DNA of 64,000 bases from an uncultured Thermoplasmata archaeon (GTDB lineage Archaea; Thermoplasmatota; Thermoplasmata; Lutacidiplasmatales; UBA184). This document shows, one piece after another, positions 1 to 64,000 of this stretch; the first letter of the stretch is position 1; the number at the start of each line of letters is the position of its first letter. The translations under genes were made by a program, and so were the position numbers. The stretch lies in the NCBI GenBank assembly GCA_963804525.1, contig CAWDQO010000005.1, forward strand, positions 543,261 through 607,260. Reading direction: 5' to 3'. Under the pieces are notes generated by a model. It was given only the letters and a program-made list of their open reading frames with translations, was not told where the DNA came from and did no database searches.

Positions 1-560
1 AGGGCGCCGAGCCCCGCGTTGCTGTTGTTGCCGCCGCCGGTCAGCGCCGCGAAGAACGCGAACTGCGCGATGTAGCTGATCGCCCCGGCGAGGGTCGCGG
101 CGAGGGTCATGAGGAGGATGTCCCGGTCCTTGATGTGGGCGAGCTCGTGGGCGAGGACGCCCCGCAGCTCCCGGTCGTCGAGGAGGTGGAGGATCCCCTC
201 GGTCGCGGCGACGACCGCGTGCCGGTGGTCCCGACCGGTCGCGAACGCGTTCGGGGTCATCGTCGGGACGATGGCGATCCGCGGCGCCTCGAGGCCGAAC
301 ATCGGGGCAAGTTCCTCAACGATCTTCGCGAGCCGGGGCGCCTCCGACGGCTTGACGATCTTCGCGCGGGATGCCCAGAGGACGAACCGGTCGCAGAGGA
401 AGTACGAGATCAGGTTGAACGCGAGGGAGAAGACGAACGCGACGAGGAGCCCCCCGAGGAAGCTTCCGAACAGGTACTCCCCGGCGACCCCCCCGATCAC
501 GACGAACAGGGCGATGATCGCCGCGAACAGCGCCGCGGTGCGCCCCGAGGTGCTCGCCAT
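1..560 (-). CDS. htpX: HtpX-like M48 zinc metalloprotease, N-terminal portion (gene runs off the window start)
   Basis: Minus-strand translation from ATG (rc of 558-560) reads MASTSGRTAALFAAIIALFVV... with two N-terminal TM helices, then HELAHIKDRD (HExxH zinc motif, rc of ~121-150). Plus-strand ORFs 109-1077 and 135-596 are Arg/Gly-rich antisense artefacts. Confidence 0.8.
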   Translation of the reverse strand, partial: MASTSGRTAALFAAIIALFVVIGGVAGEYLFGSFLGGLLVAFVFSLAFNLISYFLCDRFVLWASRAKIVKPSEAPRLAKIVEELAPMFGLEAPRIAIVPTMTPNAFATGRDHRHAVVAATEGILHLLDDRELRGVLAHELAHIKDRDILLMTLAATLAGAISYIAQFAFFAALTGGGNNSNAGLGA

Positions 561-590
561 CTCCGTCCTCCCGAGTTCGAGCCCGTGGCC

Positions 591-597
591 GTATAAA
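591..597 (-). promoter_or_regulatory. TATA-like box (TTTATAC on minus strand) ~30 nt upstream of the htpX start
   Basis: Only AT-rich heptamer in the 40-nt tiaS-htpX spacer; spacing matches other TATA-to-start distances in this window. Confidence 0.4.
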
Positions 598-600
598 GGA

Positions 601-1911
601 CTACGCGGCGGCCGGCTCCGGTCCGAGAGGAGCGAGGTGCCGCCGGGCCGACGGCGTCGGATGGTACGTCCCGCGCGGCACGGTTCCGGGTCGCGGGTGG
701 AGGACGGCGGCCTCCGGGGGCCAGCGTCGGTGACAACCCGGGCAACGGTACCCGCGGGACGTACCGAGCGACCTCGCACGGCGGTCGCAGGTGGGGCATT
801 GGGGCGCGGCGGGAATCGAGGCGGACGGTCCGTGCGAGAGGACCCGGATCCCCTCGACCCGGAACACCGGATCCGGGCCGGTGCCGCCCCAGAGCTCGAC
901 GCGGTCGCCGGGTCGAAGTCCCCGCGCGATCCCTGGCAGGACCTTGGTCGGCTCGAACACCCGGCACGGCACGACCCCGGCCGGCATCGCAAGGTCGAGG
1001 GCGACGTGGCCCCCGCGGAGCGGGGTCGGCGGCGAGGCCACGGCCCCCCGGAGCCGTGCCGGGGTGAACGGCGGTAGGGGAGGCATGCGCCGGGTCCGGA
1101 GGTGGTCGCCGGTCCCCTGGTTGGTCCGGAACAGGAGCCACCGGTCCACCGTCTCGGACGTTACCCACTTCCGCGCCCGCAAGGCGCCCTCCGGCGTCCT
1201 CGAACGGAGCCCGTAGAGGATCGGGCAGGGGGTGTGGGGCGCCACGAGAAGGCGACGGGTCCTCGGGTCGAAGCAGAGGAAGAGCGACGGTTCCCGCCGC
1301 GCCGCGTCCCGGACCGAGCTCGGGTCGACGGCGCGGGGACCGGAGGCACCGGCCGTCCGGTAGGCGATCAGCTCCCACGTCCGCCGCCGACCCGGCCAGG
1401 CCACCGCCGCGGCGGCGCCCACGATCCCGCGGTTGGACCCCTCGGTTCGCCACCAGGCTCCCGCGCTCCGCAGGGCTCGTTCCACCGCCGCGGGTTCGAC
1501 CACACCGCCGACGGCCGCATCGGTACCATCCGGCCGGGAGCCGTCGCCGCGCGACGACGAGCGCCGGGTCGGTCCGATCCGCGGGGCGGGACATCGAGCG
1601 GACGAGGTCCCACGCGGCCGTCCGGAATCGGGCGATCTCGGCCTCGCTCGGGGGGCGGGCGCGACGGAACGCCCGGACCGGCGGCCCCGGACCTCGCCGA
1701 TCGTCCGGGCCGGGCCGACGCCATGGCCGAGGGCGACGGAGAGCGAGGCGTTCCCCCGCGTCTTCCAGGGGATGTTCGGGTTCAGCCGGACGAGGCGCGG
1801 CTCCCCGACGACGTCGAGGCCGTGAGCGGCTCCGAGGGCGACGAGCTCGGTGAGGACGTGGGTCGTGCAACCGCCCGAAGGCGAGTCGGTGTCGTCAATT
1901 CCGAGGAGCAT
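601..1911 (-). CDS. tiaS: tRNA(Ile2) 2-agmatinylcytidine synthetase TiaS
   Basis: N-terminus MLLGIDDTDSPSGGCTTH (TiaS kinase-like signature) and C-terminal Zn ribbon CPTCDRRARSLGTSRGYRCPGC; 436 aa; archaeal-specific enzyme. Confidence 0.8.
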   Translation of the reverse strand: MLLGIDDTDSPSGGCTTHVLTELVALGAAHGLDVVGEPRLVRLNPNIPWKTRGNASLSVALGHGVGPARTIGEVRGRRSGRSVAPAPRARPRSPDSGRPRGTSSARCPAPRIGPTRRSSSRGDGSRPDGTDAAVGGVVEPAAVERALRSAGAWWRTEGSNRGIVGAAAAVAWPGRRRTWELIAYRTAGASGPRAVDPSSVRDAARREPSLFLCFDPRTRRLLVAPHTPCPILYGLRSRTPEGALRARKWVTSETVDRWLLFRTNQGTGDHLRTRRMPPLPPFTPARLRGAVASPPTPLRGGHVALDLAMPAGVVPCRVFEPTKVLPGIARGLRPGDRVELWGGTGPDPVFRVEGIRVLSHGPSASIPAAPQCPTCDRRARSLGTSRGYRCPGCHRRWPPEAAVLHPRPGTVPRGTYHPTPSARRHLAPLGPEPAAA

Positions 1912-2797
1912 CGGCGGTTCCTGCGGCCGTGCGGCGGCGACGGCGCCACAGGAGGAGCCCGCCGACGAGGGCGACCGCGGCGACCCCGGTGACGATCAGC
2001 ACGTCGCCGAGCGGGAACGCCGGGTGGAACGTCACGCTGGCGGTCCCCGTCGGCGTGGTCCCGAGGTTGCCGGAGGCGGTCGGCGCCCCGTACCCGAGCG
2101 GGTCGTTCGCGACCGACTGGTCCTGGAACCCGGCGGCAGAGGTGATCGCGGTCCCGGCGGGCCCGGTGACCGAGGCCGAGACGTTCGGCCCCGGGACGGC
2201 GAGTCCGCCGAACAACGACCCGAGCGACAGGTTCCAGTTGATGGCGAGGGTTCCGCTCGTGCCGGTCGGGAGGAACTGCTCGGAGAGGGACGTGATCACG
2301 GTGACCGGCGCGGTCGAGGTGTCCGGGCCGGGCCCGCCGAGGAACGTGATGCCCGTGATCTGGCCGGACCCCGGTGGATTCCCGTTCAGGGACATCGAAA
2401 GGAACCCCGTCCCGGTGAACAGCGTCGAGGGGAGCGTCCCGGTCTCGCTCCGCAGCAGGTCCTCGAACATCGAGACCTCCCCCGGTTCGACCGTGCCGTC
2501 CCGGTTGCCGAACAGGCCGGCGAGGAACGGGCTCGACTCGGCGCCCTCGAGCTCGGCGTAGAGGGCCGCGTGGCTCGACACGTTCCCCGGAAGAAGGTCC
2601 ACGATCGCCGTGAAGTTCCCGTCCATCGCGTACCGGAGCGCCGAGCCGTTCGGGTCAACGATCGACAGCGCGACGTTCACGTCGCCGTTCGTCCCCACGG
2701 TGACCCCCGCCGAGGGGTTCGTCGCCGCCGCGAGCCCCGAGGCGAGGAGGAGGCCGAGGACGACCGCGGCCGGGGCGACCGGCGTCCTCCGGGACAT
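1895..2797 (-). CDS. secreted/anchored protein with signal peptide, many N-X-S/T sequons and a C-terminal TM helix followed by an RRRRR tail
   Basis: Start at internal ATG (rc of 2795-2797): MSRRTPVAPAAVVLGLLLASGLAAA. C-terminus ...HPAFPLGDVLIVTGVAAVALVGGLLLWRRRRR. The rest of ORF 1895-3652 upstream of this Met is frame junk. Sits 14 nt downstream of the korB-like gene. Confidence 0.6.
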   Translation of the reverse strand: MSRRTPVAPAAVVLGLLLASGLAAATNPSAGVTVGTNGDVNVALSIVDPNGSALRYAMDGNFTAIVDLLPGNVSSHAALYAELEGAESSPFLAGLFGNRDGTVEPGEVSMFEDLLRSETGTLPSTLFTGTGFLSMSLNGNPPGSGQITGITFLGGPGPDTSTAPVTVITSLSEQFLPTGTSGTLAINWNLSLGSLFGGLAVPGPNVSASVTGPAGTAITSAAGFQDQSVANDPLGYGAPTASGNLGTTPTGTASVTFHPAFPLGDVLIVTGVAAVALVGGLLLWRRRRRTAAGTADAPRN

Positions 2798-2811
2798 TCG
2801 ACCTTCGGGGA

Positions 2812-3684
2812 TCACGCCGCGGCGCGGAGGAGCTTCTCGTAGGCCGCCCGGTTCGCCTCGACCCCGATCTCCGCCCGCGCCGGTCCGATCTTGTCCGGCA
2901 GGAGCTTCAGTTCGAGCCCGGGTTCCTTCGGGTTGGGTGCAGCGGGGCGGTGCATGACGCCGACCGGGATCTTTCCGGATTGCATCGTCTCCACGCAGAG
3001 GCGGAACGTCGTCTGGCGGTCGGTGGGGTCGTACCCCGGGAGGGTGGCAACGTCGACGATCCGGGCCCGCCAATCCTTGAACGTATCGTTGTAGGTGACG
3101 CACGGCGACAGGTCCTCGACGAACGCGAACCCGCGGTTCTCCCGGTTGAACCGGATCGCCTCGACGAACACCTGGGTCATCGTCTTCGGGTCGCCGGAGA
3201 ACGTGCGGGCGATGAAGTTCGGGACCGGGATCGAGAGCGCGGTCAGGATCGCGTCGAACGGCGCCTCGACGTTCCCCTCGAAGCCGACCTGGCTCGTCGG
3301 GGACGCCTGCCCCTTCGTCAGGCCGTACGTCTCGTTGTTCATGACGACGTAGAGGAACGACGCGTTCTTCTTGAACGCGTGCATGAAATGGCCCATCCCG
3401 ATCGCGTAGCCGTCCCCGTCGCCGCCGGCGGCGATCACGGTGAGCTCCGGGTTCGAGAGCTTCACGCCGACCGCCTGCGCGAGCAGTCGCCCATGGAGCG
3501 CGTGGATCCCGTTCGTCTCGATGAAATTGTGGATTCCGCCGGAGCACCCAATCCCGCCGACGAGGACAACCTCGTGCGCGGGTACGCCGACCTCGGCGAT
3601 CGCCTTCTTGATCGCGGCGAGCGTTCCGAAGTCCCCGCACCCGGGACACCACGTCGACGCGACCGGCTTCACCGAGGTCACCAT
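2812..3684 (-). CDS. 2-oxoacid:ferredoxin oxidoreductase beta subunit (TPP-binding)
   Basis: MVTSVKPVASTWCPGCGDFG...GGDGDGYAIGMGHFMH; TPP/Fe-S family typical of two-subunit archaeal OFOR. Real start is the internal ATG at rc 3682-3684; the rest of ORF 2812-4860 is junk. Confidence 0.9.
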   Translation of the reverse strand: MVTSVKPVASTWCPGCGDFGTLAAIKKAIAEVGVPAHEVVLVGGIGCSGGIHNFIETNGIHALHGRLLAQAVGVKLSNPELTVIAAGGDGDGYAIGMGHFMHAFKKNASFLYVVMNNETYGLTKGQASPTSQVGFEGNVEAPFDAILTALSIPVPNFIARTFSGDPKTMTQVFVEAIRFNRENRGFAFVEDLSPCVTYNDTFKDWRARIVDVATLPGYDPTDRQTTFRLCVETMQSGKIPVGVMHRPAAPNPKEPGLELKLLPDKIGPARAEIGVEANRAAYEKLLRAAA

Positions 3685-3686
3685 CG

Positions 3687-5483
3687 TCAGGTCCCTCCCC
3701 GGATCGGAGCGACGATCTCCGGCGCCCGGAACGAATCGCCGTCGAACTTGCGGATCGAGCGGAGCTTGCGGTAGTGCTGGGGGAGCGCCCCCCGGATCAG
3801 GTCCTCGAACTGGCCGGTGTAGTTGTGCTCGACGATGTACGCCCGGTCGACCGACGCGAGGAACGGCTCGAGGGTCTTGACCGGGACCGGGAAGAGGGTC
3901 CGGGCGTTGTAGAACCGGGTCGCGAACCCTTCCCGCTCCAGGATCGCCTGCGCCTCGCGGATCGGGCCGAACGTCGAACCGTAGCCGATGATCCCGACCT
4001 TCGCTCCGGGCGCTCCGAACAGGTGGGGGACCGGGAGCTCGGGCTCGACGTGGATGAGCTTCCCCATCCGCTTCTGCATCATCTTGACCCGGTTCACCGG
4101 ATTCACCGAAACGTGGCCGAGCTCGTTGTGCTCGTTCCCGGTCACCTGGCTGAACACGCCGGGAGTTCCGGGGAGGACGTACGGGGAGACCCCGTTGGGG
4201 GTGAATTGGTAGTGGGCGTAGGTCGTGAGCTTCTGGACCTGCTCCGCCGTGAGCCGGGTGCCCCGGTCGACCTCCACGCCCTTCAGCTGGAACGGCTCGG
4301 CGGTGGTCGTGTTCTGGCAGAGCGCCTGGTCGAGCAGGAGGATGACGGGGAGCCTCCACTTCTCCGCGAGGTTCAGCGCCTGGACGGTGATCTCGAAGCA
4401 ATCCTCGACCGTTCCGGGCGCGAGGATCAGCCGCGGGTACTCGCCATGGCCGAGGTGGGCCAGGTGGGCGAGGTCGGATTGCTCGTGGCGGGTCGGCTCC
4501 CCCGTCGAGGGGCCCACGCGCTGGCAGTCGGCGACGACGATCGGGACCTCGGCGGTCCCGGCGTGCCCGATCCCCTCGGTCATGAGCGAGAGGCCCGGTC
4601 CGCTCGTCGAGGTCATCACGCGGGCGCCGGCGTACGACGCCCCGATGATCATGTTGATCGCCGCGAGCTCGTCCTCGGCCTGCCGGACGACGCCGTGGAA
4701 CGCGGGAAGGTACCGCATGAGGTACTCCATGACCTCGGTCGCGGGCGTGATCGGGTACCCCGCGAAGAACCGCCCGCCGCCGACGACGAAGCCGAGTGCG
4801 ACCGCCTGGTTGCCGATGGTGAGGATCTGGTGCTGGGCATCCCCGTCGACCACGTGCCACCGGTCGGCGAGCCCGGGGGTGTCGGTCGCCGCCTTTCGGC
4901 CGATCTCCAGGGCGGTGAGGTTCTTCTGGAGCGCTTCGCCGCCCCGCCGGGCGAACCGCTCCTCGATCACCGCGCGGGTCTGTGCCGGGTCGAACCCCAT
5001 GAGGACCGAGATCGCGCCGTAGGCGGCGGTGTTCTTGTAGATCGGCTGGCCGACCGCGCCGCCGACCATCGTGGCGAACGGAAAGCCGACGGCGTTCGGC
5101 CCTTCGAGCTGGAACGATGTCGAGTCGTAAAGGATCGCCCCGTCGGGGGCGAGCTCGGCGCGGCCGATCTCGGCCGCTTCCTTGTCGAACGCGACGATCA
5201 ATTCGACGTCCGACTTCACCGCGGCCGTCGGTTCCCGGGAGGCCCGGATCGACGCGTCGGCGTGTCCGCCCCGGATCCGGGACAGGACGTTCCTCGAAGT
5301 GTAGACGTAGAGTCCGCGCTTCCGGAAGTAGCGCCCGAGGAGGTCGGAGACGGTGAGCGTCCCGTCGCCCCCCTGTCCCCCGATCATGACGGCGAGGTCG
5401 CTGAGCTCCTTCGGCCGGGGCGGAGTGCCTTGGCCCCCGGCCGTGGCCGGGTGCGGCGTCGATTGCGCGGCCGGAGTAGTCAT
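3687..5483 (-). CDS. 2-oxoacid:ferredoxin oxidoreductase alpha subunit (fused gamma-alpha type)
   Basis: LAVMIGGQGGDGTLTV... and GYPITPATEVMEY, large PFOR/KOR alpha homology. Stop is 2 nt before the beta-subunit ATG. Start chosen at MTTPAAQ (rc 5481-5483) because the upstream part of the ORF overlaps the TATA box; ATG at rc 5385-5387 (MIGGQGG) is an alternative. Confidence 0.85.
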   Translation of the reverse strand: MTTPAAQSTPHPATAGGQGTPPRPKELSDLAVMIGGQGGDGTLTVSDLLGRYFRKRGLYVYTSRNVLSRIRGGHADASIRASREPTAAVKSDVELIVAFDKEAAEIGRAELAPDGAILYDSTSFQLEGPNAVGFPFATMVGGAVGQPIYKNTAAYGAISVLMGFDPAQTRAVIEERFARRGGEALQKNLTALEIGRKAATDTPGLADRWHVVDGDAQHQILTIGNQAVALGFVVGGGRFFAGYPITPATEVMEYLMRYLPAFHGVVRQAEDELAAINMIIGASYAGARVMTSTSGPGLSLMTEGIGHAGTAEVPIVVADCQRVGPSTGEPTRHEQSDLAHLAHLGHGEYPRLILAPGTVEDCFEITVQALNLAEKWRLPVILLLDQALCQNTTTAEPFQLKGVEVDRGTRLTAEQVQKLTTYAHYQFTPNGVSPYVLPGTPGVFSQVTGNEHNELGHVSVNPVNRVKMMQKRMGKLIHVEPELPVPHLFGAPGAKVGIIGYGSTFGPIREAQAILEREGFATRFYNARTLFPVPVKTLEPFLASVDRAYIVEHNYTGQFEDLIRGALPQHYRKLRSIRKFDGDSFRAPEIVAPIRGGT

Positions 5484-5538
5484 GGAACTTCCGTCGGACG
5501 CGTGGCGTGTCCGTTCGTAGCGATTCGAGGGTGCGGGT

Positions 5539-5547
5539 CTATTTAAC
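5539..5547 (-). promoter_or_regulatory. TATA-like element (TTAAATAG on minus strand) in the divergent korA/leuA spacer
   Basis: rc of ctatttaac; ~55 nt upstream of the korA ATG. Confidence 0.3.
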
Positions 5548-5670
5548 GGTGGGGACGCGAGCCGTTTTTCCGGCGGCCGGAACGGCGGAAATCCGGGCGG
5601 ACGACGCGGGGTCGCCACGGCGGGAGATGCGGCCGTACGTTAGCGTACAAACGTCGGGTCTGTGGAAAGG

Positions 5671-5676
5671 TTATCT
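5671..5676 (+). promoter_or_regulatory. TATA-like box (GGTTATCT) 25 nt upstream of the leaderless leuA start
   Basis: Same GTTTATCT-type motif precedes the Kelch-2 gene (36843) and the hypothetical gene at 50008 at identical spacing. Confidence 0.4.
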
Positions 5677-5700
5677 CGCTCGCGCCGCTCGATGCGCCCG

Positions 5701-6949
5701 ATGCCGGACCGGCAGCTCGTCGAGAATTATCACACGGCCACCGCGAGCCAGCGACGGTTCGCGAAGCCGATCCAGTTCTGGGACGAGACGCTCCGCGACG
5801 GCGAACAGATGCCGGGCGTCCACTTCTCGCCGGAGGAGAAGCTCCGGATCGCCACCGTCCTGAGCGACGTCGGAGTCTCCGTGATCGACGCCGGAATTCC
5901 CGTCGTTTCCCCGGACGAGGCGGCGGCGGTCCGCCGGGTCGCCGGCGCCGGGCTCTCGGCGAAGATCCTCGCCTCGGCCCGCACGGTGCCGGGGGACGTC
6001 GACGCCGTGATCCGGAGCGGCGCCACGCACATCGCGATCTTCGTCGCGGCGAGCGAGGTCCATCTCCGGTACAAGCTGAAGATGACCCAGGACGAGGTCG
6101 TCGCGGCCTCGCTCGCGACCGTCCGCCAGGCGAAGGACGCCGGACTCCACGTCGCGTTCGTGACCGAGGACACGGTCCGGGCCCCGTTCGACTTCGTGGA
6201 GCGCCTCTATACGGAGGTCAAGAACGCCGGCGCCGACCGGCTCGTCCTCTCCGACACGGTCGGGATCATGACCCCGCTCACGTTCCGCTGGTACCTGGAA
6301 GAGTTCGCGCGAAGGGTCCGTCCGACCGACTGGTCGGTCCACTGCCACAACGACTTCGGCCTCGCGGTCGCGAACACGCTCACCGCGTGCGAGGTCGGGG
6401 TCACGGCCCCCCACGTCTGCGTCAACGGCCTCGGCGAGCGGGCGGGGAACGCTTCGCTCGAAGAGGTCGTCGTCGCGCTCGAGTCGCTGTACCAGGTGTC
6501 CACGGGGATCCGGACCGACCGGCTCTACGAGCTTTCCCGGCTCGTCGAGGAGATCTCCGGTGTCCCGATCCCGCCGAACAAGGCGCTCGTCGGGTACAAT
6601 TCGTTCAGCCACGAGGCGGGGATCCACACCCACGGGGTGCTCGCCCACACGCTGACGTACGAGCCGCTGCAGCCGGAGGTCGTCGGGCGTCACCGCCAGA
6701 TGATCCTCGGCAAGCACACCGGGAAGGCGGCCCTCGTCGAGAAGCTGAAGGAGCGGAACGTGACGGCCACCGACCCGCTCCTCGCAGAACTCCTCCGTCG
6801 GGTCAAGGAGGGCGGGGAGGCTCGGGGAAAGGAGCAGCTGGGAGCGTTCCTCGCGGAGTACCGGTCGCTGTTCGAGCACCCCGGGCATCTCCGACGCCGA
6901 GTTCTGGCAGATGGTGGTCGACGCGGGAATCCCCTTGGAGGCTGCATGA
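5701..6949 (+). CDS. leuA: 2-isopropylmalate/citramalate synthase family (LeuA/CimA, short form without regulatory domain); frame interrupted near 6877-6887
   Basis: FWDETLRDGEQ, HCHNDFGLAVANTL, GLGERAGNASLEEV, SHEAGIHTHGV. In frame +1 the C-terminus ...ISDAEFWQMVVDAGIPLEAA ends with TGA overlapping the leuC ATG. As written, the sequence reads through into leuC in frame via an Arg-rich tail. Confidence 0.75.
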
Positions 6950-8232
6950 GCGCGAACGGAGGCCACGGAGCGACCCTTGCCGAGAAGATCCTCGCCCGGG
7001 CGAGCGGACTCGAAACGGTCGTCCCCGGACAGATCATCGAGGGACAGGTCGACCTCGCGATGATGCACGAGCAGGGGGCGCAGACGGTCGGTCCGTTCCA
7101 CGAGATGGGCGCGACGGAGGTCTGGGACCCCGAACGGGTCGTCATCGCCATCGACCACTGGGTCCCGGCGTCGACCGAGGGGGCCGCCGTCCTGCACCGG
7201 ATCTTGCGCAAGTTCGCCAACGAGCAGCACCTTCCCCACTTCTACGACGTCGGCAACCACGGGATCTGCCACCAGATCCTCGCCGAGAACGGCTGGGTCG
7301 TTCCGGGCGACCTCGCGGTCGGCACCGACTCCCACACGAACATGCTGGGGGCGATGGGCGCCGTCGCGGCCGGGATCGGTCCGACGGAGATGGCCGCGGT
7401 GCTCGCGCTCGGCCGGCTCTGGCTGAAGGTCCCCCCGACGATCCGCGTCAACGTCCGGGGAACGCTCGGTCCGGGCGTCGTGGCGAAGGACCTCGTCCTC
7501 CGGATCCTCGGCGAGGTGAAGACGACCGGCGCGACGTACAAGTCCGTCGAGTACGGCGGTCCGGCGATCGCCGCGCTGTCGATGCCCGAGCGGTTCACGA
7601 TCTGCAACATGACCACCGAGATGGGCGCGAAGTGCGGCATGGTCGCGCCCGACCAGACCACGTACGAGTACCTCGCGAAGATCGCGAAGCACTCGATGCA
7701 CCCGCTCCAGCCGGATGCGGACGCGAAGTACGAGCGGACGATCGACGTCGACCTGACGGGAATGGAACCGATGGTCGCGTGCCCGTACTCCCCGGACAAC
7801 GTCCGCCCGCTCCCCGACGTCGTCCGCGAGCACGTCAAGATCGACCAGGCGTTCCTCGGCTCCTGCACGAACGCCCGCATCGAGGACCTGAGGGAAGGGG
7901 CGGCGCTGATGCGGGGACACAAGGTCCACCCCGGGGTCCGGTTCATCGTCTCTCCGGCGTCGACGGCGATCTACCAGCAGGCGCTCCAGGAGGGGCTCCT
8001 CGAACTGTTCACCGACGCCGGGGCGGTCTTCACGAATTCGAGCTGTTCCGCGTGCTTCGGCGGCAACATGGGGATCATCGCCCCGGACGAGGTCTGCGCG
8101 TCGTCCTCGAACCGGAACTTTCCCGGACGGATGGGCCCCAAGGAGGGCCGGATCTACCTGATGAGCCCGGCCGCGGTCGTCGCGAGCGCCATCAAGGGCG
8201 AGGTCGCCGACCCGCGCGAGGTTCCGGCGTAG
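6946..8232 (+). CDS. leuC: 3-isopropylmalate dehydratase / homoaconitase large subunit (aconitase family)
   Basis: MSANGGHGATLAEKILARASG..., aconitase-family Cys ligand motifs (GSCTNARIEDL, NSSCSACFGGNMG). Confidence 0.9.
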   Translation: MSANGGHGATLAEKILARASGLETVVPGQIIEGQVDLAMMHEQGAQTVGPFHEMGATEVWDPERVVIAIDHWVPASTEGAAVLHRILRKFANEQHLPHFYDVGNHGICHQILAENGWVVPGDLAVGTDSHTNMLGAMGAVAAGIGPTEMAAVLALGRLWLKVPPTIRVNVRGTLGPGVVAKDLVLRILGEVKTTGATYKSVEYGGPAIAALSMPERFTICNMTTEMGAKCGMVAPDQTTYEYLAKIAKHSMHPLQPDADAKYERTIDVDLTGMEPMVACPYSPDNVRPLPDVVREHVKIDQAFLGSCTNARIEDLREGAALMRGHKVHPGVRFIVSPASTAIYQQALQEGLLELFTDAGAVFTNSSCSACFGGNMGIIAPDEVCASSSNRNFPGRMGPKEGRIYLMSPAAVVASAIKGEVADPREVPA

Positions 8233-8241
8233 GAGGGTTCG

Positions 8242-8763
8242 ATGCTCGAGGTCATCGAAGGTCGGGTGTGGGTCCTCGGGGCCGACGTGGACACCGACGG
8301 GATCATCGGCGGAAAGTATCTCACGATCATCGACCCGAACGAGCTGAAGAAGCACGTCTTCGAGATCGCCCTCCCCGAGTTCGCGAAGGGGGCCCGGCCC
8401 GGCGACATCATCGTGGCGGGAGAGAACTTCGGCTGCGGGTCGAGCCGGGAGCACGCCCCCCAGGCGATGCGGGCGATCGGCGTCGGCGCGGTCGTGGCGG
8501 ACTCGTTCGCCCGGATCTTCTTCCGCAACTCGATCAACCTCGGCCTCCCGACGGTCGAGGCCCGGGGGGTCCGGGCGATCTTCGAGCAGGGGGACGTCGC
8601 GCGGATCGAGATGCGCGGCGGCAAGGTCACCAATACCCGCACCGGAGCATCGGTCCAGTTTCCCCCGCTCCCGCACCATCTGCTCGAGCTCCTCGACGTC
8701 GGCGGGCTCGTTCCGAAGGTCCGCCAGGAGCTCGAGGCACGGGCCCGCGGGGCCCCGGCATGA
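8242..8763 (+). CDS. leuD: 3-isopropylmalate dehydratase small subunit
   Basis: 173 aa, GENFGCGSSREHAPQA; GGAGGG Shine-Dalgarno 6 nt upstream. Confidence 0.9.
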   Translation: MLEVIEGRVWVLGADVDTDGIIGGKYLTIIDPNELKKHVFEIALPEFAKGARPGDIIVAGENFGCGSSREHAPQAMRAIGVGAVVADSFARIFFRNSINLGLPTVEARGVRAIFEQGDVARIEMRGGKVTNTRTGASVQFPPLPHHLLELLDVGGLVPKVRQELEARARGAPA

Positions 8764-9893
8764 GCTCGACCAGCTACCGAATCGTGGCCCTGCCCGGAGA
8801 CGGGACGGGACCCGAGGTGATCCGGGAGGGCCGGAAGGTCCTGGACGCCCTCGGGGAGAACGGACCGGCCCCCTGGACGGTCGACGAGCGTCCGGGCGGC
8901 GCGCAGTACTACCTGAAGACCGGGAAGGAGCTTGACCCGGAGACCCTGACCGCCGCCCGGGACGCCGACGCACTCCTCCTCGGGGCGGTGGGATGGCCCG
9001 GCGCCTCGCTGCCGAACGGGGACATCGCCGGCGCGGCTCTGGTCCTCGGGATGCGCCAGAACCTCGACCTCTATGCGAACGTGCGGCCGTGCAAGCTCTA
9101 CCCGGGCGTGCTCCACCGGATCGGAAAGTCGTACCAATCGGTCTGGCCGCCCGAGCTCGTCGACATGGTGATCATCCGCGAGAACACGGAGGGGCTCTAC
9201 ACCCCGGCCCGCGGCCGGCTGCGCCGCGCCGAGGAGACCGAGGTCGCGATCGACACCCGCGTCATCACCCGGAAAGGGGCCGAGCGGGTCATCCGGTACG
9301 CGTTCGACCTCGCCACCCGGAGGCCTCGCGGCGCGCCGGAGGACGGCGTGAAGCGGGTCACCTGCGTCGACAAGTCGAACGTCCTCGAGGGGTGCCGGTT
9401 CTTCCGGGAGACGTTCGACCGGGTCGCGAAGGACTACCCGACGATCGAGAAGGACTACGCGCTCGTGGATGCGTTCACCCAGTGGCTCGTGCGAAACCCC
9501 GAGCACTACAACGTCGTGGTCTCGACCAACATGATGGGCGACATCATCACCGACCTCGCCAGCGTCCTGCAGGGCGGGATGGGGTTCGCGGCCGGGGGGA
9601 ACATCGGCGACCACCACGCGATGTTCGAGCCGGTCCACGGCAGCGCCCCGAAGTACGCCGGCAAGAACCAGGTGAACCCGTTCGCGACGTTCGCGGCGGT
9701 CGAGATGCTCCTCCGCTGGCTGGGCGAGCGCAACTCCGATACCGCTCTTCTCCGCCAGGCGGACCGTCTGGGAACCGCCGTCGCGACGACGATCGCGGCG
9801 GGGACCGCGCGGACGTACGACCAGGGCGGCCACGTCTCCACGAGCGAGGCCGGCGACCGGGTCGCCGACGCGGTCCGGGCGGTGCCGGCATGA
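8760..9893 (+). CDS. leuB: 3-isopropylmalate dehydrogenase (isocitrate/isopropylmalate dehydrogenase family)
   Basis: YRIVALPGDGTGPEV, NLDLYANVRP, MMGDIITDLAS; ATGA overlap with the leuD stop. Confidence 0.85.
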   Translation: MSSTSYRIVALPGDGTGPEVIREGRKVLDALGENGPAPWTVDERPGGAQYYLKTGKELDPETLTAARDADALLLGAVGWPGASLPNGDIAGAALVLGMRQNLDLYANVRPCKLYPGVLHRIGKSYQSVWPPELVDMVIIRENTEGLYTPARGRLRRAEETEVAIDTRVITRKGAERVIRYAFDLATRRPRGAPEDGVKRVTCVDKSNVLEGCRFFRETFDRVAKDYPTIEKDYALVDAFTQWLVRNPEHYNVVVSTNMMGDIITDLASVLQGGMGFAAGGNIGDHHAMFEPVHGSAPKYAGKNQVNPFATFAAVEMLLRWLGERNSDTALLRQADRLGTAVATTIAAGTARTYDQGGHVSTSEAGDRVADAVRAVPA

Positions 9894-11071
9894 ACCTCGG
9901 ACGGGGGGTCTGCCTCGTCGGCGGAGCGACGACGAAGTTCGGCGTCCGGGCCGCGACCTGGGCGGAGCTCGCGCAGGAGGCCGGCGAGGCACTGTTCCGG
10001 GCCGTGCCGACGCTCACGACCGCCGACGTCGACAGCCTCTTCGTCGGCGCCGCCGAACCCGAGCGGTTCGCCTTCCAATCGCACGTGGCCCCGTTCGCCG
10101 CCGAGCAGATGGGGCTCGCGCCCCGGCGCGTCGTCCAGCGGACCGAGCTCGCCTGCGCCTCGGGCCAGTCGGCGATCCGCTCGGCGTACGCGGCGATCGC
10201 CTCCGGGCTCTCCGACGTCGCCGTCGCGGTCGGCGTCGAGAAGATGAACCTCCCGTCGATGGCGGAGGCGAACGCCTCGATGGCGTGCGTGATGGACCGG
10301 GCGTGGGACGGGGCGCACGGCGCGACCGCCCCGCCGTTCTTCGCGATGGTCGCCCAGCGGCACATGCTCGAGTACGGGACCACCGAGGAGGCGCTCGCGG
10401 CGGTCTCGGAGAAGAACCACAGGTTCGCCAACGCGAACCCGAACGCCCAGTTCGCGGAGAAGACGTTCGACCGCGCGAAGCTCGGACGGCTCCCCCTCGT
10501 CGCGCCTCCGCTCCGGCTCGGCGACTGCTCGTCGATGACCGACGGCGGTGCCGCGGTCGTCCTGGTCGCCGAAGAGCTCGCCAAGAAGTACACGGACCAT
10601 CCGGTCCACGTCCGCGGGACCGGGCAGTATGCCGACTTCCACAACCTCGCGAACGCCGGGTCGCTGACCGACTGGGTCGGCCTGCGCCACGCGGCGCACG
10701 AGGCGTTCCGGTCCGCCGGGATCGGACCCAAGGACCTCGATTTCGCGGAGGTCCACGACTGCTTCACGATCTCCGAGATCGTCGAGTACGAGGCGCTCGG
10801 GCTCTGCCCGCCGGGCGAGGGGGGCCAGTTCGTCCTCGACGGACGGTCGTCGATCGGCGGCGACCTCGCGGTCAACACCCGGGGCGGGCTCCTCGGCTGC
10901 GGCCACCCGCTGGGCGCGACCGGGATCGCCCAGGCGGTCGAGGTCGCCGACCAGTTCGCCCACCGCGTCCCGGCCGCCCGTCAGGTGCCGGACCCGGAAT
11001 GGGCCCTCGTCCACAACCTGAGCGGGAGCGCGAACGTCCACTCGGTCATGATCTACCAGGGGGCCTCGTAG
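9890..11071 (+). CDS. archaeal-type thiolase (acetyl-CoA C-acyltransferase, SCP-x-like)
   Basis: MNLGRGVCLVGGATTKFG, active-site Cys context ELACASGQSAIR, C-terminal GCGHPLGATG; ATGA overlap with the leuB stop. Confidence 0.85.
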   Translation: MNLGRGVCLVGGATTKFGVRAATWAELAQEAGEALFRAVPTLTTADVDSLFVGAAEPERFAFQSHVAPFAAEQMGLAPRRVVQRTELACASGQSAIRSAYAAIASGLSDVAVAVGVEKMNLPSMAEANASMACVMDRAWDGAHGATAPPFFAMVAQRHMLEYGTTEEALAAVSEKNHRFANANPNAQFAEKTFDRAKLGRLPLVAPPLRLGDCSSMTDGGAAVVLVAEELAKKYTDHPVHVRGTGQYADFHNLANAGSLTDWVGLRHAAHEAFRSAGIGPKDLDFAEVHDCFTISEIVEYEALGLCPPGEGGQFVLDGRSSIGGDLAVNTRGGLLGCGHPLGATGIAQAVEVADQFAHRVPAARQVPDPEWALVHNLSGSANVHSVMIYQGAS

Positions 11072-11602
11072 GTGGGCGCCGAGCTCGCCCGCGAGCGACG
11101 GAAGCCTTCGCAGGACGCCGCCACCGAACCGGGGGTCGCTCTCGCGCCCGAGTCCCCGCCGAAGAAGCCGGCGGCGCCTCCCCCGTTCCTCCTCGATTTC
11201 TTTCCCCTCGAAGGAGCCACCCAGACGCGGCTCTCCCCGTTCTTCGACCACCTGCAGTCCGGTCGCCTGACGACGACGAAGTGCCGTCGCGACGGCCAGC
11301 TGAGCTGGCCGCCGCGGGTCGTCTGCCCGAAGTGCCACACCTCCGACCTCGACTGGGTCGACCTCCCGAGGGACGGCCGCGTATACGCGTTCAGCGCCGT
11401 CCTCGTCGGCGCGCCGCTCGGCATGGAGGCCGAGGTTCCGTTCGTCGTCGGACTCGTCGAGCTCGAGGGGGTCCCATTCCGACTCTTCGGTCGGATCGTC
11501 GGGACCTCGTGGGAAGCGTGCCGCGTGGGACAATCGGTCCGGGCCGAACCGTACGACCTTGGCGACGGCCGGGTCTTCTACCGGTTCCGGGTCGTCGGGT
11601 AG
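11072..11602 (+). CDS. DUF35 OB-fold/Zn-ribbon protein (thiolase partner)
   Basis: GTG start immediately after the thiolase stop; Cys cluster C..C..C with OB-fold-like C-terminal half. This family is usually paired with archaeal thiolase and HMG-CoA synthase. Confidence 0.7.
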   Translation: MGAELARERRKPSQDAATEPGVALAPESPPKKPAAPPPFLLDFFPLEGATQTRLSPFFDHLQSGRLTTTKCRRDGQLSWPPRVVCPKCHTSDLDWVDLPRDGRVYAFSAVLVGAPLGMEAEVPFVVGLVELEGVPFRLFGRIVGTSWEACRVGQSVRAEPYDLGDGRVFYRFRVVG

Positions 11603-11711
11603 CGCCGTTCGCTCATCGACCCCGGGAGCGCCGGAACCGGCGCCGCTCCGCCGACAAATCGACCCGCACGACCTTCCGGAGTGGTCCGGGACCTTCGGGG
11701 TCCGGTGGCTA

Positions 11712-11718
11712 TTTATAC
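11712..11718 (+). promoter_or_regulatory. TATA box (ATTTATAC) upstream of aglB
   Basis: AT-rich heptamer 46 nt before the ATG at 11765; the upstream in-frame ATG at 11681 lies 5' of it and is therefore rejected as the start. Confidence 0.5.
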
Positions 11719-11764
11719 GGGGCCTAGGTCTCGCGCCGCGCCGTTATCGGAGAGTCGGCGACCG

Positions 11765-14700
11765 ATGGGATTGCCCGAAACCAGCTGGTGGCGCCGCCAT
11801 GGGTGGACCGTCATCATCCTCCTGGGGGCGTTCTCGATCTCCTTCCTGGTTCGCACGCTCTACGTGATCCCGCTGCTCCAGCAGTATGGCCCGATGAACC
11901 TCTTCGCGGGGGGTTCGGACTCGTTCTACCACTACCGCGTCACCGACTACATCATCCTCAACCACCAGAACCTCGGCCTCGACCTCTCGCTCCACTACCC
12001 GTTCGGGGCCGTCAACCCGCGGGAGCCGCTGTTCGACTGGATGAACGCGATCCTCGGGATCCTGTTCGCCCCGGTGTTCGGCGGGGGCGTCAACGGGGCC
12101 CAGATGGCGGGCGCGTGGTTCCTCGACTTCCAGGCCCCGTTCTGGGCCGCGCTCGGCGTCTTCCCGGTCTACCTGATCGGGAAGGAGGTGAGCTCGCGGA
12201 GGATGGGCCTCGTTGCGGCGCTCCTCTATCCGATCGTCGTGGCGAGCATCGACTCCTCGACGTTCGGGTACGCGAACTATCTCTCGTTCTACACGTTCTT
12301 CATCCTCATCGCCCTCTACGCTTACCTACGGACGGTCAAGGCCGCCGGGAGTCGGCGGTGGGTCGAGGACTACCGCCACCCCCGGCAGTTCTGGCCGGCC
12401 CTCAAATCGTACTATCGTCACGAACGTTCGGCCGTGAAATGGGCGGTGTTCACCGGCGTCGCCTTCGGCACCGTGATGTTGGCCTGGCAGGGGTACTCGT
12501 TCCTCGTCGCCGCAATCGTCGTGTTCCTCGCGATCCAGATGATCATCGAGCGGATCCGGCGCGTCGATTCGTTTGGCCTCTACACGCTGACCTGGCTGGT
12601 CGGGCTGATCGGGTTCCCGATGGCGGTCCCGTACTACTACTTCCAAGGGCTCGGGCGGGTCTGGTTCGACCAGCCGGCGCTCGTCTTCTTCGGGGCCCTC
12701 CTCGTCCTCCTGCCGTTCTTCCTCCTCCGCGACACCCCGTGGGTCGTGTCGGTCCCCGCCCTCATCGGCACCGCCGCGATCGCGATCGGCGCGCTGTTCC
12801 TCCTCGACCCGTCCGATTTCACGGCGATCGTGACGGGGCAGGGGTACTTCGTCAAGACACTCGTGTACTCGACGGTCGCCGAGGCGCAGGCGCCGTCGGT
12901 CGACTCGCTCATCCTTGGCTACGGCGTGGTGACGTTCTTCCTCGCGTTCGTGGGCCTCGCCCTGTACGCTTGGCGTACGGTCCGGGACCGGTTCCGCCGG
13001 GTCCAGGTGATGTTCATCGTCTTCGCGATCCTCTCGATCTACCTCCCGCTCTCGGCCGCCAAGTTCTTCTTCATCGGTTCGGCCGGGTTCGCGCTCCTCC
13101 CCGCCGAGGCGATCGTCCGGGCGCTCGATGTCGGCGGGTTCCCGGCCCTTCGGCGAAACATCACGTCGTTGTCCGACCGGCGGAGCCAGCTCAACGCGTT
13201 CCGGCGGTCGATCAAGGGCCGCCACATCCTCGTGATGGCCCTCGTCGTCGTGATCATGGTCCCGAACGTCTGGTACTCGATCGACGCCGGGATCCCCTAC
13301 AACGACAAGGGGACGTACTCGACCCAGATCTACAACACCCTCCCGCCTCCGCTCCGCGTCGCCCCGGCCAACGCGTCGTCGTTCTACCTCGGCGCGGCCG
13401 GCACGGAGCTTGACACCCCGAACCAGTACAACGAGGCCGGCTACAATTGGCTCGCCACGCAGGATACGCAGCTCGCCGAACCGCAACGTCCGGCGTTCAT
13501 CAGCTGGTGGGATTACGGGTTCCAGGCGGTCGCGGAGGGGGACCATCCCACCGTCGCCGACAATTTCCAGAACGGGATCGACCCCGCGGGGAATTTCCTC
13601 CTCGCGCAGAACGAGTCGAACGCGATCGCCGTGCTCGCCACGACCCTCCTGTCCGCCGAGCAGGCGCGGAGCCACGACCCGTACCTCCCGAGCACCCTCA
13701 ACGGGATCCTCGCCCGGGACGGCGTCAACGTCGCGACGGTCCACAACCTGATGGTGAACACCTCGGCCGACATCCCGATGGTCATCGCTCATCCCGAGCG
13801 GTACCTCCCCGTCGACCCGAACAACCTCGACAGCCAGAACGCGATGTACGACACGATGTCGTACTACCTCGCGACCGCGCTCTCCACCAACGGGGTCGCC
13901 CAGGTGTACAACGACATCCAGGCGTACACGGGCTGGTCGATCCGGTACACCATGGTCGATTCGCGGCTCTTCCCCTTCAGCGGCTCGAACACCGGGATCT
14001 TCTACGCCCCGGCCGACCTCACCGACCGGGTGATCGGGGCGGGGGGCGCGCCGACCGCCTACTACACCCTCTCCGTCCTCGGCTCCGACGGCAACACCTA
14101 CTCCCCCTCCGACGTCCCGGCGGGGGTCACCGCGGTCCAGTACAACATCGACTACCTCCCGGCGTTCTACTCCTCCATGATCTACCGGATCTACGTCGGG
14201 TACAACGGGAGCGACATCGGCGCGTCCAGCCAGGGGATCCCGGGACTGACGAACAACGCCGTCGGGGCCGACCCGGTGGAGCCGGGTTGGATGCTCTCCC
14301 ACTTCCAGGTCGTGTACCGCACGGCGTACGAGTGCCCCCAGGCGAACGCGACGGACGGCTCGAGCTGCTTCTCCGCGTACAACCTGCCCCAGGCGGAGGC
14401 GCTCGCCAAGGCCCAGAACGGCACGGCCGACACCTCGACGAGCTCGTACTTCGGCGGCGGCGAGTCGATGCTCGAGTACTATCCGGGCCAGACGATGACC
14501 GGGACCGTTCAGCTCCCGGACGGCACGCCGGTCTCCGGGGCCCGCGTGACGGTCTACGACAGCTGGGGGATCCCCCACATGACGACCGTGACGGGGTCGA
14601 ACGGCACCTACTCGGTCATCCTCCCGCCGGGCGCCGACCGCGTGAACGTCACGACGGGCGCGCTCGACGGTCTCACCCAGGCGGGCGCGACGACCCTCGC

Positions 14701-17700
14701 GGCCCTCAACGTCACGGTCCCGAACGCGACGGGACTCTCCCTCGACGCCCCCACGATGGTGAGCCCGATCGTGATCCACCCCGCGACGGTGAGCGGGTTC
14801 GTCTACTGGAACACCGCCAACAACTCGACGTTCGTGCGGGCTACCGACCCGGTCCTCTCGGGGGCCGTCGCGACCCTGTATGGCCCGGGGCTCGTCAACC
14901 GGAGCGCGACCACCGACGCGAGCGGAGCGTTCCAGATGCTCGACGTTCCCCCGGGCGTCTACAACTTCACGGTCACCTACCGCGGGGGGTCGTTCAGCGA
15001 GCCGAACGTCTACGCGCTCCCGGGAAAGACGGCGAATGAGACGGTCGGCCTCACCCCGGGGACGCTCAACGGCCACGCGGACTTCTCGAACGGGTTCGGC
15101 GTCGCGAACGCGGCGGTGACCGTCTCGACCGCCGCCGGGCTCTTCACCACCGCCACCGCCGATACCGACGGAAACTTCACCGTCCGGAACCTGCCGCCCG
15201 GCAACTACTCGGTGTCGGTCATGGCCCCGGGAGTCTCGCTCGGCTCCCTCGGGAACGCGATCTCGATCCCGCAGGCCGGTTCGTCGGCCCAACTGAACGT
15301 CACGCTCGTTCCGCTCGTCGCCGTCGACCAGCAGGTCCTCCTGAACGGCAACCCGGTCGCCGGCATCCCGGTCCGGTTCACCGAATTGACGGTTCCCTCG
15401 GCTACCGCCCCCGTGCCGACGAACGCTTCGTCGGCCGCGCCGCCCGGGGCGACCGCCGCCAAGGCGAACAGTTCGGTGTTCCTGACCGGCCCGGATGGTC
15501 TCGTCCGCGCCACCCTCCCCCTCGGGAACTACTCGGTCTACGCCTTCGGGCTCAACGGGACGTCCTGGTACGCGGGATTCTCGACCGCCTACCTGAACGC
15601 CTCCGGCGGGAACTCCCTCCCGCCCGTCGACCTCTCCACCGCCGTCGAACTCTCCGGCTCGGTGAGCGGGTCGCCGTCGACGAGCGCCGGGCCGGCGAGC
15701 ACGGAGGTGACGGTGTTCGACAGCGCCGGGCACCAGGTCTCCACGTTCGCGAACATCACCCAGTCGTACGCGATCTGGCTCCCCGCGGGGCGGTACACGG
15801 TCCTCGCGACGGCGAGCGTGCCGAACTCGACCGCGCCTCCCGTCGTGTTCCTCTCGGCGGTCTCGGTCCCGTACTCGACGACGCTGCCGATCTCCCTCGG
15901 ACCCGGGGAGCTCGTCCGCGGCGTCGTCGCGAGCCCCTCGAGCGTCGGGAGCGCCCCGTACCCGGCCGCGGGCGCGCTCGTGACGGTCACCGAGCTTCCC
16001 ATCAACGCCACGGTCTCGGCCGTGGCCGACGGGAACGGCAACATCACCCTCGCGCTCCCGGCGATCGTCCCGTCCGGCACCTCGTTCTGCGTCGCCGCGA
16101 CCGCGACCGGGTTCCGACCGTATCGGGCGTGCGACTTCACGGCGAGCGAGCTCGCTTCGCTCGGGGAGATTCCCCTCGGGCTCTCCCCGGTCCCGCTGAA
16201 CTTCACCGTCGTCGGCCTGCCGGGCGGAACGAAGGTCACGGTCAACTTCACCGCCCTCACGAGCCCGGCGGAGTCGACCGTGAAGGTCGGTGGCCCGACG
16301 TTCGCGTTCTCGATCGTTCCCGGCAGCTACCGGATCACCGCGTGGGCGAAGTCCCCGAACGGGACCGGTCTCCTGCTCCCCCCGAATTCGCTCAACCTGA
16401 CGATCCCCCTCGGGACGAGGGGGACGAACGTCACGCTCACGATTCTCTCCCAGGTCCGTGCGGTCGGGCATCTCGTCCTGCCCACGGACGTCACCAATAG
16501 CTCGGTCGTCCTCCGGCTGAGCTCGCCGAAGATGAACGTGACCGTCAACGGTGCGACGTTCGAGTCGGGGTTCTTCCTCGCGCCGGGGACGTACGCCGTC
16601 TACGCGACCGCTCCGAACAGCGGCAACGGGACGGTGGCCACGATGACGAGCGTGGTCGTGAACGCGACGGGCCACCTGTCGAAGGCGATCTCGCTCACGA
16701 CGCTCGGTGTCCCCGTCGTCGGCTCGCTCGTGACCGGGACCGGAGCCCCGCTCAACGCGACGGTCGTCCTCAACCTCTCGGGTCCGTCCGGGGTCGCGAC
16801 GCAGGTCACGGCGACCGGCGGCCATTTCGTCCTCACGCTCCCTCCGAACGCGACCTACCCGGTCCGGGCGAACGCCACCGTCCTCCTGCCGGAATCGGGC
16901 GGGACCGCGTACGTCGCACTCTCGGTTGCCCCGACGTTCGTCGGATGCGTCGTCGGAGACGGCGCGAACGCGACCTGCACCGTGCCGTTCGTCACGACGA
17001 CGATCCCGACGCCGGTCGACGGCACGCTGAAGGCCGCGGGGTTCTCCTCCTCCCTCCCCGGCACCGTGGAGTTCATCGGCCCGTACCCGTCGGCGAACGC
17101 CACGTTCGTCAACGCGAGCGCCGGCGCGTTCGCCACGACGCTCCTCCCGGGGAACTATTCGATCTACGCGACCGGGGGCGCCGGAGTTCCGTACGCCAAC
17201 GTTTCCTCCCTCATCGTGACCACGACCGCCGCGCCGTCGCTGACGATCCACCTCCTCCCGACGTGGACCGACGTCGTCACGATCGTCCCCCCGTCGGGTT
17301 CGCTCGCCCAATTCGCCACCCTCTCCATCACCGCCCCGGGGGGAACGGTCGTGCAATTCTCCGGTGAGCCGGCCGGGACGCCCATCCCGGTGGAGCTCCC
17401 CGCGGGATTGTACACGGTCGCGAGCTCAACGACGGGAGTGCCGTACGGGGTCGTGGTCAACGCGACCGCTTCGGTCTCGGTCCCGCTGCTCGACGGAAAT
17501 GCGGCCACGTCGCTCGCGCTCGCCTACGAATTCACCTCGACCGTCGCGTTCACGACCGTCGCCCCCACCACCGTCACCGTTCCCGCCGGTTCGACCGTCA
17601 CGTTCGCGTTCACGATCCGGAACACCGGAAACCAGCCGGAGAACCTGACGTTCCTCGGCAGCCCCGCGTTCTGGAACTTCACCTTCCTCCCGGCGTCGGT

Positions 17701-18394
17701 CCACCTCGGCGTCCTCGGTCGGAACAGCTCGGTCGGCGGCGAGGTCCGGATCATCGTGCCCGCGGGAACCGACACCCTCCAACCCTCGGTCCAGCTGGAG
17801 GCCGTGAACGCCGTCACGCAGGCCCCGGTCGGCTTCGCTCAGCCGGTGCCGACGATCGACATCACCCCGGTCTTGGGCCTCACGCTCGGGGCCGCGACCT
17901 CGGTCGGGGCGGCGGTCGGCCCGTACGAGGCGACGATCCCGTTCTACGTCCAGAATACCGGCAACCTCGTCGAGGGGACGACGCTCACCGTCGTCGACTC
18001 GGCCGCCCTCGCCGCCATCGGCTGGACGGCGGTCATCAACAAGGGGCCGACCCTGGCCCCGGAGCCGAACGAGCTCGCCCCCGGTTCCAACTCGACGTTC
18101 GCGGTCCGGTTGACGTCCCCGCTTCACCAGGCGCTCCCGCCCGGGTCCGTGACGGTCTCGGCGACGGTGAGCAACCTCTCCGGGGGACTCTCGCGCTCGC
18201 TCACCCTCTCCGTGCCGAAGCTCACGGTCGCCCTCAACAATTCGACCGCGCTCGTGACCGGACCGAACCTCGGTTCCCCGAGCCCGTACCCCAGCTGGCT
18301 CGTACCGGTCCTCGTGTTCGTTCCGGCGGCCGCCTTCCTGATCGTCGCGGGCGTCTACCGGTGGATGCGGACCCGCAGGTGGACCCGGCGATGA
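11765..18394 (+). CDS. aglB: oligosaccharyltransferase AglB/STT3 (~700-aa catalytic multi-TM core) fused to a ~1,500-aa C-terminal extension of repeated beta-sandwich (CarboxypepD_reg/Ig-like) domains and a terminal TM helix; 2,209 aa
   Basis: ~13 TM N-terminal domain, WWDYG catalytic motif (ISWWDYGFQA), DK-like motif YNDKGTY. Repeats of type G.V.LPDGTPVSGARVTVYDSWG...GSNGTYSVILPPGADRVNVT. C-terminal anchor WLVPVLVFVPAAAFLIVAGVYRW. No frame breaks over 6.6 kb. Confidence 0.85.
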   Translation: MGLPETSWWRRHGWTVIILLGAFSISFLVRTLYVIPLLQQYGPMNLFAGGSDSFYHYRVTDYIILNHQNLGLDLSLHYPFGAVNPREPLFDWMNAILGILFAPVFGGGVNGAQMAGAWFLDFQAPFWAALGVFPVYLIGKEVSSRRMGLVAALLYPIVVASIDSSTFGYANYLSFYTFFILIALYAYLRTVKAAGSRRWVEDYRHPRQFWPALKSYYRHERSAVKWAVFTGVAFGTVMLAWQGYSFLVAAIVVFLAIQMIIERIRRVDSFGLYTLTWLVGLIGFPMAVPYYYFQGLGRVWFDQPALVFFGALLVLLPFFLLRDTPWVVSVPALIGTAAIAIGALFLLDPSDFTAIVTGQGYFVKTLVYSTVAEAQAPSVDSLILGYGVVTFFLAFVGLALYAWRTVRDRFRRVQVMFIVFAILSIYLPLSAAKFFFIGSAGFALLPAEAIVRALDVGGFPALRRNITSLSDRRSQLNAFRRSIKGRHILVMALVVVIMVPNVWYSIDAGIPYNDKGTYSTQIYNTLPPPLRVAPANASSFYLGAAGTELDTPNQYNEAGYNWLATQDTQLAEPQRPAFISWWDYGFQAVAEGDHPTVADNFQNGIDPAGNFLLAQNESNAIAVLATTLLSAEQARSHDPYLPSTLNGILARDGVNVATVHNLMVNTSADIPMVIAHPERYLPVDPNNLDSQNAMYDTMSYYLATALSTNGVAQVYNDIQAYTGWSIRYTMVDSRLFPFSGSNTGIFYAPADLTDRVIGAGGAPTAYYTLSVLGSDGNTYSPSDVPAGVTAVQYNIDYLPAFYSSMIYRIYVGYNGSDIGASSQGIPGLTNNAVGADPVEPGWMLSHFQVVYRTAYECPQANATDGSSCFSAYNLPQAEALAKAQNGTADTSTSSYFGGGESMLEYYPGQTMTGTVQLPDGTPVSGARVTVYDSWGIPHMTTVTGSNGTYSVILPPGADRVNVTTGALDGLTQAGATTLAALNVTVPNATGLSLDAPTMVSPIVIHPATVSGFVYWNTANNSTFVRATDPVLSGAVATLYGPGLVNRSATTDASGAFQMLDVPPGVYNFTVTYRGGSFSEPNVYALPGKTANETVGLTPGTLNGHADFSNGFGVANAAVTVSTAAGLFTTATADTDGNFTVRNLPPGNYSVSVMAPGVSLGSLGNAISIPQAGSSAQLNVTLVPLVAVDQQVLLNGNPVAGIPVRFTELTVPSATAPVPTNASSAAPPGATAAKANSSVFLTGPDGLVRATLPLGNYSVYAFGLNGTSWYAGFSTAYLNASGGNSLPPVDLSTAVELSGSVSGSPSTSAGPASTEVTVFDSAGHQVSTFANITQSYAIWLPAGRYTVLATASVPNSTAPPVVFLSAVSVPYSTTLPISLGPGELVRGVVASPSSVGSAPYPAAGALVTVTELPINATVSAVADGNGNITLALPAIVPSGTSFCVAATATGFRPYRACDFTASELASLGEIPLGLSPVPLNFTVVGLPGGTKVTVNFTALTSPAESTVKVGGPTFAFSIVPGSYRITAWAKSPNGTGLLLPPNSLNLTIPLGTRGTNVTLTILSQVRAVGHLVLPTDVTNSSVVLRLSSPKMNVTVNGATFESGFFLAPGTYAVYATAPNSGNGTVATMTSVVVNATGHLSKAISLTTLGVPVVGSLVTGTGAPLNATVVLNLSGPSGVATQVTATGGHFVLTLPPNATYPVRANATVLLPESGGTAYVALSVAPTFVGCVVGDGANATCTVPFVTTTIPTPVDGTLKAAGFSSSLPGTVEFIGPYPSANATFVNASAGAFATTLLPGNYSIYATGGAGVPYANVSSLIVTTTAAPSLTIHLLPTWTDVVTIVPPSGSLAQFATLSITAPGGTVVQFSGEPAGTPIPVELPAGLYTVASSTTGVPYGVVVNATASVSVPLLDGNAATSLALAYEFTSTVAFTTVAPTTVTVPAGSTVTFAFTIRNTGNQPENLTFLGSPAFWNFTFLPASVHLGVLGRNSSVGGEVRIIVPAGTDTLQPSVQLEAVNAVTQAPVGFAQPVPTIDITPVLGLTLGAATSVGAAVGPYEATIPFYVQNTGNLVEGTTLTVVDSAALAAIGWTAVINKGPTLAPEPNELAPGSNSTFAVRLTSPLHQALPPGSVTVSATVSNLSGGLSRSLTLSVPKLTVALNNSTALVTGPNLGSPSPYPSWLVPVLVFVPAAAFLIVAGVYRWMRTRRWTRR

Positions 18395-19224
18395 GGTCGT
18401 CTCAGGTCCGGAAGGCGATCGCGTTTGCCGCCGTCGTGGGCCTCCTCGCGCTGGCGAGCGTCGTGCCGGGGAACCTCCCGACTGCCCGGGCGACCCCGGC
18501 GTTCGGGGTGCTCTCCGGGACGATCGCTGGCCCGCTCGAGGTCGGGCTGAGCGGGAACGGCACGTACGTGGTCAACGCGACCGGCGGACCCGCGGTCGCG
18601 GCGAACGGGACGCAGGTCGGGATTTACTCGTACAACGCCTCGGTGACCGGAGCGAACGTCTCGACCGTCGTGATCGCTCCGACCGGCGGTTCGATGCCGA
18701 ACGGCACGATCACGCTCACCCTGAAGGCCGGGAACCTGAGCCAGCAGCTGACGATCTACGTCCTCGTCACCTCGTCGCTCAACGGGACCGGCACGCAGAA
18801 CTCGACGACGAACCTCTCGTACACGGTCAACGTCGTGGTCCCGTACCGGTTCACCGCGACGATCGTCGCCGGGAGCGGCGGGACCCTGGCCCCGCTCAAC
18901 CTCACCGTCCTCTTGGACGGCGTGGCGGTCGGCTCGATCCCCGTCGGCACCCTCGCCGCGGGGACCCACTACCCGATCGCGTTCAGCTACGTCGACCCGA
19001 ACATCTCGCCCGGGTGGCACACGTTCTCCGTCTCCCTCGCCCTCGCGCACGGCCTCGTGTCGTTCGCGGGCGGGGCCGAGACGATCAGCGAGTCGTTCTA
19101 CGTCAGCGGGCCTCCGCCGAACGATACGATCTGGTACGTCGGTGGCCTCGGCGCGTTCGTCGGTGTCGTCTTTATATGGACCACCCGAATGGCCGCGAAC
19201 CGCCGCCCCCGGGCGAAGAAGTGA
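18391..19224 (+). CDS. small surface glycoprotein candidate (signal peptide, ~20 N-X-S/T sequons, C-terminal TM anchor)
   Basis: ATG overlaps the aglB TGA (ATGA). MRSSQVRKAIAFAAVVGLLALASVVPG...; sequons NGT, NAT, NAS, NVS, NLS, NST, NLT, NIS, NDT. C-terminus GLGAFVGVVFIWTTRMAANRRPRAKK. Confidence 0.65.
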   Translation: MRSSQVRKAIAFAAVVGLLALASVVPGNLPTARATPAFGVLSGTIAGPLEVGLSGNGTYVVNATGGPAVAANGTQVGIYSYNASVTGANVSTVVIAPTGGSMPNGTITLTLKAGNLSQQLTIYVLVTSSLNGTGTQNSTTNLSYTVNVVVPYRFTATIVAGSGGTLAPLNLTVLLDGVAVGSIPVGTLAAGTHYPIAFSYVDPNISPGWHTFSVSLALAHGLVSFAGGAETISESFYVSGPPPNDTIWYVGGLGAFVGVVFIWTTRMAANRRPRAKK

Positions 19225-19246
19225 GCCCGACCGGACGAGTTCCTCG

Positions 19247-19417
19247 ATGACCGCTCCCGACACGCGCTGCACCTCCTCCGGCGTCGCCCTCGGCGGCCGG
19301 GGGACGACGACGTTCCCGTGCCCGGACTGCGGGGTCGCGACGCTCGGCCGGTGCGCCCGGTGCCGCGACCAGTCGGTCCTCTACACCTGTCCGAACTGCG
19401 GATTCCAGGGCCCGTAG
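19247..19417 (+). CDS. small Zn-ribbon protein (COG2888-like, conserved partner of aEF-1beta)
   Basis: 56 aa, CPDCG...CARCRD...CPNCG; sits immediately upstream of the aEF-1beta gene, as in many archaea. Confidence 0.6.
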   Translation: MTAPDTRCTSSGVALGGRGTTTFPCPDCGVATLGRCARCRDQSVLYTCPNCGFQGP

Positions 19418-19425
19418 GAGCGTCC

Positions 19426-19692
19426 GTGGGCCAGGTCGCGGTGCTGTTCCGACTGATGCCGCAGGGGGTCGAGACCGACCTCAAGGCGATGGCCGAGGCG
19501 GTCCGGGCCACGCTGCCGACCGGGGTCCAGGTCCGCGGGATGCAGGTGAAGGACATCGCCTTCGGGCTGAAGTCGCTCCTCGTGAGCGTCGTGATGGCCG
19601 ATTCCGGCGGGGTCCTCGAGGCGACCGAGCAGGCGTTCGCGAAGGTGCCGCACGTCGAATCGGTCGAGGTGATGGAAGAAGGGCTGCTCTGA
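19426..19692 (+). CDS. ef1b: translation elongation factor aEF-1 beta
   Basis: GTG start. GQVAVLFRLMPQGVETDLKAMAEAV...DIAFGLKSLLVSVVMADSGGVLEATEQAFAKVPHVESVEVMEEGLL; 88 aa, characteristic aEF-1beta length and profile. Confidence 0.8.
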   Translation: MGQVAVLFRLMPQGVETDLKAMAEAVRATLPTGVQVRGMQVKDIAFGLKSLLVSVVMADSGGVLEATEQAFAKVPHVESVEVMEEGLL

Positions 19693-19711
19693 CCGGCCCC
19701 GACCCCCTCCC

Positions 19712-20704
19712 GTGGACCTGTTCACCCACGTCCTGACCGCCTACCTGCTGACCTTTGGCCTTGTCGGCTACCAGCCGAACTATCTCATCGCGGGCGCGAT
19801 CGCCGGCGGCCTCCCCGACGCCGACATCCTCGTCTTTCCGCTCGCCAAGCGGTTCCCGATCCTCCGCCACCACGGGATCACCCACTCGATCTTCGGCGTC
19901 ACCGTGTTCGCGGCGATCGGCGGGCTCTGGGTCGCCCCGGCGCTCTCCCACGGCGGGAGTCCGCTCGTCTTCTTCGCGGTGATGATGGCCGGCGGGATCT
20001 GCCACATGCTCGAGGACGGGTTCACCCATTTCTCGGTGGCCCCGTTCCTGCCGTTCTCGGAGAAGCCGCTCGAGGTCGACGCCGACCGGGCGATCAATTT
20101 CATCACGCTGGTCGTCTCGGTCGTCTCGTTCTACGTCCTCCTCGGCGTCGAGCGAGGCCACGTCGCGTTCGAGGTCTACCTCGTCTCGGTCTACGCCCTG
20201 ATGGCGTTCTTCGTCGTCTACTTCGGCGTCCGGGCGTCGGCCCGCTACGCGGTCGGCCGGCGCCGGAAGGTCGTCGGCGACTTCGACGTCCCGGTCCCCA
20301 CGACGAACCCCCTCGTCTGGCTCCTCCTGCGGGAGTCGAAGACCGATGGGCGGATGCGGACGTCGTTCGCCCGGTACGTCTTCGGCCGCGGCGTAACGAA
20401 GGGGCCGTACACCGTCGACGTGCCGATGGACGCCGTGTCGGCCCCCGGTCCGGCGGCCGACGCCGCCGAGGCGCTCGCGCGGACCTACGGCGTCGCGCGG
20501 AAGGAGAGCAGCGTCCTCGACGACACCTACAGCTTCGGGGAAGCGGTCCCGACCGGCCCCGGCGCCTGGCGGGTGAACTGGTACAGCCTCGAGTTCTCCG
20601 CGTTCGGCCGGGCCGCGGGCGTCCGGGTCGACCTCGCCGCCGACGGCTCGACGAAGGCGAAGAGCGCCTGGCACGTCCCCCTCTGGCGGCGGGAGTTCGC
20701 CTAG
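19712..20704 (+). CDS. membrane-bound metal-dependent hydrolase, DUF457/YdjM family
   Basis: GTG start; multi-TM; LPDADIL and HHGITHS motifs matching the LPDIDH / GHRGFTHS signature of YdjM. Confidence 0.7.
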   Translation: MDLFTHVLTAYLLTFGLVGYQPNYLIAGAIAGGLPDADILVFPLAKRFPILRHHGITHSIFGVTVFAAIGGLWVAPALSHGGSPLVFFAVMMAGGICHMLEDGFTHFSVAPFLPFSEKPLEVDADRAINFITLVVSVVSFYVLLGVERGHVAFEVYLVSVYALMAFFVVYFGVRASARYAVGRRRKVVGDFDVPVPTTNPLVWLLLRESKTDGRMRTSFARYVFGRGVTKGPYTVDVPMDAVSAPGPAADAAEALARTYGVARKESSVLDDTYSFGEAVPTGPGAWRVNWYSLEFSAFGRAAGVRVDLAADGSTKAKSAWHVPLWRREFA

Positions 20705-20705
20705 G

Positions 20706-21698
20706 ATGGCGGCGGGTGCGCCCCGGGCGTCGGGCGACCTCGTCGACCCCGCGAGCGCCCCGTCGGAGACGCGGCGGCTCCTCACCGAGTGGGCGCAGGC
20801 GTCGGCCGGCACGGGGGCCCCCTGGACCGCGTCCCTCCTCGACTGGGCGACCGGCGCGCTCGCCGACGGGAGGTTCGTCGGTCGGCTCTGGGTCGGGCCG
20901 AACGACGAGGCCGTCGGGGTCGCGCTCGGCCTTCCCCCCGGCGAGCTCGGTGGCCGCGTCGAGGTGACGTACCTCTCGGAGGGGTTCCGGAACCCCGCGT
21001 CGGTCGCCGCGTTCGTCGCCCGGCTCGACCGGCCGGACGGGTTCGGTCCGGTCGTCGAGCTCCCGGACCCGCCGGCCGGCCACGACCTCGCGGCGTTCGC
21101 CGCGGCGGTCCGACCGCTCGGCTTCGTCGCCGTTCCGCGGGTCGACATGCGGTTTCCCGGCGACCGACCTCCCCCGAACGCCCCGAAGGTGGTCGGTGTC
21201 CGGGTCCGGACGATGCGGCCGGACGACGCCGAGGCGGTCGCGGCCCTGACGGTGCGGGCGTACTCCGACAACCGGGTCGACACCGCGCTCTTCCAGCGGC
21301 ACCTCGACCCGATGGCCGACGCGCGGGCCGGGACCGCCGCGCTCCTCGGCACCTCGATCGGCGAGTGGCTCGCGTTCGCCTCGTTCGTGGCCGAGGACGA
21401 CGAGGGCGTCCTCGGCGCGACGGTCGTCAACGACCACGCGGGGCCGCTGATCACCCAGGTGATGGTCGACCCGCGGGCCCGCGGAGCAGGGCACGCCTCC
21501 CGGCTCCTCGGGGCCTCGGTCGCGGCGGTGCGGGCCGCGGGCCGGCCGGAGCCGCGGCTCGTCGTGACGTGCGCGAACCGGCGGGCCCGCCGGTTGGACG
21601 AACACCTGGGATTCGTCGAGGACCCGTCGACGCTCGGGTCGCGGTGGCTCCACGCGGGCCGGCTCGGACTCACCGACGCCGACCTCGCCGGGCCGTAG
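20706..21698 (+). CDS. GNAT-family N-acetyltransferase (two-domain)
   Basis: C-terminal acetyl-CoA motif QVMVDPRARGAGHASRLLGASVAAV. Confidence 0.6.
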   Translation: MAAGAPRASGDLVDPASAPSETRRLLTEWAQASAGTGAPWTASLLDWATGALADGRFVGRLWVGPNDEAVGVALGLPPGELGGRVEVTYLSEGFRNPASVAAFVARLDRPDGFGPVVELPDPPAGHDLAAFAAAVRPLGFVAVPRVDMRFPGDRPPPNAPKVVGVRVRTMRPDDAEAVAALTVRAYSDNRVDTALFQRHLDPMADARAGTAALLGTSIGEWLAFASFVAEDDEGVLGATVVNDHAGPLITQVMVDPRARGAGHASRLLGASVAAVRAAGRPEPRLVVTCANRRARRLDEHLGFVEDPSTLGSRWLHAGRLGLTDADLAGP

Positions 21699-21754
21699 CG
21701 GCCCTGCCGGCGGCCGAGGCCCGGAGGTTCCGGGCCCGGCCCGTACGAGATGGT

Positions 21755-24700
21755 ATGAAGCGCGGAGCGGTCGGGGACAGGATGACGGCGAACGCGTCCG
21801 GGCGACCGGCCCGGCCGAAGGACCGCGCGCTCCCGGCCGCCCTGATCCTCCTGGTCTGCGCGGTGGTCGTGGGGAGCTACGCGTCGTTGCCCACCGTCGC
21901 CGTGGTCACGAGCCCGGTCGCGTCCCCCTCGGCGGCGATCACGAGCCCGGCGGGGACCACCGCGACGCCCGTCGGGGTCGGCCCCACGGTCGTCCCCCCA
22001 ACGCTCGCGTCGTCGATCGCCGCGACCCCGTGGACGACCCCCAAGGTCACGTTCGATGCTCCGGGACCGCACCTCGCGTCGTGGGGTGGCCCGGCCCCGC
22101 CGGGCGCGCCGACGCCCGAGATCCCGCATGCCTCGTCCGGAGGAGGATGGTGGGGCGGCAACGAGAGCGGCCTCAACACGCGCTGCGCCGGGATCTGGCC
22201 CTCGACGGGCGGGCAGTCGCAGGTACTACGGGAGCTGCTACGGGCACGACGAGCCCGGGATCGACCCGTACTCGAACCTCGTCGGGAGCGGCGGGAACGT
22301 GACGTGGCACATCCAGCTGCCGGTCGACCGGAGCCCGACCGAGAACCAGTCGAGCCTGTACATCGCGATCTGGTTCGGGATGACGTTGAGCGACCCGTAC
22401 GCGTGGATGAACCAGTGCTTCCTCGAGCTCCAGTTCTACCCGGATTCGAGCTGGAGTGACCCGTTCGGGACGGTCGACGGGAGTTGGGACGGCGCCGCCG
22501 TCGCCTGGCAGATCCAGGCGTCGAGCGGGTACGAGAACCCGTGCTACTACTCCCCGCTGATGACCTCGGGGAACACGTCGTCGTACTTTCACATGACCCA
22601 GGGCGACTCGGTCAACGTGACGATGAACGGGTGGATCGGCGACCCGTACGGGGAGAACATCTCGGTCGACGACACCTCGAGCGGCCAGTCGTCGTTCGTC
22701 ACGATGTACAACTCGTCGGGGCACTACCCGGTCGACCCGGCGTACGCGACGAGCTCCTGGTCGAACGCGCTCTGGTGGACCCCGGGAGGCGAGACGCCCG
22801 TCTCGTTCGCCTTCGAGACCGGTCACGCCGTGAACCCGGCCGTCCCGGAGAACAACAGTTTCGGCGGATGCAGCCCGGGGGCCCCTCCGCCAACCCCGTG
22901 GAACGGGGCCGTTCCGTGCCCGAGCTACGAGCCCGGGGCGTGGGCGAACGACACCCTCGTCCCCTGGCAGATCGCCGCCCCGACGTTCTTTAACGCGACC
23001 GCCCGGCAGAACGCGACGCAGGTCGGATTCAGCCAGGACCTCGGCGGGCTCGCGTTCATCGACGGGACCGACTACTTCGGCTCGTTCCCGTACACGTGCC
23101 TCGGCCAGGAAATGAGCGCGTACTGCACCTACCCCTGGTACAGCTACTCCTGTTCGACCCACGCGTACAACTTCGGGGCCACCGACTACCCGACGACGAC
23201 CGACGATTTCGACAAAGCGCTCGAATTCAAGAGCGTCACCACGCAGAACGCCGCCGGGGAGGGATACTACCCCGTAACGAACGAATCGGTCCCGAGCTGC
23301 GGCGCGACGTCGACGGTCACCGCCGGAACGAGCGGGTCGGGGTCCGGGACGGTCGACTTCCTGAACGGCACGGTCACGAACGCGGTCCGGGTCTTCTCCG
23401 GCGTCGCGTCGGGGAACTACTCGGTGGCCGCGTGGGCGAGCCCGGGGTCGACGTTCGACCACTGGAGCGTCGTCGGCGGGGCGACGGTCGCGCCCGCCGA
23501 CGACCCGTGGGCCAACGTCGACGTCACCGGTGCGAGCGTCGTCACCGCCGTGTTCGACCTCGCCGGCACCGTCGGGGGCCTCGAGGCCAACGTGACGTTC
23601 GCCTCCTCCCTCGCCTCGGCCCGGTTCGCGGTCATCGCCGGCGTCGCCTCGAGCGGGTTCGGCATCGGAGCGTCTCCGGAGACCTGGGAGATCCCGAACG
23701 GCACCACCCTCGCGCTCGCGCCCGGGTTGTACTCCCTCGAGGGCCAACCTCCGCCCGGGTACAACTTCACCGGCTGGGCGGGGACGTCCGGGGTCCGCGT
23801 CTCCGCCCCGACGTTCCCGGACACGGTCCTCGACGTCCCCGCGGGGGCGAACGCGACCGTGACCGCCTCGTTCGCCGCCGCGTCCGGAGCCGCCGAGGTC
23901 CTGATCGAGACACCGAACCCGTCGGACGTCGTGACGCTCGACGGCGTGAATTATTCCGGCGGGTTCGCCGTGACCGGCCTCGCGGTCGGCACGTTCCGGC
24001 TCAACTTCACGCCCGCCGCCGGGTCGACGTTCGTCACGTGGGAGTACGGGGGTCTCGCGATGATGACGAACTTCTCGCAATCGACGTGGGCGACGTTCGA
24101 ATCGGGGGTCTCGGAGATCCTCGCGGTGAGCTCCGCCGTCGAGGCGGTCACGCTGAACGACTCGGGGAGCAACGGGGAGGTCGCCTGGAACACCGAGGGG
24201 AACGCCACGGCCCTCTCCGTTCCCTCGGGGACGACGATCGACCAGACCACGACGTCCGCCTCGAGCTCGTCCCCGGTCGTGTTCGGCATCGTCGCGACGC
24301 CGGCCCCCGGCTGGGGGTTCGCCAACTGGACCGTCTCTCCCGGCGCGGTCGCGTTCGTGCAAGCCCCGCTCGGCTCCGCGACGAACGTCCTGTTCAACTC
24401 GACCGGCGTGACCCCGGTCACAATCACCGCGAACTACGTCGCGAGCGGCTCGGCGAACGGGAGTCTCACGGTCTTCCCCTCCGGGTCCGGCTCCGTCACC
24501 CTGGGGTTCTCGTCGAACCACCTGACCGGCGGCAGCGGGCCCATCCCGAACGCGAGCTTCTACGTGGTCGAGTTCCCGAACTCCGGCGACGTCGTGACCG
24601 GGCTGACCGTCACGAACGGCACCGCCACCCTCGTCCAGGGGTCTTCGCCGACGACCCGTCCGTGGGTACCGTGGGTCTGGGTCGTGACCGCGGTCGGACC

Positions 24701-26345
24701 ATCGACCGCCCTGAACGCGACGTTCGCGCCGCTGACGTACCCGGTCACCTTCGTGGCCAACCCGCCGACCGGCGACCCGGTCGCGACGTTGAACGGCACG
24801 TCGCTCGGGGTCGGGCAGACGCTCTGGCTGGCCAACGGGACGTACTCGCTCTCCGTCGCCCTCGGGTCCGGGGTCACGTTCTCCTCGTGGACGTCCTCGT
24901 GGAGCCGCCTCGCCGTCGCGAGCACATCGCTCGCCACGACGACCGTGAACGTCACGGGGCCGGGCACCGTCTACGCCCTCGGGTCGACGTCCACCCCGAA
25001 CCCTCCCGTTTCGGCGACGGTGAGCCCGAACGGGGCGACCGTGACACCGGGGGAGGGGGTCGTGTTCAACGCGACCGTCGCCTGCCTGGGCGGCCTGGCG
25101 TGCCCGAACGGCACCACGTACGCCTGGTCGGTGGGAAATGCGTCGGTCGGGACGCTGAACGCATCGACCGGCGGCTCCGTCCTCTTCCGTGCGGCCGCGG
25201 TGTATGGGACGACCGACCTCCTGGTCAACGCCACGTTGAACGGCTCGTCGGTGATGAGCGCGCCGGTCGTGGTCGAGGTGATCCCCAACCTCGCGACCGT
25301 GACGGTCCACAACGAGACCTCGTCCCAGATCTATGCCGGGCAGACCGTCTCGCTCGTCGCGGACCCCGGCTGCACGGACGGCGCGCCGTGCCCGACGGGG
25401 ATCACGTTCTCGTGGTTCAGTGAGGACCCCGCGCTCGGGACCGTTTCCCCCACCGGCCACGGGACGGCCACGTTCCAGTCCGCGGACGGGGTCAACGGCT
25501 CCACGGGCGTCGGAGTGACGGCGATCCTCGAGGGCAGCGCCAACGTCACGGGGTTCGCCTTCGTTTCGGTCGCCTACCCGCTCTTGACGAGCGTCACGGT
25601 CGGGCCGTCGACGGTCGAGTCGGCCCCGGGGGCCTCCACGAACTTCTCGGCGGCTCCCGCGTGCACCGACGGTCTTGCGTGCCCGACCGGCACGACGTTC
25701 ACCTGGGCGCTCTCGTCCGCCTCGCTCGGCTCACTCAGCACCGCGACGGGAGCGACGACGGAGTTCACGGCCGGAACCACGAACGCCGCGGGATGGCTCA
25801 ACGCGACGGGGACGCTCCACGGCGTGACCGTGGCCGCCGCCTCCGTCCCGATCGTCGTCGAGCTACCGGCGGCCGCCCTCACCGGAGTGGTCGTCACCCC
25901 GGCGACCGTGTCCCTCGCGGCCGGGGCGATGCAGACGTTCACCGCCGTGCCCACGTGCTCGCCCGGACCGTGTCCGAGCGGGGTCGCCATCGCGTGGGCG
26001 CTCTCGGCCCCGGTCGGCTCGGTGTCGGCCCTGTCGGGTTCGACGACGGTGGTCACCGCCTCGGCGGCCGGAACGGCCACGCTCTACGCGAACGCGACGT
26101 TGTCCGGCGTGACCGACTCGGGCTCCGCCGTGGTCACCGTGACGACGACGCCCGGCGGAGGGTCGACGAGCTCGACGCCGTTCTACGAGAGCCCGCTCCT
26201 GTGGATCGCGGTGGTCGTCCTCCTCGTGGTCGTGGTCGCCGCGGTCATCCTTCTGCGCCGCGGTCCGAGCCCCCCGAGCACCGAGACGCCGGCGGGTTCG
26301 CCGGGCGCCGGCTCGGACGGGGGAACGCCGCCGAGCTCGCCCTGA
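21755..26345 (+). CDS. large (~1,500 aa) N-glycosylated cell-surface protein with N-terminal signal anchor, Cys-pair-stabilised Ig-like repeats and a C-terminal TM anchor; frame shift at ~22205-22225
   Basis: Frame-2 N-terminus MKRGAVGDRMTANASGRPARPKDRALPAALILLVCAVVVGSYA plus a TPS-rich linker continues in frame 3 from YYGSCYGHDEPGIDPYS. Dozens of sequons; repeats with C.DG.ACP.G.TF.W. C-terminus LLWIAVVVLLVVVVAAVILLRRG. ORF 22056 alone has an Arg-rich, signal-less N-terminus. Confidence 0.6.
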
Positions 26346-26405
26346 CCTGGGAGCGGGGCCCGGCCCCGCGGCTCCGGCGCCATGCGAGGGGGTCGGCGAC
26401 GCCCG

Positions 26406-28145
26406 TCAGGCGATCGCGACCGGCGGACGCCGGTGGGGAGCGGTCGCTCCCCCGTCGAGCGGCTCCGGTTCCGACGGGCCCCCCGTCGCGTGCACCCGTT
26501 CCCGGAGGACCGCCTCGTACGCGCTGTCGAGCCGGCGGGACGCCTTCGACCCGATCCATCCGGCATCGACGAGTTCCCGGAGACCGGCCCGGAGCCGCAT
26601 CGGAAGGTCCGGGTCGGGGAGCACGTCCGCGCCCCGGACGATCTCGTACGTCGCATGGGCGAGCCACGGGTCGGTCGCGAGCGCCTCCTCGAGGGTCCGC
26701 CGGAGCGCGCCGTCGAAGTGGGCGGTCCGGGGCTCAAGGGGGAGGACCGCGCCGCCGAACAGCCCCTTGAGGGCCGTGCCGAGGTCGTGGCCCGAGCGGA
26801 GCCGCATCGGGGGGAAGACGCTCGCGCGGAGGCCGCGCGGGCCGCGGAGGAGGGCCACCCAGAGCGGGAACCAGATGACCGAGACGTTCGGGGGAGTGCT
26901 CGGCGCGAGGAAGTACTGCTGGAGGACGTCCCGCTGCTGCGTGCGCGCGGCGAGGTGGCCGTCGATGGCCCCGACGACCTCGGAGCCGACCCCGGCGAGC
27001 TGGTCGCGGAACAGTTCCCGCTCGGCGAGCCGCTCCGCCTCGGAGTGCTCGACGGCGGTGACCCGACCGGTCAGGGCCACGACCGCGGCCCGCTCCCGCT
27101 CGTGGAGCGCCTCGAGCCGGGCGAGCGACTCCCGGATCGACCGGTGCGCGTCCCGGACCTCGGAGGCGGCGCGCCGACCGCGAACCTGGTGGGGAGCGGC
27201 GTCGCCGCCGCGGTCGAGCGAGCGGGCGGCGAGGAGGTCGGCGGTCCGCTGCTCGATGTTCCCCCGGACGACCGTGGCCTGTCCGAGCCGGACCGCCTCG
27301 GCCTCCCGGCGGACCTCCGTGTGGACGGCCGCGTCGAGCCGGTCGGACTCCCGGGTCAGCTCGTGGAGCGCGCGGTCGAGATGGAGCCCCCCGTCGGCCC
27401 GGACCTCGTCGGTCTCGGCGTCGGTGGTGAGGAGCGCCTCCCCGAGGCGGACCGCGACCCGGGCCTTCAGCGCCTCGAGGTCCTGGAGGTCGCTCGTGAA
27501 CCGGCCGAGCCACCGGCCCATCTGCTCGACCGCCGCCCCGTACCACGGCAGGTCGTGCCGGGCCGGGAGGAACCCCGGGTGCGGGGACTGCGGTTCGCGC
27601 CGGAACTCGGCCTGCGCGAGGACGTCGAAGAGGAGCGGGGGGTCGATCGGGAGGAACCCCTCGACCGCGAGCACTTCCGCCCCCGGGTCCTCGGCGAAGC
27701 TCGGACGGAGCCCTTCGAGCGCGACGAGGAGGTCCCGCGGCGCCGCCGGCCGGTCGAGGGTCGTATGGACCGCGGCGAGCGGCGGCAGGAGCGAGTACCG
27801 GAACGTCCTCCGCCAGACTCCCGTGCCGTCGAAGATGGCGACCCGCCCGGGGGTCGGAGAGGGGAGGACCACGAGCGGCCAGTAGATGTTCGCGACCGCC
27901 TCGAGCGTCTCGGTCCCGCCGAGGTGGAGCCGCTGGGAGAGTCCGGTCCGCTCCGCCTCGACGCTCGCGAGGATCGTCGCGAGGACGACCGTGTCGGGGA
28001 GCTCGCGCGGCTGGCCGGCCCCGTCGACGCCCATCGCGAAACCGAGGGTCACCTCGCGCGGCCCCTCGGCCCCGCTCGGGTCGGTGGGCGGGCGAACGGC
28101 GCGTGCGGCGCGGGGGCGTTGCGCCGGGGCGGTCGAGGGCGCCAT
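26406..28145 (-). CDS. hypothetical 579-aa protein with central coiled-coil segment
   Basis: Protein-like from MAPSTAPAQRP (rc 28143-28145) onward: ...IYWPLVVLPSPTPGRVAIFDGTGVW..., long Ala/Arg/Glu heptad-like stretch. The N-terminal 270 aa of ORF 26406-28970 is S/T/R-rich junk. No family recognised. Confidence 0.55.
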   Translation of the reverse strand: MAPSTAPAQRPRAARAVRPPTDPSGAEGPREVTLGFAMGVDGAGQPRELPDTVVLATILASVEAERTGLSQRLHLGGTETLEAVANIYWPLVVLPSPTPGRVAIFDGTGVWRRTFRYSLLPPLAAVHTTLDRPAAPRDLLVALEGLRPSFAEDPGAEVLAVEGFLPIDPPLLFDVLAQAEFRREPQSPHPGFLPARHDLPWYGAAVEQMGRWLGRFTSDLQDLEALKARVAVRLGEALLTTDAETDEVRADGGLHLDRALHELTRESDRLDAAVHTEVRREAEAVRLGQATVVRGNIEQRTADLLAARSLDRGGDAAPHQVRGRRAASEVRDAHRSIRESLARLEALHERERAAVVALTGRVTAVEHSEAERLAERELFRDQLAGVGSEVVGAIDGHLAARTQQRDVLQQYFLAPSTPPNVSVIWFPLWVALLRGPRGLRASVFPPMRLRSGHDLGTALKGLFGGAVLPLEPRTAHFDGALRRTLEEALATDPWLAHATYEIVRGADVLPDPDLPMRLRAGLRELVDAGWIGSKASRRLDSAYEAVLRERVHATGGPSEPEPLDGGATAPHRRPPVAIA

Positions 28146-28170
28146 GGTCCGGAGAAGGTTGCGCAATACG

Positions 28171-28176
28171 TATAAA
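28171..28176 (-). promoter_or_regulatory. TATA box (TTTATA on minus strand) 26 nt upstream of the leaderless start of the 579-aa gene
   Basis: cgtataaaccc; classic spacing. Confidence 0.45.
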
Positions 28177-28335
28177 CCCACACTCTCGCATCGCGGCGCG
28201 CGTCGCCCCGGTGCGTCGGAGCGCGGGCGCCCCGTCGGCCCGCGACGGGAGGTGCCGGCGACCGGTGGCAGGGAAGGAACGGCGGGCCCGAGGAGCTTAT
28301 CGGCCCGGACCGGTCGGGCCCCCAGGGCGGTCGAG

Positions 28336-29151
28336 GTGCCGGTCGGTCCGGGCGGTCTCGCGTTCGACTTCGTCGGCGAGGGAACCGAGCCGATCGTGCT
28401 CGTCCACGGTTCGTGGTCGGACCGTTCCTCCTGGGACCGGCTCGTGCCGGTCCTGTCGAGCGGGTTCAAGATTCTCCGGTACGACCGGCGGGGCCACGGG
28501 GAGAGCCCGCCGGTCCCGGGACTCCGCTCGGTGACGTGGGAAGCCGACGAGCTGGCCGACCTGTTGATCGAGACCGACCACTTCCCGGCCCACATCCTCG
28601 GCGTCTCGTACGGGGCCGCCGTCGCGCTCGCCCTCACCGTCCGGCGCCCCGAGCTCGTCCGGAGCGTGATCGTCCACGAGCCGGCGCTGGTCGCGTGGCC
28701 GCCGGTCGAGGAGCGGCCCGAGGTCCGGAGCGCTCGCGTCGAGCTCGACGCGTACGCGAAGCGGTTCCGGTCGGAGGTCCCGGAGGACGCGGCCCGGGAG
28801 TTCGCCGAGCGGTTCGTCACGGGACCCGGGGGGTTCGACCGGCTGCCGCCCGAGACTCGCCAGGCGTTCCACGACGGCGCGCTCGAGTGGCCGGACGAGC
28901 TCGCCGCCCTCGAGCGGGTCGACCTCGACCCGTCCCTCGTGGGCGGGGTCGACCTCCCCGCGCTCGTCACCCACGGCGAACTGAGCCCGCCCTACCTCGT
29001 CCGGATCGCGGCGTCGGTCGCCGATTCCCTCCCGAACGTGACGCGCCAGACCCTCGCCGGCGCGGCGCACTTCCCGCACGTCAGCCACCCCGCCCTGTTC
29101 GGCGGGGTCGTGCTCACCTACGCGCTCGAACGGAACGTCCCGTCGACCTGA
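28336..29151 (+). CDS. alpha/beta-fold hydrolase
   Basis: IVLVHGSWSDRSSW, nucleophile elbow GVSYGAA, C-terminal AHFPHVSHP. Start uncertain: GTG 28336 chosen; ATG 28144 inside the CCATGG palindrome is an alternative. Confidence 0.65.
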   Translation: MPVGPGGLAFDFVGEGTEPIVLVHGSWSDRSSWDRLVPVLSSGFKILRYDRRGHGESPPVPGLRSVTWEADELADLLIETDHFPAHILGVSYGAAVALALTVRRPELVRSVIVHEPALVAWPPVEERPEVRSARVELDAYAKRFRSEVPEDAAREFAERFVTGPGGFDRLPPETRQAFHDGALEWPDELAALERVDLDPSLVGGVDLPALVTHGELSPPYLVRIAASVADSLPNVTRQTLAGAAHFPHVSHPALFGGVVLTYALERNVPST

Positions 29152-29727
29152 CCGGTGACGCCCGGGACCGGACTGGCCGCCGGGAGGCCGCTTCGGCCGC
29201 CCTCCGCGTTGCCTCGCGCCGGCGCTGGACCGGGTCGATCCAGTACCGGAGCTCGGTCGTCGGGTGGAACCCGACCCGTTCGTAGACCCCCCGGCCCATC
29301 GCCGAGGCGTGCAACGTGACGCGCGCGTACCCCAACCGCTTCGCCAGCGCGATCGCCCGCCGGACCACCGCGGTCGCGACCCCACGCCCCCGGGCCCTCG
29401 GCGTCGTGTAGACGGAGAGGACGTACGGGACGCGGAGGTCGTCGATCCCGGGCCGGGGGTGCGTCGGCTGAAACCAGACCGCGCCGCTCCCGAGCGATCG
29501 GCCGTCGGTGCCCTCGGCGACCCAGGCGACCATCTCGCCCGAGGCGACCCGGGGGACCATCCAGGCGAGGTACGCGCATCCGTGACGGACGATCGCGGGC
29601 TCGGGCCGGTCGCCCATCTCCCGGAACATCGCGAGCCGGTGCCGGACGAGGAGGTCGGTGTCGGCGAGCGTGGCGCGTCGGAGGACGAACCCGAGGGGAG
29701 GGGCCGGCCGCGCGCGGGGAGCCATCG
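29114..29727 (-). CDS. GNAT-family N-acetyltransferase
   Basis: Start MAPRARPAPPLGFVLRRATLADTD (rc 29725-29727); motif RARGRGVATAVVRRAIALAKRLGYARVTL. Confidence 0.65.
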
Positions 29728-29772
29728 GTGTCGGACCCGGGCGCGGGAAATAAGCGACCTGCCGCCCGGGCG

Positions 29773-30246
29773 TCAGTCGAGCTGCCGCCGGAACCGCTCG
29801 GCGACCTCGCGGGCGAGACCGACGAGCCGGACCACGCGGCCCTCGTCCGGCGCCTCGACGATCAGGACGATCCGCGGGGTCCCGACGCGGAGCTCGACCT
29901 GGCGGGTCGGGTCGAGCATCTCCGGGGGGGCCGCCCGCCGTCGCAGGAACCCCGGCGGGTCGCGGAAGTCCATCCGGACCCGGATCGTCCCGAGGTGCTC
30001 GGCGGCCGCGAACATCGTCCGCTCCTCGACCGTCCGCTCCCACTGGCGGAGCCCGATCCCACCGCGGCGTCGCTCGACCTCGACCCAGGGGCCGAGGACG
30101 AGCTCGCGGTACGTCGCGTACTCCTGCGTCCCCCGGAACGCGAGGTCGAGGTAGCCGAGCAGGAACCCGAAGGCGACGGGCCGGTCGTCGATCCCGGACC
30201 CATCGAGCGGGTCCGACCTGGGGTTCGGTTCCGCGGATCCGGCCAC
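29773..30246 (-). CDS. hypothetical protein (157 aa)
   Basis: Composition is protein-like rather than Arg-junk; lies between the AIM24-like cluster and the GNAT gene on the same strand. Confidence 0.4.
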   Translation of the reverse strand: MAGSAEPNPRSDPLDGSGIDDRPVAFGFLLGYLDLAFRGTQEYATYRELVLGPWVEVERRRGGIGLRQWERTVEERTMFAAAEHLGTIRVRMDFRDPPGFLRRRAAPPEMLDPTRQVELRVGTPRIVLIVEAPDEGRVVRLVGLAREVAERFRRQLD

Positions 30247-30274
30247 GTTCGTCCGGGTCCTCCGAGCGGATGGG

Positions 30275-30943
30275 TTATCCCGGACTCCCCGGGGTGTGCT
30301 TCGACGGGTCGATCGTCTGGAGGTAGACGTCCCCCGGGCCCTCCACCCGGAGCGCCTCGAAGCTGAGCGCGTGGCCGACGAGCCCCCCGCCGAGCGGCTG
30401 GTTGTACGCGCGGACCGAGACCGACGCGTCCTTCATCACGAGGGCGCCGTGGTCGACGTCCATCGCCTCCTTCTCGGCGAGGGTGAACTTGAGGATGTTC
30501 CCGTGTCCCTGGAATGCGAACGTGCCGGGGCCGGTGAGCCGGTCCATCCAGAACCCGATCATCCGGCCGACCCGTCCGGTCCCCGCGATGTAGAATGTGT
30601 CGTAGCCGATCGTGTTCGTCGCGAGGAGGAGCGAGTGTTCCGCGACATCGACCGCCTTGCCGGGCTCGAGCATCACGACCCGGGTCTCGCCGGGGCGGAA
30701 CCGGCTGAAGGCCACGTAGCCGGGACCGGTATACTCGTGGAGCTGGAACGGGAGCCCCCCGAACAGCGTCCGCTTCATGGCCCCGAGGACCCCGCCCTGG
30801 GTCAGCCAGCGGTACCCGAACCCGATCGTCGGGTCGGAGAACACCATCAGCCCCCCCTCGCAGAAGATCTGCTCCCCGGGGCCGAGGGTCGCGAGCGCGA
30901 CCGGGATGAAATCGCCTTTGATGTCGACCTGCATCGGGGTCAC
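30275..30943 (-). CDS. AIM24/TIGR00266 (DUF124)-like protein, paralog 1 (intact)
   Basis: 222 aa; shared motifs with two upstream paralogs (..L.PGE......G.M......, LTGPG, G.GNIL, GGGL.G). Confidence 0.6.
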   Translation of the reverse strand: MTPMQVDIKGDFIPVALATLGPGEQIFCEGGLMVFSDPTIGFGYRWLTQGGVLGAMKRTLFGGLPFQLHEYTGPGYVAFSRFRPGETRVVMLEPGKAVDVAEHSLLLATNTIGYDTFYIAGTGRVGRMIGFWMDRLTGPGTFAFQGHGNILKFTLAEKEAMDVDHGALVMKDASVSVRAYNQPLGGGLVGHALSFEALRVEGPGDVYLQTIDPSKHTPGSPG

Positions 30944-31603
30944 TCTCCGCTGTGGACGAGGACGGTCCCGGGGCCGAACAGGTCAAGGACCGGGAGGGGA
31001 GCCGCGCCGGTCGAGGCCATCGCCGGGCTCGCGAGCCAATCGATCCGGAGCTGGACAGTATTCGCCGAGGCGAGCAACCCGGCGACGCTCGTGCGCATCG
31101 CCTCGCCCGGTTTGAGGTCGAACGACAGGATGTTCCCGTACAGACTGGTAAACGATCGTGCCGGGTCCGGTGAGCTCGTCGGCGAACAGGTAGGTGACCG
31201 GCCGCTGGCCGTTCGCATCCGGGTAGGGCGCCGGGTACTGCGCGAGGACCATCGGGTAGTACCGTACCGTCTCGTCGAAGCAGATCAGGTGGCCGTCCCG
31301 CAACCGGAGCGTCTGTCCCGGAGCGAGCTGGAGGACCCGGACCTCCCCGCCCTTGTCGCGCGAGAACGAGACGTGGCCCGGACCCTCGAACTCGGCGAAG
31401 AAGTAGCTCTCGTCGTTGTCCCCGAGCGCGTGCATCCCCATCAGGTGGCCCCGACTGACGCCGAGCGACTTCATCGTCCGCCGGTGCACCTGGACCTGGT
31501 GCTCCTTGTAGAGCATGAGGCCGTGGGAGGCGAGCACCTTCTCCCCCGGGCGGAGCGTGACGAGGACCGCGGGGGCGATCCCCCCGACCGAATCGGCCTG
31601 CAT
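30940..31603 (-). CDS. AIM24/TIGR00266-like protein, paralog 2; single-nt indel near 31141-31147
   Basis: Frame A ...ADELTGPGTIVYQS continues in frame B LYGNILSFDLKPGEAMR...VLVHSGE*; stop overlaps the paralog-1 ATG. Confidence 0.55.
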
Positions 31604-31609
31604 CGCTAC

Positions 31610-31798
31610 CTACGTCACCGGGCGGTCGTCGACGGCGAGCGCGAACGCCCCCCCGCAGTACTCGCAGCGGGCGTACCCGCCCTCGATGTTCTTCGCCGCG
31701 ATCTTCGCTCCGCACCCCTTGCAGCTCAGGTCCTGCAGGGAGGCGCGGCTGATCGTGACCTCGGTCCGCTTCTTGACGAACTCTTCCGGGATCGGCAT
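31610..31798 (-). CDS. small Zn-ribbon protein (62 aa)
   Basis: MPIPEEFVKKRTEVTISRASLQDLSCKGCGAKIAAKNIEGGYARCEYCGGAFAL; GGGAGGAGAG Shine-Dalgarno 5-8 nt upstream; embedded between AIM24 paralogs 3 and 2. Confidence 0.55.
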   Translation of the reverse strand: MPIPEEFVKKRTEVTISRASLQDLSCKGCGAKIAAKNIEGGYARCEYCGGAFALAVDDRPVT

Positions 31799-31814
31799 CC
31801 GATTCTCTCCTCCC

Positions 31815-32463
31815 TCAGAAATGGGCGACCTTCGGGTCGATGCTCTGGACCGCGACCTTCCCCGGCCCGGTGAGCTCGAGGACCTCGATACGCTTCGAGC
31901 TTGCCGAGGAGACCCCCGCCGAACGGAAGGTTCACCGTCTTGGCGGTGACCCCGCCGTCCTTCCAGAGGAGCCCGCCGAGGTCGACGTGGATCACCTCGC
32001 GCGGGGCGAGGGTCATCGAGATGATGTTGCCGTAGCCGTGGATCGCGACCTTGCCGGGGCCGGTGAGGCGGTCGAGCCACAAACCGGCCATCCGGCCGGG
32101 GCGGTGGGTCCCCTTCACGTATTCCATCCCGTACTGGATGTGGGCGTCGGCGCACAGGAGCGACCCCTCGGCGACGTCGATCGTCTGGTTCGGCACGAGG
32201 TCGAGGATCCGGACCTCCCCGGTCCCGTCGCGCGAGAGGCCGACATGCCCGGGGCCGGTAAACTCCGTGAGGAAGTACGGAATGCCGCCCACGGTCGTCC
32301 GTTCGAGCGTCTGGAGCATTCCCCCACCCTGAATCGTCTTCCGGGAGACGCCCACGGGAGGGTCCTTGAACAGGAGAATCCCGTGCTCGCAGTAGATCGA
32401 TTCGTTCGGGGCGAGCGTGGCGAGCACGGTCGGCACGAGCCCGGGCAAACACTCGAGTTCCAC
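31815..32463 (-). CDS. AIM24/TIGR00266-like protein, paralog 3; indel in or next to the C5 run 31914-31918
   Basis: Reading with one G fewer gives PFGGVSSASSKRIEVLELTGPGKVAVQSIDPKVAHF*, collinear with the paralog-1 C-terminus. The ORF as written drifts into Arg-rich junk. Confidence 0.55.
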
Positions 32464-32502
32464 GGTCGTCGGGTCGGCGAACCGCTCGGTACTATGAGAG
32501 GC

Positions 32503-33363
32503 TTACTTCGTCGCAGCCCCCGGCGGCCGGCCCGGCGGGGCGGATGCGGTCCGGTCGGCCCCGAGGAGGTCCATCACTCCAGATCCGAGCCACTGCCCCC
32601 CGTCGACGGCGAGGACCTGACCGGTGACGTACGAAGCGCGTCGACTGGCGAGGAACGCCACCGCCTCCGCGACCTCCTCGACGGTCCCGAACCGTTGCAG
32701 CGGGATCTCCCGCCGCACCGCTTCCACCACGGCCGGGCTCGTCCAGAGTCGCTCGTTCGTCCCCGCGGTCCGCACGGGACCCGGGGCCACGGCGTTCACG
32801 CGGATCCCATGGGGGGCCCATTCGACGGCAAGCGTCCGGGTGAGGGCGAGGACCCCGGCCTTGGCCGCGGCGGAGTGGGCCGTGCCCGGACCGGCCATCC
32901 AGGCGTACGAGGCCACGATGTTCACGATCGCGCCCTCGCGCCGGGCGCGGAGGAGCGGGAAGGCGGCTCGGGAGACGAAGAACGTCCCGTCGAGGACGAT
33001 CCCGACGACCGCGCGCCACCCGTTCGGGGAGATCGACTCCGCCGGGGCCACGAAGTTCCCGGCGGCGTTGTTGACGAGGAGGTCCAGTCGGCCGAACTCC
33101 GCCGTGACCCGGGCGATCAGCCGGTCGACCTGCGCCGGGTCGCGCACGTCGGTGGGGACCGTCACAACCCGGGCTCGGGTCGGGGCGAGCGTCGCAGCTC
33201 CCGCGGCGAGGTGCTCGGGCGAACGGCTGGCGAGAACGAGGTCGTACCCGCCGGTGGCCAGCCGTACCGAGATCGCGAGGCCGATCCCCGTGCCCCCGCC
33301 CGTCACGAGCGCGACGGGTCGGGCGCCGTCGGTCCCAGGGGAGTTCGCGTCGTTCTGCGCCAC
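32503..33363 (-). CDS. short-chain dehydrogenase/reductase (SDR)
   Basis: VALVTGGGTGIGLAI Rossmann motif, NNAG, catalytic Y...K context (SYAWMAGPGTAHSAAAK); GTG start. Confidence 0.8.
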   Translation of the reverse strand: MAQNDANSPGTDGARPVALVTGGGTGIGLAISVRLATGGYDLVLASRSPEHLAAGAATLAPTRARVVTVPTDVRDPAQVDRLIARVTAEFGRLDLLVNNAAGNFVAPAESISPNGWRAVVGIVLDGTFFVSRAAFPLLRARREGAIVNIVASYAWMAGPGTAHSAAAKAGVLALTRTLAVEWAPHGIRVNAVAPGPVRTAGTNERLWTSPAVVEAVRREIPLQRFGTVEEVAEAVAFLASRRASYVTGQVLAVDGGQWLGSGVMDLLGADRTASAPPGRPPGAATK

Positions 33364-33469
33364 TGTTCCCCACCCCACGGCCCGTCCGGAAGTCCCGCGG
33401 CCGCACGATCGGGGCGACACGTGGCGTGAAGTTCATAGCGGGGACGGTCATGCGGCGAGTCGGAACGCC

Positions 33470-36400
33470 ATGCGACGAGTCGGTTGGGGCCAACGCCGGC
33501 CCCGGCCTCTCGCGGGGCTCGGCGTGGCGGCGATCCTCGTCGTGCTACTCGCCCCCGGCGCGACGGGGAACACCGCGCTCGGAAGCTCGGGGGGCCATGG
33601 TGCGGCACACCGGACCGCCCTCATTCCCGCGACACCGAACGCCCGCCGCTCGGCGTACGGCCTCGGTTGGCACAACCTGACCGGCGCGAGCCCACAGGCC
33701 CCGGGGGTGCTCGGCGGGATGGTCCTCGTACCCGACCCGGACACCGGCGGCCTCCTCCTCTTCGGGGGGTCCGGTCCCGGCGGCTCCTCGAACGCGACGT
33801 GGCTGCTCAACGGCTCCAATTGGATCCCGTGGGCGGGCTCGGGGCCGTCCCCCTCACCGCGCTCCGGCGCGCAGGGTGCGTGGGACCCGTCGGAGGATGG
33901 CGTCCTCGTGTACGGTGGGATCGAGCCCGACGGAAACCCCTCGCTGAACGACACCTGGCTGTTCCGCGACAATGCGTGGACGAACCTCACCCCGACCGTC
34001 GTCGGGAACCCCGGCCCCGGGGCGGGGGCTCGCTCGCGGTCGACCCGACGACGGGCGCCGCGGTCCTCTACGGGGGCGTCATCGCATCCGCGACGTTCAC
34101 GACCACCACGTGGACGTTCGAGGACGGGACGTGGACGAACATCACGGCCTCCGCCGGGACACCCCCGCCGGGCCGGGTCTTCTCGGCCATGACGGCGGAC
34201 GCGACGTTGGGGGGGTCGTCCTCTACGGCGGCCAGGACTACGGAACCGCGAACGACAACGACACCTGGCTCTTCCGGAACGGGACGTGGCACGAGCTCGC
34301 GCCGAGGATCAACCCGGGGACACTGCGCGGCGCATTCCTTGCCGACGACTCAACGTACGGAGCGGCCATCCTTTTCGGGGGCGACACCTCGGGGAGCGGG
34401 ACTCCCACGAACGAGACTTGGGCGCTCAACGGGGCGGGCAACTGGACGGACCTCACCGCCGAGGTCGGGTTGCCCCCGAGCGCCCGGTGGACCGGGGCGA
34501 TCGCCGACGACCCTTGGCTCGGCGGCGTCGTCCTCTTCGGTGGCTGCCAGGCGATCGGCTGTGCCGTCGCAACCAATCAGACCTGGTTCCTCGAGATCCC
34601 GCCGCTCGCCGTGACCCTGACCTCGCCCGACCCGTCCCCAGCGTCGGGAGTCCCGGTTCAGTTTGTGGCCCAAGTGGCGGGCGGGGTGCCCCCCGTCCGG
34701 TACACGTTCGCGCCGGGGGATGGCGCCGTGGTCGCCGCCGACAGCGGGACCGCGAATTACACGTACGCCGCGTGCGGAACCTTCGAGGCCTCGGTCTCCG
34801 TCTCGGACTCGGTCGGGGTGCGCGGGGGGTCCAACCGGCTGCTCATCGACGTCGGCTCGATGCACGCGGCGTCGTGGTGCTCGTTGACCGGACCGGGGGC
34901 CCCGGCGGCCGGGGGGCTCCCGCCGCCGCCTACGACCCATCGCTCGCCGCCGAGGTCGTCTTCGGGGGGTCCTTGCCCGACGACGCCGCCGCAGGCGATA
35001 CGTGGCTGCGGACCGACTCCGGCTGGGCTCCGGCGGAGGACGCCGGCCCCGGCCCGTCGGCACGTGCCGACTCGAGCAGCTGGTACGACCCGACCGAAGG
35101 AGGCGTCGTTGTCTTCGGGGGCCAGACGGCCCTCGGCACTCTCGTCAACGACACGTGGCTCTTCACCGGGACGTGGTCGAATATCACGGCCCAGGTCGGG
35201 GCGGCCCCGTCGCCCCGGTTCCAACCCGCGGTGGCGTACGACTCGACCGCCCACGAAGCGGTCCTGTTCGGGGGTCTCGATGCGGGGGGGTCGCCGCTGA
35301 ACGACACCTGGGTGTTCACGGGCGGACGGTGGTCCAACGTGACGGCAAGTGCCGGAGCCGCCCCCTCGGCGCGCGATTGGGCGTCGGCGGCCGATGACCC
35401 ATCCGATGGGGGGATCGTCCTGTTCGGCGGGCAGTTCTGCTCCGGGGACCTCCTCTGCGGCGACACCTGGACGTTCAATGGCTCCGGGTGGCACACGGCC
35501 GCGGTCGTCGGGCCCACGCCGTCGCCGCGGAGGGGGGTCCAATTCGCGTACGACGCGGAGTACGGGGCCGACCTTCTGTTCGGCGGGGCCGTTTCCAGTC
35601 CGGGACCGAACGGGACCGTCGGGGCGAACGACGCCTGGACGCTCGTCGGCTCGACGTGGACCAACGTGACTACGTACTTCGGTACAGCTCCTCCGGGCCG
35701 GTGGGCCGCGGCGATGGACTATGACCCGGCCCTTGGCGGTCTCCTCCTGTTCGGCGGCTGCACGGCGCTCGATTGCGCCTCGGCCGTGAACGACACCTGG
35801 TCGCTCGCGATCCCGTCGTTGGTGGTCACGCTCCAGGAATCGATCTCCGCTACCTCCGCCCCAGCGAACGCCTCGCTGGGCGCCACGGCGGCCGGTGGGC
35901 TCGGGACTCTCACGTTCTCGTGGACGTTCGGGGACGGGACGTCCGACAACCGAACGTCGACCAGCGAGCTCCAGCACGAATACCGCGCGAACGGCAACTT
36001 CTCCGGCGCGTTGACGGTGACCGACGTCGCCGGAGTGACCGAGGTCGACTCCTGGACGGTCAATCTGACCGCGAACAACACGACCCATCCCCACGGGACG
36101 ACGCCGCTCCCGAAGCCGCACGTGATGGCGGAGGGGACGCCCGCCTGGTACGGCTGGGCAGAGCTCGGGGTCGTGGTGGCGGCGGCCGCCGCGATCGTTG
36201 CAGTCGGCGTAGGGAAGTGGCGCTCGCGGAAGGGGCCGCCCACGACGCTCGGCAACGCTTCCCCCGCGCCGTCCGCGCCTCCGGCGGGGGTCGCCGCGGC
36301 GCCCCCGGAGCTCGCTCCGGGACCACCCTCGTTCCCCCCCGAGGCCGCCGCCGTCCCGGGGTCCCTCGACGCCGGCGCCGGATCCGGGATGGCGTCGGGC

Positions 36401-36733
36401 GCCGGTGCGTCGGAGGGCGGGGACCGGTTCGGAGCGGGCGGTTCGCTGGGCGATCGGATCCTGATCCACCTCCACCGGCAGGGCCGACTCGGCCCCCAGG
36501 AGCTCGCCTCGCTCTCAGTCACCCAGGCCGGGTTGTCCGATGCCCTCGGTCGCCCCCAATCCGCGTTCGCGAGGACCCTCCAGCGCCTCGAATCGACGGG
36601 GTTGGTGTTCACGGAGCTGCGGCACGTAAAAGGGGCGAGTCGGCGACTGAAGGTCTATCGGCTCACTCCCGTGGGCGAGCAGAGGGCGGCCGAGATCCGG
36701 TCCCGGAGCGGGCCCGGTTCCGAGTCCCCGTAA
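33470..36733 (+). CDS. ~1,090-aa surface protein: signal peptide, Kelch-type beta-propeller blades, PKD domain, second Kelch propeller, second PKD domain, TM helix, Pro/Ala-rich linker and cytoplasmic winged-helix (MarR/TrmB-like) domain; frame broken by 3 homopolymer indels (~34005-34030, G7 at ~34208-34216, G6 at ~34905-34912)
   Basis: MRRVGWGQRRPRPLAGLGVAAILVVLLAPGATG. Repeated W.N.T....P.PR.....YD......VLFGG.....NDTW.F blades. PKD-like TFSWTFGDGTSDNRTS. TM WAELGVVVAAAAAIVAVGVGKWRSRKG. C-terminus DRILIHLHRQGRLGPQELASLSVTQAGLSDALGRPQSAFARTLQRLESTGLVFTELRHVKGASRRLKVYRLTPVG. Confidence 0.6.
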
Positions 36734-36772
36734 GTCGGGCCAGGGCCTCCGCCCCGTCGGGGGTCGCGCCCC

Positions 36773-36818
36773 TGCCGTACGACGTGGAAACGTGCCGTAC
36801 GGGCCCCCGATGCCGTAC
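36773..36818 (+). promoter_or_regulatory. three direct repeats of TGCCGTAC spaced 20 and 18 bp, between the wHTH-ending Kelch gene and the promoter of its paralog
   Basis: cctGCCGTACgacg / cgtGCCGTACgggc / gatGCCGTACcggg at 36773, 36793, 36811; followed by TATA-like GTTTATCT at 36842-36849. Confidence 0.3.
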
Positions 36819-36842
36819 CGGGGGCATAGCTGCGCTGGCAGT

Positions 36843-36849
36843 TTATCTG
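36843..36849 (+). promoter_or_regulatory. TATA-like box (TTTATCT) 23 nt upstream of the GTG start of the Kelch-2 gene
   Basis: Same motif and spacing as at leuA and at 49979. Confidence 0.35.
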
Positions 36850-36872
36850 GTCCGACCTCCCCAGCCTCCCTC

Positions 36873-38532
36873 GTGTCCGACGCGACCCGCTCCCAAATCC
36901 GCCTTCGGTTGACCGCGCTCTTCGGCGTGCTCGGCGTATTCACCGTCGCCGGGATCGTCCTGCTCAGCTCGGGGGCCGCGGCCTCCAGCCATGCCGCCCC
37001 CACCGCCGCCCTCCCGATGGCGAGCCCCGCGCAGTGGGCGCAGCTCGTCCCGGCCGTTTCTCCCCGGGCTCGCCGCGGGCGGGGCCATGGCGTACGACCC
37101 GGTCGACGGCTACCTCGTGCTGTTCGGCGGGTGCGACAGCGGAAACTTCTGGTTCTCGACGTCTACCCCACCAACCAGACCTGGGTCTACCAGAACGGCA
37201 GCTGGAGCCAACTTTCCCCGACCGTTTCGCCCCCGGCCCGGTACGACGCGAGCCTCGCCTGGGATGGGGAAGCCCAGTCGCTGGTCCTGTTCGGCGGGAA
37301 CGGATCCGTCACCACCGGGTTCCTCAACGACACGTGGACGTTCGTCCACGGCCAGTGGACCCAGCAGCACCCGACGGTGAGCCCGCCGGCGCGCGCCGCC
37401 GCCGCGATGGTCTACGACGCCCGCGACGGCTATGTGCTCCTGGTCGACGGCGAGCAGTACCCGGACCCTCACGAACGCCGCGACGTACACCTACGTCGGC
37501 GCCGACTTCAACGACTCCTGGGCGTACTCCGGCGGGAACTGGACGCAGCTCCACCCGACCGACAACCCCTCAGCCCGGGACTCGATGAGCATCACCTACG
37601 ACCCGATGCTCGGGGAGGTCGTCCTCTTTGGTGGATTCAACTGGACGACGTACAACCTGGACGACACCTGGGCGTTCTCCGGTGGGCAGTGGTCCCCGGT
37701 CGCGACCTGGGGGGTCGGGTCGGGCGTGACGTACGTCGTTGCCCCGGCGGACCGCAACAACGCGGCGTTCGCCTACGACCCCGCCCTCGGGACCGACGTG
37801 CTCTTCGGCGGCCACAGCGGGTACGCGTTCTACTCGGACACCTGGGAGTTCAATGGCTCGTTCTGGTTCCAGCTGAACAGCTCGAGCTCCCCGTCGCCGC
37901 GGTGGGGCGCGAGCATGGCCTACGACCCCGCCGCCGGGTGCATGATCCTGTACGGAGGCTACACCACGGGGAACGCGTGGAACAACACCGCGGGCACCTT
38001 CTTCAACGACACCTGGTCGATCGGATGCGGCAACGCAACGGGCGGGTCGGGCGGCGGCAACGGATCCGGGAGCGGCAACGGTTCCGGCGGGAACGGGTCC
38101 GGGAGCGGCAACGGTTCCGGCGGGAACGGGTCGGGGAGCGGCAACGGCTCCGGCGGCAACGGGTCTGGGTCGGGCAGCGGCTCCGGCGGGGGCAACGGCT
38201 CGGGGACCGGAAACGGTTCTGGGAGCGGAAGCGGCTCCGGAAACGGCAGCGGCTCCGGTGGGAGCGGCGGCTCGGGAACGGGCGGCGGCTCCGGCGGAGG
38301 GAACGGCTCCGGATCCGGCAATGGCTCTGACGTGGCCCACCCCGGCGGTAGCCCGGGACGTGGCTCCGTCGCGTCGCCGATCACGACGCCGTCGGCCGCG
38401 GGGGCGCCCGCCGCGGGACCGTTCGGGTCCTCGGCGATGGTGAGCCCGGTGGGGTTCCTGCTCTACGTGCTGCTCTCGGTCGGGCTCCTCATGTTCGTCG
38501 TCGTCGTGAGGCGCCGGTCCCAGCGCCGCTAG
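36873..38532 (+). CDS. Kelch-repeat surface protein 2: N-terminal signal anchor, ~5 Kelch blades, (NGSGSG)n sequon array, C-terminal TM anchor; 3 frame breaks (~37060-37075, ~37140-37165, ~37460-37472)
   Basis: GTG start VSDATRSQIRLRLTALFGVLGVFTVAGIVLL. Blades ...AMAYDPVDGYLVLFGG, WSQLSPTVSPPARYDASLAWDGEAQSLVLFGG, SMSITYDPMLGEVVLFGGFNW, AFAYDPALGTDVLFGG, ASMAYDPAAGCMILYGG. C-terminus VGFLLYVLLSVGLLMFVVVVRRRSQRR. Confidence 0.55.
38040..38335 (+). repeat. in-frame tandem repeat (unit ~33 nt ggcaacggttccggcgggaacgggtccgggagc, ~9 copies) encoding an Asn-Gly-Ser sequon array
   Basis: Translates to GNGSGSGNGSGGNGSGSGNGSGG...; every NGS is an N-glycosylation sequon. Located in the stalk between the Kelch domain and the membrane anchor. 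Confidence 0.75.
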
Positions 38533-38644
38533 GACGGAACGAGCGGCCTGCCCCGCGACTGGGGGCCAACTCCTTCCCAACCGCGCGGGTGCCGGGGTGC
38601 GAGCGTCGGGCTCCCCCCTCCGGGCGGCGTGAGACGACCGGTCG

Positions 38645-40852
38645 ATGGGACTCAAGCCTCCTCGATTAATACCGGGCGTTGGTCCTCGCCCCGTGCGAGT
38701 CCCCTCCCGCGTACGGCCGGCTCCCCGGCGCGCGATTCGGGCGGCGAGCCTCGCCATCGCGCTCGGGATGCTGATGACCGCGCTCCCGGCGTCGCTCGGA
38801 GCCGCGGGGAACGGCCCCACGTCCCCCCCGAGCCGAGCCCTCAGCGTCGGCGCCGCCCTGCCCGCAGGGTCGACCCACTTGGCGGTCGCCGCACTCCCGC
38901 ATCCCCGCACCGTGCCGCACCGGATGCTGTCCGGAGGGCTCGTGATCGACCCCAACGCTTCGTACACGTCGGAGCCGGCCCCGATGGGCATCACCGACTA
39001 CGGCGTCACCCCGTCCGGGGTCGGGTACTCGTATGCCACTCCGGTCGTCCAGGGGAGCGCGACGATCGATTCGTTCGCCGTCGCCGACGGCTCCTCCGGG
39101 ACGAACATGACGTTCCAGCTGAACGTCGAGGACGTCGTGGTGAGCGGCTCGTCTTCGTTCGTCTTCTGGGTCCAGGACGTCGCGTTCTTCGACACCCAGT
39201 CCCACCTGATCTTCTGGGAGGACAACGTCTGGAACCTCACCGGGGGGACGGGGAATCTCTACACCTCGTCGGTCGCCGGGAACGGGACGGTCTACTCGAG
39301 CTACTACTACGCGGACGTCGCCAACGGGTACCCGGGTCCGGGGTCGTCCTCAGCGAGCCGACAACGATCAGCGCCCGGGTCGTCGCCACCAACGCCTCCG
39401 GCACTCCCCACGTCGGGTTCGAGTACTCCGACGGCGACGGCTGGGTCACCTTCGACAACGTCACGTTCCCGTTCACCTCGGTCGGGGTCGAAGAGGGGTT
39501 CCTCGTCGACGGCTTCGACTACACCCCGTCGGGCGGGTACTACGACGCCGAGTGGGACCTGAGCGGACCGGGCGGGGGCCAGACGCAGGCGATCCGTACC
39601 GCGGACATGAACCTCAGCCTCTCGGTCTGGAACGGGCACAATCTGCAGGCCGTGCGGGCGGCGTACAACCACGGCGGGAACACCGCGGAGTCGATGTCGA
39701 ACGCGATCGACGGGTTCGCGGCGGACAACGCGACGGGGGCGCTCTACGCCCATACGGTGAACGGAAGCGGGGGGCTCGGCGCCCTGTACGGCCCCGGTTC
39801 CACCTCGACGCTCCGGGTCATCACGGCGAACGTCGAGCGCCGGCACGCTCGCGCTGAACGGGACCGACGTTTCGTTTATCGGCTCGCTCGCGAACCTGAC
39901 CCTCGCCCCTGGGACGTACACGGTCGACCTCGAGGTGAACGGGAGCGTCGTCGGCTCCGCCAACGTGACGCTCGTCGCCGGGGAGTTCCTCGCGATCACG
40001 ATCGCGCCGTACAACTACTACCCCCTCCGGTTCGTTTCCTATGGGCTCCCGACCGGGCAGCCGTGGTCGGTGACGGTCGCGGGGGTCCCCCTCTCCGGAA
40101 CGGACGCTGCGCTCCTCCTGTCGATGCGTTCCGGGAACTACTCGTACGACGTCGCGGGGGTCGGCGGCTACTACCTCCCGACATATGCGGGGGTCGTGGA
40201 CGTCCCCGCCACGGACCTGGTCACCCTCAGCTGGCTCCCGACCGTCTACGTCTCGGAATTCCTCGCGGAGAACGACCCGGGAGGAGTCCCGTGGAACGTC
40301 GCCGTCGATGGGCAGAACGTTTCGGGCACCGCGCTCGCCCTCTTCGTTTCCCTGCCCAACGGGACGTTCGCCTACGCGGCCTCGGCCCCGCGAGCGGAGT
40401 CGCTCTATCCCGCGACCGGGGACGCGCAGGTGGCCGGCGCCGGCACCATGGTGTACATCTCGTTCGCCGTTTCCCCCGGGGTCCTCCGGGGGTCGATCGT
40501 TCCCGGCTTCGCCCACCTGACGGTGGCGGGGACCCCGGAGAACGTGTCCGACGGGGCGTTCGAGCTCTCGCTCCCGCCCGGAAATTACACGGTCGTCGCG
40601 ACCCTCGCGGGATACCAGCCGTACTCCGGGAGCGTCTCGCTCGCCGCCGGGGGAACCGAGTCCCTGAACATCACGCTCGTCCCGGTACCCGCCACCCCCG
40701 GCTCCAATTCGTCGTCCCACCCGGGAGGGCTCTGGGGACTCGCCTGGAGCTCCTGGGCCTTGATCGGGCTCGGCGTCGCCGCCCTCGTGGCCCTCGCGGC
40801 GATCGCAGCCCTCCGGCGGCCTCGGCCCCCCGCCCCCGCTCGGACCCAATAG
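38645..40852 (+). CDS. secreted, C-terminally TM-anchored thermopsin-like (peptidase A5?) protein; 2 frame breaks (~39335-39345 in a G-run, ~39830-39845)
   Basis: N-terminal signal, then GITDYGVTPSGVGYSYATPVVQGSATIDSF...FQLNVEDVVVSGSSSFVFWVQDVAFFDTQSHLIFWEDNVWN, recalled as a thermopsin-family pattern (family call tentative). C-terminal beta-sandwich repeats and anchor WSSWALIGLGVAALVALAAIAALRR. Confidence 0.45.
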
Positions 40853-41018
40853 CGACGGGTCGCGCGGGCGGCACTCGCCGGAGCGTAGACCCCCGGCGTA
40901 CGAGACCGCAGACCGCCCGCCCATGTCCGGAGCTCGTCGCTCGCGCGTCCGGGCCGGGACCCACAAAGACCTTCGGACAACGTGCTCTTCCAACCCCGCA
41001 AGATCCCTGCGTCAAGGT

Positions 41019-41744
41019 ATGAGGACGGAAGCTGGACCGGCCGCGTTGGACGCGCGGCGCCGAACGCTCCGCGGTTCCGGTCCGGTCGTCGGGATCGACC
41101 TCGCGGGGAGCGAGACGCGACGGACCGGATTCTGCCGGATGGAGGTCGACCTCCGGACCGAGACGGAGGTGCTCGGGCCGGACGCCGAGATCGTCGCGGC
41201 GGTCCGGGCCGCCGCGCCCCGCGTCGTGAGCATCGATGCCCCCCTCTTCCTCCCGCTCGGGCGGCCGTCGATCGAGACGCCGGGCCCTCCGCACCTGCGG
41301 GCGTCGGACCGGGTCCTCCTTCGCCTCGGGATCCGGTTCTTCCCGATCTCCCTCGGGCCGATGCGGGTCCTGACGACCCGGGGGCTCCGGCTCCGCGCGG
41401 CGCTCGAATCCGAAGGGTTCCGAACGATCGAGGGGTATCCCGGAGCCGGTCAGGACCTCCTCGGGATCCCGCGGAAGGGGGCCGGGGTCGATGCGCTGCG
41501 GGCCGGGCTCGTCCGGGCCGGTCTCACGGGCGGGATCGAGGACGGTCGGACGACGCACGACGAGCTCGACGCGGCGTCCGCGGCGTACCTCGGGGACCGG
41601 TTTCTCGCCGGCGACTTCGTCGCCGTCGGGGACCCGTCCGAGGGGTGGATGGTCCTCGCGCCGCAGGCAGCGGCCCTGGCCCGGCTGCGGGCGAGCGCAG
41701 GGCGAACGGTCAAGCCCCGCCCCGCGCTGCGGTCCGGTCGATGA
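41019..41744 (+). CDS. hypothetical protein with RNase-H-like VVGIDLAGSE N-terminus (possibly DUF429)
   Basis: MRTEAGPAALDARRRTLRGSGPVVGIDLAGSETRRTGFCRMEV...; family assignment tentative. Confidence 0.45.
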   Translation: MRTEAGPAALDARRRTLRGSGPVVGIDLAGSETRRTGFCRMEVDLRTETEVLGPDAEIVAAVRAAAPRVVSIDAPLFLPLGRPSIETPGPPHLRASDRVLLRLGIRFFPISLGPMRVLTTRGLRLRAALESEGFRTIEGYPGAGQDLLGIPRKGAGVDALRAGLVRAGLTGGIEDGRTTHDELDAASAAYLGDRFLAGDFVAVGDPSEGWMVLAPQAAALARLRASAGRTVKPRPALRSGR

Positions 41745-42381
41745 CGTTCGATGAGATGTACCGGGACGGCCACCCCCCCTGGGATATCGGCCGGCCGCAG
41801 TCGGAGGTCCTCCACCTCCTCGAGGAGGGGGTCGTGATGGCGCCGGTGCTCGACATCGGGTGCGGGACGGGGGAGACCGCCCTCGCCTGCGCGGCGCGGG
41901 GACTCGCGGTCCGGGGGATCGACGGCTCGCCGACCGCGGTCGAGCGGGCCCGCGAGAAGGCGAAGGCCCGCGGCCTCGACGTCCGGTTCGATGTGGGGGA
42001 CGCGCTCTCGCTCGGGGGCCTCGGCGAGACGTTCCGGACCGTCCTCGACTGCGGTCTCTTCCACGTCTTCGACGACGCCGACCGGGTCCGGGTACGCGTC
42101 GAGCCTGTTCGAGGCGATCCGACCGCGGGGGTCCGCGTTCGTCCTCGCCTTCAGCGACGCCGAGCCGAACTGGGGCGGTCCGCGGCGGGTCCGGGCGGAG
42201 GAGTTCGAGGCGGCGTTCGGCGAGCGGTTCGAGGTCGTCGAGGTCCGTCGCGCCGGGTTCGAGACGACCGACCCGGCGCAGCTCGTCCAGGCCTGGCGGG
42301 TCCGCCTCGACCGGCGGGCCCGGCTGTTCCGGGACGCGAACCCGGCGGCCCCGGTCCCGAAGGACCCCACCCGGGGCCTAG
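41741..42381 (+). CDS. class I SAM-dependent methyltransferase (TehB/TPMT-like); frame break ~42085-42095, 3' end uncertain
   Basis: ATGA overlap with the upstream gene. MTFDEMYRDGHPPWDIGRPQ, motif I VLDIGCGTGETAL. After DDADRVR the protein continues in another frame (YASSLFEAIRPRGSAFVLAFSD...). The TAG at 42379-42381 would be the stop if a further shift to frame 1 exists. Confidence 0.45.
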
Positions 42382-44189
42382 GTCGGGGCCGGGGGTCGCG
42401 CCCCCAACTGCTCGGCGAAGAACTCGGCGGCCCGACCGTACGCCCGCTCGCGGTTCGTCCGCCCGACGATCCCATGCCCCTCGTCGTCGAACATCATCAG
42501 CTCGACCGTCCGGCCGTGCGACCGGAGCGTGTCGACGATCTGCTCGGCCTCGCGGGCGGGGACGCGCGGGTCGTTGCGGCCGTGGATGACGAGGAGCGGG
42601 GCGGTGATCCGGTCCGCGTGATGGATCGGGGAGATCGAGGTGAGGAACTCCCGGTCCTGGTCGAGCCTCCCGTACTCCGCCTCCCGCACCGCCCGCCGCC
42701 ACGGGCCGGTCTCCTCGAGGAACGTGACGAAGTTCGCGATCCCGACGATGTCGACGCCGGCCCCGAACAGCTCCGGGTACGTCGCGAGCGACGAGAGGAC
42801 CATGAACCCGCCGTAGCTGCCGCCGAGGACCCCGATCCGGCCCCGCTCGGCGTGGCGGACGCGGACGAGGTGCTCGACGAGGTCGTTGAGGTCCCGGACG
42901 CTGTCCATCCGGAGGCGGACGTCGTCGAGGTGGACGAACGTGCGGCCGTACCCGAGCGACCCGCGGACGTTCGGCACGACGAGCCGCCACCCCTCGGCGA
43001 CGAGGAACTGGCGGAACCGGTTCAGGCCGGGGCGGGCCTGCGCCTCCGGGCCCCCATGGACCTCGACGATCGTCCCCCGGGCCGGCCCGACGGGGGCGTA
43101 CTCCCAGTACGGCACCTTCGTCCGGTCGGAGGCGACGCACGTGCCGAGCTTCGGGGGGCTCAACCGGACCGGCACCGGGCGGGCCGAGGTCGTGAGGCGA
43201 CGGGGCTTCCCCGTCTCGATCGACCGCCGGTACACCTCCACGCCGTCGACGGAGGAGAGGTCGTGGGCGAACGCGGTCCCATCCGGTGCCCACGAGACGT
43301 GGGAGACGACGCCGTGGGGCGACGTCGGCAGGGGCCGGTCGGTCCCGGTCGATGGCTCGTAGAGGTGGAGCTCGGTCCAGCCGTCCCGGTTGACTCCGAG
43401 GAGGAGGGAGTTCCCGTCCGGGCTCGCCCGGACGATCTCGACGTCGCCGGGGTACTCGCGGAGGAACTCGTGCCCGGGCCGGCCGGGCCGGTACCGCACG
43501 AGGGCGGCGAATTCCCGGCCGGGGTTCGCGGCCGCGTAGACGGCATCGCGGGTCAGGTCGGCCCCGAAGACCGTCTCCTCCCCCTCGTGGGGGTTCAAGT
43601 GGACGACCCGGTCCCCCTCGAGGAGGAGCAGGTCGACGTCGAGGTTCGTCTTGCTCCGCGCCACCAGGGCCCGGTCGGCGTCCGCCGCGACGACGTCGTG
43701 CAACGAGTCGCCGGCGAGGAGGACCCGGGGGGTCGGGTCCGGCGATTGCACGGGGAGGGTGTAGACGTCGAAAAATCGTTGGTCCCGCGCGTTCGACGCG
43801 AACAGGTAGTCGTTTCCACCGGGTCGCCACGCCCCTGCCGAATGGATCACCTTCGGGGAGTTCGTCAGCGGCCGCAGGGACGCTTTCGGCGAATCAGTGC
43901 CGCTGAGGAGCGCGAGCTGCCAATGCTCGTCCCCGCCCGAGTCGACCGAGATGACGGCGGTCGCGGCGGTCGGGGAGGCGTGGACGGTGCCGACGCGTCG
44001 GCGGACGGGGGAGATCGGCGACGACGACCCGCCGCCCGCCGAGACCCGGAACGCCTGCGGGAGCTCCCCGGGGTCGGAGAGGTAGAGGACCGATTCTCCG
44101 TCGAACGCCATCGAGGGTTGGTAGGAGGCGGCGACGTCGAACCAGGTCCGCAAGCGCTCGCGGAGCGCGACGGGGCCCGATTGAGCCAT
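42378..44189 (-). CDS. S9-family serine peptidase (prolyl oligopeptidase / acylaminoacyl-peptidase-like)
   Basis: Start MAQSGPVALRERL (rc 44187-44189). N-terminal beta-propeller region; catalytic GGSYGG nucleophile motif; C-terminal D and H context (VIHGRNDPRV, DDEGHGI). Confidence 0.85.
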   Translation of the reverse strand: MAQSGPVALRERLRTWFDVAASYQPSMAFDGESVLYLSDPGELPQAFRVSAGGGSSSPISPVRRRVGTVHASPTAATAVISVDSGGDEHWQLALLSGTDSPKASLRPLTNSPKVIHSAGAWRPGGNDYLFASNARDQRFFDVYTLPVQSPDPTPRVLLAGDSLHDVVAADADRALVARSKTNLDVDLLLLEGDRVVHLNPHEGEETVFGADLTRDAVYAAANPGREFAALVRYRPGRPGHEFLREYPGDVEIVRASPDGNSLLLGVNRDGWTELHLYEPSTGTDRPLPTSPHGVVSHVSWAPDGTAFAHDLSSVDGVEVYRRSIETGKPRRLTTSARPVPVRLSPPKLGTCVASDRTKVPYWEYAPVGPARGTIVEVHGGPEAQARPGLNRFRQFLVAEGWRLVVPNVRGSLGYGRTFVHLDDVRLRMDSVRDLNDLVEHLVRVRHAERGRIGVLGGSYGGFMVLSSLATYPELFGAGVDIVGIANFVTFLEETGPWRRAVREAEYGRLDQDREFLTSISPIHHADRITAPLLVIHGRNDPRVPAREAEQIVDTLRSHGRTVELMMFDDEGHGIVGRTNRERAYGRAAEFFAEQLGARPPAPT

Positions 44190-44289
44190 TCGAAGTTCGC
44201 GAGACGAGGCGGGGGATAAGGGCCCCGCCGCACGCGCGGGACGGCGACCTCGGGCGCGACGAGATAAGGACGGGACGCTCCGCGGGGCG

Positions 44290-44982
44290 ATGGCGCGGAC
44301 CGGCGGACTTGGCCGGTCCGAGGCCGAGTTCGACCGCGAGGCGGCGGGGTACGACCGGACCGCCGCCCAGACGATGCCGGGGTACGACGAGCTCCACCAG
44401 ACCCTCCTCTGGGGGATCCCGTTCTCCCCGACCCGCGGGTTCCGGGTCCTCGAGCTCGGGGTCGGGACCGGCACGTTCACCGCCCGGCTCCTGGCCCGCT
44501 ACCCGCACGCCGAGCTCGTCGGGGTCGACCTCTCCCGGCGGATGATCGCGCTTGGCCGGGCGAAGCTGCGGCGGTACCGCGACCGGGTGACGCTCCTCCA
44601 GGGGGACCTCGCCGAGTTCCCGGACGCCGAGAAGTACGACGCGGTCGTCTCGTCGCTCGCGATCCACCACCTCGCCGACGGGGCGAAGTGGAAGCTGTTC
44701 CGGAAGGTCCGCCGCTCGCTCGCCCCGGGGGGCTACTTCGGGGACGCCGACGACCACCTTCCCGAGGACCCCGTGTTCGATTCCCGGTTCGGCCAGGTCG
44801 CCCAGGAGCTGGTCGGCCACGGGACGTCCCAGAGCCTCCAGAGGGTCTGGCACGAGCACGAGGCGTTCGACCACCCGTGCGCCCTCTCCGACGAGGTCCG
44901 TCACCTGAAGTCGGCCGGTTTCTCCCACGTCGACGTTCCCTGGCGGTTCTTCGGCCAGGCGGTTGTCTGGGCGTACCGGTAG
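44290..44982 (+). CDS. class I SAM-dependent methyltransferase
   Basis: VLELGVGTGTFTARL motif I, DAVVSSLAIHH; clean 230-aa ORF; GATAAGG TATA-like element 27 nt upstream. Confidence 0.8.
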   Translation: MARTGGLGRSEAEFDREAAGYDRTAAQTMPGYDELHQTLLWGIPFSPTRGFRVLELGVGTGTFTARLLARYPHAELVGVDLSRRMIALGRAKLRRYRDRVTLLQGDLAEFPDAEKYDAVVSSLAIHHLADGAKWKLFRKVRRSLAPGGYFGDADDHLPEDPVFDSRFGQVAQELVGHGTSQSLQRVWHEHEAFDHPCALSDEVRHLKSAGFSHVDVPWRFFGQAVVWAYR

Positions 44983-45007
44983 GCCCGGGGACGCCCGCGA
45001 CGGAAGC

Positions 45008-45017
45008 CTTTTCATCT
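45008..45017 (+). promoter_or_regulatory. T-rich element (CTTTTCATCT) ~25 nt upstream of the tRNA-His 5' end; could also be the oligo-T terminator of the upstream methyltransferase
   Basis: Only T-run in this GC-rich intergenic region. Confidence 0.3.
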
Positions 45018-45039
45018 CGCCGCGACCTCGCTCGGGTGC

Positions 45040-45147
45040 GGCCGGGATGGGGTAGTTTGGCCTATCCTGGGGGACTGTGGATCCCTCGACCCGGGTTCAA
45101 ACGAGGACGGGGCCGACCCCCGTTCTCGGAGACTCTCGGTCCCGGCC
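45040..45147 (+). tRNA. tRNA-His (anticodon GTG) with a candidate 32-nt intron in the T-arm (after nucleotide 60, ~45103-45134)
   Basis: 8-bp acceptor stem GGCCGGGA/TCCCGGCC including G-1:C73 (His hallmark). Conserved U8, A14, G15:C48, G18G19, A21, G26. Anticodon stem GGGGA/TCCCT with loop CTGTGGA (U33, GTG, G37). T-stem CCGGG + loop TTCAAAC, with 3' strand CTCGG found only after a 32-nt GC hairpin insert. No CCA encoded. Confidence 0.55.
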
Positions 45148-45951
45148 CTACCGGGTCTTCCGGCGACGGGACGCTCCCGTCGCCGGCTTCTTCGGAGGGG
45201 AGCCGGGGGGCGGAACGATCCGTTCGAGCGCCTCGGGAAGCTCGGAGAGGGAGTAGTCGGCCCACGCGGCCCCCCAGCGGGTCAGGTCGTCGGGGCTGAG
45301 GGTCCAGCTCTGGAGCCGGGTCGCCCGGGCGACCGAGATAACCCCCTCGACCGATTGGGCAGCCTCGAGGTCGAACCGGGAGTCGCCGACGAGGATGAGC
45401 GGGGCTCCGGGGTACCTTCGACGGTACTCCGCGAGGTGCTCCCGTTTTGTGCCCTGCCCGGAGCCGAGGACGTCCTCGAACCAGTACCGGAGCCCCTCGC
45501 GCTCCAGGACGAGGTCGGCCATCTCCCGTTCGGCGCCGGTCGAGACGGCGAGGGTCCACTTCGCCGCGGCGAGCCGCTTCAGCGTCCTCGGCATCTCCGG
45601 GAACGGCTTCGCGATGGCGTACGCCTCCTGGACCTTCCGCATGTGGAACGTCCGGGCGACCGAGCGCCGGTCGTCCTCGGAGGCGTTCCGGTACAATTGG
45701 GAGAGCTGCGCCTCGAACGGCATCCCGGTCGTGGCGAGGTAGTGGAGGCGGCCCTCCAGTTCCGGGGTGCCGAACGTCTCGAACAGGAGCTTCCCCGCGA
45801 GCTCGCTGATCGGACCCATGTCGTCGAGGAGGGTCCCGTCGACGTCGAAGATGACCGCCCCCCGCTCGAGCCGCCTCGGCTCCACGGTCGGTTCCTCCCG
45901 GATCACCGCCCGGGAGATCTCGGCGAACTGGGAGGTCGCCGGTCCGACCAT
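45148..45951 (-). CDS. HAD-superfamily hydrolase (phosphatase)
   Basis: Motif I VIFDVDGTLLDD; motif IV LILVGDSRFDLEAA. Start chosen at MVGPATSQ (rc 45949-45951); the longer ORF N-terminus is junk. Confidence 0.7.
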   Translation of the reverse strand: MVGPATSQFAEISRAVIREEPTVEPRRLERGAVIFDVDGTLLDDMGPISELAGKLLFETFGTPELEGRLHYLATTGMPFEAQLSQLYRNASEDDRRSVARTFHMRKVQEAYAIAKPFPEMPRTLKRLAAAKWTLAVSTGAEREMADLVLEREGLRYWFEDVLGSGQGTKREHLAEYRRRYPGAPLILVGDSRFDLEAAQSVEGVISVARATRLQSWTLSPDDLTRWGAAWADYSLSELPEALERIVPPPGSPPKKPATGASRRRKTR

Positions 45952-46107
45952 CGGGAGGGGAGTGCCACCGGCGGGGGGCGTCGCGCGGCTCGTCGTCCGC
46001 CGGCGTTCGCCGAGCCATCGGACCCGGCGAGCCGGTTCGGGGGATAAGCCGACCGGGGCGGCCGACGGCCGGCTTTTCCCTCGGTCGGCCTGCCCGGTTC
46101 GGACGCC

Positions 46108-47439
46108 ATGCACCCGAGCCGCGTGATCCACGGTCGACGCTCGATGCTCCTCGCCGGACGAAGGATCGTGCTGGGCGTGACCGGCTCGATCGCGGCGATC
46201 GAGACCCCGCGGATCGTCCGCGAGCTGATCCGGCACGGGGCGGAGGTGCGAGCCGTTCTGAGCCCGGAGGCCAGCCGCATCGTGAGCGAAGAGGCGCTCG
46301 CGTTCGCCACCGGCCACCCCACGATTTCCCGGCTCACCGGCGACGTCGAGCACGTCACGCTCCTCGGTCCGGGCGAGGGTCGCGCCGACCTCCTTCTGAT
46401 CGCGCCGGCGACGGCGAACACGATCGCCAAGATCGCGCACGGCATCGACGACACCCCCGTCACCTCATGCGCCTCGGTCGCGCTCGGAGGCGGTGTCCCG
46501 ATCCTCCTCGCCCCGGCGATGCACGCCCACATGGGCCAGAACCCGGCGGTCCGCGCGAGCCTCGAGCAGCTCGTCGCCTGGGGGGTCGGGATCGTCCAAC
46601 CCGAGGCCGCCGAGGGCGAGGAGAAGCTCGCCTCTCCCGAAGAGGTCGCTGCGGCGGTCCTCCACCGCCTCGCGAGCGGGCCCTGGGTCGGTCGGCACGT
46701 CATCGTCATCGGAGGGGCGAGCCGGGAATCGATCGACGACGTCCGCTCGGTGACGAACGAGAGTTCGGGCGAGACCGCGGTCCAACTCGCCACGCAGGCC
46801 CACTTCCGGGGGGCCTCGGTCGAGCTGTGGGCGGGGGCGTTACAGGTCCCGGTCCCCGGTTCCTCCCCACGCGGACCTGGCGGAGCGTCGGGGACCTGCG
46901 GGCCCTCGTCGCGGCGCAGGCGGTCCCCCTCGCGGCGGCCGACGCCGTCCTGGTGCCCGCCGCCCTCTCGGACTTCACGCTCGACCGCCGGGCCGGCAAG
47001 ATCCCGTCCCGAGGGACCGACGTCCTCCGACTCGAGTTGCGGGCCGCCCCGAAGATCCTCCCCGAACTCCGGCGCGCCGTCCCCTCCCCGCACCGGCTCG
47101 TCGGGTTCAAGCTGGAATCCGGCCGAGACTCCCCCGCGCTCGAGGCCGAGGCCCGGCGGTCGTTGAAGGAGAACGGTCTCGATTGGGTCGTGGCCAACGA
47201 CCGCGCGTCGGTCGGGTCCCCCGAGACTCGGGTCGTGCTGATCGGCCCCGGGCGGACCGGGAAGGTGGATGGCCGGAACAAAATCCGCCGTCGCCGGCCA
47301 GCTTCTCGATGCCCTGGGGGCCGAGCTCACATCGGCTCGGGCGGTCGCGCCGCGCCGGCCGAAGCCACGGGCTCCCGACGACGACTCCCCCCGTCACCGG
47401 CCCGCCGCACGGCGCTCGATCCGGCCCCGGCGGCGGTGA
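46108..47439 (+). CDS. coaBC: bifunctional phosphopantothenoylcysteine decarboxylase / phosphopantothenate-cysteine ligase (CoaBC/Dfp); 2 frame breaks (~46855-46890 and A4 run 47278-47284)
   Basis: Flavoprotein half RRIVLGVTGSIAAIETPRIVREL. CoaB half HVIVIGGASRESIDDVRSVTNESSGE, then in frame 0 AVLVPAALSDFTLDRRAGKIPSRG...KILPELRR, then back to frame 1 for a C-terminus ending at TGA 47437-47439. Confidence 0.7.
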
Positions 47440-47461
47440 GGCAGCTCGGGGCATCGTCCAG

Positions 47462-47468
47462 ATTAATA
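47462..47468 (+). promoter_or_regulatory. TATA-like box (ATTAATA) 37 nt upstream of sucC
   Basis: AT-rich heptamer in an otherwise GC-rich spacer. Confidence 0.35.
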
Positions 47469-47504
47469 CCCCGTCCGGCTCGGCGAGCCGAGAGGCAGCG
47501 ACCG

Positions 47505-48638
47505 ATGGTGAAACTCGCAGAGTGGCGGGGCAAGGAGATCTTCCGAACGTACGGAGTGTCCCTTCCGAAGGGGACGGTCGTCCGCTCGCCATCGGAGGTT
47601 GCCGGGGCCCTCGCCTCCGCGGGGGTCCCCCTTCCGTGCGTGGTCAAGGCCCAGGTCCTGGCCGGCGGCCGCGGGAAGGGCGGCGCCGTCCGCTTCGCGA
47701 ACACGATCGCCGAGGCGGAGGCGGCCACGAAGGCGATCCTCGGGCTCGAGTTCAAGGGCGAAACGGTCCGGGAGGTCCTTCTCGAGGAGAAGCTCCCGAT
47801 CGGGGCCGAGCTCTATGTGTCCCTCACGCTCGACCGCGGTCGGCGACTCCCGCTCGCGATGGCGAGCGCCCAGGGGGGCGTCGAGGTCGAGTCGGTCGAC
47901 GAATCGGCGATCACGCGGGTCCTCATCGACCCGTTCCCGGGACTCGTGGGCTACCAGAAGCGGCAACTCGTCGCGGCGTTGGGCGTCTCCGGCCCGGTCG
48001 CCCGCTCGGTCGACAAGCTCCTCGACCAGCTCTGGGAGATCTTCGAGAAGGAGGACGCCGAGCTCGTCGAGATCAACCCGCTCGCGGTCGTGGGGGACCA
48101 CGTCGTCGCCCTCGATGCCAAGGTGATCATCGAAGACGACGCCTCGTTCCGGCATCCGGAGTATTCGGACGTCCGGGACGACCGGACCCCGCTCGAGGAG
48201 ATCGCGCGGGAGAAGGAGATCGCGTTCGTCCAGCTCGACGGGAACATCGGGGTGATCGCCAACGGGGCCGGCCTCACGATGGCCACGCTCGACGTTCTCG
48301 CCGAGTTCGGTGGCCGACCTGGGGTCTTTCTCGACCTCGGGGGCACCGACGACCCGAAGAAGGTCACGGAGGCGTTCCTGCTCATGGCCCAGGCGAAGCC
48401 GGCCGCCGTGTTCCTGAACATCTTCGGCGGGGTGACCCGTTGCGACACCGTGGCGACGGGCCTCGTCGAGGCGATGCGCCAGGTTCCGCCCGAATCGAAG
48501 TTCCCGCTCGTCGCCCGGATCCGGGGCAACAACGAGGCCGAAGGGGTCGCCATCCTGCGCGCCGCCGGGGTCACCTCGCTCTCCGACCTGAAGGAGTCGG
48601 TCCAGGCGGTCGTGGCCGCCGCGGGAGGTTCCCGATGA
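47505..48638 (+). CDS. sucC: succinyl-CoA synthetase beta subunit (ATP-grasp)
   Basis: MVKLAEWRGKEIFRTYGVSLPKG, CVVKAQVLAGGRGKGG, NIGVIANGAGLTMATLD. Confidence 0.9.
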   Translation: MVKLAEWRGKEIFRTYGVSLPKGTVVRSPSEVAGALASAGVPLPCVVKAQVLAGGRGKGGAVRFANTIAEAEAATKAILGLEFKGETVREVLLEEKLPIGAELYVSLTLDRGRRLPLAMASAQGGVEVESVDESAITRVLIDPFPGLVGYQKRQLVAALGVSGPVARSVDKLLDQLWEIFEKEDAELVEINPLAVVGDHVVALDAKVIIEDDASFRHPEYSDVRDDRTPLEEIAREKEIAFVQLDGNIGVIANGAGLTMATLDVLAEFGGRPGVFLDLGGTDDPKKVTEAFLLMAQAKPAAVFLNIFGGVTRCDTVATGLVEAMRQVPPESKFPLVARIRGNNEAEGVAILRAAGVTSLSDLKESVQAVVAAAGGSR

Positions 48639-49519
48639 GCGTCCTCATCGACGCCAACACGCGGGTCCTCGTCCAGGGGATCACCGGCCACCAGGGAACG
48701 GTCCACACCCGGAACATGAAGGCGTTCGGCGCGCAGGTCGTCGCCGGCGCAACTCCCGGGAAGGGCGGCCAGGTCGTCGAAGGAGTACCGGTCTTCAACT
48801 CGGTCGACGAGGCGGTCCGGAAGACCGGGGCGAATGCGACGTGCATCTTCGTCCCGGCGCCGTTCGCGAAGGACGCGTTCCTCGAGGCCGTCGACGCGGG
48901 AATCCCCCTCGCGGTGATCGTGACGGAGCACATCCCGTTCCACGACATGCTGGTGATGTACCACTACGGCCGCTCGAAAGGGGCCCGGATCATCGGGCCG
49001 AACTGCCCGGGGATCGCTGCCCCTGGCAAGTCCAAGGTCGGGATCATCCCGAACGTCGTGTTCCGCCCGGGGCGCGTCGGTGTCGTCAGTCGGAGCGGCA
49101 CCCTGACCTACGAGATCGTCAACGGGATCAAGGAGCGGGGGCTCGGCCAGTCGACGTGCCTCGGCCTCGGGGGGGACCCGGTCGTCGGGACATCGTTCGT
49201 CGACGCCCTGCCGCTCTTCGAGAAGGACCCGGAGACCGACCTGGTCGTGCTGGTCGGGGAGATCGGGGGAACCGCCGAGGAGGATGCCGCCGAGTACATC
49301 GGGCACCACTTCTCGAAGCCGGTCGTCGCCTACGTCGCGGGCCGCTCCGCCCCGCCCGGCAAGCGGATGGGTCACGCCGGCGCGATCATCGCCCGGGGGA
49401 AGGGGACGGCGGAGAGCAAGCTCGCCGCGCTCCAGTCGGTCGGGGCCCATGTCGCCAAGTTCCCGTACGAGATCCCCGCGCTCGTCGAGCAGTACCTCCC
49501 GAAGGCGTCCGGTCGATGA
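48635..49519 (+). CDS. sucD: succinyl-CoA synthetase alpha subunit
   Basis: VLVQGITGHQGTVHT, IIGPNCPGI, catalytic His loop GHAGAII; ATGA overlap with sucC and GGGAGG Shine-Dalgarno. Confidence 0.9.
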   Translation: MSVLIDANTRVLVQGITGHQGTVHTRNMKAFGAQVVAGATPGKGGQVVEGVPVFNSVDEAVRKTGANATCIFVPAPFAKDAFLEAVDAGIPLAVIVTEHIPFHDMLVMYHYGRSKGARIIGPNCPGIAAPGKSKVGIIPNVVFRPGRVGVVSRSGTLTYEIVNGIKERGLGQSTCLGLGGDPVVGTSFVDALPLFEKDPETDLVVLVGEIGGTAEEDAAEYIGHHFSKPVVAYVAGRSAPPGKRMGHAGAIIARGKGTAESKLAALQSVGAHVAKFPYEIPALVEQYLPKASGR

Positions 49520-49758
49520 GCAGCGACGTCTGCGCACTCCCCGGGTGCGGGGCCGAGGCGGTCCGGCATCTCGCCGTCGCCGAGGCCCGTCGGGCGTTCG
49601 AGCAGATTTCCGACAAGGGCCGGAGCGCCGCCCTCTGCAAAGCCCACTACAAAGAGTGGAAGAAGGCAACCAAGAAGGACCGCCAACTCGACCGGCTCGG
49701 CGGGGGTCGCCTGGGTCCCGCTTCGCGAGGGTCGGGGGCGGGTGCACCCCGCCCCTGA
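49516..49758 (+). CDS. small Cys/His-rich basic protein (80 aa), translationally coupled to sucD
   Basis: ATG overlaps the sucD TGA; MSSDVCALPGCGAEAVRHL...CKAHYKEWKKATKKDRQLDRL; possible Zn knuckle. Confidence 0.45.
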   Translation: MSSDVCALPGCGAEAVRHLAVAEARRAFEQISDKGRSAALCKAHYKEWKKATKKDRQLDRLGGGRLGPASRGSGAGAPRP

Positions 49759-49781
49759 CTCGAAAGGGTTCGCGCGTTAGC

Positions 49782-49889
49782 CTACTGCTTCCGCATCTTC
49801 TGCGCCCGCATGCGCCGGCGCATCCGCTTCTTGCGCCATTTCCACCGCATGTGGCCGCGCTTCTTCCATACGCGCGAGCTCCGTTTCAT
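49782..49889 (-). CDS. rpl41e: ribosomal protein L41e (35 aa)
   Basis: rc translation MKRSSRVWKKRGHMRWKWRKKRMRRRMRAQKMRKQ matches the RMRWKW.KKR.RRL archaeal/eukaryotic L41e pattern; TTTTAAA element ~40 nt upstream (49928-49934). Confidence 0.7.
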   Translation of the reverse strand: MKRSSRVWKKRGHMRWKWRKKRMRRRMRAQKMRKQ

Positions 49890-49978
49890 CCGATCTCGTC
49901 CGAAACGGCCCGCCCTATCGTCCCCCCTTTAAAAGGGTTGCCCGACGGTGGACCGTCGACGGAGTCGGCACGTCCCCG

Positions 49979-49985
49979 TTTATCT
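49979..49985 (+). promoter_or_regulatory. TATA-like box (TTTATCT) 23 nt upstream of the GTG start at 50008
   Basis: Identical motif and spacing to the leuA and Kelch-2 promoters. Confidence 0.35.
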
Positions 49986-50007
49986 ATCGGCCGGTCGTCG
50001 CGCGACC

Positions 50008-50415
50008 GTGGTCGACGAGACGGACCTCGAGACGAACGTCCTCGAGTTCGTCCTGAAGTCGTTCCAGTTCGACCGGATGGAGACCGTCGGCGCCGTCGAA
50101 TACGCGATCTTCCACCGGACGGAGACCGAGAGCGAATCGCAGTTCCGGCCGAAACTCGTCAAGCTCGTCCTCGCCGTGCCGCGGGACTGGATCGTCCACG
50201 ACCTCGCCTCGGACCTCATGCTGATCGCCCCCGACGGGGTCCACCCGGGCCACCGAGGAACCGGCACCGCGATGGAAGCCGCCGGGGAGAAGGCCGAGTT
50301 CTCCGAGCAAGGGGTCGACTGGGTTCGACGTCCTCGTACGAACGGAGGGTGGGTGTACTTTCCAAAGCGCGACGAGGTGAACTGGACCCCGAGCGCCCTG
50401 GGGTCTCTCCCGTAA
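50008..50415 (+). CDS. hypothetical protein (135 aa)
   Basis: GTG start VVDETDLETNVLEFVLKSFQFDRMETVGAVEYAIFH...; acidic, protein-like composition. The ATG at 49948 would overlap its own TATA box and is rejected. Confidence 0.5.
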   Translation: MVDETDLETNVLEFVLKSFQFDRMETVGAVEYAIFHRTETESESQFRPKLVKLVLAVPRDWIVHDLASDLMLIAPDGVHPGHRGTGTAMEAAGEKAEFSEQGVDWVRRPRTNGGWVYFPKRDEVNWTPSALGSLP

Positions 50416-50548
50416 CGGCAGCGGCCGAGGGCCCGCGGATTTCTCGTCCGGTTCCACTGACCCGACCACCCGAATCGACGGACCGGGCCAGCGGACAGAC
50501 CATCGGGGTTGACCCGAGACGGGGATTCGCTCAGCGTTGGGGGCCAAA

Positions 50549-51253
50549 TCACGGAACCGGCGCCGGGTGCGTCGCAGGCTTGCGGCGGACCGCCCAACGG
50601 TGAGCGAGTTCGAGGAAGCGAACCCGAAGCTGGGGAGGCGTGACGAGGGCGACGAGGATCATCTCCGACGCGACCCGGCTGACGGTGTTGAGGGCGTAGA
50701 CCCACGCGAGTCCGGATTGCACCGAGGGGAACCCCAGGCCCATCCAGAGCGCCATCGAACCGAGCCAGAGCGCGATCCACGGAGCCGCCAAGGGGAGGTT
50801 CGCCCGCCGCCACCACGGAAGTCCGGCGAGAACCCAGGTGAGGCCGAGGAATGAGAAGATGGCCGCCCCGGGAGTTCCCCAGTCGACCCCCCACCAGAAG
50901 CTCGAATGGGTGGTCGACTCGAGTCCGACGAGAAACACCTGCTCGTAGACATTGATCATCCCGATCGCGCTGACGTATCCGACGAGGGGAGCGAGCACGA
51001 GCGCGGCGCGGGAGGGGCGTTCCGCGAAGTAGACGGCGAAGGTCACCCCCACGAACCCCGCGATGGCGGCGATGTAGGTGAACGGGTAGACCGTGTGACC
51101 GGCGGCCGTCGAGAGATACACGAGATTCCCGCCGGAGTCGGACATCGGATGGACGAGCGCCGTGACGGCGACCCAGGCGAACCAATAGCCGAGAAGGGCG
51201 GAGGTGACGAGCCAGAGCCAGAGGAAGGGTCGGTCGAGGAGCGAATGCCCCAT
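50549..51253 (-). CDS. integral membrane protein (~6 TM), unknown family
   Basis: MGHSLLDRPFLWLWLVTSALLGYWFAWVAVTAL...; Trp/aromatic-rich TM helices. Confidence 0.55.
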   Translation of the reverse strand: MGHSLLDRPFLWLWLVTSALLGYWFAWVAVTALVHPMSDSGGNLVYLSTAAGHTVYPFTYIAAIAGFVGVTFAVYFAERPSRAALVLAPLVGYVSAIGMINVYEQVFLVGLESTTHSSFWWGVDWGTPGAAIFSFLGLTWVLAGLPWWRRANLPLAAPWIALWLGSMALWMGLGFPSVQSGLAWVYALNTVSRVASEMILVALVTPPQLRVRFLELAHRWAVRRKPATHPAPVP

Positions 51254-51894
51254 TCAAGCCGAACCCACGGTGCTGCCCGAGATATCCGTATCCCGCCGTC
51301 GGGCGGGGAGCGCGGTTCGAGGTCTCCGCGCTCCGCTAAGGAATTCCGGGCGGCCCGAGGAGCGGGACCGACCAGAGCACGGCGACTTGATACTCGGTCC
51401 TGCAACCACCGACCCCCGAGAATCCGTACGGTCCACCAGCGGCGGTGAATTCGACCTGGCCCCCGACTCCCATGGCGTCGTAGACCACGTCCCCGGTCAA
51501 TTCGGAGGTCAGGGTGATCCGGCTAGGGTAGCTACTGTTCGTGCGCTACTCGAGAAACGTAACGGCTCGCGCCGGTGGGTCGAAGTGTGGTCCGAGGCCC
51601 CCTCCGAATCCCGGCATGTTGCAGAACGACACGTCTTCCCCCGAAAGACCCTCGGCATGCGAAACCGGGAGGACGACGAGGACCGCGAAGAACGTCACGG
51701 CGGCCGCCGCCACCGCGAGGGGGGTCGACGACCGACTCGAGGGTCCGACCCGCCGTCTCGCCAACTCTCTCGGCATCAAGTTCCGAGCCGTCGAGCCGGC
51801 TGGGGCTATATCAGGAATTTTCGAGGTGGTCCGCGAGACGGTCGTCGGGTCCCGAACTCGGGGATCGGTTCGGTACGGGCCGGAAACCGGGCGG

Positions 51895-53034
51895 CTACAG
51901 GACGCCCATCTCGGTGAGCTTCTCGGGAAGGTACGTGTCCGTCACGTAGTTGAGGCCGTACTTGGCGAGCGACTGCTGCTCGGCCTTCTTCCCGTTCTTC
52001 AGCATCAGCTCGATCTCGCTCCGCCACTCGGCGGTCTTGAACCGCGGGTCGGTGAGCTCGGCCTGGAGCGCTCGGACGTCCTGGTCGGAGAGCTTGTCCG
52101 AGGGGAGCTTGTAGTTCTCGATGTCGGAGGCGGTCACGCCGAGGAACTCCGCCTGCGGCGTCGCGAGATACTGGGAAATGTGCGCGGTCTTGATCGCGCC
52201 GTACGCGACGCTCGCGAAGATCCGGAACGACCAGGGGTCGCCGTCGGTGAACACGACCACAGGGAGCTTCAGCTCCTCGTTGAGCCGCTTGAGGAACCGG
52301 CGTGTCGACCGCGCCGGCTGGCCCTTGAGGTGCAACAGGACGGCCCCGTTCTTCTCGTCGAACCCGTTCTCGGCGAGCCGGTCGACCATGCCGCCGCACT
52401 CGATCGCCACGACGAACTTCGCACCGGTCGAGACGAACTCGATCTTCTCCTTCTCGACGTTGAACGGGATCGCGTACCCGCCGTCGCCGACGTCGTCCCG
52501 GCAGTTGATCTTCTTGACGATCCCCTTCCGGTTCGTCTCGCGGATCGTCAGGTCGCCGATCACCGACGCGCCGTTCTCCTCCGGGTGGACCCGGAAGTCC
52601 TCCCGCAGCCGCTCGCAGAGGACCTCGAGGTCCTCGATGAGGAGGTTCGATTCGTCCTCGCTGTGGAACTTCCCCTCCTCCCACCCCTCGCTGATGTAGT
52701 AGAGCTCCCGCAGCGTCGAGGTCTTTCCCTCGCGGGCCATCTCGTTGATGAAATCGACGAGGTAGAACGTCCGAAGGAGCATCAGCGCCCCGTCGAGCTT
52801 CCGCGCGCTGCGGGTCCCGAGCGCGCGCCCGAGCTTCCAGACCCCCTCCCGCAGCTGGAACTGGATGTTCTGCTTCGTCCGGAGCGGCAGCCGCATCCGC
52901 GGGATCTCCCCCGCGTCGAGCTGCTCGTAGATCGACTTGGCGAGGTCGAGCGTCGGCTTCAGGGCGTCGACGCGGACGGCCGTCTCGCCGTCACGCTTCG
53001 TCGTCTTCGACTCCCGCACTCCCTTCCGCGGCAT
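51895..53034 (-). CDS. top6A: DNA topoisomerase VI subunit A (Spo11 homolog)
   Basis: Toprim and CAP-like winged-helix motifs ([30 protein letters not shown]); 44-nt overlap with the top6B 3' end. Confidence 0.9.
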
Positions 53035-55009
53035 CGTAGTCCACCTCCCCGTCCTCGGTCCCCGGCAACGGTTCGAGCCCGGCTTCGGCCGCCTCGATGA
53101 CCGCGCGTGGCAGTCGGACGTCCCAGTCGCCGGGGAGCGGTTCGGCCCCGAGGAGGTGGGCCTCGTCGACCCCGGCGATGTACCAGGAGAGGTCGGACGC
53201 CTCGACCTCGGTGCCCTTCGGGAACGTCACCTCGATCGTCGCCTTGCCGCTCGGGGGCAGCTTCTCCAGGGTCCACCACGCCCGCCCGAGCTCGGCGTCC
53301 GTCCCCTCGGGCGGCGGCGCGTAGTGGGCCTTGGGCACGAGCTCCGGTGGCATCTCGACGAACACCTCGAGGACCCGGGCCCTCGGCGTGTAGTTCGTCA
53401 CGTCGGTGCCGGCCCGGATCGTCTCGCCGACCGGTGCGACCGTCGTCTCGACGTTCACGACGTCCATGATCCGGGTGATCACCGGAGTGAGGTCGGGGAC
53501 GGGCTTGTGGACGAGCGAGCTCGTCTTCTCCGCGAGCTTCGGCAGGATCTTCAGGATGATCGCAAACTTCTCGCTCGCCAGGTCGCGGCGGTTCCGGCGC
53601 GAGATGTGGGTCCGGAGGTGGCGCGCCGCCGCCTGGATCGCGAGCGTGACCTCCTTGTCGATCTCGGGGTCCTCCGCGATCGCCTCCTTCGCCTCGCTCG
53701 TGAACGGGATCTTGGTCGAAGCGACGTGGACGAGGAGGAGGCACGGGCCCGTCGGGAGTCCCTGGCCCCCCTTCTGGTCGAGGCCGTACCGCCGCCAATC
53801 GAGGTTCTGGACCGCGTTCGTGACCGCGCACGCCCCCTGCTGGAAGAGCAGCGGCACCCGGTTCGCGAACCGGAGGAGCTGGATCGGCTGGTCGGCGGGG
53901 AGGCCGCCTCCGTAGACCAGACCGACCTCGACGAGGAACGGGAACCCCCCCCGGACCTTCGGCGGCCGGCTGACCGGCGGGGCGTAGAACTCCGGCCGGA
54001 CCTCGCCGAGGACGTTCCGGAGTCCGCGCTTGATGAGCATCGGGCCGATCGGCGAGAGGCATTCGGCCGTCGGTGCCACGAGCGGGACCTCGTGCATGGC
54101 GGTGAGGAGCTTCTCGAGCGGCTCGCCGTGGACGTCCGCCGGTTTCGTCTTTCCGGACAGTCCGGCCCGGTCGAGGATCTCCCGCGCCGCCCGGGGCGAC
54201 ACCCCCGCGAGCTCCTTCTGGAGGAGCTCGAGGATCGTGGGCTTGTTCGACCCCTTCAGCCGATACGCGAGCTCCCCGAGCTCGAGCCCGTACGGGTGCG
54301 GGGCGACTTCCTTCGGGACCGGGGGGACCTCGGTCGAGGCCCGCTCGTAGGTAACCCGCGTCCCGTCCGGCTCGACGAGCGTGAACCGGGCGTGCGGATT
54401 GACGATCGCCGTTCCCTTCAGGTAGTCGAATGGCGACTGCCGCCCCCGCTGGTACTTCGCCTTCAGCAGGAGCTCGATCCGGGTCCCGCTCGGGCGGTCC
54501 CAGAGGACGAGGTCCTCGGAGACGACCCGCGGGAGGTTCTTCTGGGTGTCGATGAGGAGCTCGACGACGTGGGCCGCCTCCTCCTCGGCGACCTTGCTCG
54601 TCACTTTCGCGGGGCGAGCGGTGGTCAGTCCCGCGTAGAGGACCGCCGCGGAGATCCCGATCCCCTGCTGGCCCCGGGACTGCCGGTTGGCGTGGAACCG
54701 GGACCCGTACAGGAGCCGCCCGAAGACGTTGGGGATCTCGCGCTTCAGGATCCCAGGGCCGTTGTCCTCGACGGCGATCCGGAGCCGGTCGGTCCCTTCC
54801 TTGGCGATCTCGACCTTGATGTCCGGGAGGACCTGGGCCTCCTCGCAGGCGTCGAGGCAGTTGTCGACCGCTTCCTTGACGGTGGTGAGCAGCGCCCGGA
54901 GCGGGTTGTCGAACCCGAGGATCTGCCGGTTCCGCTCGAAGAACTCCGCGACGGAGATCTCCCGCTGCTTCGCCGCGAGCTGCTGGGCGAGCGACTTCGC
55001 GGGGGGCAC
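52991..55009 (-). CDS. top6B: DNA topoisomerase VI subunit B (GHKL ATPase)
   Basis: [13 protein letters not shown], Bergerat-fold motifs ([23 protein letters not shown]), transducer domain; TATA-like CTATAAG 24 nt upstream (55033-55039). Confidence 0.9.
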
Positions 55010-55033
55010 GGGTGCGCGACGATTCGGACCCCG

Positions 55034-55867
55034 CTATAAGTCCGTGGTTCGACTTGCGGCCGACGGGAGAGCGCCGGGGCGTTGCGCGACGTCCCGGAGC
55101 ACCGGACGGAACGGGCGCCACCGGGCCGGCTCTCGCAGGTCGGCGTCGACCGTCACGAGCCGCTCGTCCGGGCCGAGGGCGACGCCCGGGACGGGACGTT
55201 CGGCGAGCGGTTCCCCGCGCGCGTCGTAGCCGCGGGATCCGCCCCCGAAGACGATCCCGTCCTCGACCCCCACGCGATTGACGTAGACCAGGGGAGCCGC
55301 GTTCTCGACCGCCCGGGCGGGGAGAACCTTCTCGAACAGCCGCCGGGAGGTAACGGGCGCGGCGGACACGCAGACGAACAGGTGCGCCCCGTCGAGGGCG
55401 AGCGCGCGGAACACCTCGGGGAAGAACGCGTCGTAGCAGATCGAGAGCCCGACGTTCTCCGACCCGAGCGGTGCGACCACGCTCGTGTCGGTCGGGGAGA
55501 AGACGCTCCCCTCCTCGAACGGCCCGTACGTCGGGAGGTACCGCTTTCCTTGGGCGAACTCGGTGCCGTCCGGGCGAACGAGGAGCACGGAGTTGGAGAC
55601 CTCCCCGTGACGGGGACCCTGGGTGGGGGCGCCGACGACGACGGCACGACCGGACGAGCGGACCGCCTCGCGAAGCGGAGCCAGGCGGACGTCGCCCGCC
55701 CGGAGGGCGAGCCGGTGGAACCGGTCCCCGAGCTTGTACCCGGAGAGGAACAGTTCGGGGAACACGACGAGGGACGCCTTCGTCCCGTGGACCACCTCGG
55801 CCGCGCGGGCGACGTTCTTTTCGAGGTCCCCCGCGACGGGAGCGAGCTCCGCGAGCGCGATCTCCAT
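55034..55867 (-). CDS. carbon-nitrogen hydrolase (nitrilase superfamily)
   Basis: MEIALAELAPVAGDLEKN; catalytic E (FPELFLSGY), K, and C (GLSICYDAFFPE). Confidence 0.8.
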   Translation of the reverse strand: MEIALAELAPVAGDLEKNVARAAEVVHGTKASLVVFPELFLSGYKLGDRFHRLALRAGDVRLAPLREAVRSSGRAVVVGAPTQGPRHGEVSNSVLLVRPDGTEFAQGKRYLPTYGPFEEGSVFSPTDTSVVAPLGSENVGLSICYDAFFPEVFRALALDGAHLFVCVSAAPVTSRRLFEKVLPARAVENAAPLVYVNRVGVEDGIVFGGGSRGYDARGEPLAERPVPGVALGPDERLVTVDADLREPARWRPFRPVLRDVAQRPGALPSAASRTTDL

Positions 55868-56319
55868 CAGAAGAAGTGGTGCCGGACGGCGAGGAGGTAA
55901 ACGAACAGGACGAGAAACACGAGGAAGATCACCGTGATCGTCGAAGTGAAGAACAGATACCCGAGCCCGAGGAACAACACGACGACGGTCGTGTAGAGCG
56001 CCCACGCCTCCTGGTTCCAGAGGGCGCTCGCGACGCCGACGAGCACGGCGCCGAGGAGCACGAGGATCGCCGCGCCCACGACGTCGACCTGGTGGACGAT
56101 GAGCAGTTGGGTCGGGATCGCGGCGCCGAGGTACTCGTTCAGGAGGAAGAGGATCCCGCTGACCAGGACGACGAGCCCGAGCAACGCGATGAGCACCGCG
56201 AGGACCGCGACCCCGAGCGGAAGGGAGGGCCGAACGGCGGTCGGCTCCCACTGGGGGGGCAGGTGCTGCACCTCGGGCGCGCCGCTCGAAGCGGCCGCCG
56301 GTCGAGCCGTGGTCGGCAT
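55867..56319 (-). CDS. small membrane protein (4 TM, 150 aa)
   Basis: Hydrophobic helices LPLGVAVLAVLIALLGLVVLVSGILFLL...; TGA shares one nt with the downstream ATG (TGATG). Confidence 0.45.
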   Translation of the reverse strand: MPTTARPAAASSGAPEVQHLPPQWEPTAVRPSLPLGVAVLAVLIALLGLVVLVSGILFLLNEYLGAAIPTQLLIVHQVDVVGAAILVLLGAVLVGVASALWNQEAWALYTTVVVLFLGLGYLFFTSTITVIFLVFLVLFVYLLAVRHHFF

Positions 56320-56443
56320 CGGAACGCTCGCGACGACGACCCCGCGGTCGAGACAAGTAGCTTTCGTTCGAGGTGCCCGCGCGCGCGGTGTCCACGCCGA
56401 CGCCCCGGAACCCGGAGACCCTTGGGCTCGCGAATCCGGCGGG

Positions 56444-57447
56444 TCAGAACCGGCGCTCGGCCGCGCCCCACGCCATGTGTTCGAGGAGGATCCGGAACGG
56501 GGACGGCGGGAGCGTCTCGAGCGACCGGGTCGCCCGCTCGGCCCACTGTCGGGCCGCGTCGGCGACCCGCCCGGAGGCGCCGCTCGCGTCCACGAGCGCG
56601 CGGAGCCTCAGGAGGTCGCCGGGGGACTTCCGGCGGAGCCCGAACAACCGCTCGAACTCGGCCCGACGGGTCCCGTCGAGCGACTCGTACGTCTCGAGGC
56701 TGACGAGCGTCGGGTTCCCCTCCCGGAAGTCGCCGTAGAGCGGCTTGCCGAGGATGTCGGAGTCGCCGTAGACATCGAGGAGGTCGTCGCGGATCTGGAA
56801 CGCGATCCCGAGCGAGCGGCCGTAGCCGGACGCGGCGTCCTGGACGGGGGTCGGAGCGCCCTGGATCTCGGCCACCGAGCCGAGCGCGGCGGCCACGATC
56901 GCGGCGGTCTTCCGCTCGACGACCCGGAAGTAGTGCTCCCGGCCCGCCGTGAGGTCGAAGCGGCCGCTCTCCTGGAGGACCTCCCCCTCGACGAGGTCGG
57001 CGCACGCCTCGCCGCACCGCATGATGATCGACCGCGGGTACTCCGAGGCGAGCTCGAACGCGCGGACGAACAGGTAGTCGCCGGAGACGATGGCGAGCGG
57101 CAGTCCGAACGCCTGCGGGAGCGAGGGCCGGCCCCGCCGCATCTCGGCGTGGTCGATCACGTCGTCGTGGACGAGCGTGGCGGTATGGATCAGCTGGAAG
57201 GCGGCCGCGAGGGAGTGGATCGGGCCCGTGTCGTTCGCGCCGAGCGCCCGGTGGAGCGCCGCCATCAGGACGGGGCGGACCCGCTTCCCCCGGCGCTGCA
57301 GGCGTACTTCGCCGCGTCGGTGAGCCGGGGGTACGTCGCCCCGAGGACGTCCTGCATCCGCCGGTCGATGTCGGCAAGGTCGCGGACGAGGAGCGGGAGG
57401 AGCTCGGTGAGCCGGGCGGTGAGGTCCTCCCCGATCGTCTGGCTCAC
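56444..57447 (-). CDS. idsA: polyprenyl (geranylgeranyl) diphosphate synthase; frame break in C5 run 57287-57291
   Basis: N-terminus ...DLADIDRRMQDVLGATYPRLTDAAKYACSAGG, shifts to KRVRPVLMAALHRALG... FARM LVHDDVIDHAEMRRGRPS and SARM FQIRDDLLDV; GTG start proposed (rc 57445-57447). Confidence 0.65.
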
Positions 57448-57500
57448 GAGGACGTCGAGCGGAAGGTCGGCCGGCTCGGCGGACGGCGGCGCGGGAGACG

Positions 57501-58610
57501 TCACGAGGCTCCCCCCAACCGGCGCGGACGCTTCATCCGCATCATCGCATCGAGACCGTCCGCCCCGATATAGCGCATGCCGAGGGCCAGGAGCCAATCG
57601 CGTTCCACGAACCGGTCGCCGAATTCCTTCAGCCGGAACCCGCGTCTTAAGGGCTCGTAGAGGTGCCGCTGCCACAACCGGTCGTACTCGGTGAGCGGCG
57701 CCCCCGTCCGAATGTGGTCGGCGGCGGCGGCCCCCGCGTCGCGCCCCGAGACCATCGCGGTCGGGATACCGCCCCCGTTCGTGGCCATGACGAGGTTGGC
57801 GGCGTCGCCCGCGAAGAGCGCCCGCCCGCGGACCGCGGACCGGGGCGGCGGACCGAGCGGGACCCACCAGCGGGTCCGGTCGGTCCCGGCCGGCCATCCC
57901 GCCTCGACGAGGAACCGGTCGAGGAGCCCGGAGAGCGTCGCTCCGGGCGGGAGGTGGTGGACCCCGACCCCGACGTTCGCGTCGTGGGCGCGGGGGATCA
58001 TCCAGGCATAGCCGCCGGGGGCGACCGAACCGAAGTAGAGGTCGATCTCCGGCGGGAACTCCCCGGTCGACGTCGCGGTGATCATCCGATACATCTCGCG
58101 CGGGACCGAGAACCCGACCGAGCGGGCGACGGTCGAAAGGGGGCCGTCGGCGCCGATGACGACCTTCGCCGCGACCTTCCCGCCGCCGACGAACTCGACG
58201 GCGTCGTCGGTCACGCGGGAGACCCCGCAGGGGAACCGGAGCTCGGCACCGGCCCCCTCGGCCCGGGCCGCGAGCGCCTTGTCGAACGCGCGGCGCGAGA
58301 CCGTCGCTCCTCGGAGGGGAAACGCGAACCGGCGGCCGCCCGGCGCGATGCACGCCATCGTCGTCGTCTCGCGGAGGACCGTCTCTGGCGGGACCTCGAA
58401 CGCCTCCCGGATCACGTCGGGGAACGGGAAGATCGTCGCGAGCTCCTCGGGCGACGGGACGTACTCCCCGCACTGGACCGGCTCGCCGAGCTCGGTCCGC
58501 CGGTCGACGAGGAGCGTCCGGGCGCCTCCCGCCGAGGCGAACCGGGCGGCGACGCTGCCGGCCGGACCCGCGCCGACGACGACGACGTCGAACGTCTCCA
58601 CGGACGTCAC
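57501..58610 (-). CDS. geranylgeranyl reductase family flavoprotein (digeranylgeranylglycerophospholipid reductase-like)
   Basis: FAD motif FDVVVVGAGPAGSVAARFASAGG; GTG start overlapping the nuoN TGA. It is the C-terminal half of ORF 57501-60161. Confidence 0.8.
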   Translation of the reverse strand: MTSVETFDVVVVGAGPAGSVAARFASAGGARTLLVDRRTELGEPVQCGEYVPSPEELATIFPFPDVIREAFEVPPETVLRETTTMACIAPGGRRFAFPLRGATVSRRAFDKALAARAEGAGAELRFPCGVSRVTDDAVEFVGGGKVAAKVVIGADGPLSTVARSVGFSVPREMYRMITATSTGEFPPEIDLYFGSVAPGGYAWMIPRAHDANVGVGVHHLPPGATLSGLLDRFLVEAGWPAGTDRTRWWVPLGPPPRSAVRGRALFAGDAANLVMATNGGGIPTAMVSGRDAGAAAADHIRTGAPLTEYDRLWQRHLYEPLRRGFRLKEFGDRFVERDWLLALGMRYIGADGLDAMMRMKRPRRLGGAS

Positions 58611-60161
58611 GCCCCGACTTGCAGGAAGTGCACGGCCGCCGACTGGAATCCGTTCAGGACGAGCCCGGGGTCGATGCCGAACGCCACGATGGCGAGGACG
58701 GCGAGCGCGATCGCGGCCGACCGGCCGAAGCCGATCGGCGCCTCGAGCCGCGTGTTGGCGGGGTCGTCGGGCGGAGGGGGGTCGAGATAGATCGTCTTCA
58801 GGACGCGGGCGTAGTAGAACACCGAGAGCGCGCTGTTGAGGAGCCCGGCGACGGCCAGCCAGACGAACCATCCCTCGGCCTGGACGGCGGCGGAGAACAG
58901 GACGAACTTCGAGACGAACCCGATGGTCAGCGGGATCCCGGCGAGGCTGAGGAGCATCACCGCGAACGCGAACATGAGCCACGGGCGCCGCGTCGCGAGC
59001 CCCCGCCAATCGTCGACCCGCGGGCCGACCCCGAGTCCGAGGACCGCCGCGACGACGAGGAACGCGCCCGCCTTCATGAACACGTGCGCGAACACCTGGA
59101 GGGTCGCACCCGCGAGCGCGGGGGCGGTACCGACGACGACGCCGATCAGCATGTAGCCGGCCTGGCTGATCGAGGAGTACGCGAGGAGCCGCTTGACCTC
59201 CTTCTGCTGGAGGGCGAGGAGGTTCCCCACGGTCATCGTGAGCACCGCGACCACGCCGAGGGCGAGCTCGATGTCCGGCCGGAGGGTGATGGTCGCGCAG
59301 TGGCCGCCCGCGCACCACTGCCCGAGGACCGGGGCGAAGACGACCGGTCCGACGAACACGAGGAAGAACGCGAACACCCCGATCTTCTTCGAGCCGCCGG
59401 CAAGGAACGCCGAGACGTCGTCCGGCGCGCCGTCGTACACATCGACCGCCCACGCGTGGAACGGAACGAGCGTGAGCTTGAACCCGAGGCCGGCGATCAG
59501 GAGCGCGTAGCCGGCGAGGGCGAGCGCCGGGTACCCGACGACCCGGGTCCCGGTCTCCAGGGTCGCGAATCCGGTCCCCCCGGTACGCCCCGAAGAGGAG
59601 CGAGGCGCCGAAGAACGAGAGCGCGGAGGAAAGGGCGCCGACGATGTAGAACTTCATCGCCGCCTCGAGGCTCCGGGCGTCCTTTCGGGTGTAACCGACG
59701 AGGAGGTACGTCGCGATGCCGGTGACCTCGACCGCGAGGAGGAGGAAGATCAGGTCGGCCGCGACGGCGGCGAGGAGCATCCCGACGGTGGCCATCAGGA
59801 GGAGACCGAAGAACACGGCCGCCCCCTTCTCGTCGCTCGGACGGGAGAGCGAGGCGAGGGAGACGAGGAGGGCGCTCGTCAGGAAGATCGCCTGGAAGAT
59901 CAGGCCGAGGCTCGTCACCGAATAGAGCGCGGTCCCGAGGGGCGCGTCGACCGCCGAGGCCGGGATGGTCCGGAGGATCGCGAGCGGCGCGTACCCGAGG
60001 TCGGCCACGACGGCCAGGAGCGCGAGCGACGTCGCCGAGACCGCGATCGCGCCGTACGCCTCGAGCTGCCGGACGCCGAGGACGTCGAGCAGGAACACGA
60101 GGAGCGCGGCCCCGAGCACGATGACGACGGGGGCGAACGTGGCGAGGAAGGTGGTGTCCAT
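58607..60161 (-). CDS. nuoN: NADH-quinone oxidoreductase subunit N; frame break in C6 run 59575-59580
   Basis: N-terminal MDTTFLATFAPVVIVLGAALLVFLLD...; after the shift ...FKLTLVPFHAWAVDVYDGAPDDVSAFLAGGSKKIGVFAFF... and LLAYSSISQAGYML. Confidence 0.75.
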
Positions 60162-60174
60162 CCGACCGACCCTC

Positions 60175-61653
60175 CTACGGGAGCCCCGGGAAGCCGTAGA
60201 CCGGCGAGTTCACGATCACGTGGACGAGGAAGCCGGGAAGGATCCCGTACACGACGGTGAGCGCCACGAGCATCCCCATCCCGGCCGCCTCGAACCAGGG
60301 GATGTCGTGCGCGTGCTCCGGGATCGACCGCTTCGGGCCGAAGAGGACCCGCTGCATCATCCACAGGTAGAACGCGGCGGTCACGACGAGCAGGATCAAT
60401 GGGACGAGCACCCAGTACCCGATCCGGTCCCACGTCGCGAGGAGCGCCGTGAACTCCGCGGGGAAGCTGATCAGCGCCGGGAGCCCGAGGGAGGCGAGCG
60501 ACCCGACCATCAGCATCGTCGCGAGGACGGGCGTCACCGGGGTGATCCCGCCGAGCTTCGAGATGTCGCGCGTCCCGAACGTGTGGTGGACGCTTCCGGA
60601 CGCCATGAACAGGAGGGCGCTCACGACCCCGTGGGCGAACATCAGCAGCACGGCCGCGAGGAGCCCGAGCTGGGAGTAGACGGCGATCGCGAGGAGCACG
60701 ATCCCCATGTGGTTGATCGACGAGTACGCGACGAGCCGCTTCAGGTCCCGTTGCGCGAGGGCCACGACCGACCCCCAGATGATCATGGAGAACGCGAGGA
60801 CGTAGAGGAGCCAGGTCAGGTGGCTCATCCCGACCGGGAGGATCTCGACCGCCCACCGGATGAGCCCGTACCCCCCGAGCTTCAGGAGGAGTCCGGCAAG
60901 GAGGACCGAGGCCCCGGTGGGCGCCTCGACGTGGGCGTCCGGCAGCCACGTGTGGAACGGCACGATCGGGAACTTCACCCCGAACCCGAAGAGGAGCGCG
61001 AGGAACAGGAACACCTGGACCGTCGCCGAGAGCCCGTGCGCGGCGACGTAGATCGAGGAGAAGTCGAACGAGGTCGCGCCCGAGTAGAACACGAGCGCGA
61101 GCAGGCCGACGAGCATCACGATCGAGGCGACGTGGGTATAGACGAAGAACTTCAGCGCGGCGTACCGACGCCGGGGCCCGCCCCAGAACCCGATGAGGAA
61201 GAACATCGGGATCAGGACCGCTTCCCAGAACAGGAAGAACAGCAGGACGTCGAGGGCGATGAACACCCCGAAGCAGCCGAGGCAGGTCAGGAGCATGAGG
61301 CCGAAGTACGCGGCCGGCTGGTTCGTCTCCCCCCACGAGTAGACGACCGTCGCGACCTGGAGGAACGCGGTCAGGAGGATCATGACGAGCGAGATCCCGT
61401 CGACGCCGACCGTGTAGTTGATCGTCAGCCAGGACAGGTGGATCCACGGGTACGACTCGACGTCGGCGTAGCCGGGGCTGCCGCCGCTCGGCCCCGGCCA
61501 GGCGGTGTACGAGCCGAGGAGCGCCGCGACCTCGAGGAGGAAGAGGACCGACGTCCCGAGCGCGACCCAGCGGGCCCGCTCCTTCGCGAGGAACGTCAGG
61601 ACCGTTCCGCCCACGAGGGTCAGGAGCATCAGCGAGAGGACGGGGAGCGTCAC
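60175..61653 (-). CDS. nuoM: NADH-quinone oxidoreductase subunit M
   Basis: 492 aa, 14 TM; WLPDAHVEAPTGASVLLAGLLLKLGGYG, LVAYSSINHMG. Confidence 0.9.
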   Translation of the reverse strand: MTLPVLSLMLLTLVGGTVLTFLAKERARWVALGTSVLFLLEVAALLGSYTAWPGPSGGSPGYADVESYPWIHLSWLTINYTVGVDGISLVMILLTAFLQVATVVYSWGETNQPAAYFGLMLLTCLGCFGVFIALDVLLFFLFWEAVLIPMFFLIGFWGGPRRRYAALKFFVYTHVASIVMLVGLLALVFYSGATSFDFSSIYVAAHGLSATVQVFLFLALLFGFGVKFPIVPFHTWLPDAHVEAPTGASVLLAGLLLKLGGYGLIRWAVEILPVGMSHLTWLLYVLAFSMIIWGSVVALAQRDLKRLVAYSSINHMGIVLLAIAVYSQLGLLAAVLLMFAHGVVSALLFMASGSVHHTFGTRDISKLGGITPVTPVLATMLMVGSLASLGLPALISFPAEFTALLATWDRIGYWVLVPLILLVVTAAFYLWMMQRVLFGPKRSIPEHAHDIPWFEAAGMGMLVALTVVYGILPGFLVHVIVNSPVYGFPGLP

Positions 61654-61654
61654 G

Positions 61655-63592
61655 TCAGGGACCTCCCACCGAGGCGAGCAGGAGCGGGGCGACGAACAGC
61701 AGGAGGACGAGGAGGCCGATCACGCCGAGGACGACGTAGCTCGCGTAGTCGGAGACGAGCCCGCTCTGGCCTCGCCGCATGGAATTCGAGACCGAGGTAC
61801 CGAGCCGCTCGAACCCGTGGATCGTCCCGTCGATGACGTACCGCTCGACGAAGTCGGCAACCCGGCTCCCGCCGTAGACGAGCCGGAGCCCGACCCAGTC
61901 GTAGAAGTCCTTGACGTAGTAGCGGTTCAGGAGGACGGTCCGGATCGACTGGAGCGGGGAGTCGGCCGGGAGGACGAACACGCGCCCGTTCCCCCACAGG
62001 ACCGTGGCGACGCCGATCCCGGCGAGGCCGAGGCCGACCGAGAGCGCGGACAGCACGACCTCGGTGAGGCCGTACGTCGGGGGACCCCGGCGCCGAGCGA
62101 GAAGAGCGAGGCGAACGACGGGACGAACGCGAACAGCCCCGCGACGACCGCGAGCCCCGAGAGGACGTAGAGCGGGACCTGCATCGTCCACGGCCCCTCG
62201 TGGGCGTGGGGGAGCGCCGGGTCCCGCGTCTGGGTTCCGCCGAACGCGAGGTACCAGGCCCGGAAGATGTAGTACGCCGTCAGGAACACCGTCGCGTACG
62301 CGAGGACGAGGAACGGCCAGTACGCGGGATTGGACTGGGCCGCCGAATAGACGGACGCGAGGATGTCGTCCTTCGACCAGAACCCGGCGAACGGGAAGAT
62401 CCCGGAGAGCGAGAGCGCGCCGACCAGGAACGCCGCCGACGTGACCTGCATCGACTTGCGGAGCCCGCCCATCTTGAACAGGTCCTGGGTTCCGACGGCG
62501 TGGATGACCGAGCCCGCGGCGAGGAACAGGAGCGCCTTGAAGAACGCGTGCGTGAACAGATGGAACATCCCGGCCATCGCGAACCCCGCGCCGACGCCGA
62601 GGACCATGTAGCCGAGCTGGCTGATCGTCGAGTACGCGATCACCCGCTTGATGTCCGGGTGCACGACGGCCATCGTCGCGGCGAAGAACGTCGTGAAGCC
62701 GCCGACCGCGACGATCGCGAGCCGGTCGGCGGGCGTGAACCCGAGGAACAGCGAGGCGACGACGAGGAGGTAGACCCCGGCCGCGACCATCGTCGCGGCG
62801 TGGATGAGCGCGCTGACGGTCGTCGGGCCCTCCATCGCGTCGGGGAGCCAGGCGTGGAGCGGGAACTGGGCGGACTTCCCGGCCGCCCCGGCGAGCATCG
62901 AGGAGGCCGGCGACGGTGAGGAGCGGGGTGTTCGCTCCCATCGCGCTCGCGAGGAACGGGCTCGACCCGCGGACGAAGAGGAACCCGCTCGCGGCCCAAC
63001 CGGCGCCGCCGCCGCTCGTCGCGTAGACGCTGAAATAAATGAAGATCCCAAGGAGGAACAGCACGTCGCCGACCCGCGTGACGAGGAACGCCTCCTTCGC
63101 CGCGGAGGCGGCGCTCGGCTTCTCGTAGTAGAATCCGATCAGGAAGTACGAGCAGACGCCGACGAGCTCCCAGAACAGGAAGAACTCAAGCAGGTTGTCG
63201 GCGAGGACCAGCCCTGTCATCGCCGCGAGGAAGAGCGAGAGCTCGGCGTAGTACCGGGGGAGCCCCCGGTCCTCGTGCATGTAGCCGATCGAGTAGAGGA
63301 GGACGAGGAACCCGACGACGGTCACCACGAGGAGCATCAGCGCCGAGATCGGGTCGACGAGGACCCCGATGACGAGGGAGAACCCGTTCGGGAACGTCCC
63401 CGGAGCGCCGGGGAGCGAGAGCCACGTGAAGTTCGCGTCGGAGTAGTGGCCGGGGTTGAGCATCTCGGCCGCGGCGACGAGGACGCCCACGACCATCGCG
63501 GCCCCGCCGAAGGCGACGGCGACCCAGCCGCCGTACTCGAGCTTCTTCAGCTTCGTGCCGAGGAGCCCGACGAGGACGAACGACACCGCCAT
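61655..63592 (-). CDS. nuoL: NADH-quinone oxidoreductase subunit L; 2 frame breaks (~62896-62911 and G5/C4 run 62078-62087)
   Basis: N-terminal and C-terminal thirds lie in ORF 61655-63592, the middle third (AGKSAQFPLHAWLPDAMEGPTTVSALIHAATMVAAGVYLL...) in ORF 61927-63051. Confidence 0.8.
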   Translation of the reverse strand: MAVSFVLVGLLGTKLKKLEYGGWVAVAFGGAAMVVGVLVAAAEMLNPGHYSDANFTWLSLPGAPGTFPNGFSLVIGVLVDPISALMLLVVTVVGFLVLLYSIGYMHEDRGLPRYYAELSLFLAAMTGLVLADNLLEFFLFWELVGVCSYFLIGFYYEKPSAASAAKEAFLVTRVGDVLFLLGIFIYFSVYATSGGGAGWAASGFLFVRGSSPFLASAMGANTPLLTVAGLLDARRGGREVRPVPAPRLAPRRDGGPDDRQRAHPRRDDGRGRGLPPRRRLAVPRVHARRPARDRRGRRLHDVLRRDDGRRAPGHQAGDRVLDDQPARLHGPRRRRGVRDGRDVPSVHARVLQGAPVPRRGLGHPRRRNPGPVQDGRAPQVDAGHVGGVPGRRALALRDLPVRRVLVEGRHPRVRLFGGPVQSRVLAVPRPRVRDGVPDGVLHLPGLVPRVRRNPDAGPGAPPRPRGAVDDAGPALRPLGARGRRGAVRVRPVVRLALLARRRGPPTYGLTEVVLSALSVGLGLAGIGVATVLWGNGRVFVLPADSPLQSIRTVLLNRYYVKDFYDWVGLRLVYGGSRVADFVERYVIDGTIHGFERLGTSVSNSMRRGQSGLVSDYASYVVLGVIGLLVLLLFVAPLLLASVGGP

Positions 63593-63657
63593 CAGGGTCG
63601 GGACGAGCCAGGCGACCGAGAAGGCGAAATCCAGCGTTCCGATCGGTCCTTCCCCCT

Positions 63658-63975
63658 TCAGTGCTTCAGCGACGTCGCCTCGGCGACGTTGATCGACCCG
63701 CGGAGCCGGTTCAGGGCGAGCACGATGGCGAGGCCGACCGCGACCTCGGTCGCGGCGAGGCCGACGAGGACGACGGCGATCGCCTGGCCCGAGAGACCGC
63801 CGGGGGTGCCGGAAAACGCGGCGAAATAGACGAAGTTCAGGATCGCCGCGTTCATCGCGATCTCGACGGCGATCAGGAGGAGGATGAAGTTGCGCCGCGT
63901 CAGGATCCCGAACAGGCCGACCGCGAGGAGGGTCCCGGAGAGGAAGAGGAGGCTGGCCACGGACAGCTCGGTCAT
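63658..63975 (-). CDS. nuoK: NADH-quinone oxidoreductase subunit K
   Basis: 105 aa, 3 TM; MTELSVASLLFLSGTLLAVGLFGIL...; GGGAGG Shine-Dalgarno. Confidence 0.9.
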   Translation of the reverse strand: MTELSVASLLFLSGTLLAVGLFGILTRRNFILLLIAVEIAMNAAILNFVYFAAFSGTPGGLSGQAIAVVLVGLAATEVAVGLAIVLALNRLRGSINVAEATSLKH

Positions 63976-64000
63976 TCGCGGCCCTCCCGGACGAGGTAGA
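63972..64000 (-). CDS. 3' end of an upstream gene (probably nuoJ) entering from the window end
   Basis: ...YLVREGRE* with TGA overlapping the nuoK ATG; too short to classify. Confidence 0.3.

What the first reader, a model, noticed from the sequence alone, without database searches (positions are those of the whole stretch)
11765..18394. Giant AglB: oligosaccharyltransferase fused to ~1,500 aa of beta-sandwich repeats and a second membrane anchor
The STT3/AglB catalytic core (13 TM, WWDYG, DK motif) occupies only about the first 700 aa. The protein then continues without a frame break for ~1,500 more residues, made of at least eight CarboxypepD_reg/Ig-like repeats (G.V.LPDGTPVSGARVTV...GSNGTY...LPPG.Y), and ends in a C-terminal TM helix. 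Typical archaeal AglB proteins are 600-1,000 aa. A 2,209-aa OST with a bitopic repeat arm is unusual and may scaffold substrate proteins or the S-layer.
Basis: partly seen in the sequence, partly recalled or inferred. Interest (0 to 1): 0.6.

Follow-up and report, generated by a model that had tools for sequence, protein, structure and literature searches.

The report
Giant AglB with doubly anchored arm
The 2,209-residue gene is real: an archaeal protein-glycosylating enzyme (AglB) fused to a sugar-coated chain of 13 Ig-like domains that re-enters the membrane, an architecture shared across the phylum Thermoplasmatota that I could not find described.

Summary
Window 11765-18394 (+) is one uninterrupted 2,209-aa ORF. 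It has an AglB/STT3 core of about 905 aa (not 700), then 13 beta-sandwich domains (11 transthyretin/CarboxypepD_reg-like and 2 CARDB-like), a linker, a 14th TM helix and a basic tail.

It is not a lost stop codon. More than 300 homologues of 2,176-2,231 aa cover it end to end. An AglB-core search finds mostly 2,000-3,170-aa proteins down to 29-33% identity. These include Thermoplasma volcanium (2,076 aa), Aciduliprofundum, Methanomassiliicoccales and Poseidoniales. The window comes from a Lutacidiplasmatales archaeon (80% identity to Ca. Lutacidiplasma silvani).

Three new points:
- The arm carries 45 N-glycosylation sequons where 13.6±3.2 are expected.
- A roughly 270-aa CARDB-type membrane glycoprotein gene abuts or overlaps the AglB stop across orders.
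- This clade has replaced the second metal-binding DXD motif (Asp-His-His/Asp) by Asn-Tyr-Leu, together with Arg426→Lys.

The function of the arm is inferred, not shown. My best guess is a non-catalytic scaffold or spacer, similar in architecture to NOMO.

The parts
11712..11717 (+). TATA-like box (TTTATA) about 48 nt upstream of the start codon
   Evidence: Read directly. Function as a promoter is inferred.
11765..18394 (+). Giant AglB coding sequence, 2,209 aa plus TGA stop
   Evidence: A 100% identical protein (P0001) lies on 6 contigs.
11765..13294 (+). GT-C/STT3 membrane domain (aa 1-510, 13 TM by homology to AfAglB-L)
   Evidence: Pfam STT3 matches aa 51-472. The family profile matches 3waj/5gmy at E 4e-39.
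11918..11920 (+). Asp52, first DXD motif (GGSD), equivalent to AfAglB Asp47
   Evidence: Invariant in 84/84 representatives. Equivalence was counted in the alignment.
12275..12283 (+). Asn171-Tyr172-Leu173 in place of the second DXD motif (AfAglB Asp161-His162-His163)
   Evidence: The residues are invariant in the 40 close homologues.
12872..12883 (+). TIXE motif (Thr370-Val-Ala-Glu373) in external loop 5
   Evidence: T370 and E373 are invariant in 84 representatives.
13061..13063 (+). Lys433 at the position of AfAglB Arg426 (phosphate site)
   Evidence: K occurs in every NYL/DYL/DYQ species and R in all others.
13295..14479 (+). Extracellular globular domain of AglB (aa 511-905)
   Evidence: TIGR04154 covers aa 17-954. 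AglB_core-like matches aa 576-624.
13505..13519 (+). WWDYG motif (aa 581-585)
   Evidence: W581, W582, D583 and G585 are invariant and Y584 nearly so.
14480..14773 (+). Arm domain D1 (aa 906-1003), transthyretin/CarboxypepD_reg-like, the most conserved arm domain
   Evidence: PF13620. AF2 model. 60% identity against 32-48% for the other arm domains. Near-invariant residues occur across the phylum.
14774..17524 (+). Arm domains D2-D11 (aa 1004-1920), ten further transthyretin-like beta-sandwiches, with a disordered loop at aa 1211-1234
   Evidence: AF2 models. hhalign network. Foldseek top hit is BaTIE 6fwv.
17525..18214 (+). Arm domains D12-D13 (aa 1921-2150), CARDB-like beta-sandwiches with RNTGN/QNTGN motifs
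   Evidence: AF2 model. D12 and D13 are related to each other only. There is a weak DUF7507 hit. The CARDB label rests on the motif and a below-threshold hit, so it is tentative.
18215..18298 (+). Low-confidence linker (aa 2151-2178) with conserved GP..GSP..YP.W
   Evidence: pLDDT below 50. Conserved residues are listed.
18299..18391 (+). 14th TM helix (aa 2179-2197) and basic cytoplasmic tail (aa 2198-2209)
   Evidence: Hydropathy score 2.65. AF2 helix. 60% conserved. A C-terminal TM plus basic tail is present in 70 of 71 representatives of 2,000 aa or more.
18391..19224 (+). Partner gene: 277-aa membrane glycoprotein with an N-terminal hydrophobic segment, 13 sequons, a C-terminal TM and a basic tail. 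Its ATG overlaps the AglB stop (ATGA).
   Evidence: It is syntenic in 65 loci, 62 of them GTDB species genomes. CARDB is detected in 55/63 homologues. PDB profile hits are 3idu and 2kl6.

Best explanation
This is the AglB oligosaccharyltransferase of a Lutacidiplasmatales (Thermoplasmatota) archaeon.

Shown: a normal-sized AglB core of about 905 aa (13-TM GT-C domain plus extracellular globular domain carrying WWDYG) continues into 13 tandem beta-sandwich domains. A 14th TM helix with a basic tail follows.

Inferred from topology: the AglB C-terminal domain is extracellular and the tail obeys the positive-inside rule. The arm is therefore an extracellular chain held in the membrane at both ends. 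Its contour length is roughly 30-50 nm.

The arm is itself a dense N-glycosylation substrate. A conserved, probably co-translated CARDB-type single-pass glycoprotein is encoded immediately downstream.

Most likely mechanism (inferred): the arm and its partner form a non-catalytic, glycan-shielded scaffold or spacer that belongs to the OST machine. The conserved D1 packs on the catalytic domain. The conserved CARDB-like end and TM14 return to the membrane next to the enzyme and the partner. The fast-evolving middle domains act as a spacer of conserved length. In architecture this resembles the single-pass beta-sandwich subunits of eukaryotic OST and the translocon tether NOMO. It does not look like an adhesin or an accident of gene fusion.

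In this clade the catalytic centre is also remodelled: two of the three direct protein ligands of the metal are lost. The chemistry may therefore differ from characterised AglBs.
For: Anatomy:
- One ORF.
- AglB homology.
- AF2 models with pLDDT 82 and 85, all-beta, then a TM helix.
- Only tandem-Ig rods come up as fold matches: BaTIE, pilins, alpha-2-macroglobulin MG domains and SlaB. No enzyme fold appears.

Not a fusion artefact:
- 318 homologues were found, and the top 120 are 2,176-2,231 aa at about 100% coverage.
- 435 GTDB genome stretches encode relatives. tblastn spans aa 1 to about 2,200 even at 25-32% identity in other orders.
- Cultured species carry it.

Both ends of the arm are constrained while the middle is free:
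- D1 is 60% and TM14 plus tail 60% identical, against 32-48% for D2-D13 and 65-66% for the core.
- Arm length changes (1,425 aa in Acidiplasma, 3,171 aa in Poseidoniales) keep D1, the CARDB-like end and the TM anchor.
- Most orders keep about 2,050-2,250 aa.

Exposure and glycosylation:
- 45 sequons against 13.6±3.2 in shuffles, with 13 positions conserved in at least 30/39 homologues.
- Arm composition tracks habitat: D+E is 3-5% in acidophile-like lineages and 9-21% in the others.

Partner:
- Its start lies within -60 to +8 nt of the AglB stop in nearly all loci that have room, including Methanomassiliicoccales and DHVE2.
- It is a CARDB protein.

NOMO resemblance:
- The best or near-best PDB sequence hit of the family profile is human NOMO2, at E 3e-18 and 1.7e-38.
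- NOMO has 12 Ig-like domains, a C-terminal TMH and a tethering role (PMC11169918).
Against: - No experiment or structural model links the arm to the catalytic domain, to TM1-13, to the partner or to SecYEG.
- The NOMO similarity is at repeat level. The same profile region, about positions 1040-1270, hits four NOMO regions. It is not collinear, so it argues for shared domain type, not shared ancestry of the whole arm.
- High sequon density and habitat-tracking composition fit a purely structural surface coat equally well.
- Conservation of TM14 outside the close family is generic (hydrophobic plus basic).
- Loss of Asp161/His163 equivalents raises the possibility that this clade's enzyme is not a conventional OST, or not active at all.
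Confidence: 0.45

Rival explanations
1. The arm is mainly a cell-envelope element. It would be a glycocalyx or S-layer-like pillar that coats or spaces the surface of these often wall-less archaea. Fusion to AglB would only ensure local self-glycosylation and co-expression.
For: - The arm is strongly enriched in sequons.
- Its composition tracks external conditions.
- The Foldseek hits include the S-layer stalk SlaB, 8qox_B.
- Thermoplasmatales such as Cuniculiplasma lack S-layers yet keep AglB (PMC5155288).
- The number of middle domains varies between lineages.
Against: - An enzyme is unlikely to be made in the amounts needed for a coat.
- The architecture is kept in lineages reported or predicted to have S-layers and in lineages without them.
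- Anchoring at both ends and a conserved D1 next to the catalytic domain suggest an intramolecular role.
- A separate 1,429-aa sequon-rich surface protein lies nearby.
Confidence: 0.3
2. In the Lutacidiplasmatales clade the protein is a pseudo-enzyme. The OST active site is dead because the second DXD motif is lost, and only the arm or scaffold function remains. Another enzyme would carry out N-glycosylation.
For: - Asp161 and His163, which are direct metal ligands in AfAglB (PMC8342417), are Asn171 and Leu173 here.
- Arg154→Ser and Arg426→Lys.
Against: - Asp52, TxxE373 and WWDYG are invariant.
- The core is the most conserved part of the protein at 65-66%.
- The substitutions are coupled and fixed across 38 species. 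That looks like a derived functional state.
- The dense sequons on the arm and the partner imply active N-glycosylation in these organisms.
- I did not search for a second AglB in these genomes.
Confidence: 0.1
3. The arm is an adhesin or ligand-binding module for cell-cell, cell-mineral or polymer binding, as in many CarboxypepD_reg/CARDB surface proteins.
For: The domain types are common in bacterial and archaeal adhesins: SdrD, pilins and cellulosomal scaffoldin appear among the hits.
Against: - The arm is tethered at both ends.
- No terminal binding domain or enzyme fold is present.
- It is conserved phylum-wide across very different habitats.
- It is buried under predicted glycans.
Confidence: 0.08
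4. It is an artefact: two genes joined by a lost stop codon or by mis-assembly.
For: None found.
Against: - The same single ORF occurs in hundreds of independent genomes, including closed genomes of cultured species.
- The homologues align end to end.
Confidence: 0.01

Closest known systems
Archaeoglobus fulgidus AglB-L (PDB 3WAJ/3WAK/5GMY/7E9S), the structurally characterised archaeal OST
   Same: - Homologous 13-TM GT-C domain plus extracellular domain (family profile E 4e-39 over aa 19-623).
- First DXD Asp, TIXE Glu and WWDYG are all present.
- The core size is similar (about 905 aa against 868-875).
   Different: - About 1,300 extra residues: 13 beta-sandwich domains, a 14th TM helix and a basic tail.
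[quoted passage not shown]
- The whole-protein score is below the TIGR04154 cut-off (226 against 450).
Eukaryotic NOMO (BOS complex subunit of the multipass translocon; PDB 9C7V)
   Same: - A chain of about 12-13 transthyretin/CarboxypepD_reg-type Ig-like domains on the non-cytoplasmic side, ending in one TM helix and a short tail.
- It is the best or near-best PDB sequence hit of the family profile.
- NOMO is proposed to be a tether near the translocon and works with a membrane partner (PMC11169918).
   Different: - NOMO is a free type-I protein with a signal peptide, not fused to an enzyme.
- The similarity is repeat-level, not collinear.
- No nicalin or TMEM147 counterpart was looked for.
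- The host lineage is Thermoplasmatota, not Asgard.
Non-catalytic eukaryotic OST subunits (ribophorin I/Ost1, OST48/Wbp1, ribophorin II/Swp1)
   Same: Single-pass membrane proteins whose lumenal beta-sandwich domains sit beside STT3 (from general knowledge). The arm with TM14 and the CARDB partner have the same kind of topology.
   Different: No sequence or fold match to these subunits was obtained here. In this protein the module is covalently fused and far longer.
Bacillus anthracis TIE protein (PDB 6FWV) and Gram-positive pilin / SdrD B-repeat rods
   Same: Top Foldseek matches (E 1e-11) are rigid tandem Ig-like 'beads on a string'.
   Different: Those are secreted or wall-anchored adhesins. 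They have no enzyme domain and are not anchored in the membrane at both ends.
Giant AglB orthologues already in databases (e.g. Thermoplasma volcanium TVG1271204, 2,076 aa; Aciduliprofundum sp. MAR08-339, 2,081 aa; Ca. Lutacidiplasma silvani)
   Same: Same architecture and same downstream partner. The window protein is a member of this family, at 80% identity to Ca. L. silvani.
   Different: They are annotated only as 'carboxypeptidase regulatory-like domain-containing', 'GT family 39', 'STT3 domain-containing' or hypothetical. Thermoplasmatales have RMH/RAH at the second DXD position, where the window has NYL.

Membership tests
AglB/STT3/PglB oligosaccharyltransferases (GT-C, GT66) | N-terminal multi-span GT-C membrane domain homologous to STT3 | tested here: met
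   Pfam PF02516 matches aa 51-472 at E 6e-7, above its cut-off. The family profile matches AfAglB-L at E 4e-39 and human/yeast STT3 at E 1e-11.
AglB/STT3/PglB oligosaccharyltransferases (GT-C, GT66) | First DXD-type acidic residue in external loop 1 (AfAglB Asp47) | tested here: met
   Asp52 in GGSD is invariant in 84 representatives.
AglB/STT3/PglB oligosaccharyltransferases (GT-C, GT66) | Second DXD motif supplying two metal ligands (AfAglB Asp161, His163; PglB Asp154, Asp156) | tested here: not met
   The window has Asn171-Tyr172-Leu173. Among the 84 representatives, 62 have D[HW]D (60 DHD, 2 DWD). Ligand roles are taken from PMC8342417.
AglB/STT3/PglB oligosaccharyltransferases (GT-C, GT66) | TIXE/SVSE motif Glu in external loop 5 | tested here: met
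   T370-V-A-E373, with T and E invariant.
AglB/STT3/PglB oligosaccharyltransferases (GT-C, GT66) | WWDXG motif in the extracellular domain | tested here: met
   WWDYG at aa 581-585.
AglB/STT3/PglB oligosaccharyltransferases (GT-C, GT66) | DK or MI motif forming the Ser/Thr pocket | tested here: inconclusive
   No alignment to a solved AglB extends beyond aa 634. PMC3703281 notes that variant DK motifs cannot be found without a structure. The conserved YxMVDSRLFPF at aa 728-738 is only a candidate region.
AglB/STT3/PglB oligosaccharyltransferases (GT-C, GT66) | Transfer of a lipid-linked glycan to Asn in N-X-S/T | not testable with these tools
   This needs an enzyme assay. The only indirect hint is sequon enrichment on the arm and the partner.
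TIGR04154 archaeo_STT3 (archaeosortase A-associated OST subfamily) | Whole-protein score above the curated cut-off (450 bits) | tested here: not met
   225.8 bits. The protein is related to this subfamily but is not a member.
CarboxypepD_reg / transthyretin-like repeat (PF13620) | Significant match to the domain model | tested here: met
   E 5e-25 with 4 stretches. D1-D3 are individually above the cut-off. D4-D11 are linked by hhalign at 75-97%, and D6 only at 57%.
NOMO family (BOS complex subunit) | About 12 tandem transthyretin-like domains plus a C-terminal TM, collinear with NOMO, as a free type-I protein | tested here: inconclusive
   The architecture is similar and the profile hit reaches E 1.7e-38, but the matches are repeat-level and not collinear. 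Pfam NOMO_5th is below its cut-off. The arm is fused to AglB rather than free.
CARDB domain proteins (PF07705), for the downstream partner | Significant match to CARDB | tested here: inconclusive
   55 of 63 syntenic homologues match (best E 9e-17), and the family profile hits the CARDB-like structures 3idu and 2kl6. The window's own copy gives no Pfam hit on its own.
Archaeosortase-type C-terminal sorting signals (PGF-CTERM and relatives) | Signature motif plus TM plus basic cluster, recognised by NCBIfam models | tested here: not met
   No NCBIfam hit at E≤10 for the C-terminal 64 aa of AglB or the C-terminal 54 aa of the partner, and no PGF/PEF motif is present. It reads as a plain TM anchor.

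The most novel reading that the evidence does not exclude
Thermoplasmatota may have built a multi-component OST machine in a single operon. The NOMO-like arm, TM14 and the CARDB partner would form an arch that holds the catalytic site at a fixed geometry next to the Sec translocon or under the cell envelope. That would be an archaeal, partly cis-encoded counterpart of the eukaryotic OST and translocon accessory subunits. In addition, acid-soil and acidophilic lineages may run OST chemistry without the canonical second DXD metal site, as an adaptation of an outward-facing active site to low pH.
Probability: 0.15. Interest if true: 0.8.

Novelty: new variant of a known kind. Interest (0 to 1): 0.5.

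Why it matters
All mechanistic knowledge of archaeal OST comes from stand-alone AglBs of about 600-1,000 aa.

- A whole phylum uses an AglB more than twice that size, with a conserved, doubly anchored Ig-domain arm and a dedicated membrane partner. This suggests that 'single-subunit' prokaryotic OSTs can carry built-in accessory machinery. It offers a tractable model for what non-catalytic OST and translocon subunits do.
- The coupled loss of two metal ligands and the Arg→Lys change at the phosphate site, in 38 species, is a natural experiment on the metal dependence of OST catalysis.
- Practically, these genes are widely mis-annotated as carboxypeptidase regulatory-like, GT39 or hypothetical. 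Surveys of N-glycosylation in Thermoplasmatota may therefore miss them.

Tried and rejected
- **Lost stop codon or mis-assembly:** rejected.
- **Upstream start:** the GTG at 11681 is the first possible start, but homologues begin at the ATG 11765 position and a TATA-like box fits it.
- **Known C-terminal sorting signal (archaeosortase type):** no hit.
- **Enzyme or lectin fold hidden in the arm:** none. Only Ig-like rods match.
- **Collinear homology to NOMO:** rejected. The similarity is repeat-level only.
- **Literature:** eight full-text searches and ten papers read found no mention of the giant size, the arm, the partner or the DXD replacement. Nikolayev et al. 2020 and Vinogradov et al. 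2012 are not held, and Kaminski et al. 2013, recalled from memory, did not turn up in the searches. Prior description therefore cannot be excluded.
- **Partner family beyond Thermoplasmata:** the profile search gave 51 hits, all unnamed or 'hypothetical'.

Full report

Yes. The + strand ORF from ATG 11765 to TGA 18392-18394 is one frame of 2,209 codons. A TTTATA box lies 48 nt upstream of the ATG, and homologues start at the same position. A 100% identical protein is recorded on six contigs, and the three shown come from three separate JGI samples. The window has about 70% G+C. Its nearest GTDB species genome is Candidatus Lutacidiplasma silvani AcS3-62, at 80% identity over aa 1-2209. That matches the description of Lutacidiplasmatales as roughly 69% G+C, 2.1-Mb genomes from acidic soils (PMC9287336).

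**2. Anatomy**

*The AglB core.*
- Pfam finds STT3 at aa 51-472 and AglB_core-like at aa 576-624.
- NCBIfam TIGR04154 (archaeal STT3) covers aa 17-954 but scores 226 bits against a cut-off of 450.
- A profile of 84 family representatives aligns to A. fulgidus AglB-L (3WAJ/5GMY) over aa 19-623 at E 4e-39, and to eukaryotic STT3A/B at E 1e-11.
- The AglB part is therefore about 905 aa, a normal 'long' AglB, and not 700 aa.

*The arm.*
- Two AlphaFold2 models were built on 18-sequence alignments: aa 900-1560 (pLDDT 82.1) and aa 1545-2209 (pLDDT 84.7).
- They are all-beta up to aa ~2150. A low-confidence linker follows, then a helix at aa 2179-2203.
- The strand pattern gives 13 beta-sandwich domains.
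- Pfam sees only D1-D3 confidently as CarboxypepD_reg.
- Profile-profile comparison links D1, D2, D3, D5 and D9 at over 90%. It links D4, D7, D8, D10 and D11 at 75-97%, D6 weakly at 57%, and D12-D13 only to each other.
- D12 and D13 carry the (R/Q)NTGN motif that I take to be typical of CARDB-like domains. Pfam gives only a below-threshold DUF7507 hit there, so the CARDB label for them is tentative.
- Foldseek against the PDB returns only tandem Ig-like rods: B. anthracis TIE, Gram-positive pilins, SdrD, alpha-2-macroglobulin MG domains, ciliary Ig chains and the S-layer stalk SlaB. No catalytic fold appears.

*Topology (inferred).* By homology the AglB C-terminal domain is extracellular. The final helix is followed by YRWMRTRRWTRR, which fits the positive-inside rule. 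The arm is therefore outside the cell and fixed in the membrane at both ends.

**3. Is it more than a curiosity of this genome?**

- A word-indexed search gave 318 homologues. The top 120 are all 2,176-2,231 aa, 48-100% identical and cover about 100% of the query.
- An exhaustive HMMER search with the core alone (aa 1-900) found 273 cluster representatives at E<1e-30. Among the best 150, nearly all full-length proteins are 2,000-2,800 aa (maximum 3,174) down to 29-33% core identity.
- In 70 of 71 representatives of 2,000 aa or more, a hydrophobic C-terminal helix plus a basic tail is present.
- Source names include Ferroplasma sp. and Candidatus Poseidoniales.
- A second search added Thermoplasma volcanium GSS1 (TVG1271204, 2,076 aa), Thermoplasma sp., Oxyplasma meridianum, Caldiplasma, Cuniculiplasma and Aciduliprofundum sp. 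MAR08-339.
- In GTDB, 435 genome stretches encode relatives. tblastn spans aa 1 to about 2,200 even at 25-32% identity in Methanomassiliicoccales, DHVE2 and Ca. Saliniplasma.
- Acidiplasma has a 1,425-aa version with fewer middle domains, but it still has D1, a CARDB-like NNTGN domain and the C-terminal anchor.

The architecture is therefore an old trait found across the Thermoplasmatota orders sampled here, not a lost stop codon. It has been present in public genomes of cultured species for many years, annotated as 'carboxypeptidase regulatory-like', 'GT family 39', 'STT3 domain-containing' or 'hypothetical'.

**4. What constrains the arm?**

- Against 34 members at 48-55% overall identity, the membrane domain is 65% identical and the globular domain 66%.
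- D1 is 60%, D2 is 48% and D3-D13 are 32-44%. TM14 plus tail rises again to 60%.
- Several D1 residues (V915, G920, D932, P937, H938, T943) are near-invariant across the whole phylum.
- The arm has 45 N-X-S/T sequons against 13.6±3.2 in composition-preserving shuffles. About two thirds of its Asn residues (45 of 67) lie in sequons. Close homologues have 30-47 sequons, and 13 of the 45 positions are kept in at least 30/39.
- The arm has only 3.8% Asp+Glu and 2.5% Lys+Arg. Across the phylum, arm composition splits into acid-poor, sequon-rich forms (this clade and Thermoplasmatales) and acidic forms with 9-21% D+E.
- This is what one expects of a surface exposed to the medium.

**5. A conserved partner**

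- The next gene (18391-19224) starts with an ATG that overlaps the AglB stop (ATGA).
- It encodes 277 aa with an N-terminal hydrophobic segment, 13 sequons (2.9±1.5 expected), a C-terminal TM helix and a basic tail.
- tblastn finds it directly downstream of AglB in 65 loci. These are 62 GTDB species genomes, including Methanomassiliicoccales and DHVE2 at 23-30% identity, plus the three contigs that carry the identical gene.
- An ORF scan shows starts within -60 to +8 nt of the AglB stop in nearly all loci with enough sequence.
- 55 of 63 of these proteins match Pfam CARDB. The family profile hits the CARDB-like structures 3IDU and 2KL6, with the first strand separated from the rest by an insert of about 85 aa.
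- All database copies are unnamed or 'hypothetical'.
- Tight, phylum-wide coupling of the two genes argues for a physical or functional partnership. That is inferred, not shown.

**6. An unexpected feature of the catalytic centre**

I checked residue equivalences by counting in the alignment to AfAglB-L:

| AfAglB-L | Window |
|---|---|
| Asp47 | Asp52 |
| Arg154 | Ser164 |
| Asp161-His162-His163 | Asn171-Tyr172-Leu173 |
| Trp215 | Trp241 |
| Glu360 | Glu373 |
| Arg426 | Lys433 |

- In AfAglB the metal is bound by Asp47, Asp161 and His163, with Glu360 acting through waters. Arg426 lies at the phosphate site (PMC8342417; PMC7226087).
- Of 84 representatives, 62 have D[HW]D at this position. The window's clade has NYL. 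Thermoplasmatales-like representatives have RMH or RAH, and a few others have GYD, LFD, VHD, RHY or RHR.
- In 71 GTDB species genomes with a complete AglB N-terminus, 38 Lutacidiplasmatales-like species have NYL, DYL or DYQ, always together with Lys433. All 33 others have D[HW]D (two have GYD) with Arg at both positions.
- In the representatives, most departures from D[HW]D occur where the arm is acid-poor (D+E 3-5%), although there are exceptions such as P0129, P0150, P0262 and P0265.
- Asp52, TxxE and WWDYG are invariant everywhere.

Coupled and fixed substitutions in the best-conserved part of the protein point to a derived working state, not decay. It might be an adaptation of an outward-facing active site to low pH, or to a different lipid-linked donor. 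Activity is untested, and I did not check for a second AglB paralogue.

**7. How it most likely works**

*Shown:* the domain anatomy, its conservation, the sequon enrichment, the operon partner and the active-site substitutions.

*Inferred:* the topology, with the arm outside and the tail inside.

*Proposed:* the arm and partner are a non-catalytic scaffold or spacer of the OST. D1 would be fixed to the catalytic domain. The CARDB-like end, TM14 and the partner would sit at the membrane. The glycan-covered middle domains would act as a spacer whose length is held near 13 domains in most orders.

The closest architectural analogue is eukaryotic NOMO, with 12 Ig-like domains, a C-terminal TMH and a tethering role at the multipass translocon (PMC11169918). 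NOMO2 is also the best or near-best PDB sequence hit of the family profile, at E 3e-18 and 1.7e-38. However, the same arm region hits four NOMO regions. This is shared domain type, not demonstrated common descent of the whole arm.

The main rival is a purely structural surface pillar or coat. It explains the glycosylation and the habitat-tracking composition equally well. It explains less well the conserved ends, the double anchoring, and persistence in lineages both with and without S-layers. An adhesin role and a pseudo-enzyme reading are less likely. An artefact is excluded.

**8. Novelty and verdict**

The gene is a member of a large family already present in databases, including cultured species. 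The window itself therefore adds a new member. The family-level architecture, its partner gene and the DXD-less active site appear undescribed in the 8 million papers searchable here. Key subscription papers on AglB phylogeny could not be read, so prior mention cannot be excluded.

I rate it a new variant of a known kind, with moderate interest (0.5). The anatomy is solid. The lineage-trait result lowers the surprise of this particular locus. The partner gene and the active-site remodelling raise the value of the family as a whole.

Noticed in passing
window 12275-12283 (N171-Y172-L173), 12254-12256 (S164), 13061-13063 (K433): The second DXD metal-binding motif of the OST (AfAglB Asp161-His162-His163) is Asn-Tyr-Leu here. 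Arg154 is Ser and Arg426 is Lys. The changes are coupled and fixed in 38 Lutacidiplasmatales-like species, while 33 species of other orders keep D[HW]D (two have GYD) plus Arg at both positions. Thermoplasmatales have RMH/RAH. Most departures from D[HW]D go with acid-poor, sequon-rich arms.
   Followed up: partly
window 18391-19224 (+): A 277-aa single-pass, sequon-rich membrane protein gene overlaps the AglB stop (ATGA). It is syntenic with giant AglB across Thermoplasmatota orders, belongs to the CARDB family at family level, and is annotated 'hypothetical' everywhere.
   Followed up: yes
window 22056-26345 (+): A 1,429-aa ORF rich in N-X-S/T sequons with a C-terminal TM helix. It has no Pfam family beyond a weak InlB B-repeat hit. 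It may be a major surface glycoprotein and AglB substrate. In the related contig L001 the called gene starts earlier and is 1,529 aa.
   Followed up: partly
window 26406-28145 (-): A 579-aa gene, called on the related contigs L001 and L002, with no Pfam hit.
   Followed up: no
window 9890-11602 (+): Directly upstream of AglB lie a thiolase gene and a DUF35/ChsH2-type OB-fold gene. From memory, this is the pair that works with HMG-CoA synthase in the archaeal mevalonate pathway, i.e. the isoprenoid/dolichol supply. Before them lies a leuA/leuCD/leuB-like block. Any functional link to AglB is speculative.
   Followed up: no
P0317 (Acidiplasma sp., 1,425 aa); P0264/P0284 (Ca. Poseidoniales, 3,171 aa): Arm length is evolutionarily plastic, from about 5 to about 20 domains, while D1, the CARDB-like end and the C-terminal anchor persist. 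Most orders stay at about 2,050-2,250 aa.
   Followed up: partly
P0246, P0248, P0262, P0263, P0265, P0268, P0269 (1,096-1,224 aa): These AglB relatives of about 1,100-1,290 aa have no C-terminal TM helix. They may be truncated gene calls or a genuinely shorter class with only 2-3 extra beta-sandwich domains.
   Followed up: no
window 19247-19692 (+): Ribosomal protein aS21 and EF-1beta genes follow the partner gene on the same strand with short gaps (the first gap is 22 nt, by offset from the related contig L001). The AglB pair may therefore be co-transcribed with translation genes.
   Followed up: no

Follow-up and report, generated by a model that had tools for sequence, protein, structure and literature searches.

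A Kelch/PKD ectodomain joined through one transmembrane helix to a PadR/MarR-like winged helix: a probable type-I transmembrane transcription regulator of Thermoplasmata

Background

Transmembrane transcription regulators (TTRs) have already been described in archaea, from which 1384 of them, 56% single-pass, are known in 367 species (Demey et al. 2023, PMC10269533). The bitopic ToxR/CadC/TcpP TTRs combine an extracytoplasmic sensor, a single transmembrane (TM) helix and a winged helix in one polypeptide, and in ToxR and CadC an N-terminal cytoplasmic winged helix-turn-helix (wHTH) domain of the OmpR type precedes a C-terminal periplasmic domain. Regulators of the ToxR type bind direct repeats, some of them with a bitopic partner. 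Archaeal membrane-anchored HTH regulators include ArnR and ArnR1 of Sulfolobus acidocaldarius, which control surface-structure genes via cis boxes located 5' of the promoter; in ArnR the HTH is N-terminal, a HAMP/sensor region lies in the cytoplasm and two TM helices are located at the C-terminus, with no large ectodomain (PMC6396743). The hybrid two-component systems (HTCS) of Bacteroides consist of periplasmic beta-propellers, a Y_Y_Y Ig-like domain, a TM segment, HK and REC domains and a C-terminal AraC HTH. Lowe et al. 2012 are said to have proposed ligand-induced closure of the HTCS sensor dimer as the signalling mechanism. HTCS are counted among the TTRs, whose hybrid forms were confined to bacteria (PMC10269533).

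Environmental sensing is poorly known in archaea, chiefly in the wall-less or S-layer-poor Thermoplasmata, which are almost devoid of two-component systems: 11 genomes together contain 3 histidine kinases and 4 response regulators (PMC5847659). Here we analyze a window of 64 kb, the whole stretch of DNA under study, from an uncultured Thermoplasmata archaeon. One of its genes probably encodes a type-I one-component transmembrane transcription regulator, a reading supported by the conserved architecture of the protein; DNA binding and regulation are inferred.

Results

Gene structure and assembly breaks

The initial annotation had assembled the gene into a single frame by repairing three homopolymer indels (Table 1), and this reconstruction holds: over its full length, the repaired protein is 60% identical to the intact 1090-aa orthologue P0003, and none of the three repair sites coincides with a gap in the alignment. 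The frame changes were mapped to 34018-34030, 34200-34212 and 34889-34931, and each of them fits a single-base loss in a G/C homopolymer. At least 10 frame changes occur within approximately 15 kb around the gene, spread over six genes, and several of the frame-broken neighbours are 80-96% identical to their orthologues at locus L011. Because the neighbouring genes are broken at the same density, the three breaks are sequencing or assembly errors and not signs of gene decay. The raw ORF 34286..36733 is unbroken from propeller 2 through the stop codon behind the wHTH, and the fusion of these parts is thus independent of any repair.

Upstream of the gene, the block GAAGTTCATAGCG sits in a short divergent intergenic region shared with an SDR gene and is near-identical at the orthologous loci L011 and L003; we infer that it is a TATA-like element. 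No known RNA family was detected between 33300 and 38700 at E <= 0.1.

Table 1. Positions of the features of the Kelch/PKD-wHTH locus in the window
Feature	Position	Strand	Remarks
Promoter-like block GAAGTTCATAGCG	33428..33440	+	~30 bp 5' of ATG; conserved
Kelch/PKD-wHTH gene	33470..36733	+	1088-aa membrane-tethered product once three bases are restored
Signal peptide or signal anchor MRRVGWGQRRPRPLAGLGVAAILVVLLAPGATG	33470..33565	+	Direct reading: basic n-region, then hydrophobic core
Kelch beta-propeller 1, six blades	33635..34600	+	aa ~56-378; Pfam Kelch families
Frame break 1	34024..34028	+	G5 run minus one G; frame 2 to 1
Frame break 2	34209..34215	+	G7 run minus one G; frame 1 to 0
PKD domain 1	34602..34870	+	aa ~379-468; Pfam PKD 390-450
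Kelch beta-propeller 2, six blades	34872..35812	+	aa ~469-782; Pfam PF24681, best stretch 497-697
Frame break 3	34895..34903	+	G5C4 run minus one base; frame 0 to 2
PKD domain 2	35815..36082	+	aa ~783-872; Pfam PKD_4 791-862
Single TM helix WAELGVVVAAAAAIVAVGVGKW	36155..36217	+	Followed by basic cluster KWRSRKG; AlphaFold helix 22-48 of tail model
Disordered Pro/Ala/Gly-rich cytoplasmic linker	36218..36442	+	~70 aa; composition and pLDDT
C-terminal PadR/MarR-like wHTH	36443..36709	+	Net charge +8; stop codon ends at 36733
Candidate operator array	36773..36834	+	TGCCGTAC at 36773, 36793 and 36811 (spacing 20 and 18 bp), related GGCATAGCTGCG at 36823
TATA-like box GTTTATCT of the downstream Kelch gene	36841..36848	+	29 bp 5' of GTG
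Adjacent Kelch surface-protein gene, candidate target	36873..38532	+	Signal/TM, Kelch propeller, Gly/Ser/Asn-rich stalk, C-terminal TM helix

Domain architecture and topology

The layout proposed initially is confirmed: a signal peptide, the order Kelch-PKD-Kelch-PKD, a single TM helix followed by RSRKG, and a Pro/Ala linker. The Kelch repeats match Pfam at E 9e-44 (PF24681 with 149.8 bits against a cut-off of 50, Kelch_3 with 83 bits and Kelch_4 with 60 bits), and the two PKD domains at E 9e-19 (PKD_4 with 67.8 bits and PKD with 45.5 bits, in two stretches). Direct reading of the repeated ...GG...(N)xTW motifs yields the six blades per propeller. A hydrophobic N-terminal segment is also found in most long members of the family described below. 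The linker, which includes 17 A, 15 G and 14 P among 70 residues, has no secondary structure and a pLDDT of 42-53 in the AlphaFold model of the tail.

The ectodomain contains 26 N-glycosylation sequons (6.5 expected), the tail only one, and of 109 family members, 96% follow the positive-inside rule at the flanks of the TM helix. Together with the signal-like N-terminus, and judged by these simple rules, the sequence supports a single-pass type-I topology (N-out, C-in), in which the wHTH would lie on the cytoplasmic side, as had been assumed.

The C-terminal winged helix

The C-terminal 97 aa are predicted by AlphaFold to fold as a wHTH (H1-H2-H3-beta hairpin-H4) with a pLDDT of 91.4, and a Foldseek search with this model returned MarR, PadR and ArsR regulators, DNA complexes among them, at probability 1.0; the proposed fold was thereby borne out. 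The MarR/TrmB type suggested for it stands in part: the domain of about 90 aa is a wHTH with a MarR-like fold, but its closest sequence relatives are PadR-like and not TrmB. The best match to a solved structure is the PadR subfamily-2 protein Rv3488 of M. tuberculosis (PDB 5zhc; E 8e-6), helix 3 and the wing motif RR..Y.LT..G align with PadR, and the best fold matches are PadR and the MarR-family regulators MepR and SlyA.

All Pfam and NCBIfam models score the wHTH below their cut-offs. MarR_2, PadR and TrmB reach 14-23 bits in Pfam, with 17-23 bits for MarR_2 (cut-off 27 bits) and 15.6-20.2 bits for PadR (PF03551; gathering threshold 27 bits), and the NCBIfam PadR/Rv3488 models reach 17-19 bits against cut-offs of 100-140; weak PadR matches occur in 20 of 91 relatives. 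A TTR census based on Pfam would therefore probably miss the family, for which neither Pfam nor NCBIfam has a dedicated model.

PadR and MarR regulators are soluble and form homodimers through dedicated dimerisation helices; the domain found here, in contrast, consists of the core and one short helix (domain aa 77-90) and ends a membrane protein of 1000 aa. Proteins of the MarR family comprise about 140-150 aa with flanking dimer helices, whereas this wHTH of approximately 90 aa lies between the disordered linker and about 10 final residues; it appears to lack the dimerisation helices that the soluble PadR/MarR proteins need. Its fold and wing motif match PadR. No other part of the protein is as conserved: the wHTH has 77-90% identity to the orthologues, compared with 26-67% for the ectodomain and 33-37% for the linker. 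No second copy of the wHTH was found within the 64-kb window.

Orthologues and the wider family

Looking for the same architecture in related archaeal MAGs, as had been proposed, recovered four intact orthologues of 1090-1113 aa, from independent Illumina-type assemblies (L003 3001-6300, 1099 aa; P0003 at L011; P0004 at L012; P0005 at L013), and the same TM-linker-wHTH tail in more than 100 family members. The orthologue loci share the gene order of three AIM24 genes, SDR, the Kelch/PKD-wHTH gene, Kelch and thermopsin; thermopsin is the second gene downstream at each of the five syntenic loci, and at L001 a further thermopsin gene is found about 5.6 kb away from P0001.

A search with a profile of the wHTH retrieved 1661 cluster representatives (50% clustering), and every match named by organism comes from a Thermoplasmata/Thermoplasmatota MAG. 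In nearly all of the best 150 of these 1661 representatives the wHTH is located at the extreme C-terminus, usually preceded by a PKD or Kelch ectodomain and by a TM helix whose flanking charges are positive on the inner side. Among the 91 long members scanned against Pfam, PKD was found in 82, Kelch in 17 and AAA_16/TPR STAND modules in three; in the STAND proteins the wHTH occupies the position of the DNA-binding domain of MalT-type regulators. The wHTH thus occurs as output of PKD/Kelch ectodomains, on bare TM anchors, on cytoplasmic STAND ATPases and as small stand-alone proteins. Its wing tip GxxRR and the start of its recognition helix, GRxQ, are invariant, and the recognition helix is nearly invariant over hundreds of paralogues with differing ectodomains.

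Kelch is fused to the wHTH or adjoins it in about 15 of 17 loci. In natural split versions, one gene encodes Kelch/PKD-TM and the next one TM-linker-wHTH; the Kelch partner of these systems carries a conserved short cytoplasmic helix, R..R..GEE.V..LR. On the outer side of the TM helix, at a distance of about 20 aa, members of the Kelch type also share the juxtamembrane motif GTTP(I/L)P.

A candidate operator next to a Kelch surface-protein gene

Between the gene and the adjacent Kelch gene lies an array of GCCGTAC repeats, which holds three of the five copies in the window, where 0.88 would be expected. L003 and L011 have the array with identical copies and spacing; L012, L013 and the non-syntenic cassette L014 have one or two copies of GCCGTAC. 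At the TATA-like box of the downstream Kelch gene, GGTTTAT is conserved at six loci. The Kelch gene itself is likewise broken by assembly frameshifts, and its orthologues at L011, L012 and L013 encode 471-548 aa.

No further cluster of GCCGTAC was found in the window or near the subfamily members L001 and L015-L017, so that GCCGTAC does not mark the family as a whole; the PKD-only members L001 and L015 lack the array nearby despite an almost identical recognition helix. The promoter of the Kelch/PKD-wHTH gene contains no copy. We hypothesize that the array is the binding site of this wHTH; it could also belong to some other factor.

Discussion

The protein joins a DNA-binding domain, recognized by fold and profile at sub-threshold Pfam scores, and a TM region in one polypeptide, which is the operational definition of a TTR (PMC10269533). 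It shares with the bitopic ToxR/CadC/TcpP proteins the succession of extracytoplasmic sensor, single TM helix and winged helix, and the direct repeats and bitopic partners of ToxR-type regulators resemble the repeats and the fused and split Kelch partners described here. However, the order is reversed and Trans_reg_C of Pfam does not match: the PadR/MarR-like DNA-binding domain is C-terminal and the ectodomain is built from Kelch and PKD. ArnR and ArnR1 are similar as archaeal membrane-anchored HTH regulators of surface-structure genes, but ArnR differs in its domain order, and no sequence relationship to ArnR was detected. The order of N-terminal propeller and Ig-like sensor, TM segment and C-terminal DNA-binding domain also recalls the HTCS of Bacteroides; their propeller and HTH families are different, Pfam detects no HisKA, HATPase or Response_reg domain here, and the segment between TM helix and wHTH is the disordered linker. 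Finally, the signal peptide, the repeat-rich glycosylated ectodomain, the one TM helix and a C-terminal part acting in the nucleus or, putatively, the nucleoid are reminiscent of the Notch type, to which the protein is not homologous; moreover, the Notch intracellular domain is a co-activator and not a wHTH.

Our literature search found no description of a Kelch/PKD-TM-wHTH architecture. In the portion of the TTR census files considered here, PKD was not found and Kelch occurs in bacterial proteins such as the GerE-Kelch protein Rcas_0145 (PMC10269533). The initial annotation had not recognised the architecture as a described class of archaeal regulators; the novelty is that of topology, domain set and family, while the TTR concept itself is already known in archaea (PMC10269533).

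In the regulator that we consider probable, two heavily N-glycosylated units, each composed of a six-bladed Kelch propeller and a PKD domain, face the predicted outer side of the cell, and on the inner side the linker ties the basic wHTH to the membrane. Association of the ectodomains, driven by a ligand or by contact, might gather the monomeric wHTH domains, which could then occupy tandem DNA sites without leaving the membrane. As the target we favour, as the best candidate, the conserved GCCGTAC array just 5' of the BRE/TATA elements that precede the adjacent gene for a Kelch surface protein, a position typical of an archaeal activator site.

An alternative to permanent tethering, which is compatible with the regulator interpretation and not opposed to it, is that the protein is a latent transcription factor comparable to Notch, SREBP or RsgI: a signal perceived by the ectodomain would lead to cleavage within the TM helix, within the linker or close to them, and the linker-wHTH part would be freed as a soluble regulator. 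The type-I topology with its long disordered linker and the juxtamembrane GTTP(I/L)P motif would be in line with such a release, as would the conserved gene for a secreted protease (thermopsin) and the separate genes for soluble linker-wHTH proteins, owing to which the domain is presumably able to function untethered. However, thermopsin is an extracellular acid protease without known signalling role, no gene for an intramembrane protease was seen adjoining the Kelch/PKD-wHTH gene, and neither the TM helix nor the poorly conserved linker revealed a conserved cleavage motif; we regard proteolytic release as rather unlikely.

Winged helices serve protein binding in other systems. The wHTH might accordingly be a protein-protein or nucleoid-anchoring module, which docks the glycoproteins to a cytoplasmic partner or tethers DNA to the membrane without gene-specific regulation. 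One common partner would fit the near-invariance of the recognition helix behind differing ectodomains. The apparent lack of dimerisation helices also speaks for such a module, and the R..R..GEE.V..LR helix of the split-system Kelch partner could be a docking element. Yet the closest relatives of the wHTH in sequence and structure are all DNA-binding regulators, its wing-tip residues are basic and invariant in a domain of high positive net charge, it takes the place of the DNA-binding domain in STAND regulators, and a conserved repeat array lies beside the gene; a function without gene regulation appears improbable to us. That the fusion is an artefact, either a chimeric ORF created when assembly lost the stop codon that separated a gene for a surface protein from a small wHTH gene, as the initial annotation had considered, or a decaying pseudogene, is highly implausible despite three frame breaks within 3.3 kb and the split sensor/wHTH arrangements known in other Thermoplasmata, because propeller 2, PKD, TM helix, linker and wHTH form one raw ORF, the four intact orthologues are fused alike at similar length, and every break amounts to one base lost from a G/C homopolymer, with breaks equally dense in the neighbouring genes; for this gene we thus reject both the lost stop and the pseudogene.

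Conclusions

Beyond this single transmembrane regulator, we tentatively propose, as a possibility that goes well beyond the individual protein, a Thermoplasmata-specific mode of signalling, in which Kelch/PKD surface glycoprotein receptors and a tethered PadR-like wHTH, fused or encoded by neighbouring genes, might read tandem GCCGTAC-type repeats located 5' of archaeal promoters and feed back on the Kelch surface coat, and which is possibly the main outside-in route in these archaea. The wHTH regulator, the GCCGTAC candidate operator and the adjacent Kelch candidate target form a concrete testable trio, and the natural fused and split variants should be useful for dissecting how a signal passes across the membrane. 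Pfam-based censuses probably undercount archaeal transmembrane regulators. The large and apparently undescribed family would wire a glycoprotein sensor straight to a DNA-binding fold in an orientation reversed with respect to ToxR and CadC; if this holds true, it would represent a family of type-I ('Notch-topology') transmembrane transcription factors with more than a thousand sequence clusters.

Reading frame and gene integrity

The archaeal window has a G+C content of about 71%, and over the regulator gene (33470-36733) the coding signal runs from frame 2 through frames 1 and 0 back to frame 2, each change matching a one-base loss sited in a G/C homopolymer. Adding back one base at each of the three sites gives a protein of 1088 aa, residues 1-1087 of which align to the intact orthologue P0003 with 60% identity and free of gaps at the repair sites, in agreement with the single reading frame proposed in the initial annotation. 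A tblastn survey of the proteins of the syntenic metagenomic contig L011 against the window revealed no fewer than 10 single-base frame breaks over ~15 kb (~29700-45000). Because neighbouring genes are also broken, several of them sharing 80-96% identity with their L011 orthologues, the breaks stem from the assembly, in which homopolymers are under-called, and not from decay of the target gene. As such errors are systematic in this assembly, ORF-based reading of ~29700-45000 requires frame repair.

The fusion is independent of any repair, because propeller 2, PKD 2, TM helix, linker and wHTH are encoded by one unbroken raw ORF (34286..36733). Intact orthologues are present in four independent assemblies, with 1090 aa (P0003, L011), 1099 aa (L003), 1103 aa (P0004, L012) and 1113 aa (P0005, L013). 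Gene order is common to all four loci: three AIM24 genes and an SDR gene on the minus strand, then the regulator, a smaller Kelch gene and a thermopsin gene on the plus strand. The fused architecture is thus real, rather than the product of a lost stop codon as had been considered. The thermopsin gene keeps its place two genes downstream in 5/5 syntenic loci, and in L001, another locus, a thermopsin-family gene (954-4421) lies ~5.6 kb from a PKD-TM-wHTH gene. The AIM24 cluster beside the SDR gene is kept upstream of the regulator in L011, L012 and L013.

Features of the window and of related loci
Feature	Position	Strand	Remark
ORF of 2237 aa	11681-18394	+	STT3/AglB oligosaccharyltransferase N-terminus, several CarboxypepD_reg/transthyretin-like domains
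Three tandem AIM24-family genes	30275-32463	-	
62-aa zinc-ribbon-like ORF	31616-31798	-	between AIM24 genes
SDR gene	32503-33420	-	adjoins AIM24 genes
Frame break 1 (G5)	34024-28	+	one base lost
Frame break 2 (G7)	34209-15	+	one base lost
Frame break 3 (G5C4)	34895-903	+	one base lost
GTTP(I/L)P motif region	~36095-36140	+	repaired protein aa ~876-890
TGCCGTAC, three copies	36773, 36793, 36811	+	spacing 20 and 18 bp; directly after regulator stop codon
Related GGCATAGCTGCG	36823	+	after third TGCCGTAC copy
TATA-like GTTTATCT	36841	+	29 bp before GTG (36873) of next gene
Downstream Kelch gene	36873-38532	+	N-terminal signal/TM, Kelch propeller, Gly/Ser/Asn stalk, C-terminal TM helix
Thermopsin-family protease gene	38629-41022	+	two genes downstream of regulator
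Breaks, two AIM24 genes	~31141, ~31886		tblastn against L011
Breaks, target gene			3; tblastn against L011
Breaks, downstream Kelch gene	~37150, ~37470		at least 2; tblastn against L011
Breaks, thermopsin	~39335, ~39838		2; tblastn against L011
Break, methyltransferase	~42085		1; tblastn against L011
Array in other loci	L003 6335-6380; L011 7338-7383; L012 ~6722-6760; L013 ~9372-9400; L014 ~5168-5215		
Split loci	L018 2213-5447; L008 1353-4672; L010 2882-6288; L007 2813-6285		L018: GCA_037025365.1

Domain content and topology

Pfam searches with the repaired protein returned Kelch propeller families (PF24681, E 9e-44) and two PKD domains, and direct reading gave six blades per propeller with the pattern ...(V/L)(L/V)(F/Y)GG...N(D/x)TW, which bears out the two propellers and two PKD domains described initially. 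All C-terminal Pfam matches were sub-threshold (MarR_2, PadR, TrmB, HTH_Crp_2), and no Pfam or NCBIfam model matched the wHTH at its cut-off. AlphaFold2 (46-sequence alignment) nevertheless produced a confident wHTH (pLDDT 91.4; order H1, H2, H3, beta-hairpin wing, H4), and Foldseek against the PDB found MarR, PadR and ArsR-type regulators at probability 1.0, including MepR, SlyA, RovA and DNA-bound PadR, confirming the predicted fold. Its assignment to the MarR/TrmB type stands in part: MarR proteins are among the Foldseek matches, but the closest solved protein by sequence is the PadR-like Rv3488 (E 8e-6) and the TrmB match is one of the sub-threshold ones. Positions that are invariant or nearly so belong to TQxG (helix 2), GRxQ (the turn opening the recognition helix), RLE (within that helix) and HVxGxxRRxKxYxLT (across the wing); the domain holds 15 K+R versus 7 D+E. 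In a model of the last 216 residues the TM helix is followed by ~70 unstructured residues (pLDDT 42-53) and then the wHTH (pLDDT 86-95).

Conservation is highest by a wide margin in the wHTH, with 90, 81 and 77% identity to three orthologues, compared with 26-67% for the ectodomain parts and 33-37% for the linker. Relative to the L011 orthologues, identity is 50-67% for the ectodomain, 90% for the wHTH and 80-96% for most neighbouring genes. The regulator combines a rapidly evolving surface portion with a conserved cytoplasmic one. In a homologue alignment, Kelch-type members share GTTP(I/L)P as a juxtamembrane motif, ~20 residues from the TM helix on its outer side; the PKD-only members P0001, P0006 and P0011 carry a Cys-x6-7-CGP(L/F)G loop directly before the helix in its stead.

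The topology is probably N-out, C-in. The N-terminus is basic and further on hydrophobic; the ectodomain holds 26 N-x-S/T sequons where its composition predicts 6.5, and the tail holds 1; a basic cluster follows the TM helix; and the C-terminus has a DNA-binding-type fold. All of these fit this orientation. In a set made up of the best 150 family matches and the target protein, a hydrophobic helix precedes the wHTH by 44-181 aa (median 74) in 109 cases; the mean net charge of the 12 residues flanking it is +2.8 after versus -0.5 before, and 96% of the 109 obey the positive-inside rule. Besides the thermopsin gene, the window contains an AglB/STT3 gene. The very long 2237-aa ORF with its STT3/AglB N-terminus agrees with the prediction that the Kelch proteins are heavily N-glycosylated.

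A wHTH family in Thermoplasmata, its Kelch partners fused or split

When the TM-linker-wHTH tail was used as query in a word-indexed search, it retrieved P0001 (320 aa) and P0002 (328 aa), each consisting of signal/PKD, TM, Pro-rich linker and the same wHTH at the C-terminus. An exhaustive search of 1.84 billion cluster representatives, using three wHTH domains as profile, gave 1661 matches at E <= 1e-3 and 540 at E <= 1e-10. In nearly all of the best 150, which reach lengths of 1496 aa, the wHTH ends within 10-25 residues of the C-terminus. For 91 members with a length of 280 aa or more, PKD domains occur in 82 and Kelch domains in 17, while three are cytoplasmic AAA_16/TPR proteins (STAND, MalT-like) whose wHTH takes the position of the DNA-binding domain in regulators of that type. 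Cytoplasmic STAND-type proteins of ~730-1000 aa with AAA_16 and TPR (P0012, L017 1449-4418; P0101; P0128) end in the same wHTH, which is therefore also the output of a soluble, MalT-like architecture. All organism-named matches come from Thermoplasmata, Thermoplasmatota or 'Ca. Lutacidiplasmatales' MAGs; source annotations read 'hypothetical protein' or 'PadR/MarR family transcriptional regulator'.

Of the 17 loci whose flanks are usable, about 15 have a Kelch domain fused to the wHTH gene or encoded beside it, a pattern which argues that Kelch ectodomain and tethered wHTH function together. In four split systems (L007, L008, L010, L018) a separate wHTH gene follows the gene of a 720-890-aa signal-Kelch-Ig/PKD-TM protein, whose short cytoplasmic helix is conserved (e.g. 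RARLQRQGEELVRELR). The wHTH gene encodes TM-linker-wHTH in L008, L010 and L018 and PKD-TM-wHTH in L007. An in-frame TM segment lies upstream of the annotated wHTH-gene start in L018, without a canonical start codon before it.

A candidate binding site and possible mechanism

Archaeal activators usually bind just upstream of BRE/TATA. The 8-mer TGCCGTAC occurs five times in the window (0.88 expected), three of these in an array behind the regulator gene. Across loci, the array (36773-36848) comprises one to three GCCGTAC direct repeats and a GGCATA(C/G).TGCG element, and its distance to the Kelch-gene TATA downstream of it is fixed. Six loci share it, including a non-syntenic one: L003 and L011 have identical three copies and spacing with differing spacers; L012 has two degenerate copies and L013 one, both retaining the proximal element at its fixed distance from the TATA box; and in L014, an unrelated genomic neighbourhood, the same element takes the same place between an 892-aa Kelch gene and P0009, an 852-aa single-propeller member whose wHTH is 59% identical. 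We hypothesize that the GCCGTAC array is a site for the wHTH of the target protein. Against this assignment, no such array lies near PKD-only members whose recognition helix is almost identical, nor in the regulator's own promoter. The protein of the gene behind the array has a long (GSGNGSG)n-type stalk and RRRSQRR after its C-terminal TM helix; its propeller is ~33-37% identical to those of P0003.

Architecture, conservation, fold, probable topology and gene linkage are established, and at the level of architecture they support the initial suggestion; from this the target protein is inferred to be a one-component transmembrane transcription regulator (TTR). Association of ectodomains or TM helices, triggered by a ligand, surface contact or the neighbouring Kelch protein, would govern how the wHTH domains are locally concentrated and arranged; positioned at the end of the flexible 70-aa tether, they would then bind tandem sites. 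Since the isolated wHTH has none of the dimerisation helices found in soluble PadR/MarR proteins, this model is the most economical. Release by proteolysis is a less probable alternative that is compatible with a regulatory role, and a non-transcriptional docking role of the wHTH seems improbable.

The concept as such is not new, since TTRs are a widespread class documented in bacteria and archaea (PMC10269533), with ArnR/ArnR1 as studied archaeal examples (PMC6396743). The supposition that the architecture is undescribed therefore applies to the Kelch/PKD-TM-wHTH family, of which we found no description in the literature. The TTR census files examined contain no PKD-bearing TTR and list Kelch in bacterial proteins, e.g. 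a GerE-Kelch protein (PMC10269533); a Pfam-based census would probably overlook the target wHTH. In contrast to known TTRs, the target protein is predicted to be type-I oriented with a C-terminal DNA-binding domain, its wHTH is PadR/MarR-like and stripped of dimerisation elements, its ectodomain is a Kelch+PKD glycoprotein, and its family has expanded specifically in Thermoplasmata, where its Kelch partners are either fused or split. Two-component systems are almost absent from Thermoplasmata (PMC5847659), a scarcity that makes this family potentially more important.

Follow-up and report, generated by a model that had tools for sequence, protein, structure and literature searches.

The locus raises the question whether a tRNA-His gene whose T-arm is interrupted by a GC-rich hairpin is a working gene with an intron and, if so, between which nucleotides this intron is removed. 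It lies in a stretch of 64,000 nucleotides from an uncultured Thermoplasmata archaeon (hereafter the window, meaning the whole stretch that was analysed), whose archaeal context is evident from encoded Topo VI A/B and aEF-1beta. The tRNA-His(GTG) gene occupies positions 45040–45147 of the plus strand, and its T-loop contains an insert of 32 nt that forms a GC-rich hairpin. On the raw sequence ARAGORN made one call, a 91-nt tRNA-His at 45041–45131, with or without its intron option, and the Rfam tRNA model gave no match to the unspliced DNA even at E ≤ 10. The warning of a preliminary description that default scanners would miss or mis-call this gene thus came true, the 91-nt structure being bogus. 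According to the data below, 45040–45147 is very probably a functional Thermoplasmata tRNA-His(GTG) gene with a bulge-helix-bulge (BHB) intron between T-loop nucleotides 59 and 60, nearest to Lutacidiplasmatales (GTDB UBA184). Its parts are as follows.

45040–45101, plus strand: 5′ exon with G-1 (45040), acceptor 5′ strand, D-arm, anticodon arm, variable region, T-stem and T-loop (ARAGORN on the spliced sequence).
45077–45079, plus strand: anticodon GTG (His) in the 7-nt loop CTGTGGA (ARAGORN).
45091–45095, plus strand: 5′ strand of the T-stem, within the 5′ exon.
45096–45101, plus strand: T-loop nucleotides 54–59, the 3′ end of the 5′ exon.
45102–45133, plus strand: intron of 32 nt (CGAGGACGGGGCCGACCCCCGTTCTCGGAGAC) at tRNA position 59/60 (BHB enumeration and relatives).
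45134–45147, plus strand: 3′ exon with U60, T-stem 3′ strand (45135–45139), acceptor 3′ strand (45140–45146) and discriminator C73 (45147).

Without the insert the product is a 76-nt cloverleaf, which ARAGORN calls tRNA-His(GTG). The sequence submitted was that spliced at 60/61, from which the 59/60 product differs at nucleotide 60 only. Its fold has a 7-bp acceptor stem plus G-1:C73, a 4-nt variable region and the T-loop TTCAAAC; from this fold and the BHB enumeration it follows that, with 45101 linked to 45134, the T-loop reads UUCAAAU on an intact T-stem. The class I cloverleaf features U8, A14, G18G19, G53-C61, T54 T55 C56 and A58 are present once the insert is removed. The eighth acceptor pair, G-1(45040):C73(45147), is encoded in the genome and retained by every parsed relative, and CCA is absent from the encoded 3′ end. 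The preliminary description had read the locus as a tRNA-His(GTG) with an 8-bp acceptor stem, interrupted in the T-arm at a non-canonical position by a GC-rich hairpin of about 32 nt. ARAGORN on the spliced sequence and the G-1:C73 pair agree with it, and the insert is indeed 32 nt long with a hairpin of 10–11 bp. The start coordinate given there, 45008, falls inside a conserved promoter-like element (45004–45015), while the gene starts at 45040.

The junctions were located by enumeration of BHB motifs with at least three of the four central-helix pairs formed. The elements of the motif are listed below.

45096–45099, plus strand: exon strand of the central helix H, U54 U55 C56 A57, facing 45128–45131 as U·G, U-A, C-G and an A·G mismatch.
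45100–45102, plus strand: 5′ bulge A58 A59 / C with the predicted cut at 45101/45102 (BHB enumeration).
45103–45127, plus strand: intron hairpin h′ with arms 45103–45112 (GAGGACGGGG) and 45118–45127 (CCCCGTTCTC) and the loop CCGAC (RNAfold).
45128–45131, plus strand: intron strand of H, GGAG, whose last three bases complement T-loop U54–C56.
45132–45134, plus strand: 3′ bulge A C / U with the predicted cut at 45133/45134 (BHB enumeration).

The best motif of the region is the one at 59/60, with 5 bp in h, 3 of 4 pairs in H and 10 bp in h′. Its outer helix is the T-stem (CCGGG/CUCGG), so that both flanking helices are present, as are both 3-nt bulges, and H consists of three standard pairs and A57·G. 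By an established rule, cleavage by the archaeal splicing endonuclease (EndA) falls between the second and third nucleotides of a bulge, and the predicted cuts follow from this rule. The predicted 59/60 junction reads GGGUUCAAA/UCUCGGUCCCGGCC, and the mature T-loop would be UUCAAAU because the intron is at 59/60 and not at 60/61.

At least 119 species-level genomes and at least 120 metagenome contigs have the same gene with an intron at this site, and nearly all of these genomes bear the label Thermoplasmata. Nine independent metagenome assemblies contain the full gene with the insert, in one case with an intron that has diverged and measures 31 nt, which excludes the assembly artefact that the preliminary description had named as a possible refutation. 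The closest relatives are Lutacidiplasmatales MAGs; the flanks are about 75 % identical to those of AcS5-58 and AcS13-54, MAGs of this order with a GC content of 67–71 % (PMC9287336), and the GC content of the window is 70.8 %. Counterparts also occur in MAGs labelled Hadarchaeota and Bathyarchaeota, and in a MAG labelled Methanomassiliicoccales (L087) this tRNA-His site is occupied by an intron of 37 nt, with a perfect BHB that is also its minimum free energy (MFE) fold. Chance origin is excluded by the conservation of the exons: pairwise identity is 98.2 % for 5′ exons (152 relatives, variable positions confined to the D-arm/loop) as against 69.7 % for 32-nt introns. Only 15 distinct 5′ exons, differing in the D-arm alone, and three 3′ exons exist among 191 Thermoplasmata-type sequences, and the 3′ exon TCTCGGTCCCGGCC is unchanged in 102 of the 107 distinct genome-derived relatives. 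The exons thus appear to be under purifying selection. Introns of 196 relatives are all distinct and range from 16 to 37 nt, 144 of them being 32 nt long. Besides the nine assemblies, a tenth metagenome contig ends within the intron.

Variation inside the intron follows its structure. The 32-nt insert folds as a GC-rich hairpin of 10–11 bp (RNAfold), and both-sided changes were registered at 7 of the 10 pairs of h′, with a covariation score of 0.196 versus 0.078 in shuffled alignments, none of which (0/500) reached the observed value. Paired cells make up 90 % in h′ and 93 % in the whole structure, versus at most 63 % for slid registers. Judging from this variation, pairing in the intron hairpin is maintained through compensatory changes. 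The central helix is no less regular: in the 59/60 register three or four of the four H pairs form in every one of the 196 relatives, pairs 54, 55 and 56 in all of them and pair 57 in 128, which therefore have a perfect 4-bp H in the same register as the window. The 3′ bulge ACU is also present in 128/196, and the GAG of the H intron strand is invariant or at least 90 % conserved in an alignment of 78 sequences. One relative (L005) with flanks about 85 % identical and identical exons has a diverged 31-nt intron, which produces a perfect 4-bp H, UUCA/UGAG.

About one in three distinct relatives (68/196) has a relaxed central helix of 3 bp, and so has the window. The window motif is regarded as a relaxed variant since A57 is mismatched with G and since the BHB conformer (−21.6 kcal/mol) is not the MFE fold (−27.4 kcal/mol, 5.8 below), which has a 6x6 internal loop. 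This relaxed state counts against the proposed splicing, as does the reported poor handling of relaxed motifs by euryarchaeal EndA types (PMC5829648). G45128, the partner of this mismatch, can pair with C45102 instead. Such an alternative register joins the opening base of the intron to that of the H intron strand, which leaves H with 3 bp and creates an AAA bulge. It accommodates 60 of the 78 aligned sequences versus 51 for A57-U, and 36 of the 68 relaxed relatives, numbers that do not settle the choice. This register is likely to be the ground-state fold of relaxed variants and would leave the cleavage sites unchanged.

The preliminary description had placed the intron one base too far 3′, between nucleotides 60 and 61 (45103–45134), with a mature T-loop UUCAAAC and a junction that would read GGGUUCAAAC-CUCGG. 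Excision of this segment likewise gives a valid cloverleaf, but this placement is quite improbable. With the 5′ exon ending at 45102 and the 3′ exon starting at 45135 the pair of junctions falls below the 3-of-4 threshold for H: by sequence reading, U55–A58 would face GAGA with two of four pairs, and G53-C61 would need to be opened. BHB folding of the junctions, which the same description had proposed as its own check, thus gives the motif at 59/60, with the intron at 45102–45133, and the 60/61 junctions do not withstand the refuting condition set there, that a BHB be impossible at them. The relatives point the same way. The base at 45134, taken there for the last intron base, is T in 196/196 (U60 in our numbering), while 45102, taken for C60 and here the first intron base, is variable (G/T/C/A = 125/32/23/16) amid otherwise invariant exons. 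Nucleotide 60 is weakly conserved in tRNAs generally, so variability at 45102 does not decide the matter by itself. The register of the helix is, however, fixed by a compensatory G57-C pair in two relatives, L016 and L126.

It is very improbable that the insertion has turned the gene into a pseudogene while another, intact tRNA-His takes over its role. One MAG, SMAG_U6363, does have two intron-containing copies that differ from each other (L092 and L115), and a second, divergent tRNA-His gene may exist elsewhere in the genome. According to Sheridan et al., however, the type MAG has tRNAs for all 20 amino acids as found by tRNAscan-SE 2.0.5 in archaeal mode (PMC9287336), a mode that looks for non-canonical introns (PMC8450103). 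Further, exons are near-invariant across the 191 Thermoplasmata-type sequences, every intron differs with the splice motif preserved by compensatory change, and the promoter-like element is conserved. Intron-less copies with the same exons were not found in 241 million metagenome records (0 versus at least 120 intron-containing ones).

The uninterrupted 91-nt tRNA-His (45041–45131), with a long variable arm and the T-arm ACGGG/GCCGACC/CCCGT, is the sole ARAGORN call on the raw sequence, intron option or not, but it deserves hardly any credence. Its “variable arm” includes a perfect T-arm half (CCGGG-TTCAAA), and its “T-loop” GCCGACC is devoid of T54-Psi55-C56. A fold with a long variable arm conflicts with tRNA-His being a class I tRNA. 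Its T-arm and acceptor 3′ strand would consist of hypervariable intron (16–37 nt, about 70 % identity among relatives), and the invariant TCTCGGTCCCGGCC (45134–45147) would be left outside the gene. Retention of the insert in a mature tRNA with an extra T-loop hairpin can be given practically no weight, although the hairpin is stable. Conservation covers exactly what a BHB requires, namely the complement of 54–56 (alignment columns 39–41, GAG in most cases), the A next to it and the unchanging U60, which selection on a hairpin alone would fail to explain. Moreover, 32 additional nucleotides would break the T-loop/D-loop elbow required by RNase P, the CCA-adding enzyme and the ribosome.

Other identities were considered for the insert and dropped. 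An intron-encoded C/D-box sRNA was ruled out by eye, the 32 nt being too short and without box C. A self-splicing group I or II intron would need some 200 nt or more for its ribozyme core, as against 32 nt here, and the search for Rfam intron families gave no match. A generic scan of the window and of the relatives' sequence for further T-loop BHB introns returned only false positives in coding sequence.

On both sides the gene with its 59/60 intron has close neighbours.

45004–45015, plus strand: promoter-like element AAGCCTTTTCAT (BRE/TATA-like), −36 to −25 from G-1.
45148–45951, minus strand: convergent gene of a HAD-family hydrolase (Pfam HAD_2/Hydrolase), genomic context outside the tRNA.

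In 105 distinct upstream regions of relatives, A makes up about 89 % at −36/−35 and T 82–98 % at −31 to −28, against a background of about 70 % GC, the consensus of the relatives' element being RAAACCTTTTCWT. From its position and conservation we infer that 45004–45015 is a putative BRE/TATA promoter. Downstream, the stop codon of the hydrolase gene (45148–45150, CTA on the plus strand) adjoins the 3′ end of the tRNA, and CTA directly follows C73 in 153 of the 196 relatives; in near-identical contigs the hydrolase gene call is 267 aa. A hairpin at 45160–45186 was considered as a conserved terminator and dropped, since relatives do not conserve it. A search for plasmids matching the locus found none.

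At the sequence level the results comprise the gene itself and its conservation, the geometry of the motif, the covariation within h′ and the conservation of the promoter-like element. The processing pathway that they suggest would begin with the BRE/TATA-like promoter at about −30 driving synthesis of a pre-tRNA whose T-loop is split by the 32-nt intron after nucleotide 59. In this precursor the T-stem (h), nucleotides 54–57 paired with the intron 3′ GGAG (H), the bulges AA/C and AC/U and the 10-bp hairpin (h′) would make up the BHB. EndA would cleave in both bulges and the RtcB ligase would seal the exons, so that the end product would be a 76-nt tRNA-His with the T-loop UUCAAAU and the G-1:C73 pair. 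Transcription, cleavage at exactly the predicted bonds, ligation and aminoacylation of tRNA-His may all be expected from the sequence. A Pfam scan of the 29 ORFs of the window found neither EndA nor RtcB, and tblastn with M. jannaschii EndA gave no match in the window or in the relatives' loci. In a search for EndA homologues among 5.8 billion proteins, only Methanococci and Methanobacteria were among the matches listed.

The tRNA-His 59/60 intron is therefore a well supported, fairly ordinary case of an already known archaeal intron type, and no new mechanism is revealed by it. Its practical meaning is that the tRNA-His of an abundant acid-soil archaeal order is unseen by Rfam and mis-folded by ARAGORN. 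Pipelines without an archaeal BHB-aware search would report a missing or aberrant tRNA-His and may therefore underestimate genome completeness. The set of relatives is also a natural experiment, with 196 distinct introns at one fixed site between invariant exons. It separates the constrained positions of the BHB (the GAG complement of T54–C56, the A of the 3′ bulge and U60) from those free to vary, and the fourth central pair, dispensable in about a third of the sequences, yields a testable prediction on the substrate range of Thermoplasmata EndA. A further assumption is tentative and rather unlikely: that the intron is ancient and obligate throughout a Thermoplasmata radiation (Lutacidiplasmatales and their neighbours), in a gene that may be their sole one for tRNA-His, and that its relaxed motifs imply an unusual EndA. 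Euryarchaeal EndA types (alpha4, alpha′2) are reported to be poor on relaxed motifs (PMC5829648); if the assumption were true, relaxed motifs in about a third of the sequences would therefore call for an EndA whose specificity is wider or whose subunits are arranged in a new way. There should then also be a selective reason for an intron in an essential gene, for instance processing order relative to RNase P at G-1, or shielding of the T-arm from integrases.

The nearest known systems are the BHB introns at 59/60 of pre-tRNA-Cys(GCA) and pre-tRNA-Pro(GGG) in ARMAN-2 (Ca. Micrarchaeum; Fujishima et al. 2011, PMC3239211), and the position is listed in the review of Yoshihisa 2014 (PMC4090602). 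The preliminary description regarded such intron positions as lineage-restricted, which holds in part: 59/60 had already been catalogued, and tRNA-His cases are found in MAGs labelled as several archaeal phyla. In ARMAN-2 too the insertion is at 59/60, the T-stem serves as the outer helix and T-loop bases enter the central helix, and strict (hBHBh′) and relaxed forms both occur, as among the tRNA-His relatives here. The ARMAN-2 cases differ in concerning Cys and Pro isoacceptors of DPANN and not His in Thermoplasmata, and unlike them the tRNA-His intron is fixed, between exons that do not vary, in more than 100 species. The EndA of ARMAN is of the epsilon2 type with broad specificity.

By structural reasoning and from general knowledge, the canonical 37/38 intron of the anticodon loop has the same geometry on a 5-bp stem and a 7-nt loop. 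In both cases the 4-bp helix is made by loop nucleotides 1–4, the 5′ bulge by nucleotides 5–6 together with the base that opens the intron, while the final nucleotide of the loop supplies the third base of the 3′ bulge; by analogy, the same enzymes (EndA, RtcB) may be expected. The 37/38 intron lies in the anticodon arm and the tRNA-His intron in the T-arm, where the exon strand of H is the universally conserved T54-Psi55-C56-R57, and therefore the 3′ end of the intron must read YGAR. Standard tRNA models and the intron option of ARAGORN do not search this T-arm position. Among non-canonical introns in Table S7 of tRNAscan-SE 2.0, six in three genomes are from Methanomassiliicoccales and one in five genomes is from Thermoplasmatales (PMC8450103); these belong to the same class as the tRNA-His intron, though the table gives counts only and Lutacidiplasmatales are outside its data set. 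The 20b/21 intron of Methanopyrus kandleri pre-tRNA-Glu, with a relaxed HBh′ motif and experimentally shown cleavage (Kaneta et al. 2018, PMC5829648), is likewise a euryarchaeal relaxed BHB beyond the anticodon loop and bears on how an EndA without the “specific loop” copes. It lies, however, in the D-loop and misses one bulge, whereas the tRNA-His motif lies in the T-loop and has one mismatch in H. The multi-intron tRNAs of Thermoproteales and Thaumarchaeota share with it BHB-dependent introns at many positions including the T-arm, but those introns are numerous, mobile-looking and variable between species, whereas here one site is stably inherited.

The tRNA-His gene (window 45040-45147, + strand) opens with G-1, GCCGGGA, the D-arm and the anticodon arm GGGGA-CUGUGGA-UCCCU, which are followed by a 4-nt variable region, CCGGG-UUCAAA, a GC-rich sequence of 32-33 nt and (U)CUCGG-UCCCGGC-C; a CCA end is not encoded at this gene. 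In the raw sequence ARAGORN finds a 91-nt "tRNA-His" at 45041-45131, whose long variable arm actually holds the true T-arm half and whose T-loop, GCCGACC, is devoid of T-Psi-C. The option for anticodon-loop introns left this call unchanged, and Rfam searches returned no tRNA, neither for the window at the gathering threshold nor for 44900-45300 at E≤10. Once the 32 nt proposed as an intron in the preliminary description were removed, ARAGORN produced a textbook 76-nt cloverleaf of tRNA-His(GTG), in which G-1:C73 extends an acceptor stem of 7 bp. Thus, the originally described tRNA-His(GTG) with an 8-bp acceptor stem and an insert was recognized correctly, as was the expectation that default scanners would mis-call it.

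All pairs of 5' and 3' junctions within 45040-45150 giving the geometry of the motif called bulge-helix-bulge (BHB) were enumerated at a threshold of three out of four pairs in the central helix. The sole candidate combining long flanking helices with a normal tRNA ends the 5' exon at 45101 (A59) and starts the 3' exon at 45134. The intron is therefore placed at 59/60 and leaves the mature T-loop UUCAAAU. Its length of 32 nt is the one suggested at first, while the location is shifted, since the junction pair initially assigned to position 60/61 falls below the threshold, with two of the four central pairs formed on reading the sequence.

Elements of the tRNA-His precursor (from junction enumeration) and its upstream region, all on the + strand
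45004-45015, +, promoter-like element AAGCCTTTTCAT, the window copy of a conserved upstream element
45102-45133, +, intron, 32 nt, position 59/60
T-stem, +, outer helix, CCGGG/CUCGG
U54 U55 C56 A57 against GGAG (45128-45131), +, central helix with pairs U·G, U-A, C-G and A·G
Bulges, +, AAC (predicted cut after AA) and ACU (predicted cut after AC)
Intron helix, +, 10-bp pair GAGGACGGGG/CCCCGUUCUC

In the T-arm, site 59/60 corresponds exactly to the canonical site 37/38, where the layout is the same: loop nucleotides 1-4 make the central helix, and the bulge consists of nucleotides 5-6 and the first base of the intron. The motif in the window is relaxed. For its precursor RNAfold favours a 6x6 internal loop with an 11-bp hairpin, and the BHB conformer lies 5.8 kcal/mol above the MFE.

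The methyltransferase adjoining the gene (44290-44982) is encoded without a single residue difference on 12 public contigs. Of the ten that were retrieved, nine, from independent assemblies, carry the full tRNA-His with the insert, and the tenth, L007, ends within the intron. An assembly artefact, considered in the preliminary description as a possible origin of the insert, is ruled out by these nine contigs. On one of the relative contigs, L001, an A-to-G change converts an A-U pair of the intron to G-U. Gene calls on this contig (ENA ERZ25039465 contig_91401) are fragmented in comparison with near-identical JGI contigs, Topo VI, CoaBC and succinyl-CoA ligase, for example, being split into short pieces, which suggests an indel-rich assembly. 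Contig L005, with flanks about 85 % identical to the window and identical exons, has a different intron of 31 nt (GAGAGACGGGAACCAACCCGUCGCUUGAGAC), which in the 59/60 register forms a perfect 4-bp central helix (UUCA/UGAG).

One genome per GTDB species was scanned for the anticodon loop and T-arm half of tRNA-His, followed after 8-38 nt by the matching 3' strand. Intron-bearing genes were registered in at least 119 contigs; among the matches listed, nearly all bear the title "Thermoplasmata archaeon", and UBA184, UBA61 and the AcS/SubAcS MAGs described by Sheridan et al. belong to these. As a positive control the metagenome collection was scanned too and gave at least 120 contigs with the intron-containing gene; a search of its 241 million records for these exons in direct, intron-less junction had no match. 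The scans yielded 196 distinct sequences with introns of 16-37 nt (32 nt in 144), all different. Pairwise identity is 98.2 % for 5' exons, with variation confined to the D-arm/loop, and 69.7 % for 32-nt introns. Nucleotide 60 is invariably U, and the first intron base is G, T, C or A in 125, 32, 23 and 16 cases, respectively. U54 faces G in 163 sequences and A in 33, U55 faces A in 180 and G in 16, and C56 always faces G. Position 57 is paired in 128 sequences (A-U in 126, G-C in two, where G57 makes this a compensatory double change) and mismatched in 68, the window included. The two with G57 and its compensating C are L016 and L126.

In an ungapped alignment of the 78 distinct sequences from genomes whose introns are 32 nt long, 93 % of cells are paired in the BHB structure versus at most 63 % with the 3' partners slid, and at seven pairs both partners vary. 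Covariation scored 0.196 versus 0.078 in shuffles, none of 500 reaching the observed value. Pairing of the first intron base with the first base of the central-helix intron strand fits 60 of the 78 sequences and is probably the ground state of relaxed variants.

An intron at this site of tRNA-His was also found in MAGs with the labels Methanomassiliicoccales (L087), Thermoplasmatales (L091), Hadarchaeota (L016, L036, L077) and Bathyarchaeota (L069), and in L126, whose title is just "uncultured archaeon". The motif is a strict 4-bp one in those that were parsed or inspected by eye, which are all of them but the incompletely parsed L069. Together with L079, L096 and L114, these contigs form a group under the same labels with shorter or longer introns at 59/60; its fully parsed members have 16-37 nt and a strict central helix, and the 5' half of L069 and L079 seems to be interrupted further. 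Despite the titles "bacterium" or "Candidatus Acidiferrales bacterium", L038, L107 and L079 contain a tRNA-His of archaeal type with a BHB intron and are probably mislabelled or mis-binned archaeal contigs. L092 and L115, both from MAG SMAG_U6363, have genes differing in exons and introns, which implies that the bin is mixed or that the gene is present twice; L021 and L105 of MAG JOPF185 carry an identical gene.

The window is archaeal, encoding topoisomerase VI subunits A and B and aEF-1beta, and has 70.8 % GC. Its closest species representatives among the matches listed, AcS5-58 and AcS13-54 (~75 % identity over 4.3 kb), belong to the Lutacidiplasmatales; these MAGs come from acidic forest soil and have 67-71 % GC (PMC9287336). 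Against the GC-rich background, an AT-rich element RAAACCTTTTCWT at -36 to -25 from G-1 is conserved across 105 distinct upstream regions and may be a BRE/TATA-type promoter. Immediately after C73 comes the stop codon of a HAD-hydrolase gene in convergent orientation (CTA, 45148-45150 in the window). CTA, the TAG stop of a convergent gene, takes this place next to the discriminator in 153 of the 196 distinct relatives, and CCA is encoded in just 12. An inverted repeat with perfectly matching 12-bp arms and a loop of 3 nt (CCGGCGACGGGA-CGC-TCCCGTCGCCGG; 45160-45186), followed by CTTCTTC, lies 13 nt downstream of tRNA-His within the 3' coding end of the HAD gene; it is a source of spurious Rfam sRNA/snoRNA matches and is not conserved in relatives. 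Elsewhere, a 2263-aa ORF (11603-18394, +), unusually long for archaeal AglB, combines an N-terminal STT3/AglB oligosaccharyltransferase domain with CarboxypepD_reg-like repeats. One open frame (5644-8232, +) joins HMGL-like, HCS_D2 (homocitrate/isopropylmalate-synthase type) and aconitase large-subunit domains and precedes an Aconitase_C small subunit (8233-8763, +); this could be a fusion of synthase and dehydratase, or could stem from the stop-to-stop definition of ORFs. Three AIM24-family genes stand in tandem at 30275-32502 (-).

The pre-tRNA would be transcribed from the putative BRE/TATA-type promoter, cleaved by the splicing endonuclease EndA at 45101/45102 and 45133/45134, and joined by RtcB, which would link the 2',3'-cyclic phosphate to the 5'-OH end; the tRNA would then be completed by RNase P, with G-1 retained, by 3' processing enzymes and by the CCA-adding enzyme. 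Substrate anatomy and evolutionary conservation are the only parts of this pathway shown here, and the enzymatic steps are expected by analogy with established archaeal tRNA splicing (PMC4090602, PMC5829648). EndA or RtcB domains were found neither in the 29 window ORFs nor in the retrieved loci of relatives, and the EndA homologue search gave only methanogen proteins among the matches listed. In Euryarchaeota, EndA is mostly of the alpha4 or alpha'2 type, and these types reportedly handle relaxed motifs poorly (PMC5829648), a weakness that would bear on cutting of the 68 relaxed variants.

The gene with its 59/60 BHB intron is real and conserved and, judging from sequence, almost certainly functional. 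BHB-aware tools probably already detect this gene, since tRNAscan-SE 2.0 in archaeal mode gave Sheridan et al. tRNAs for the full set of 20 amino acids in their type MAG (PMC9287336). A description of this intron in tRNA-His was not found in the literature searched, with subscription journals and GtRNAdb lying outside its reach. Two aspects alone are mildly surprising, the fixation across the order and, for a euryarchaeal lineage, the relaxed central helix. The tRNAscan-SE 2.0 tally lists 25 non-canonical introns in 144 euryarchaeal genomes, six of them in three Methanomassiliicoccales and one in five Thermoplasmatales (PMC8450103). The intron class and the site, catalogued in a 2014 review (PMC4090602), are already known, and tRNA-His adds a case to them; its intron position is the same as that illustrated for ARMAN-2, where the motif is relaxed in tRNA-Cys and strict in tRNA-Pro (PMC3239211).
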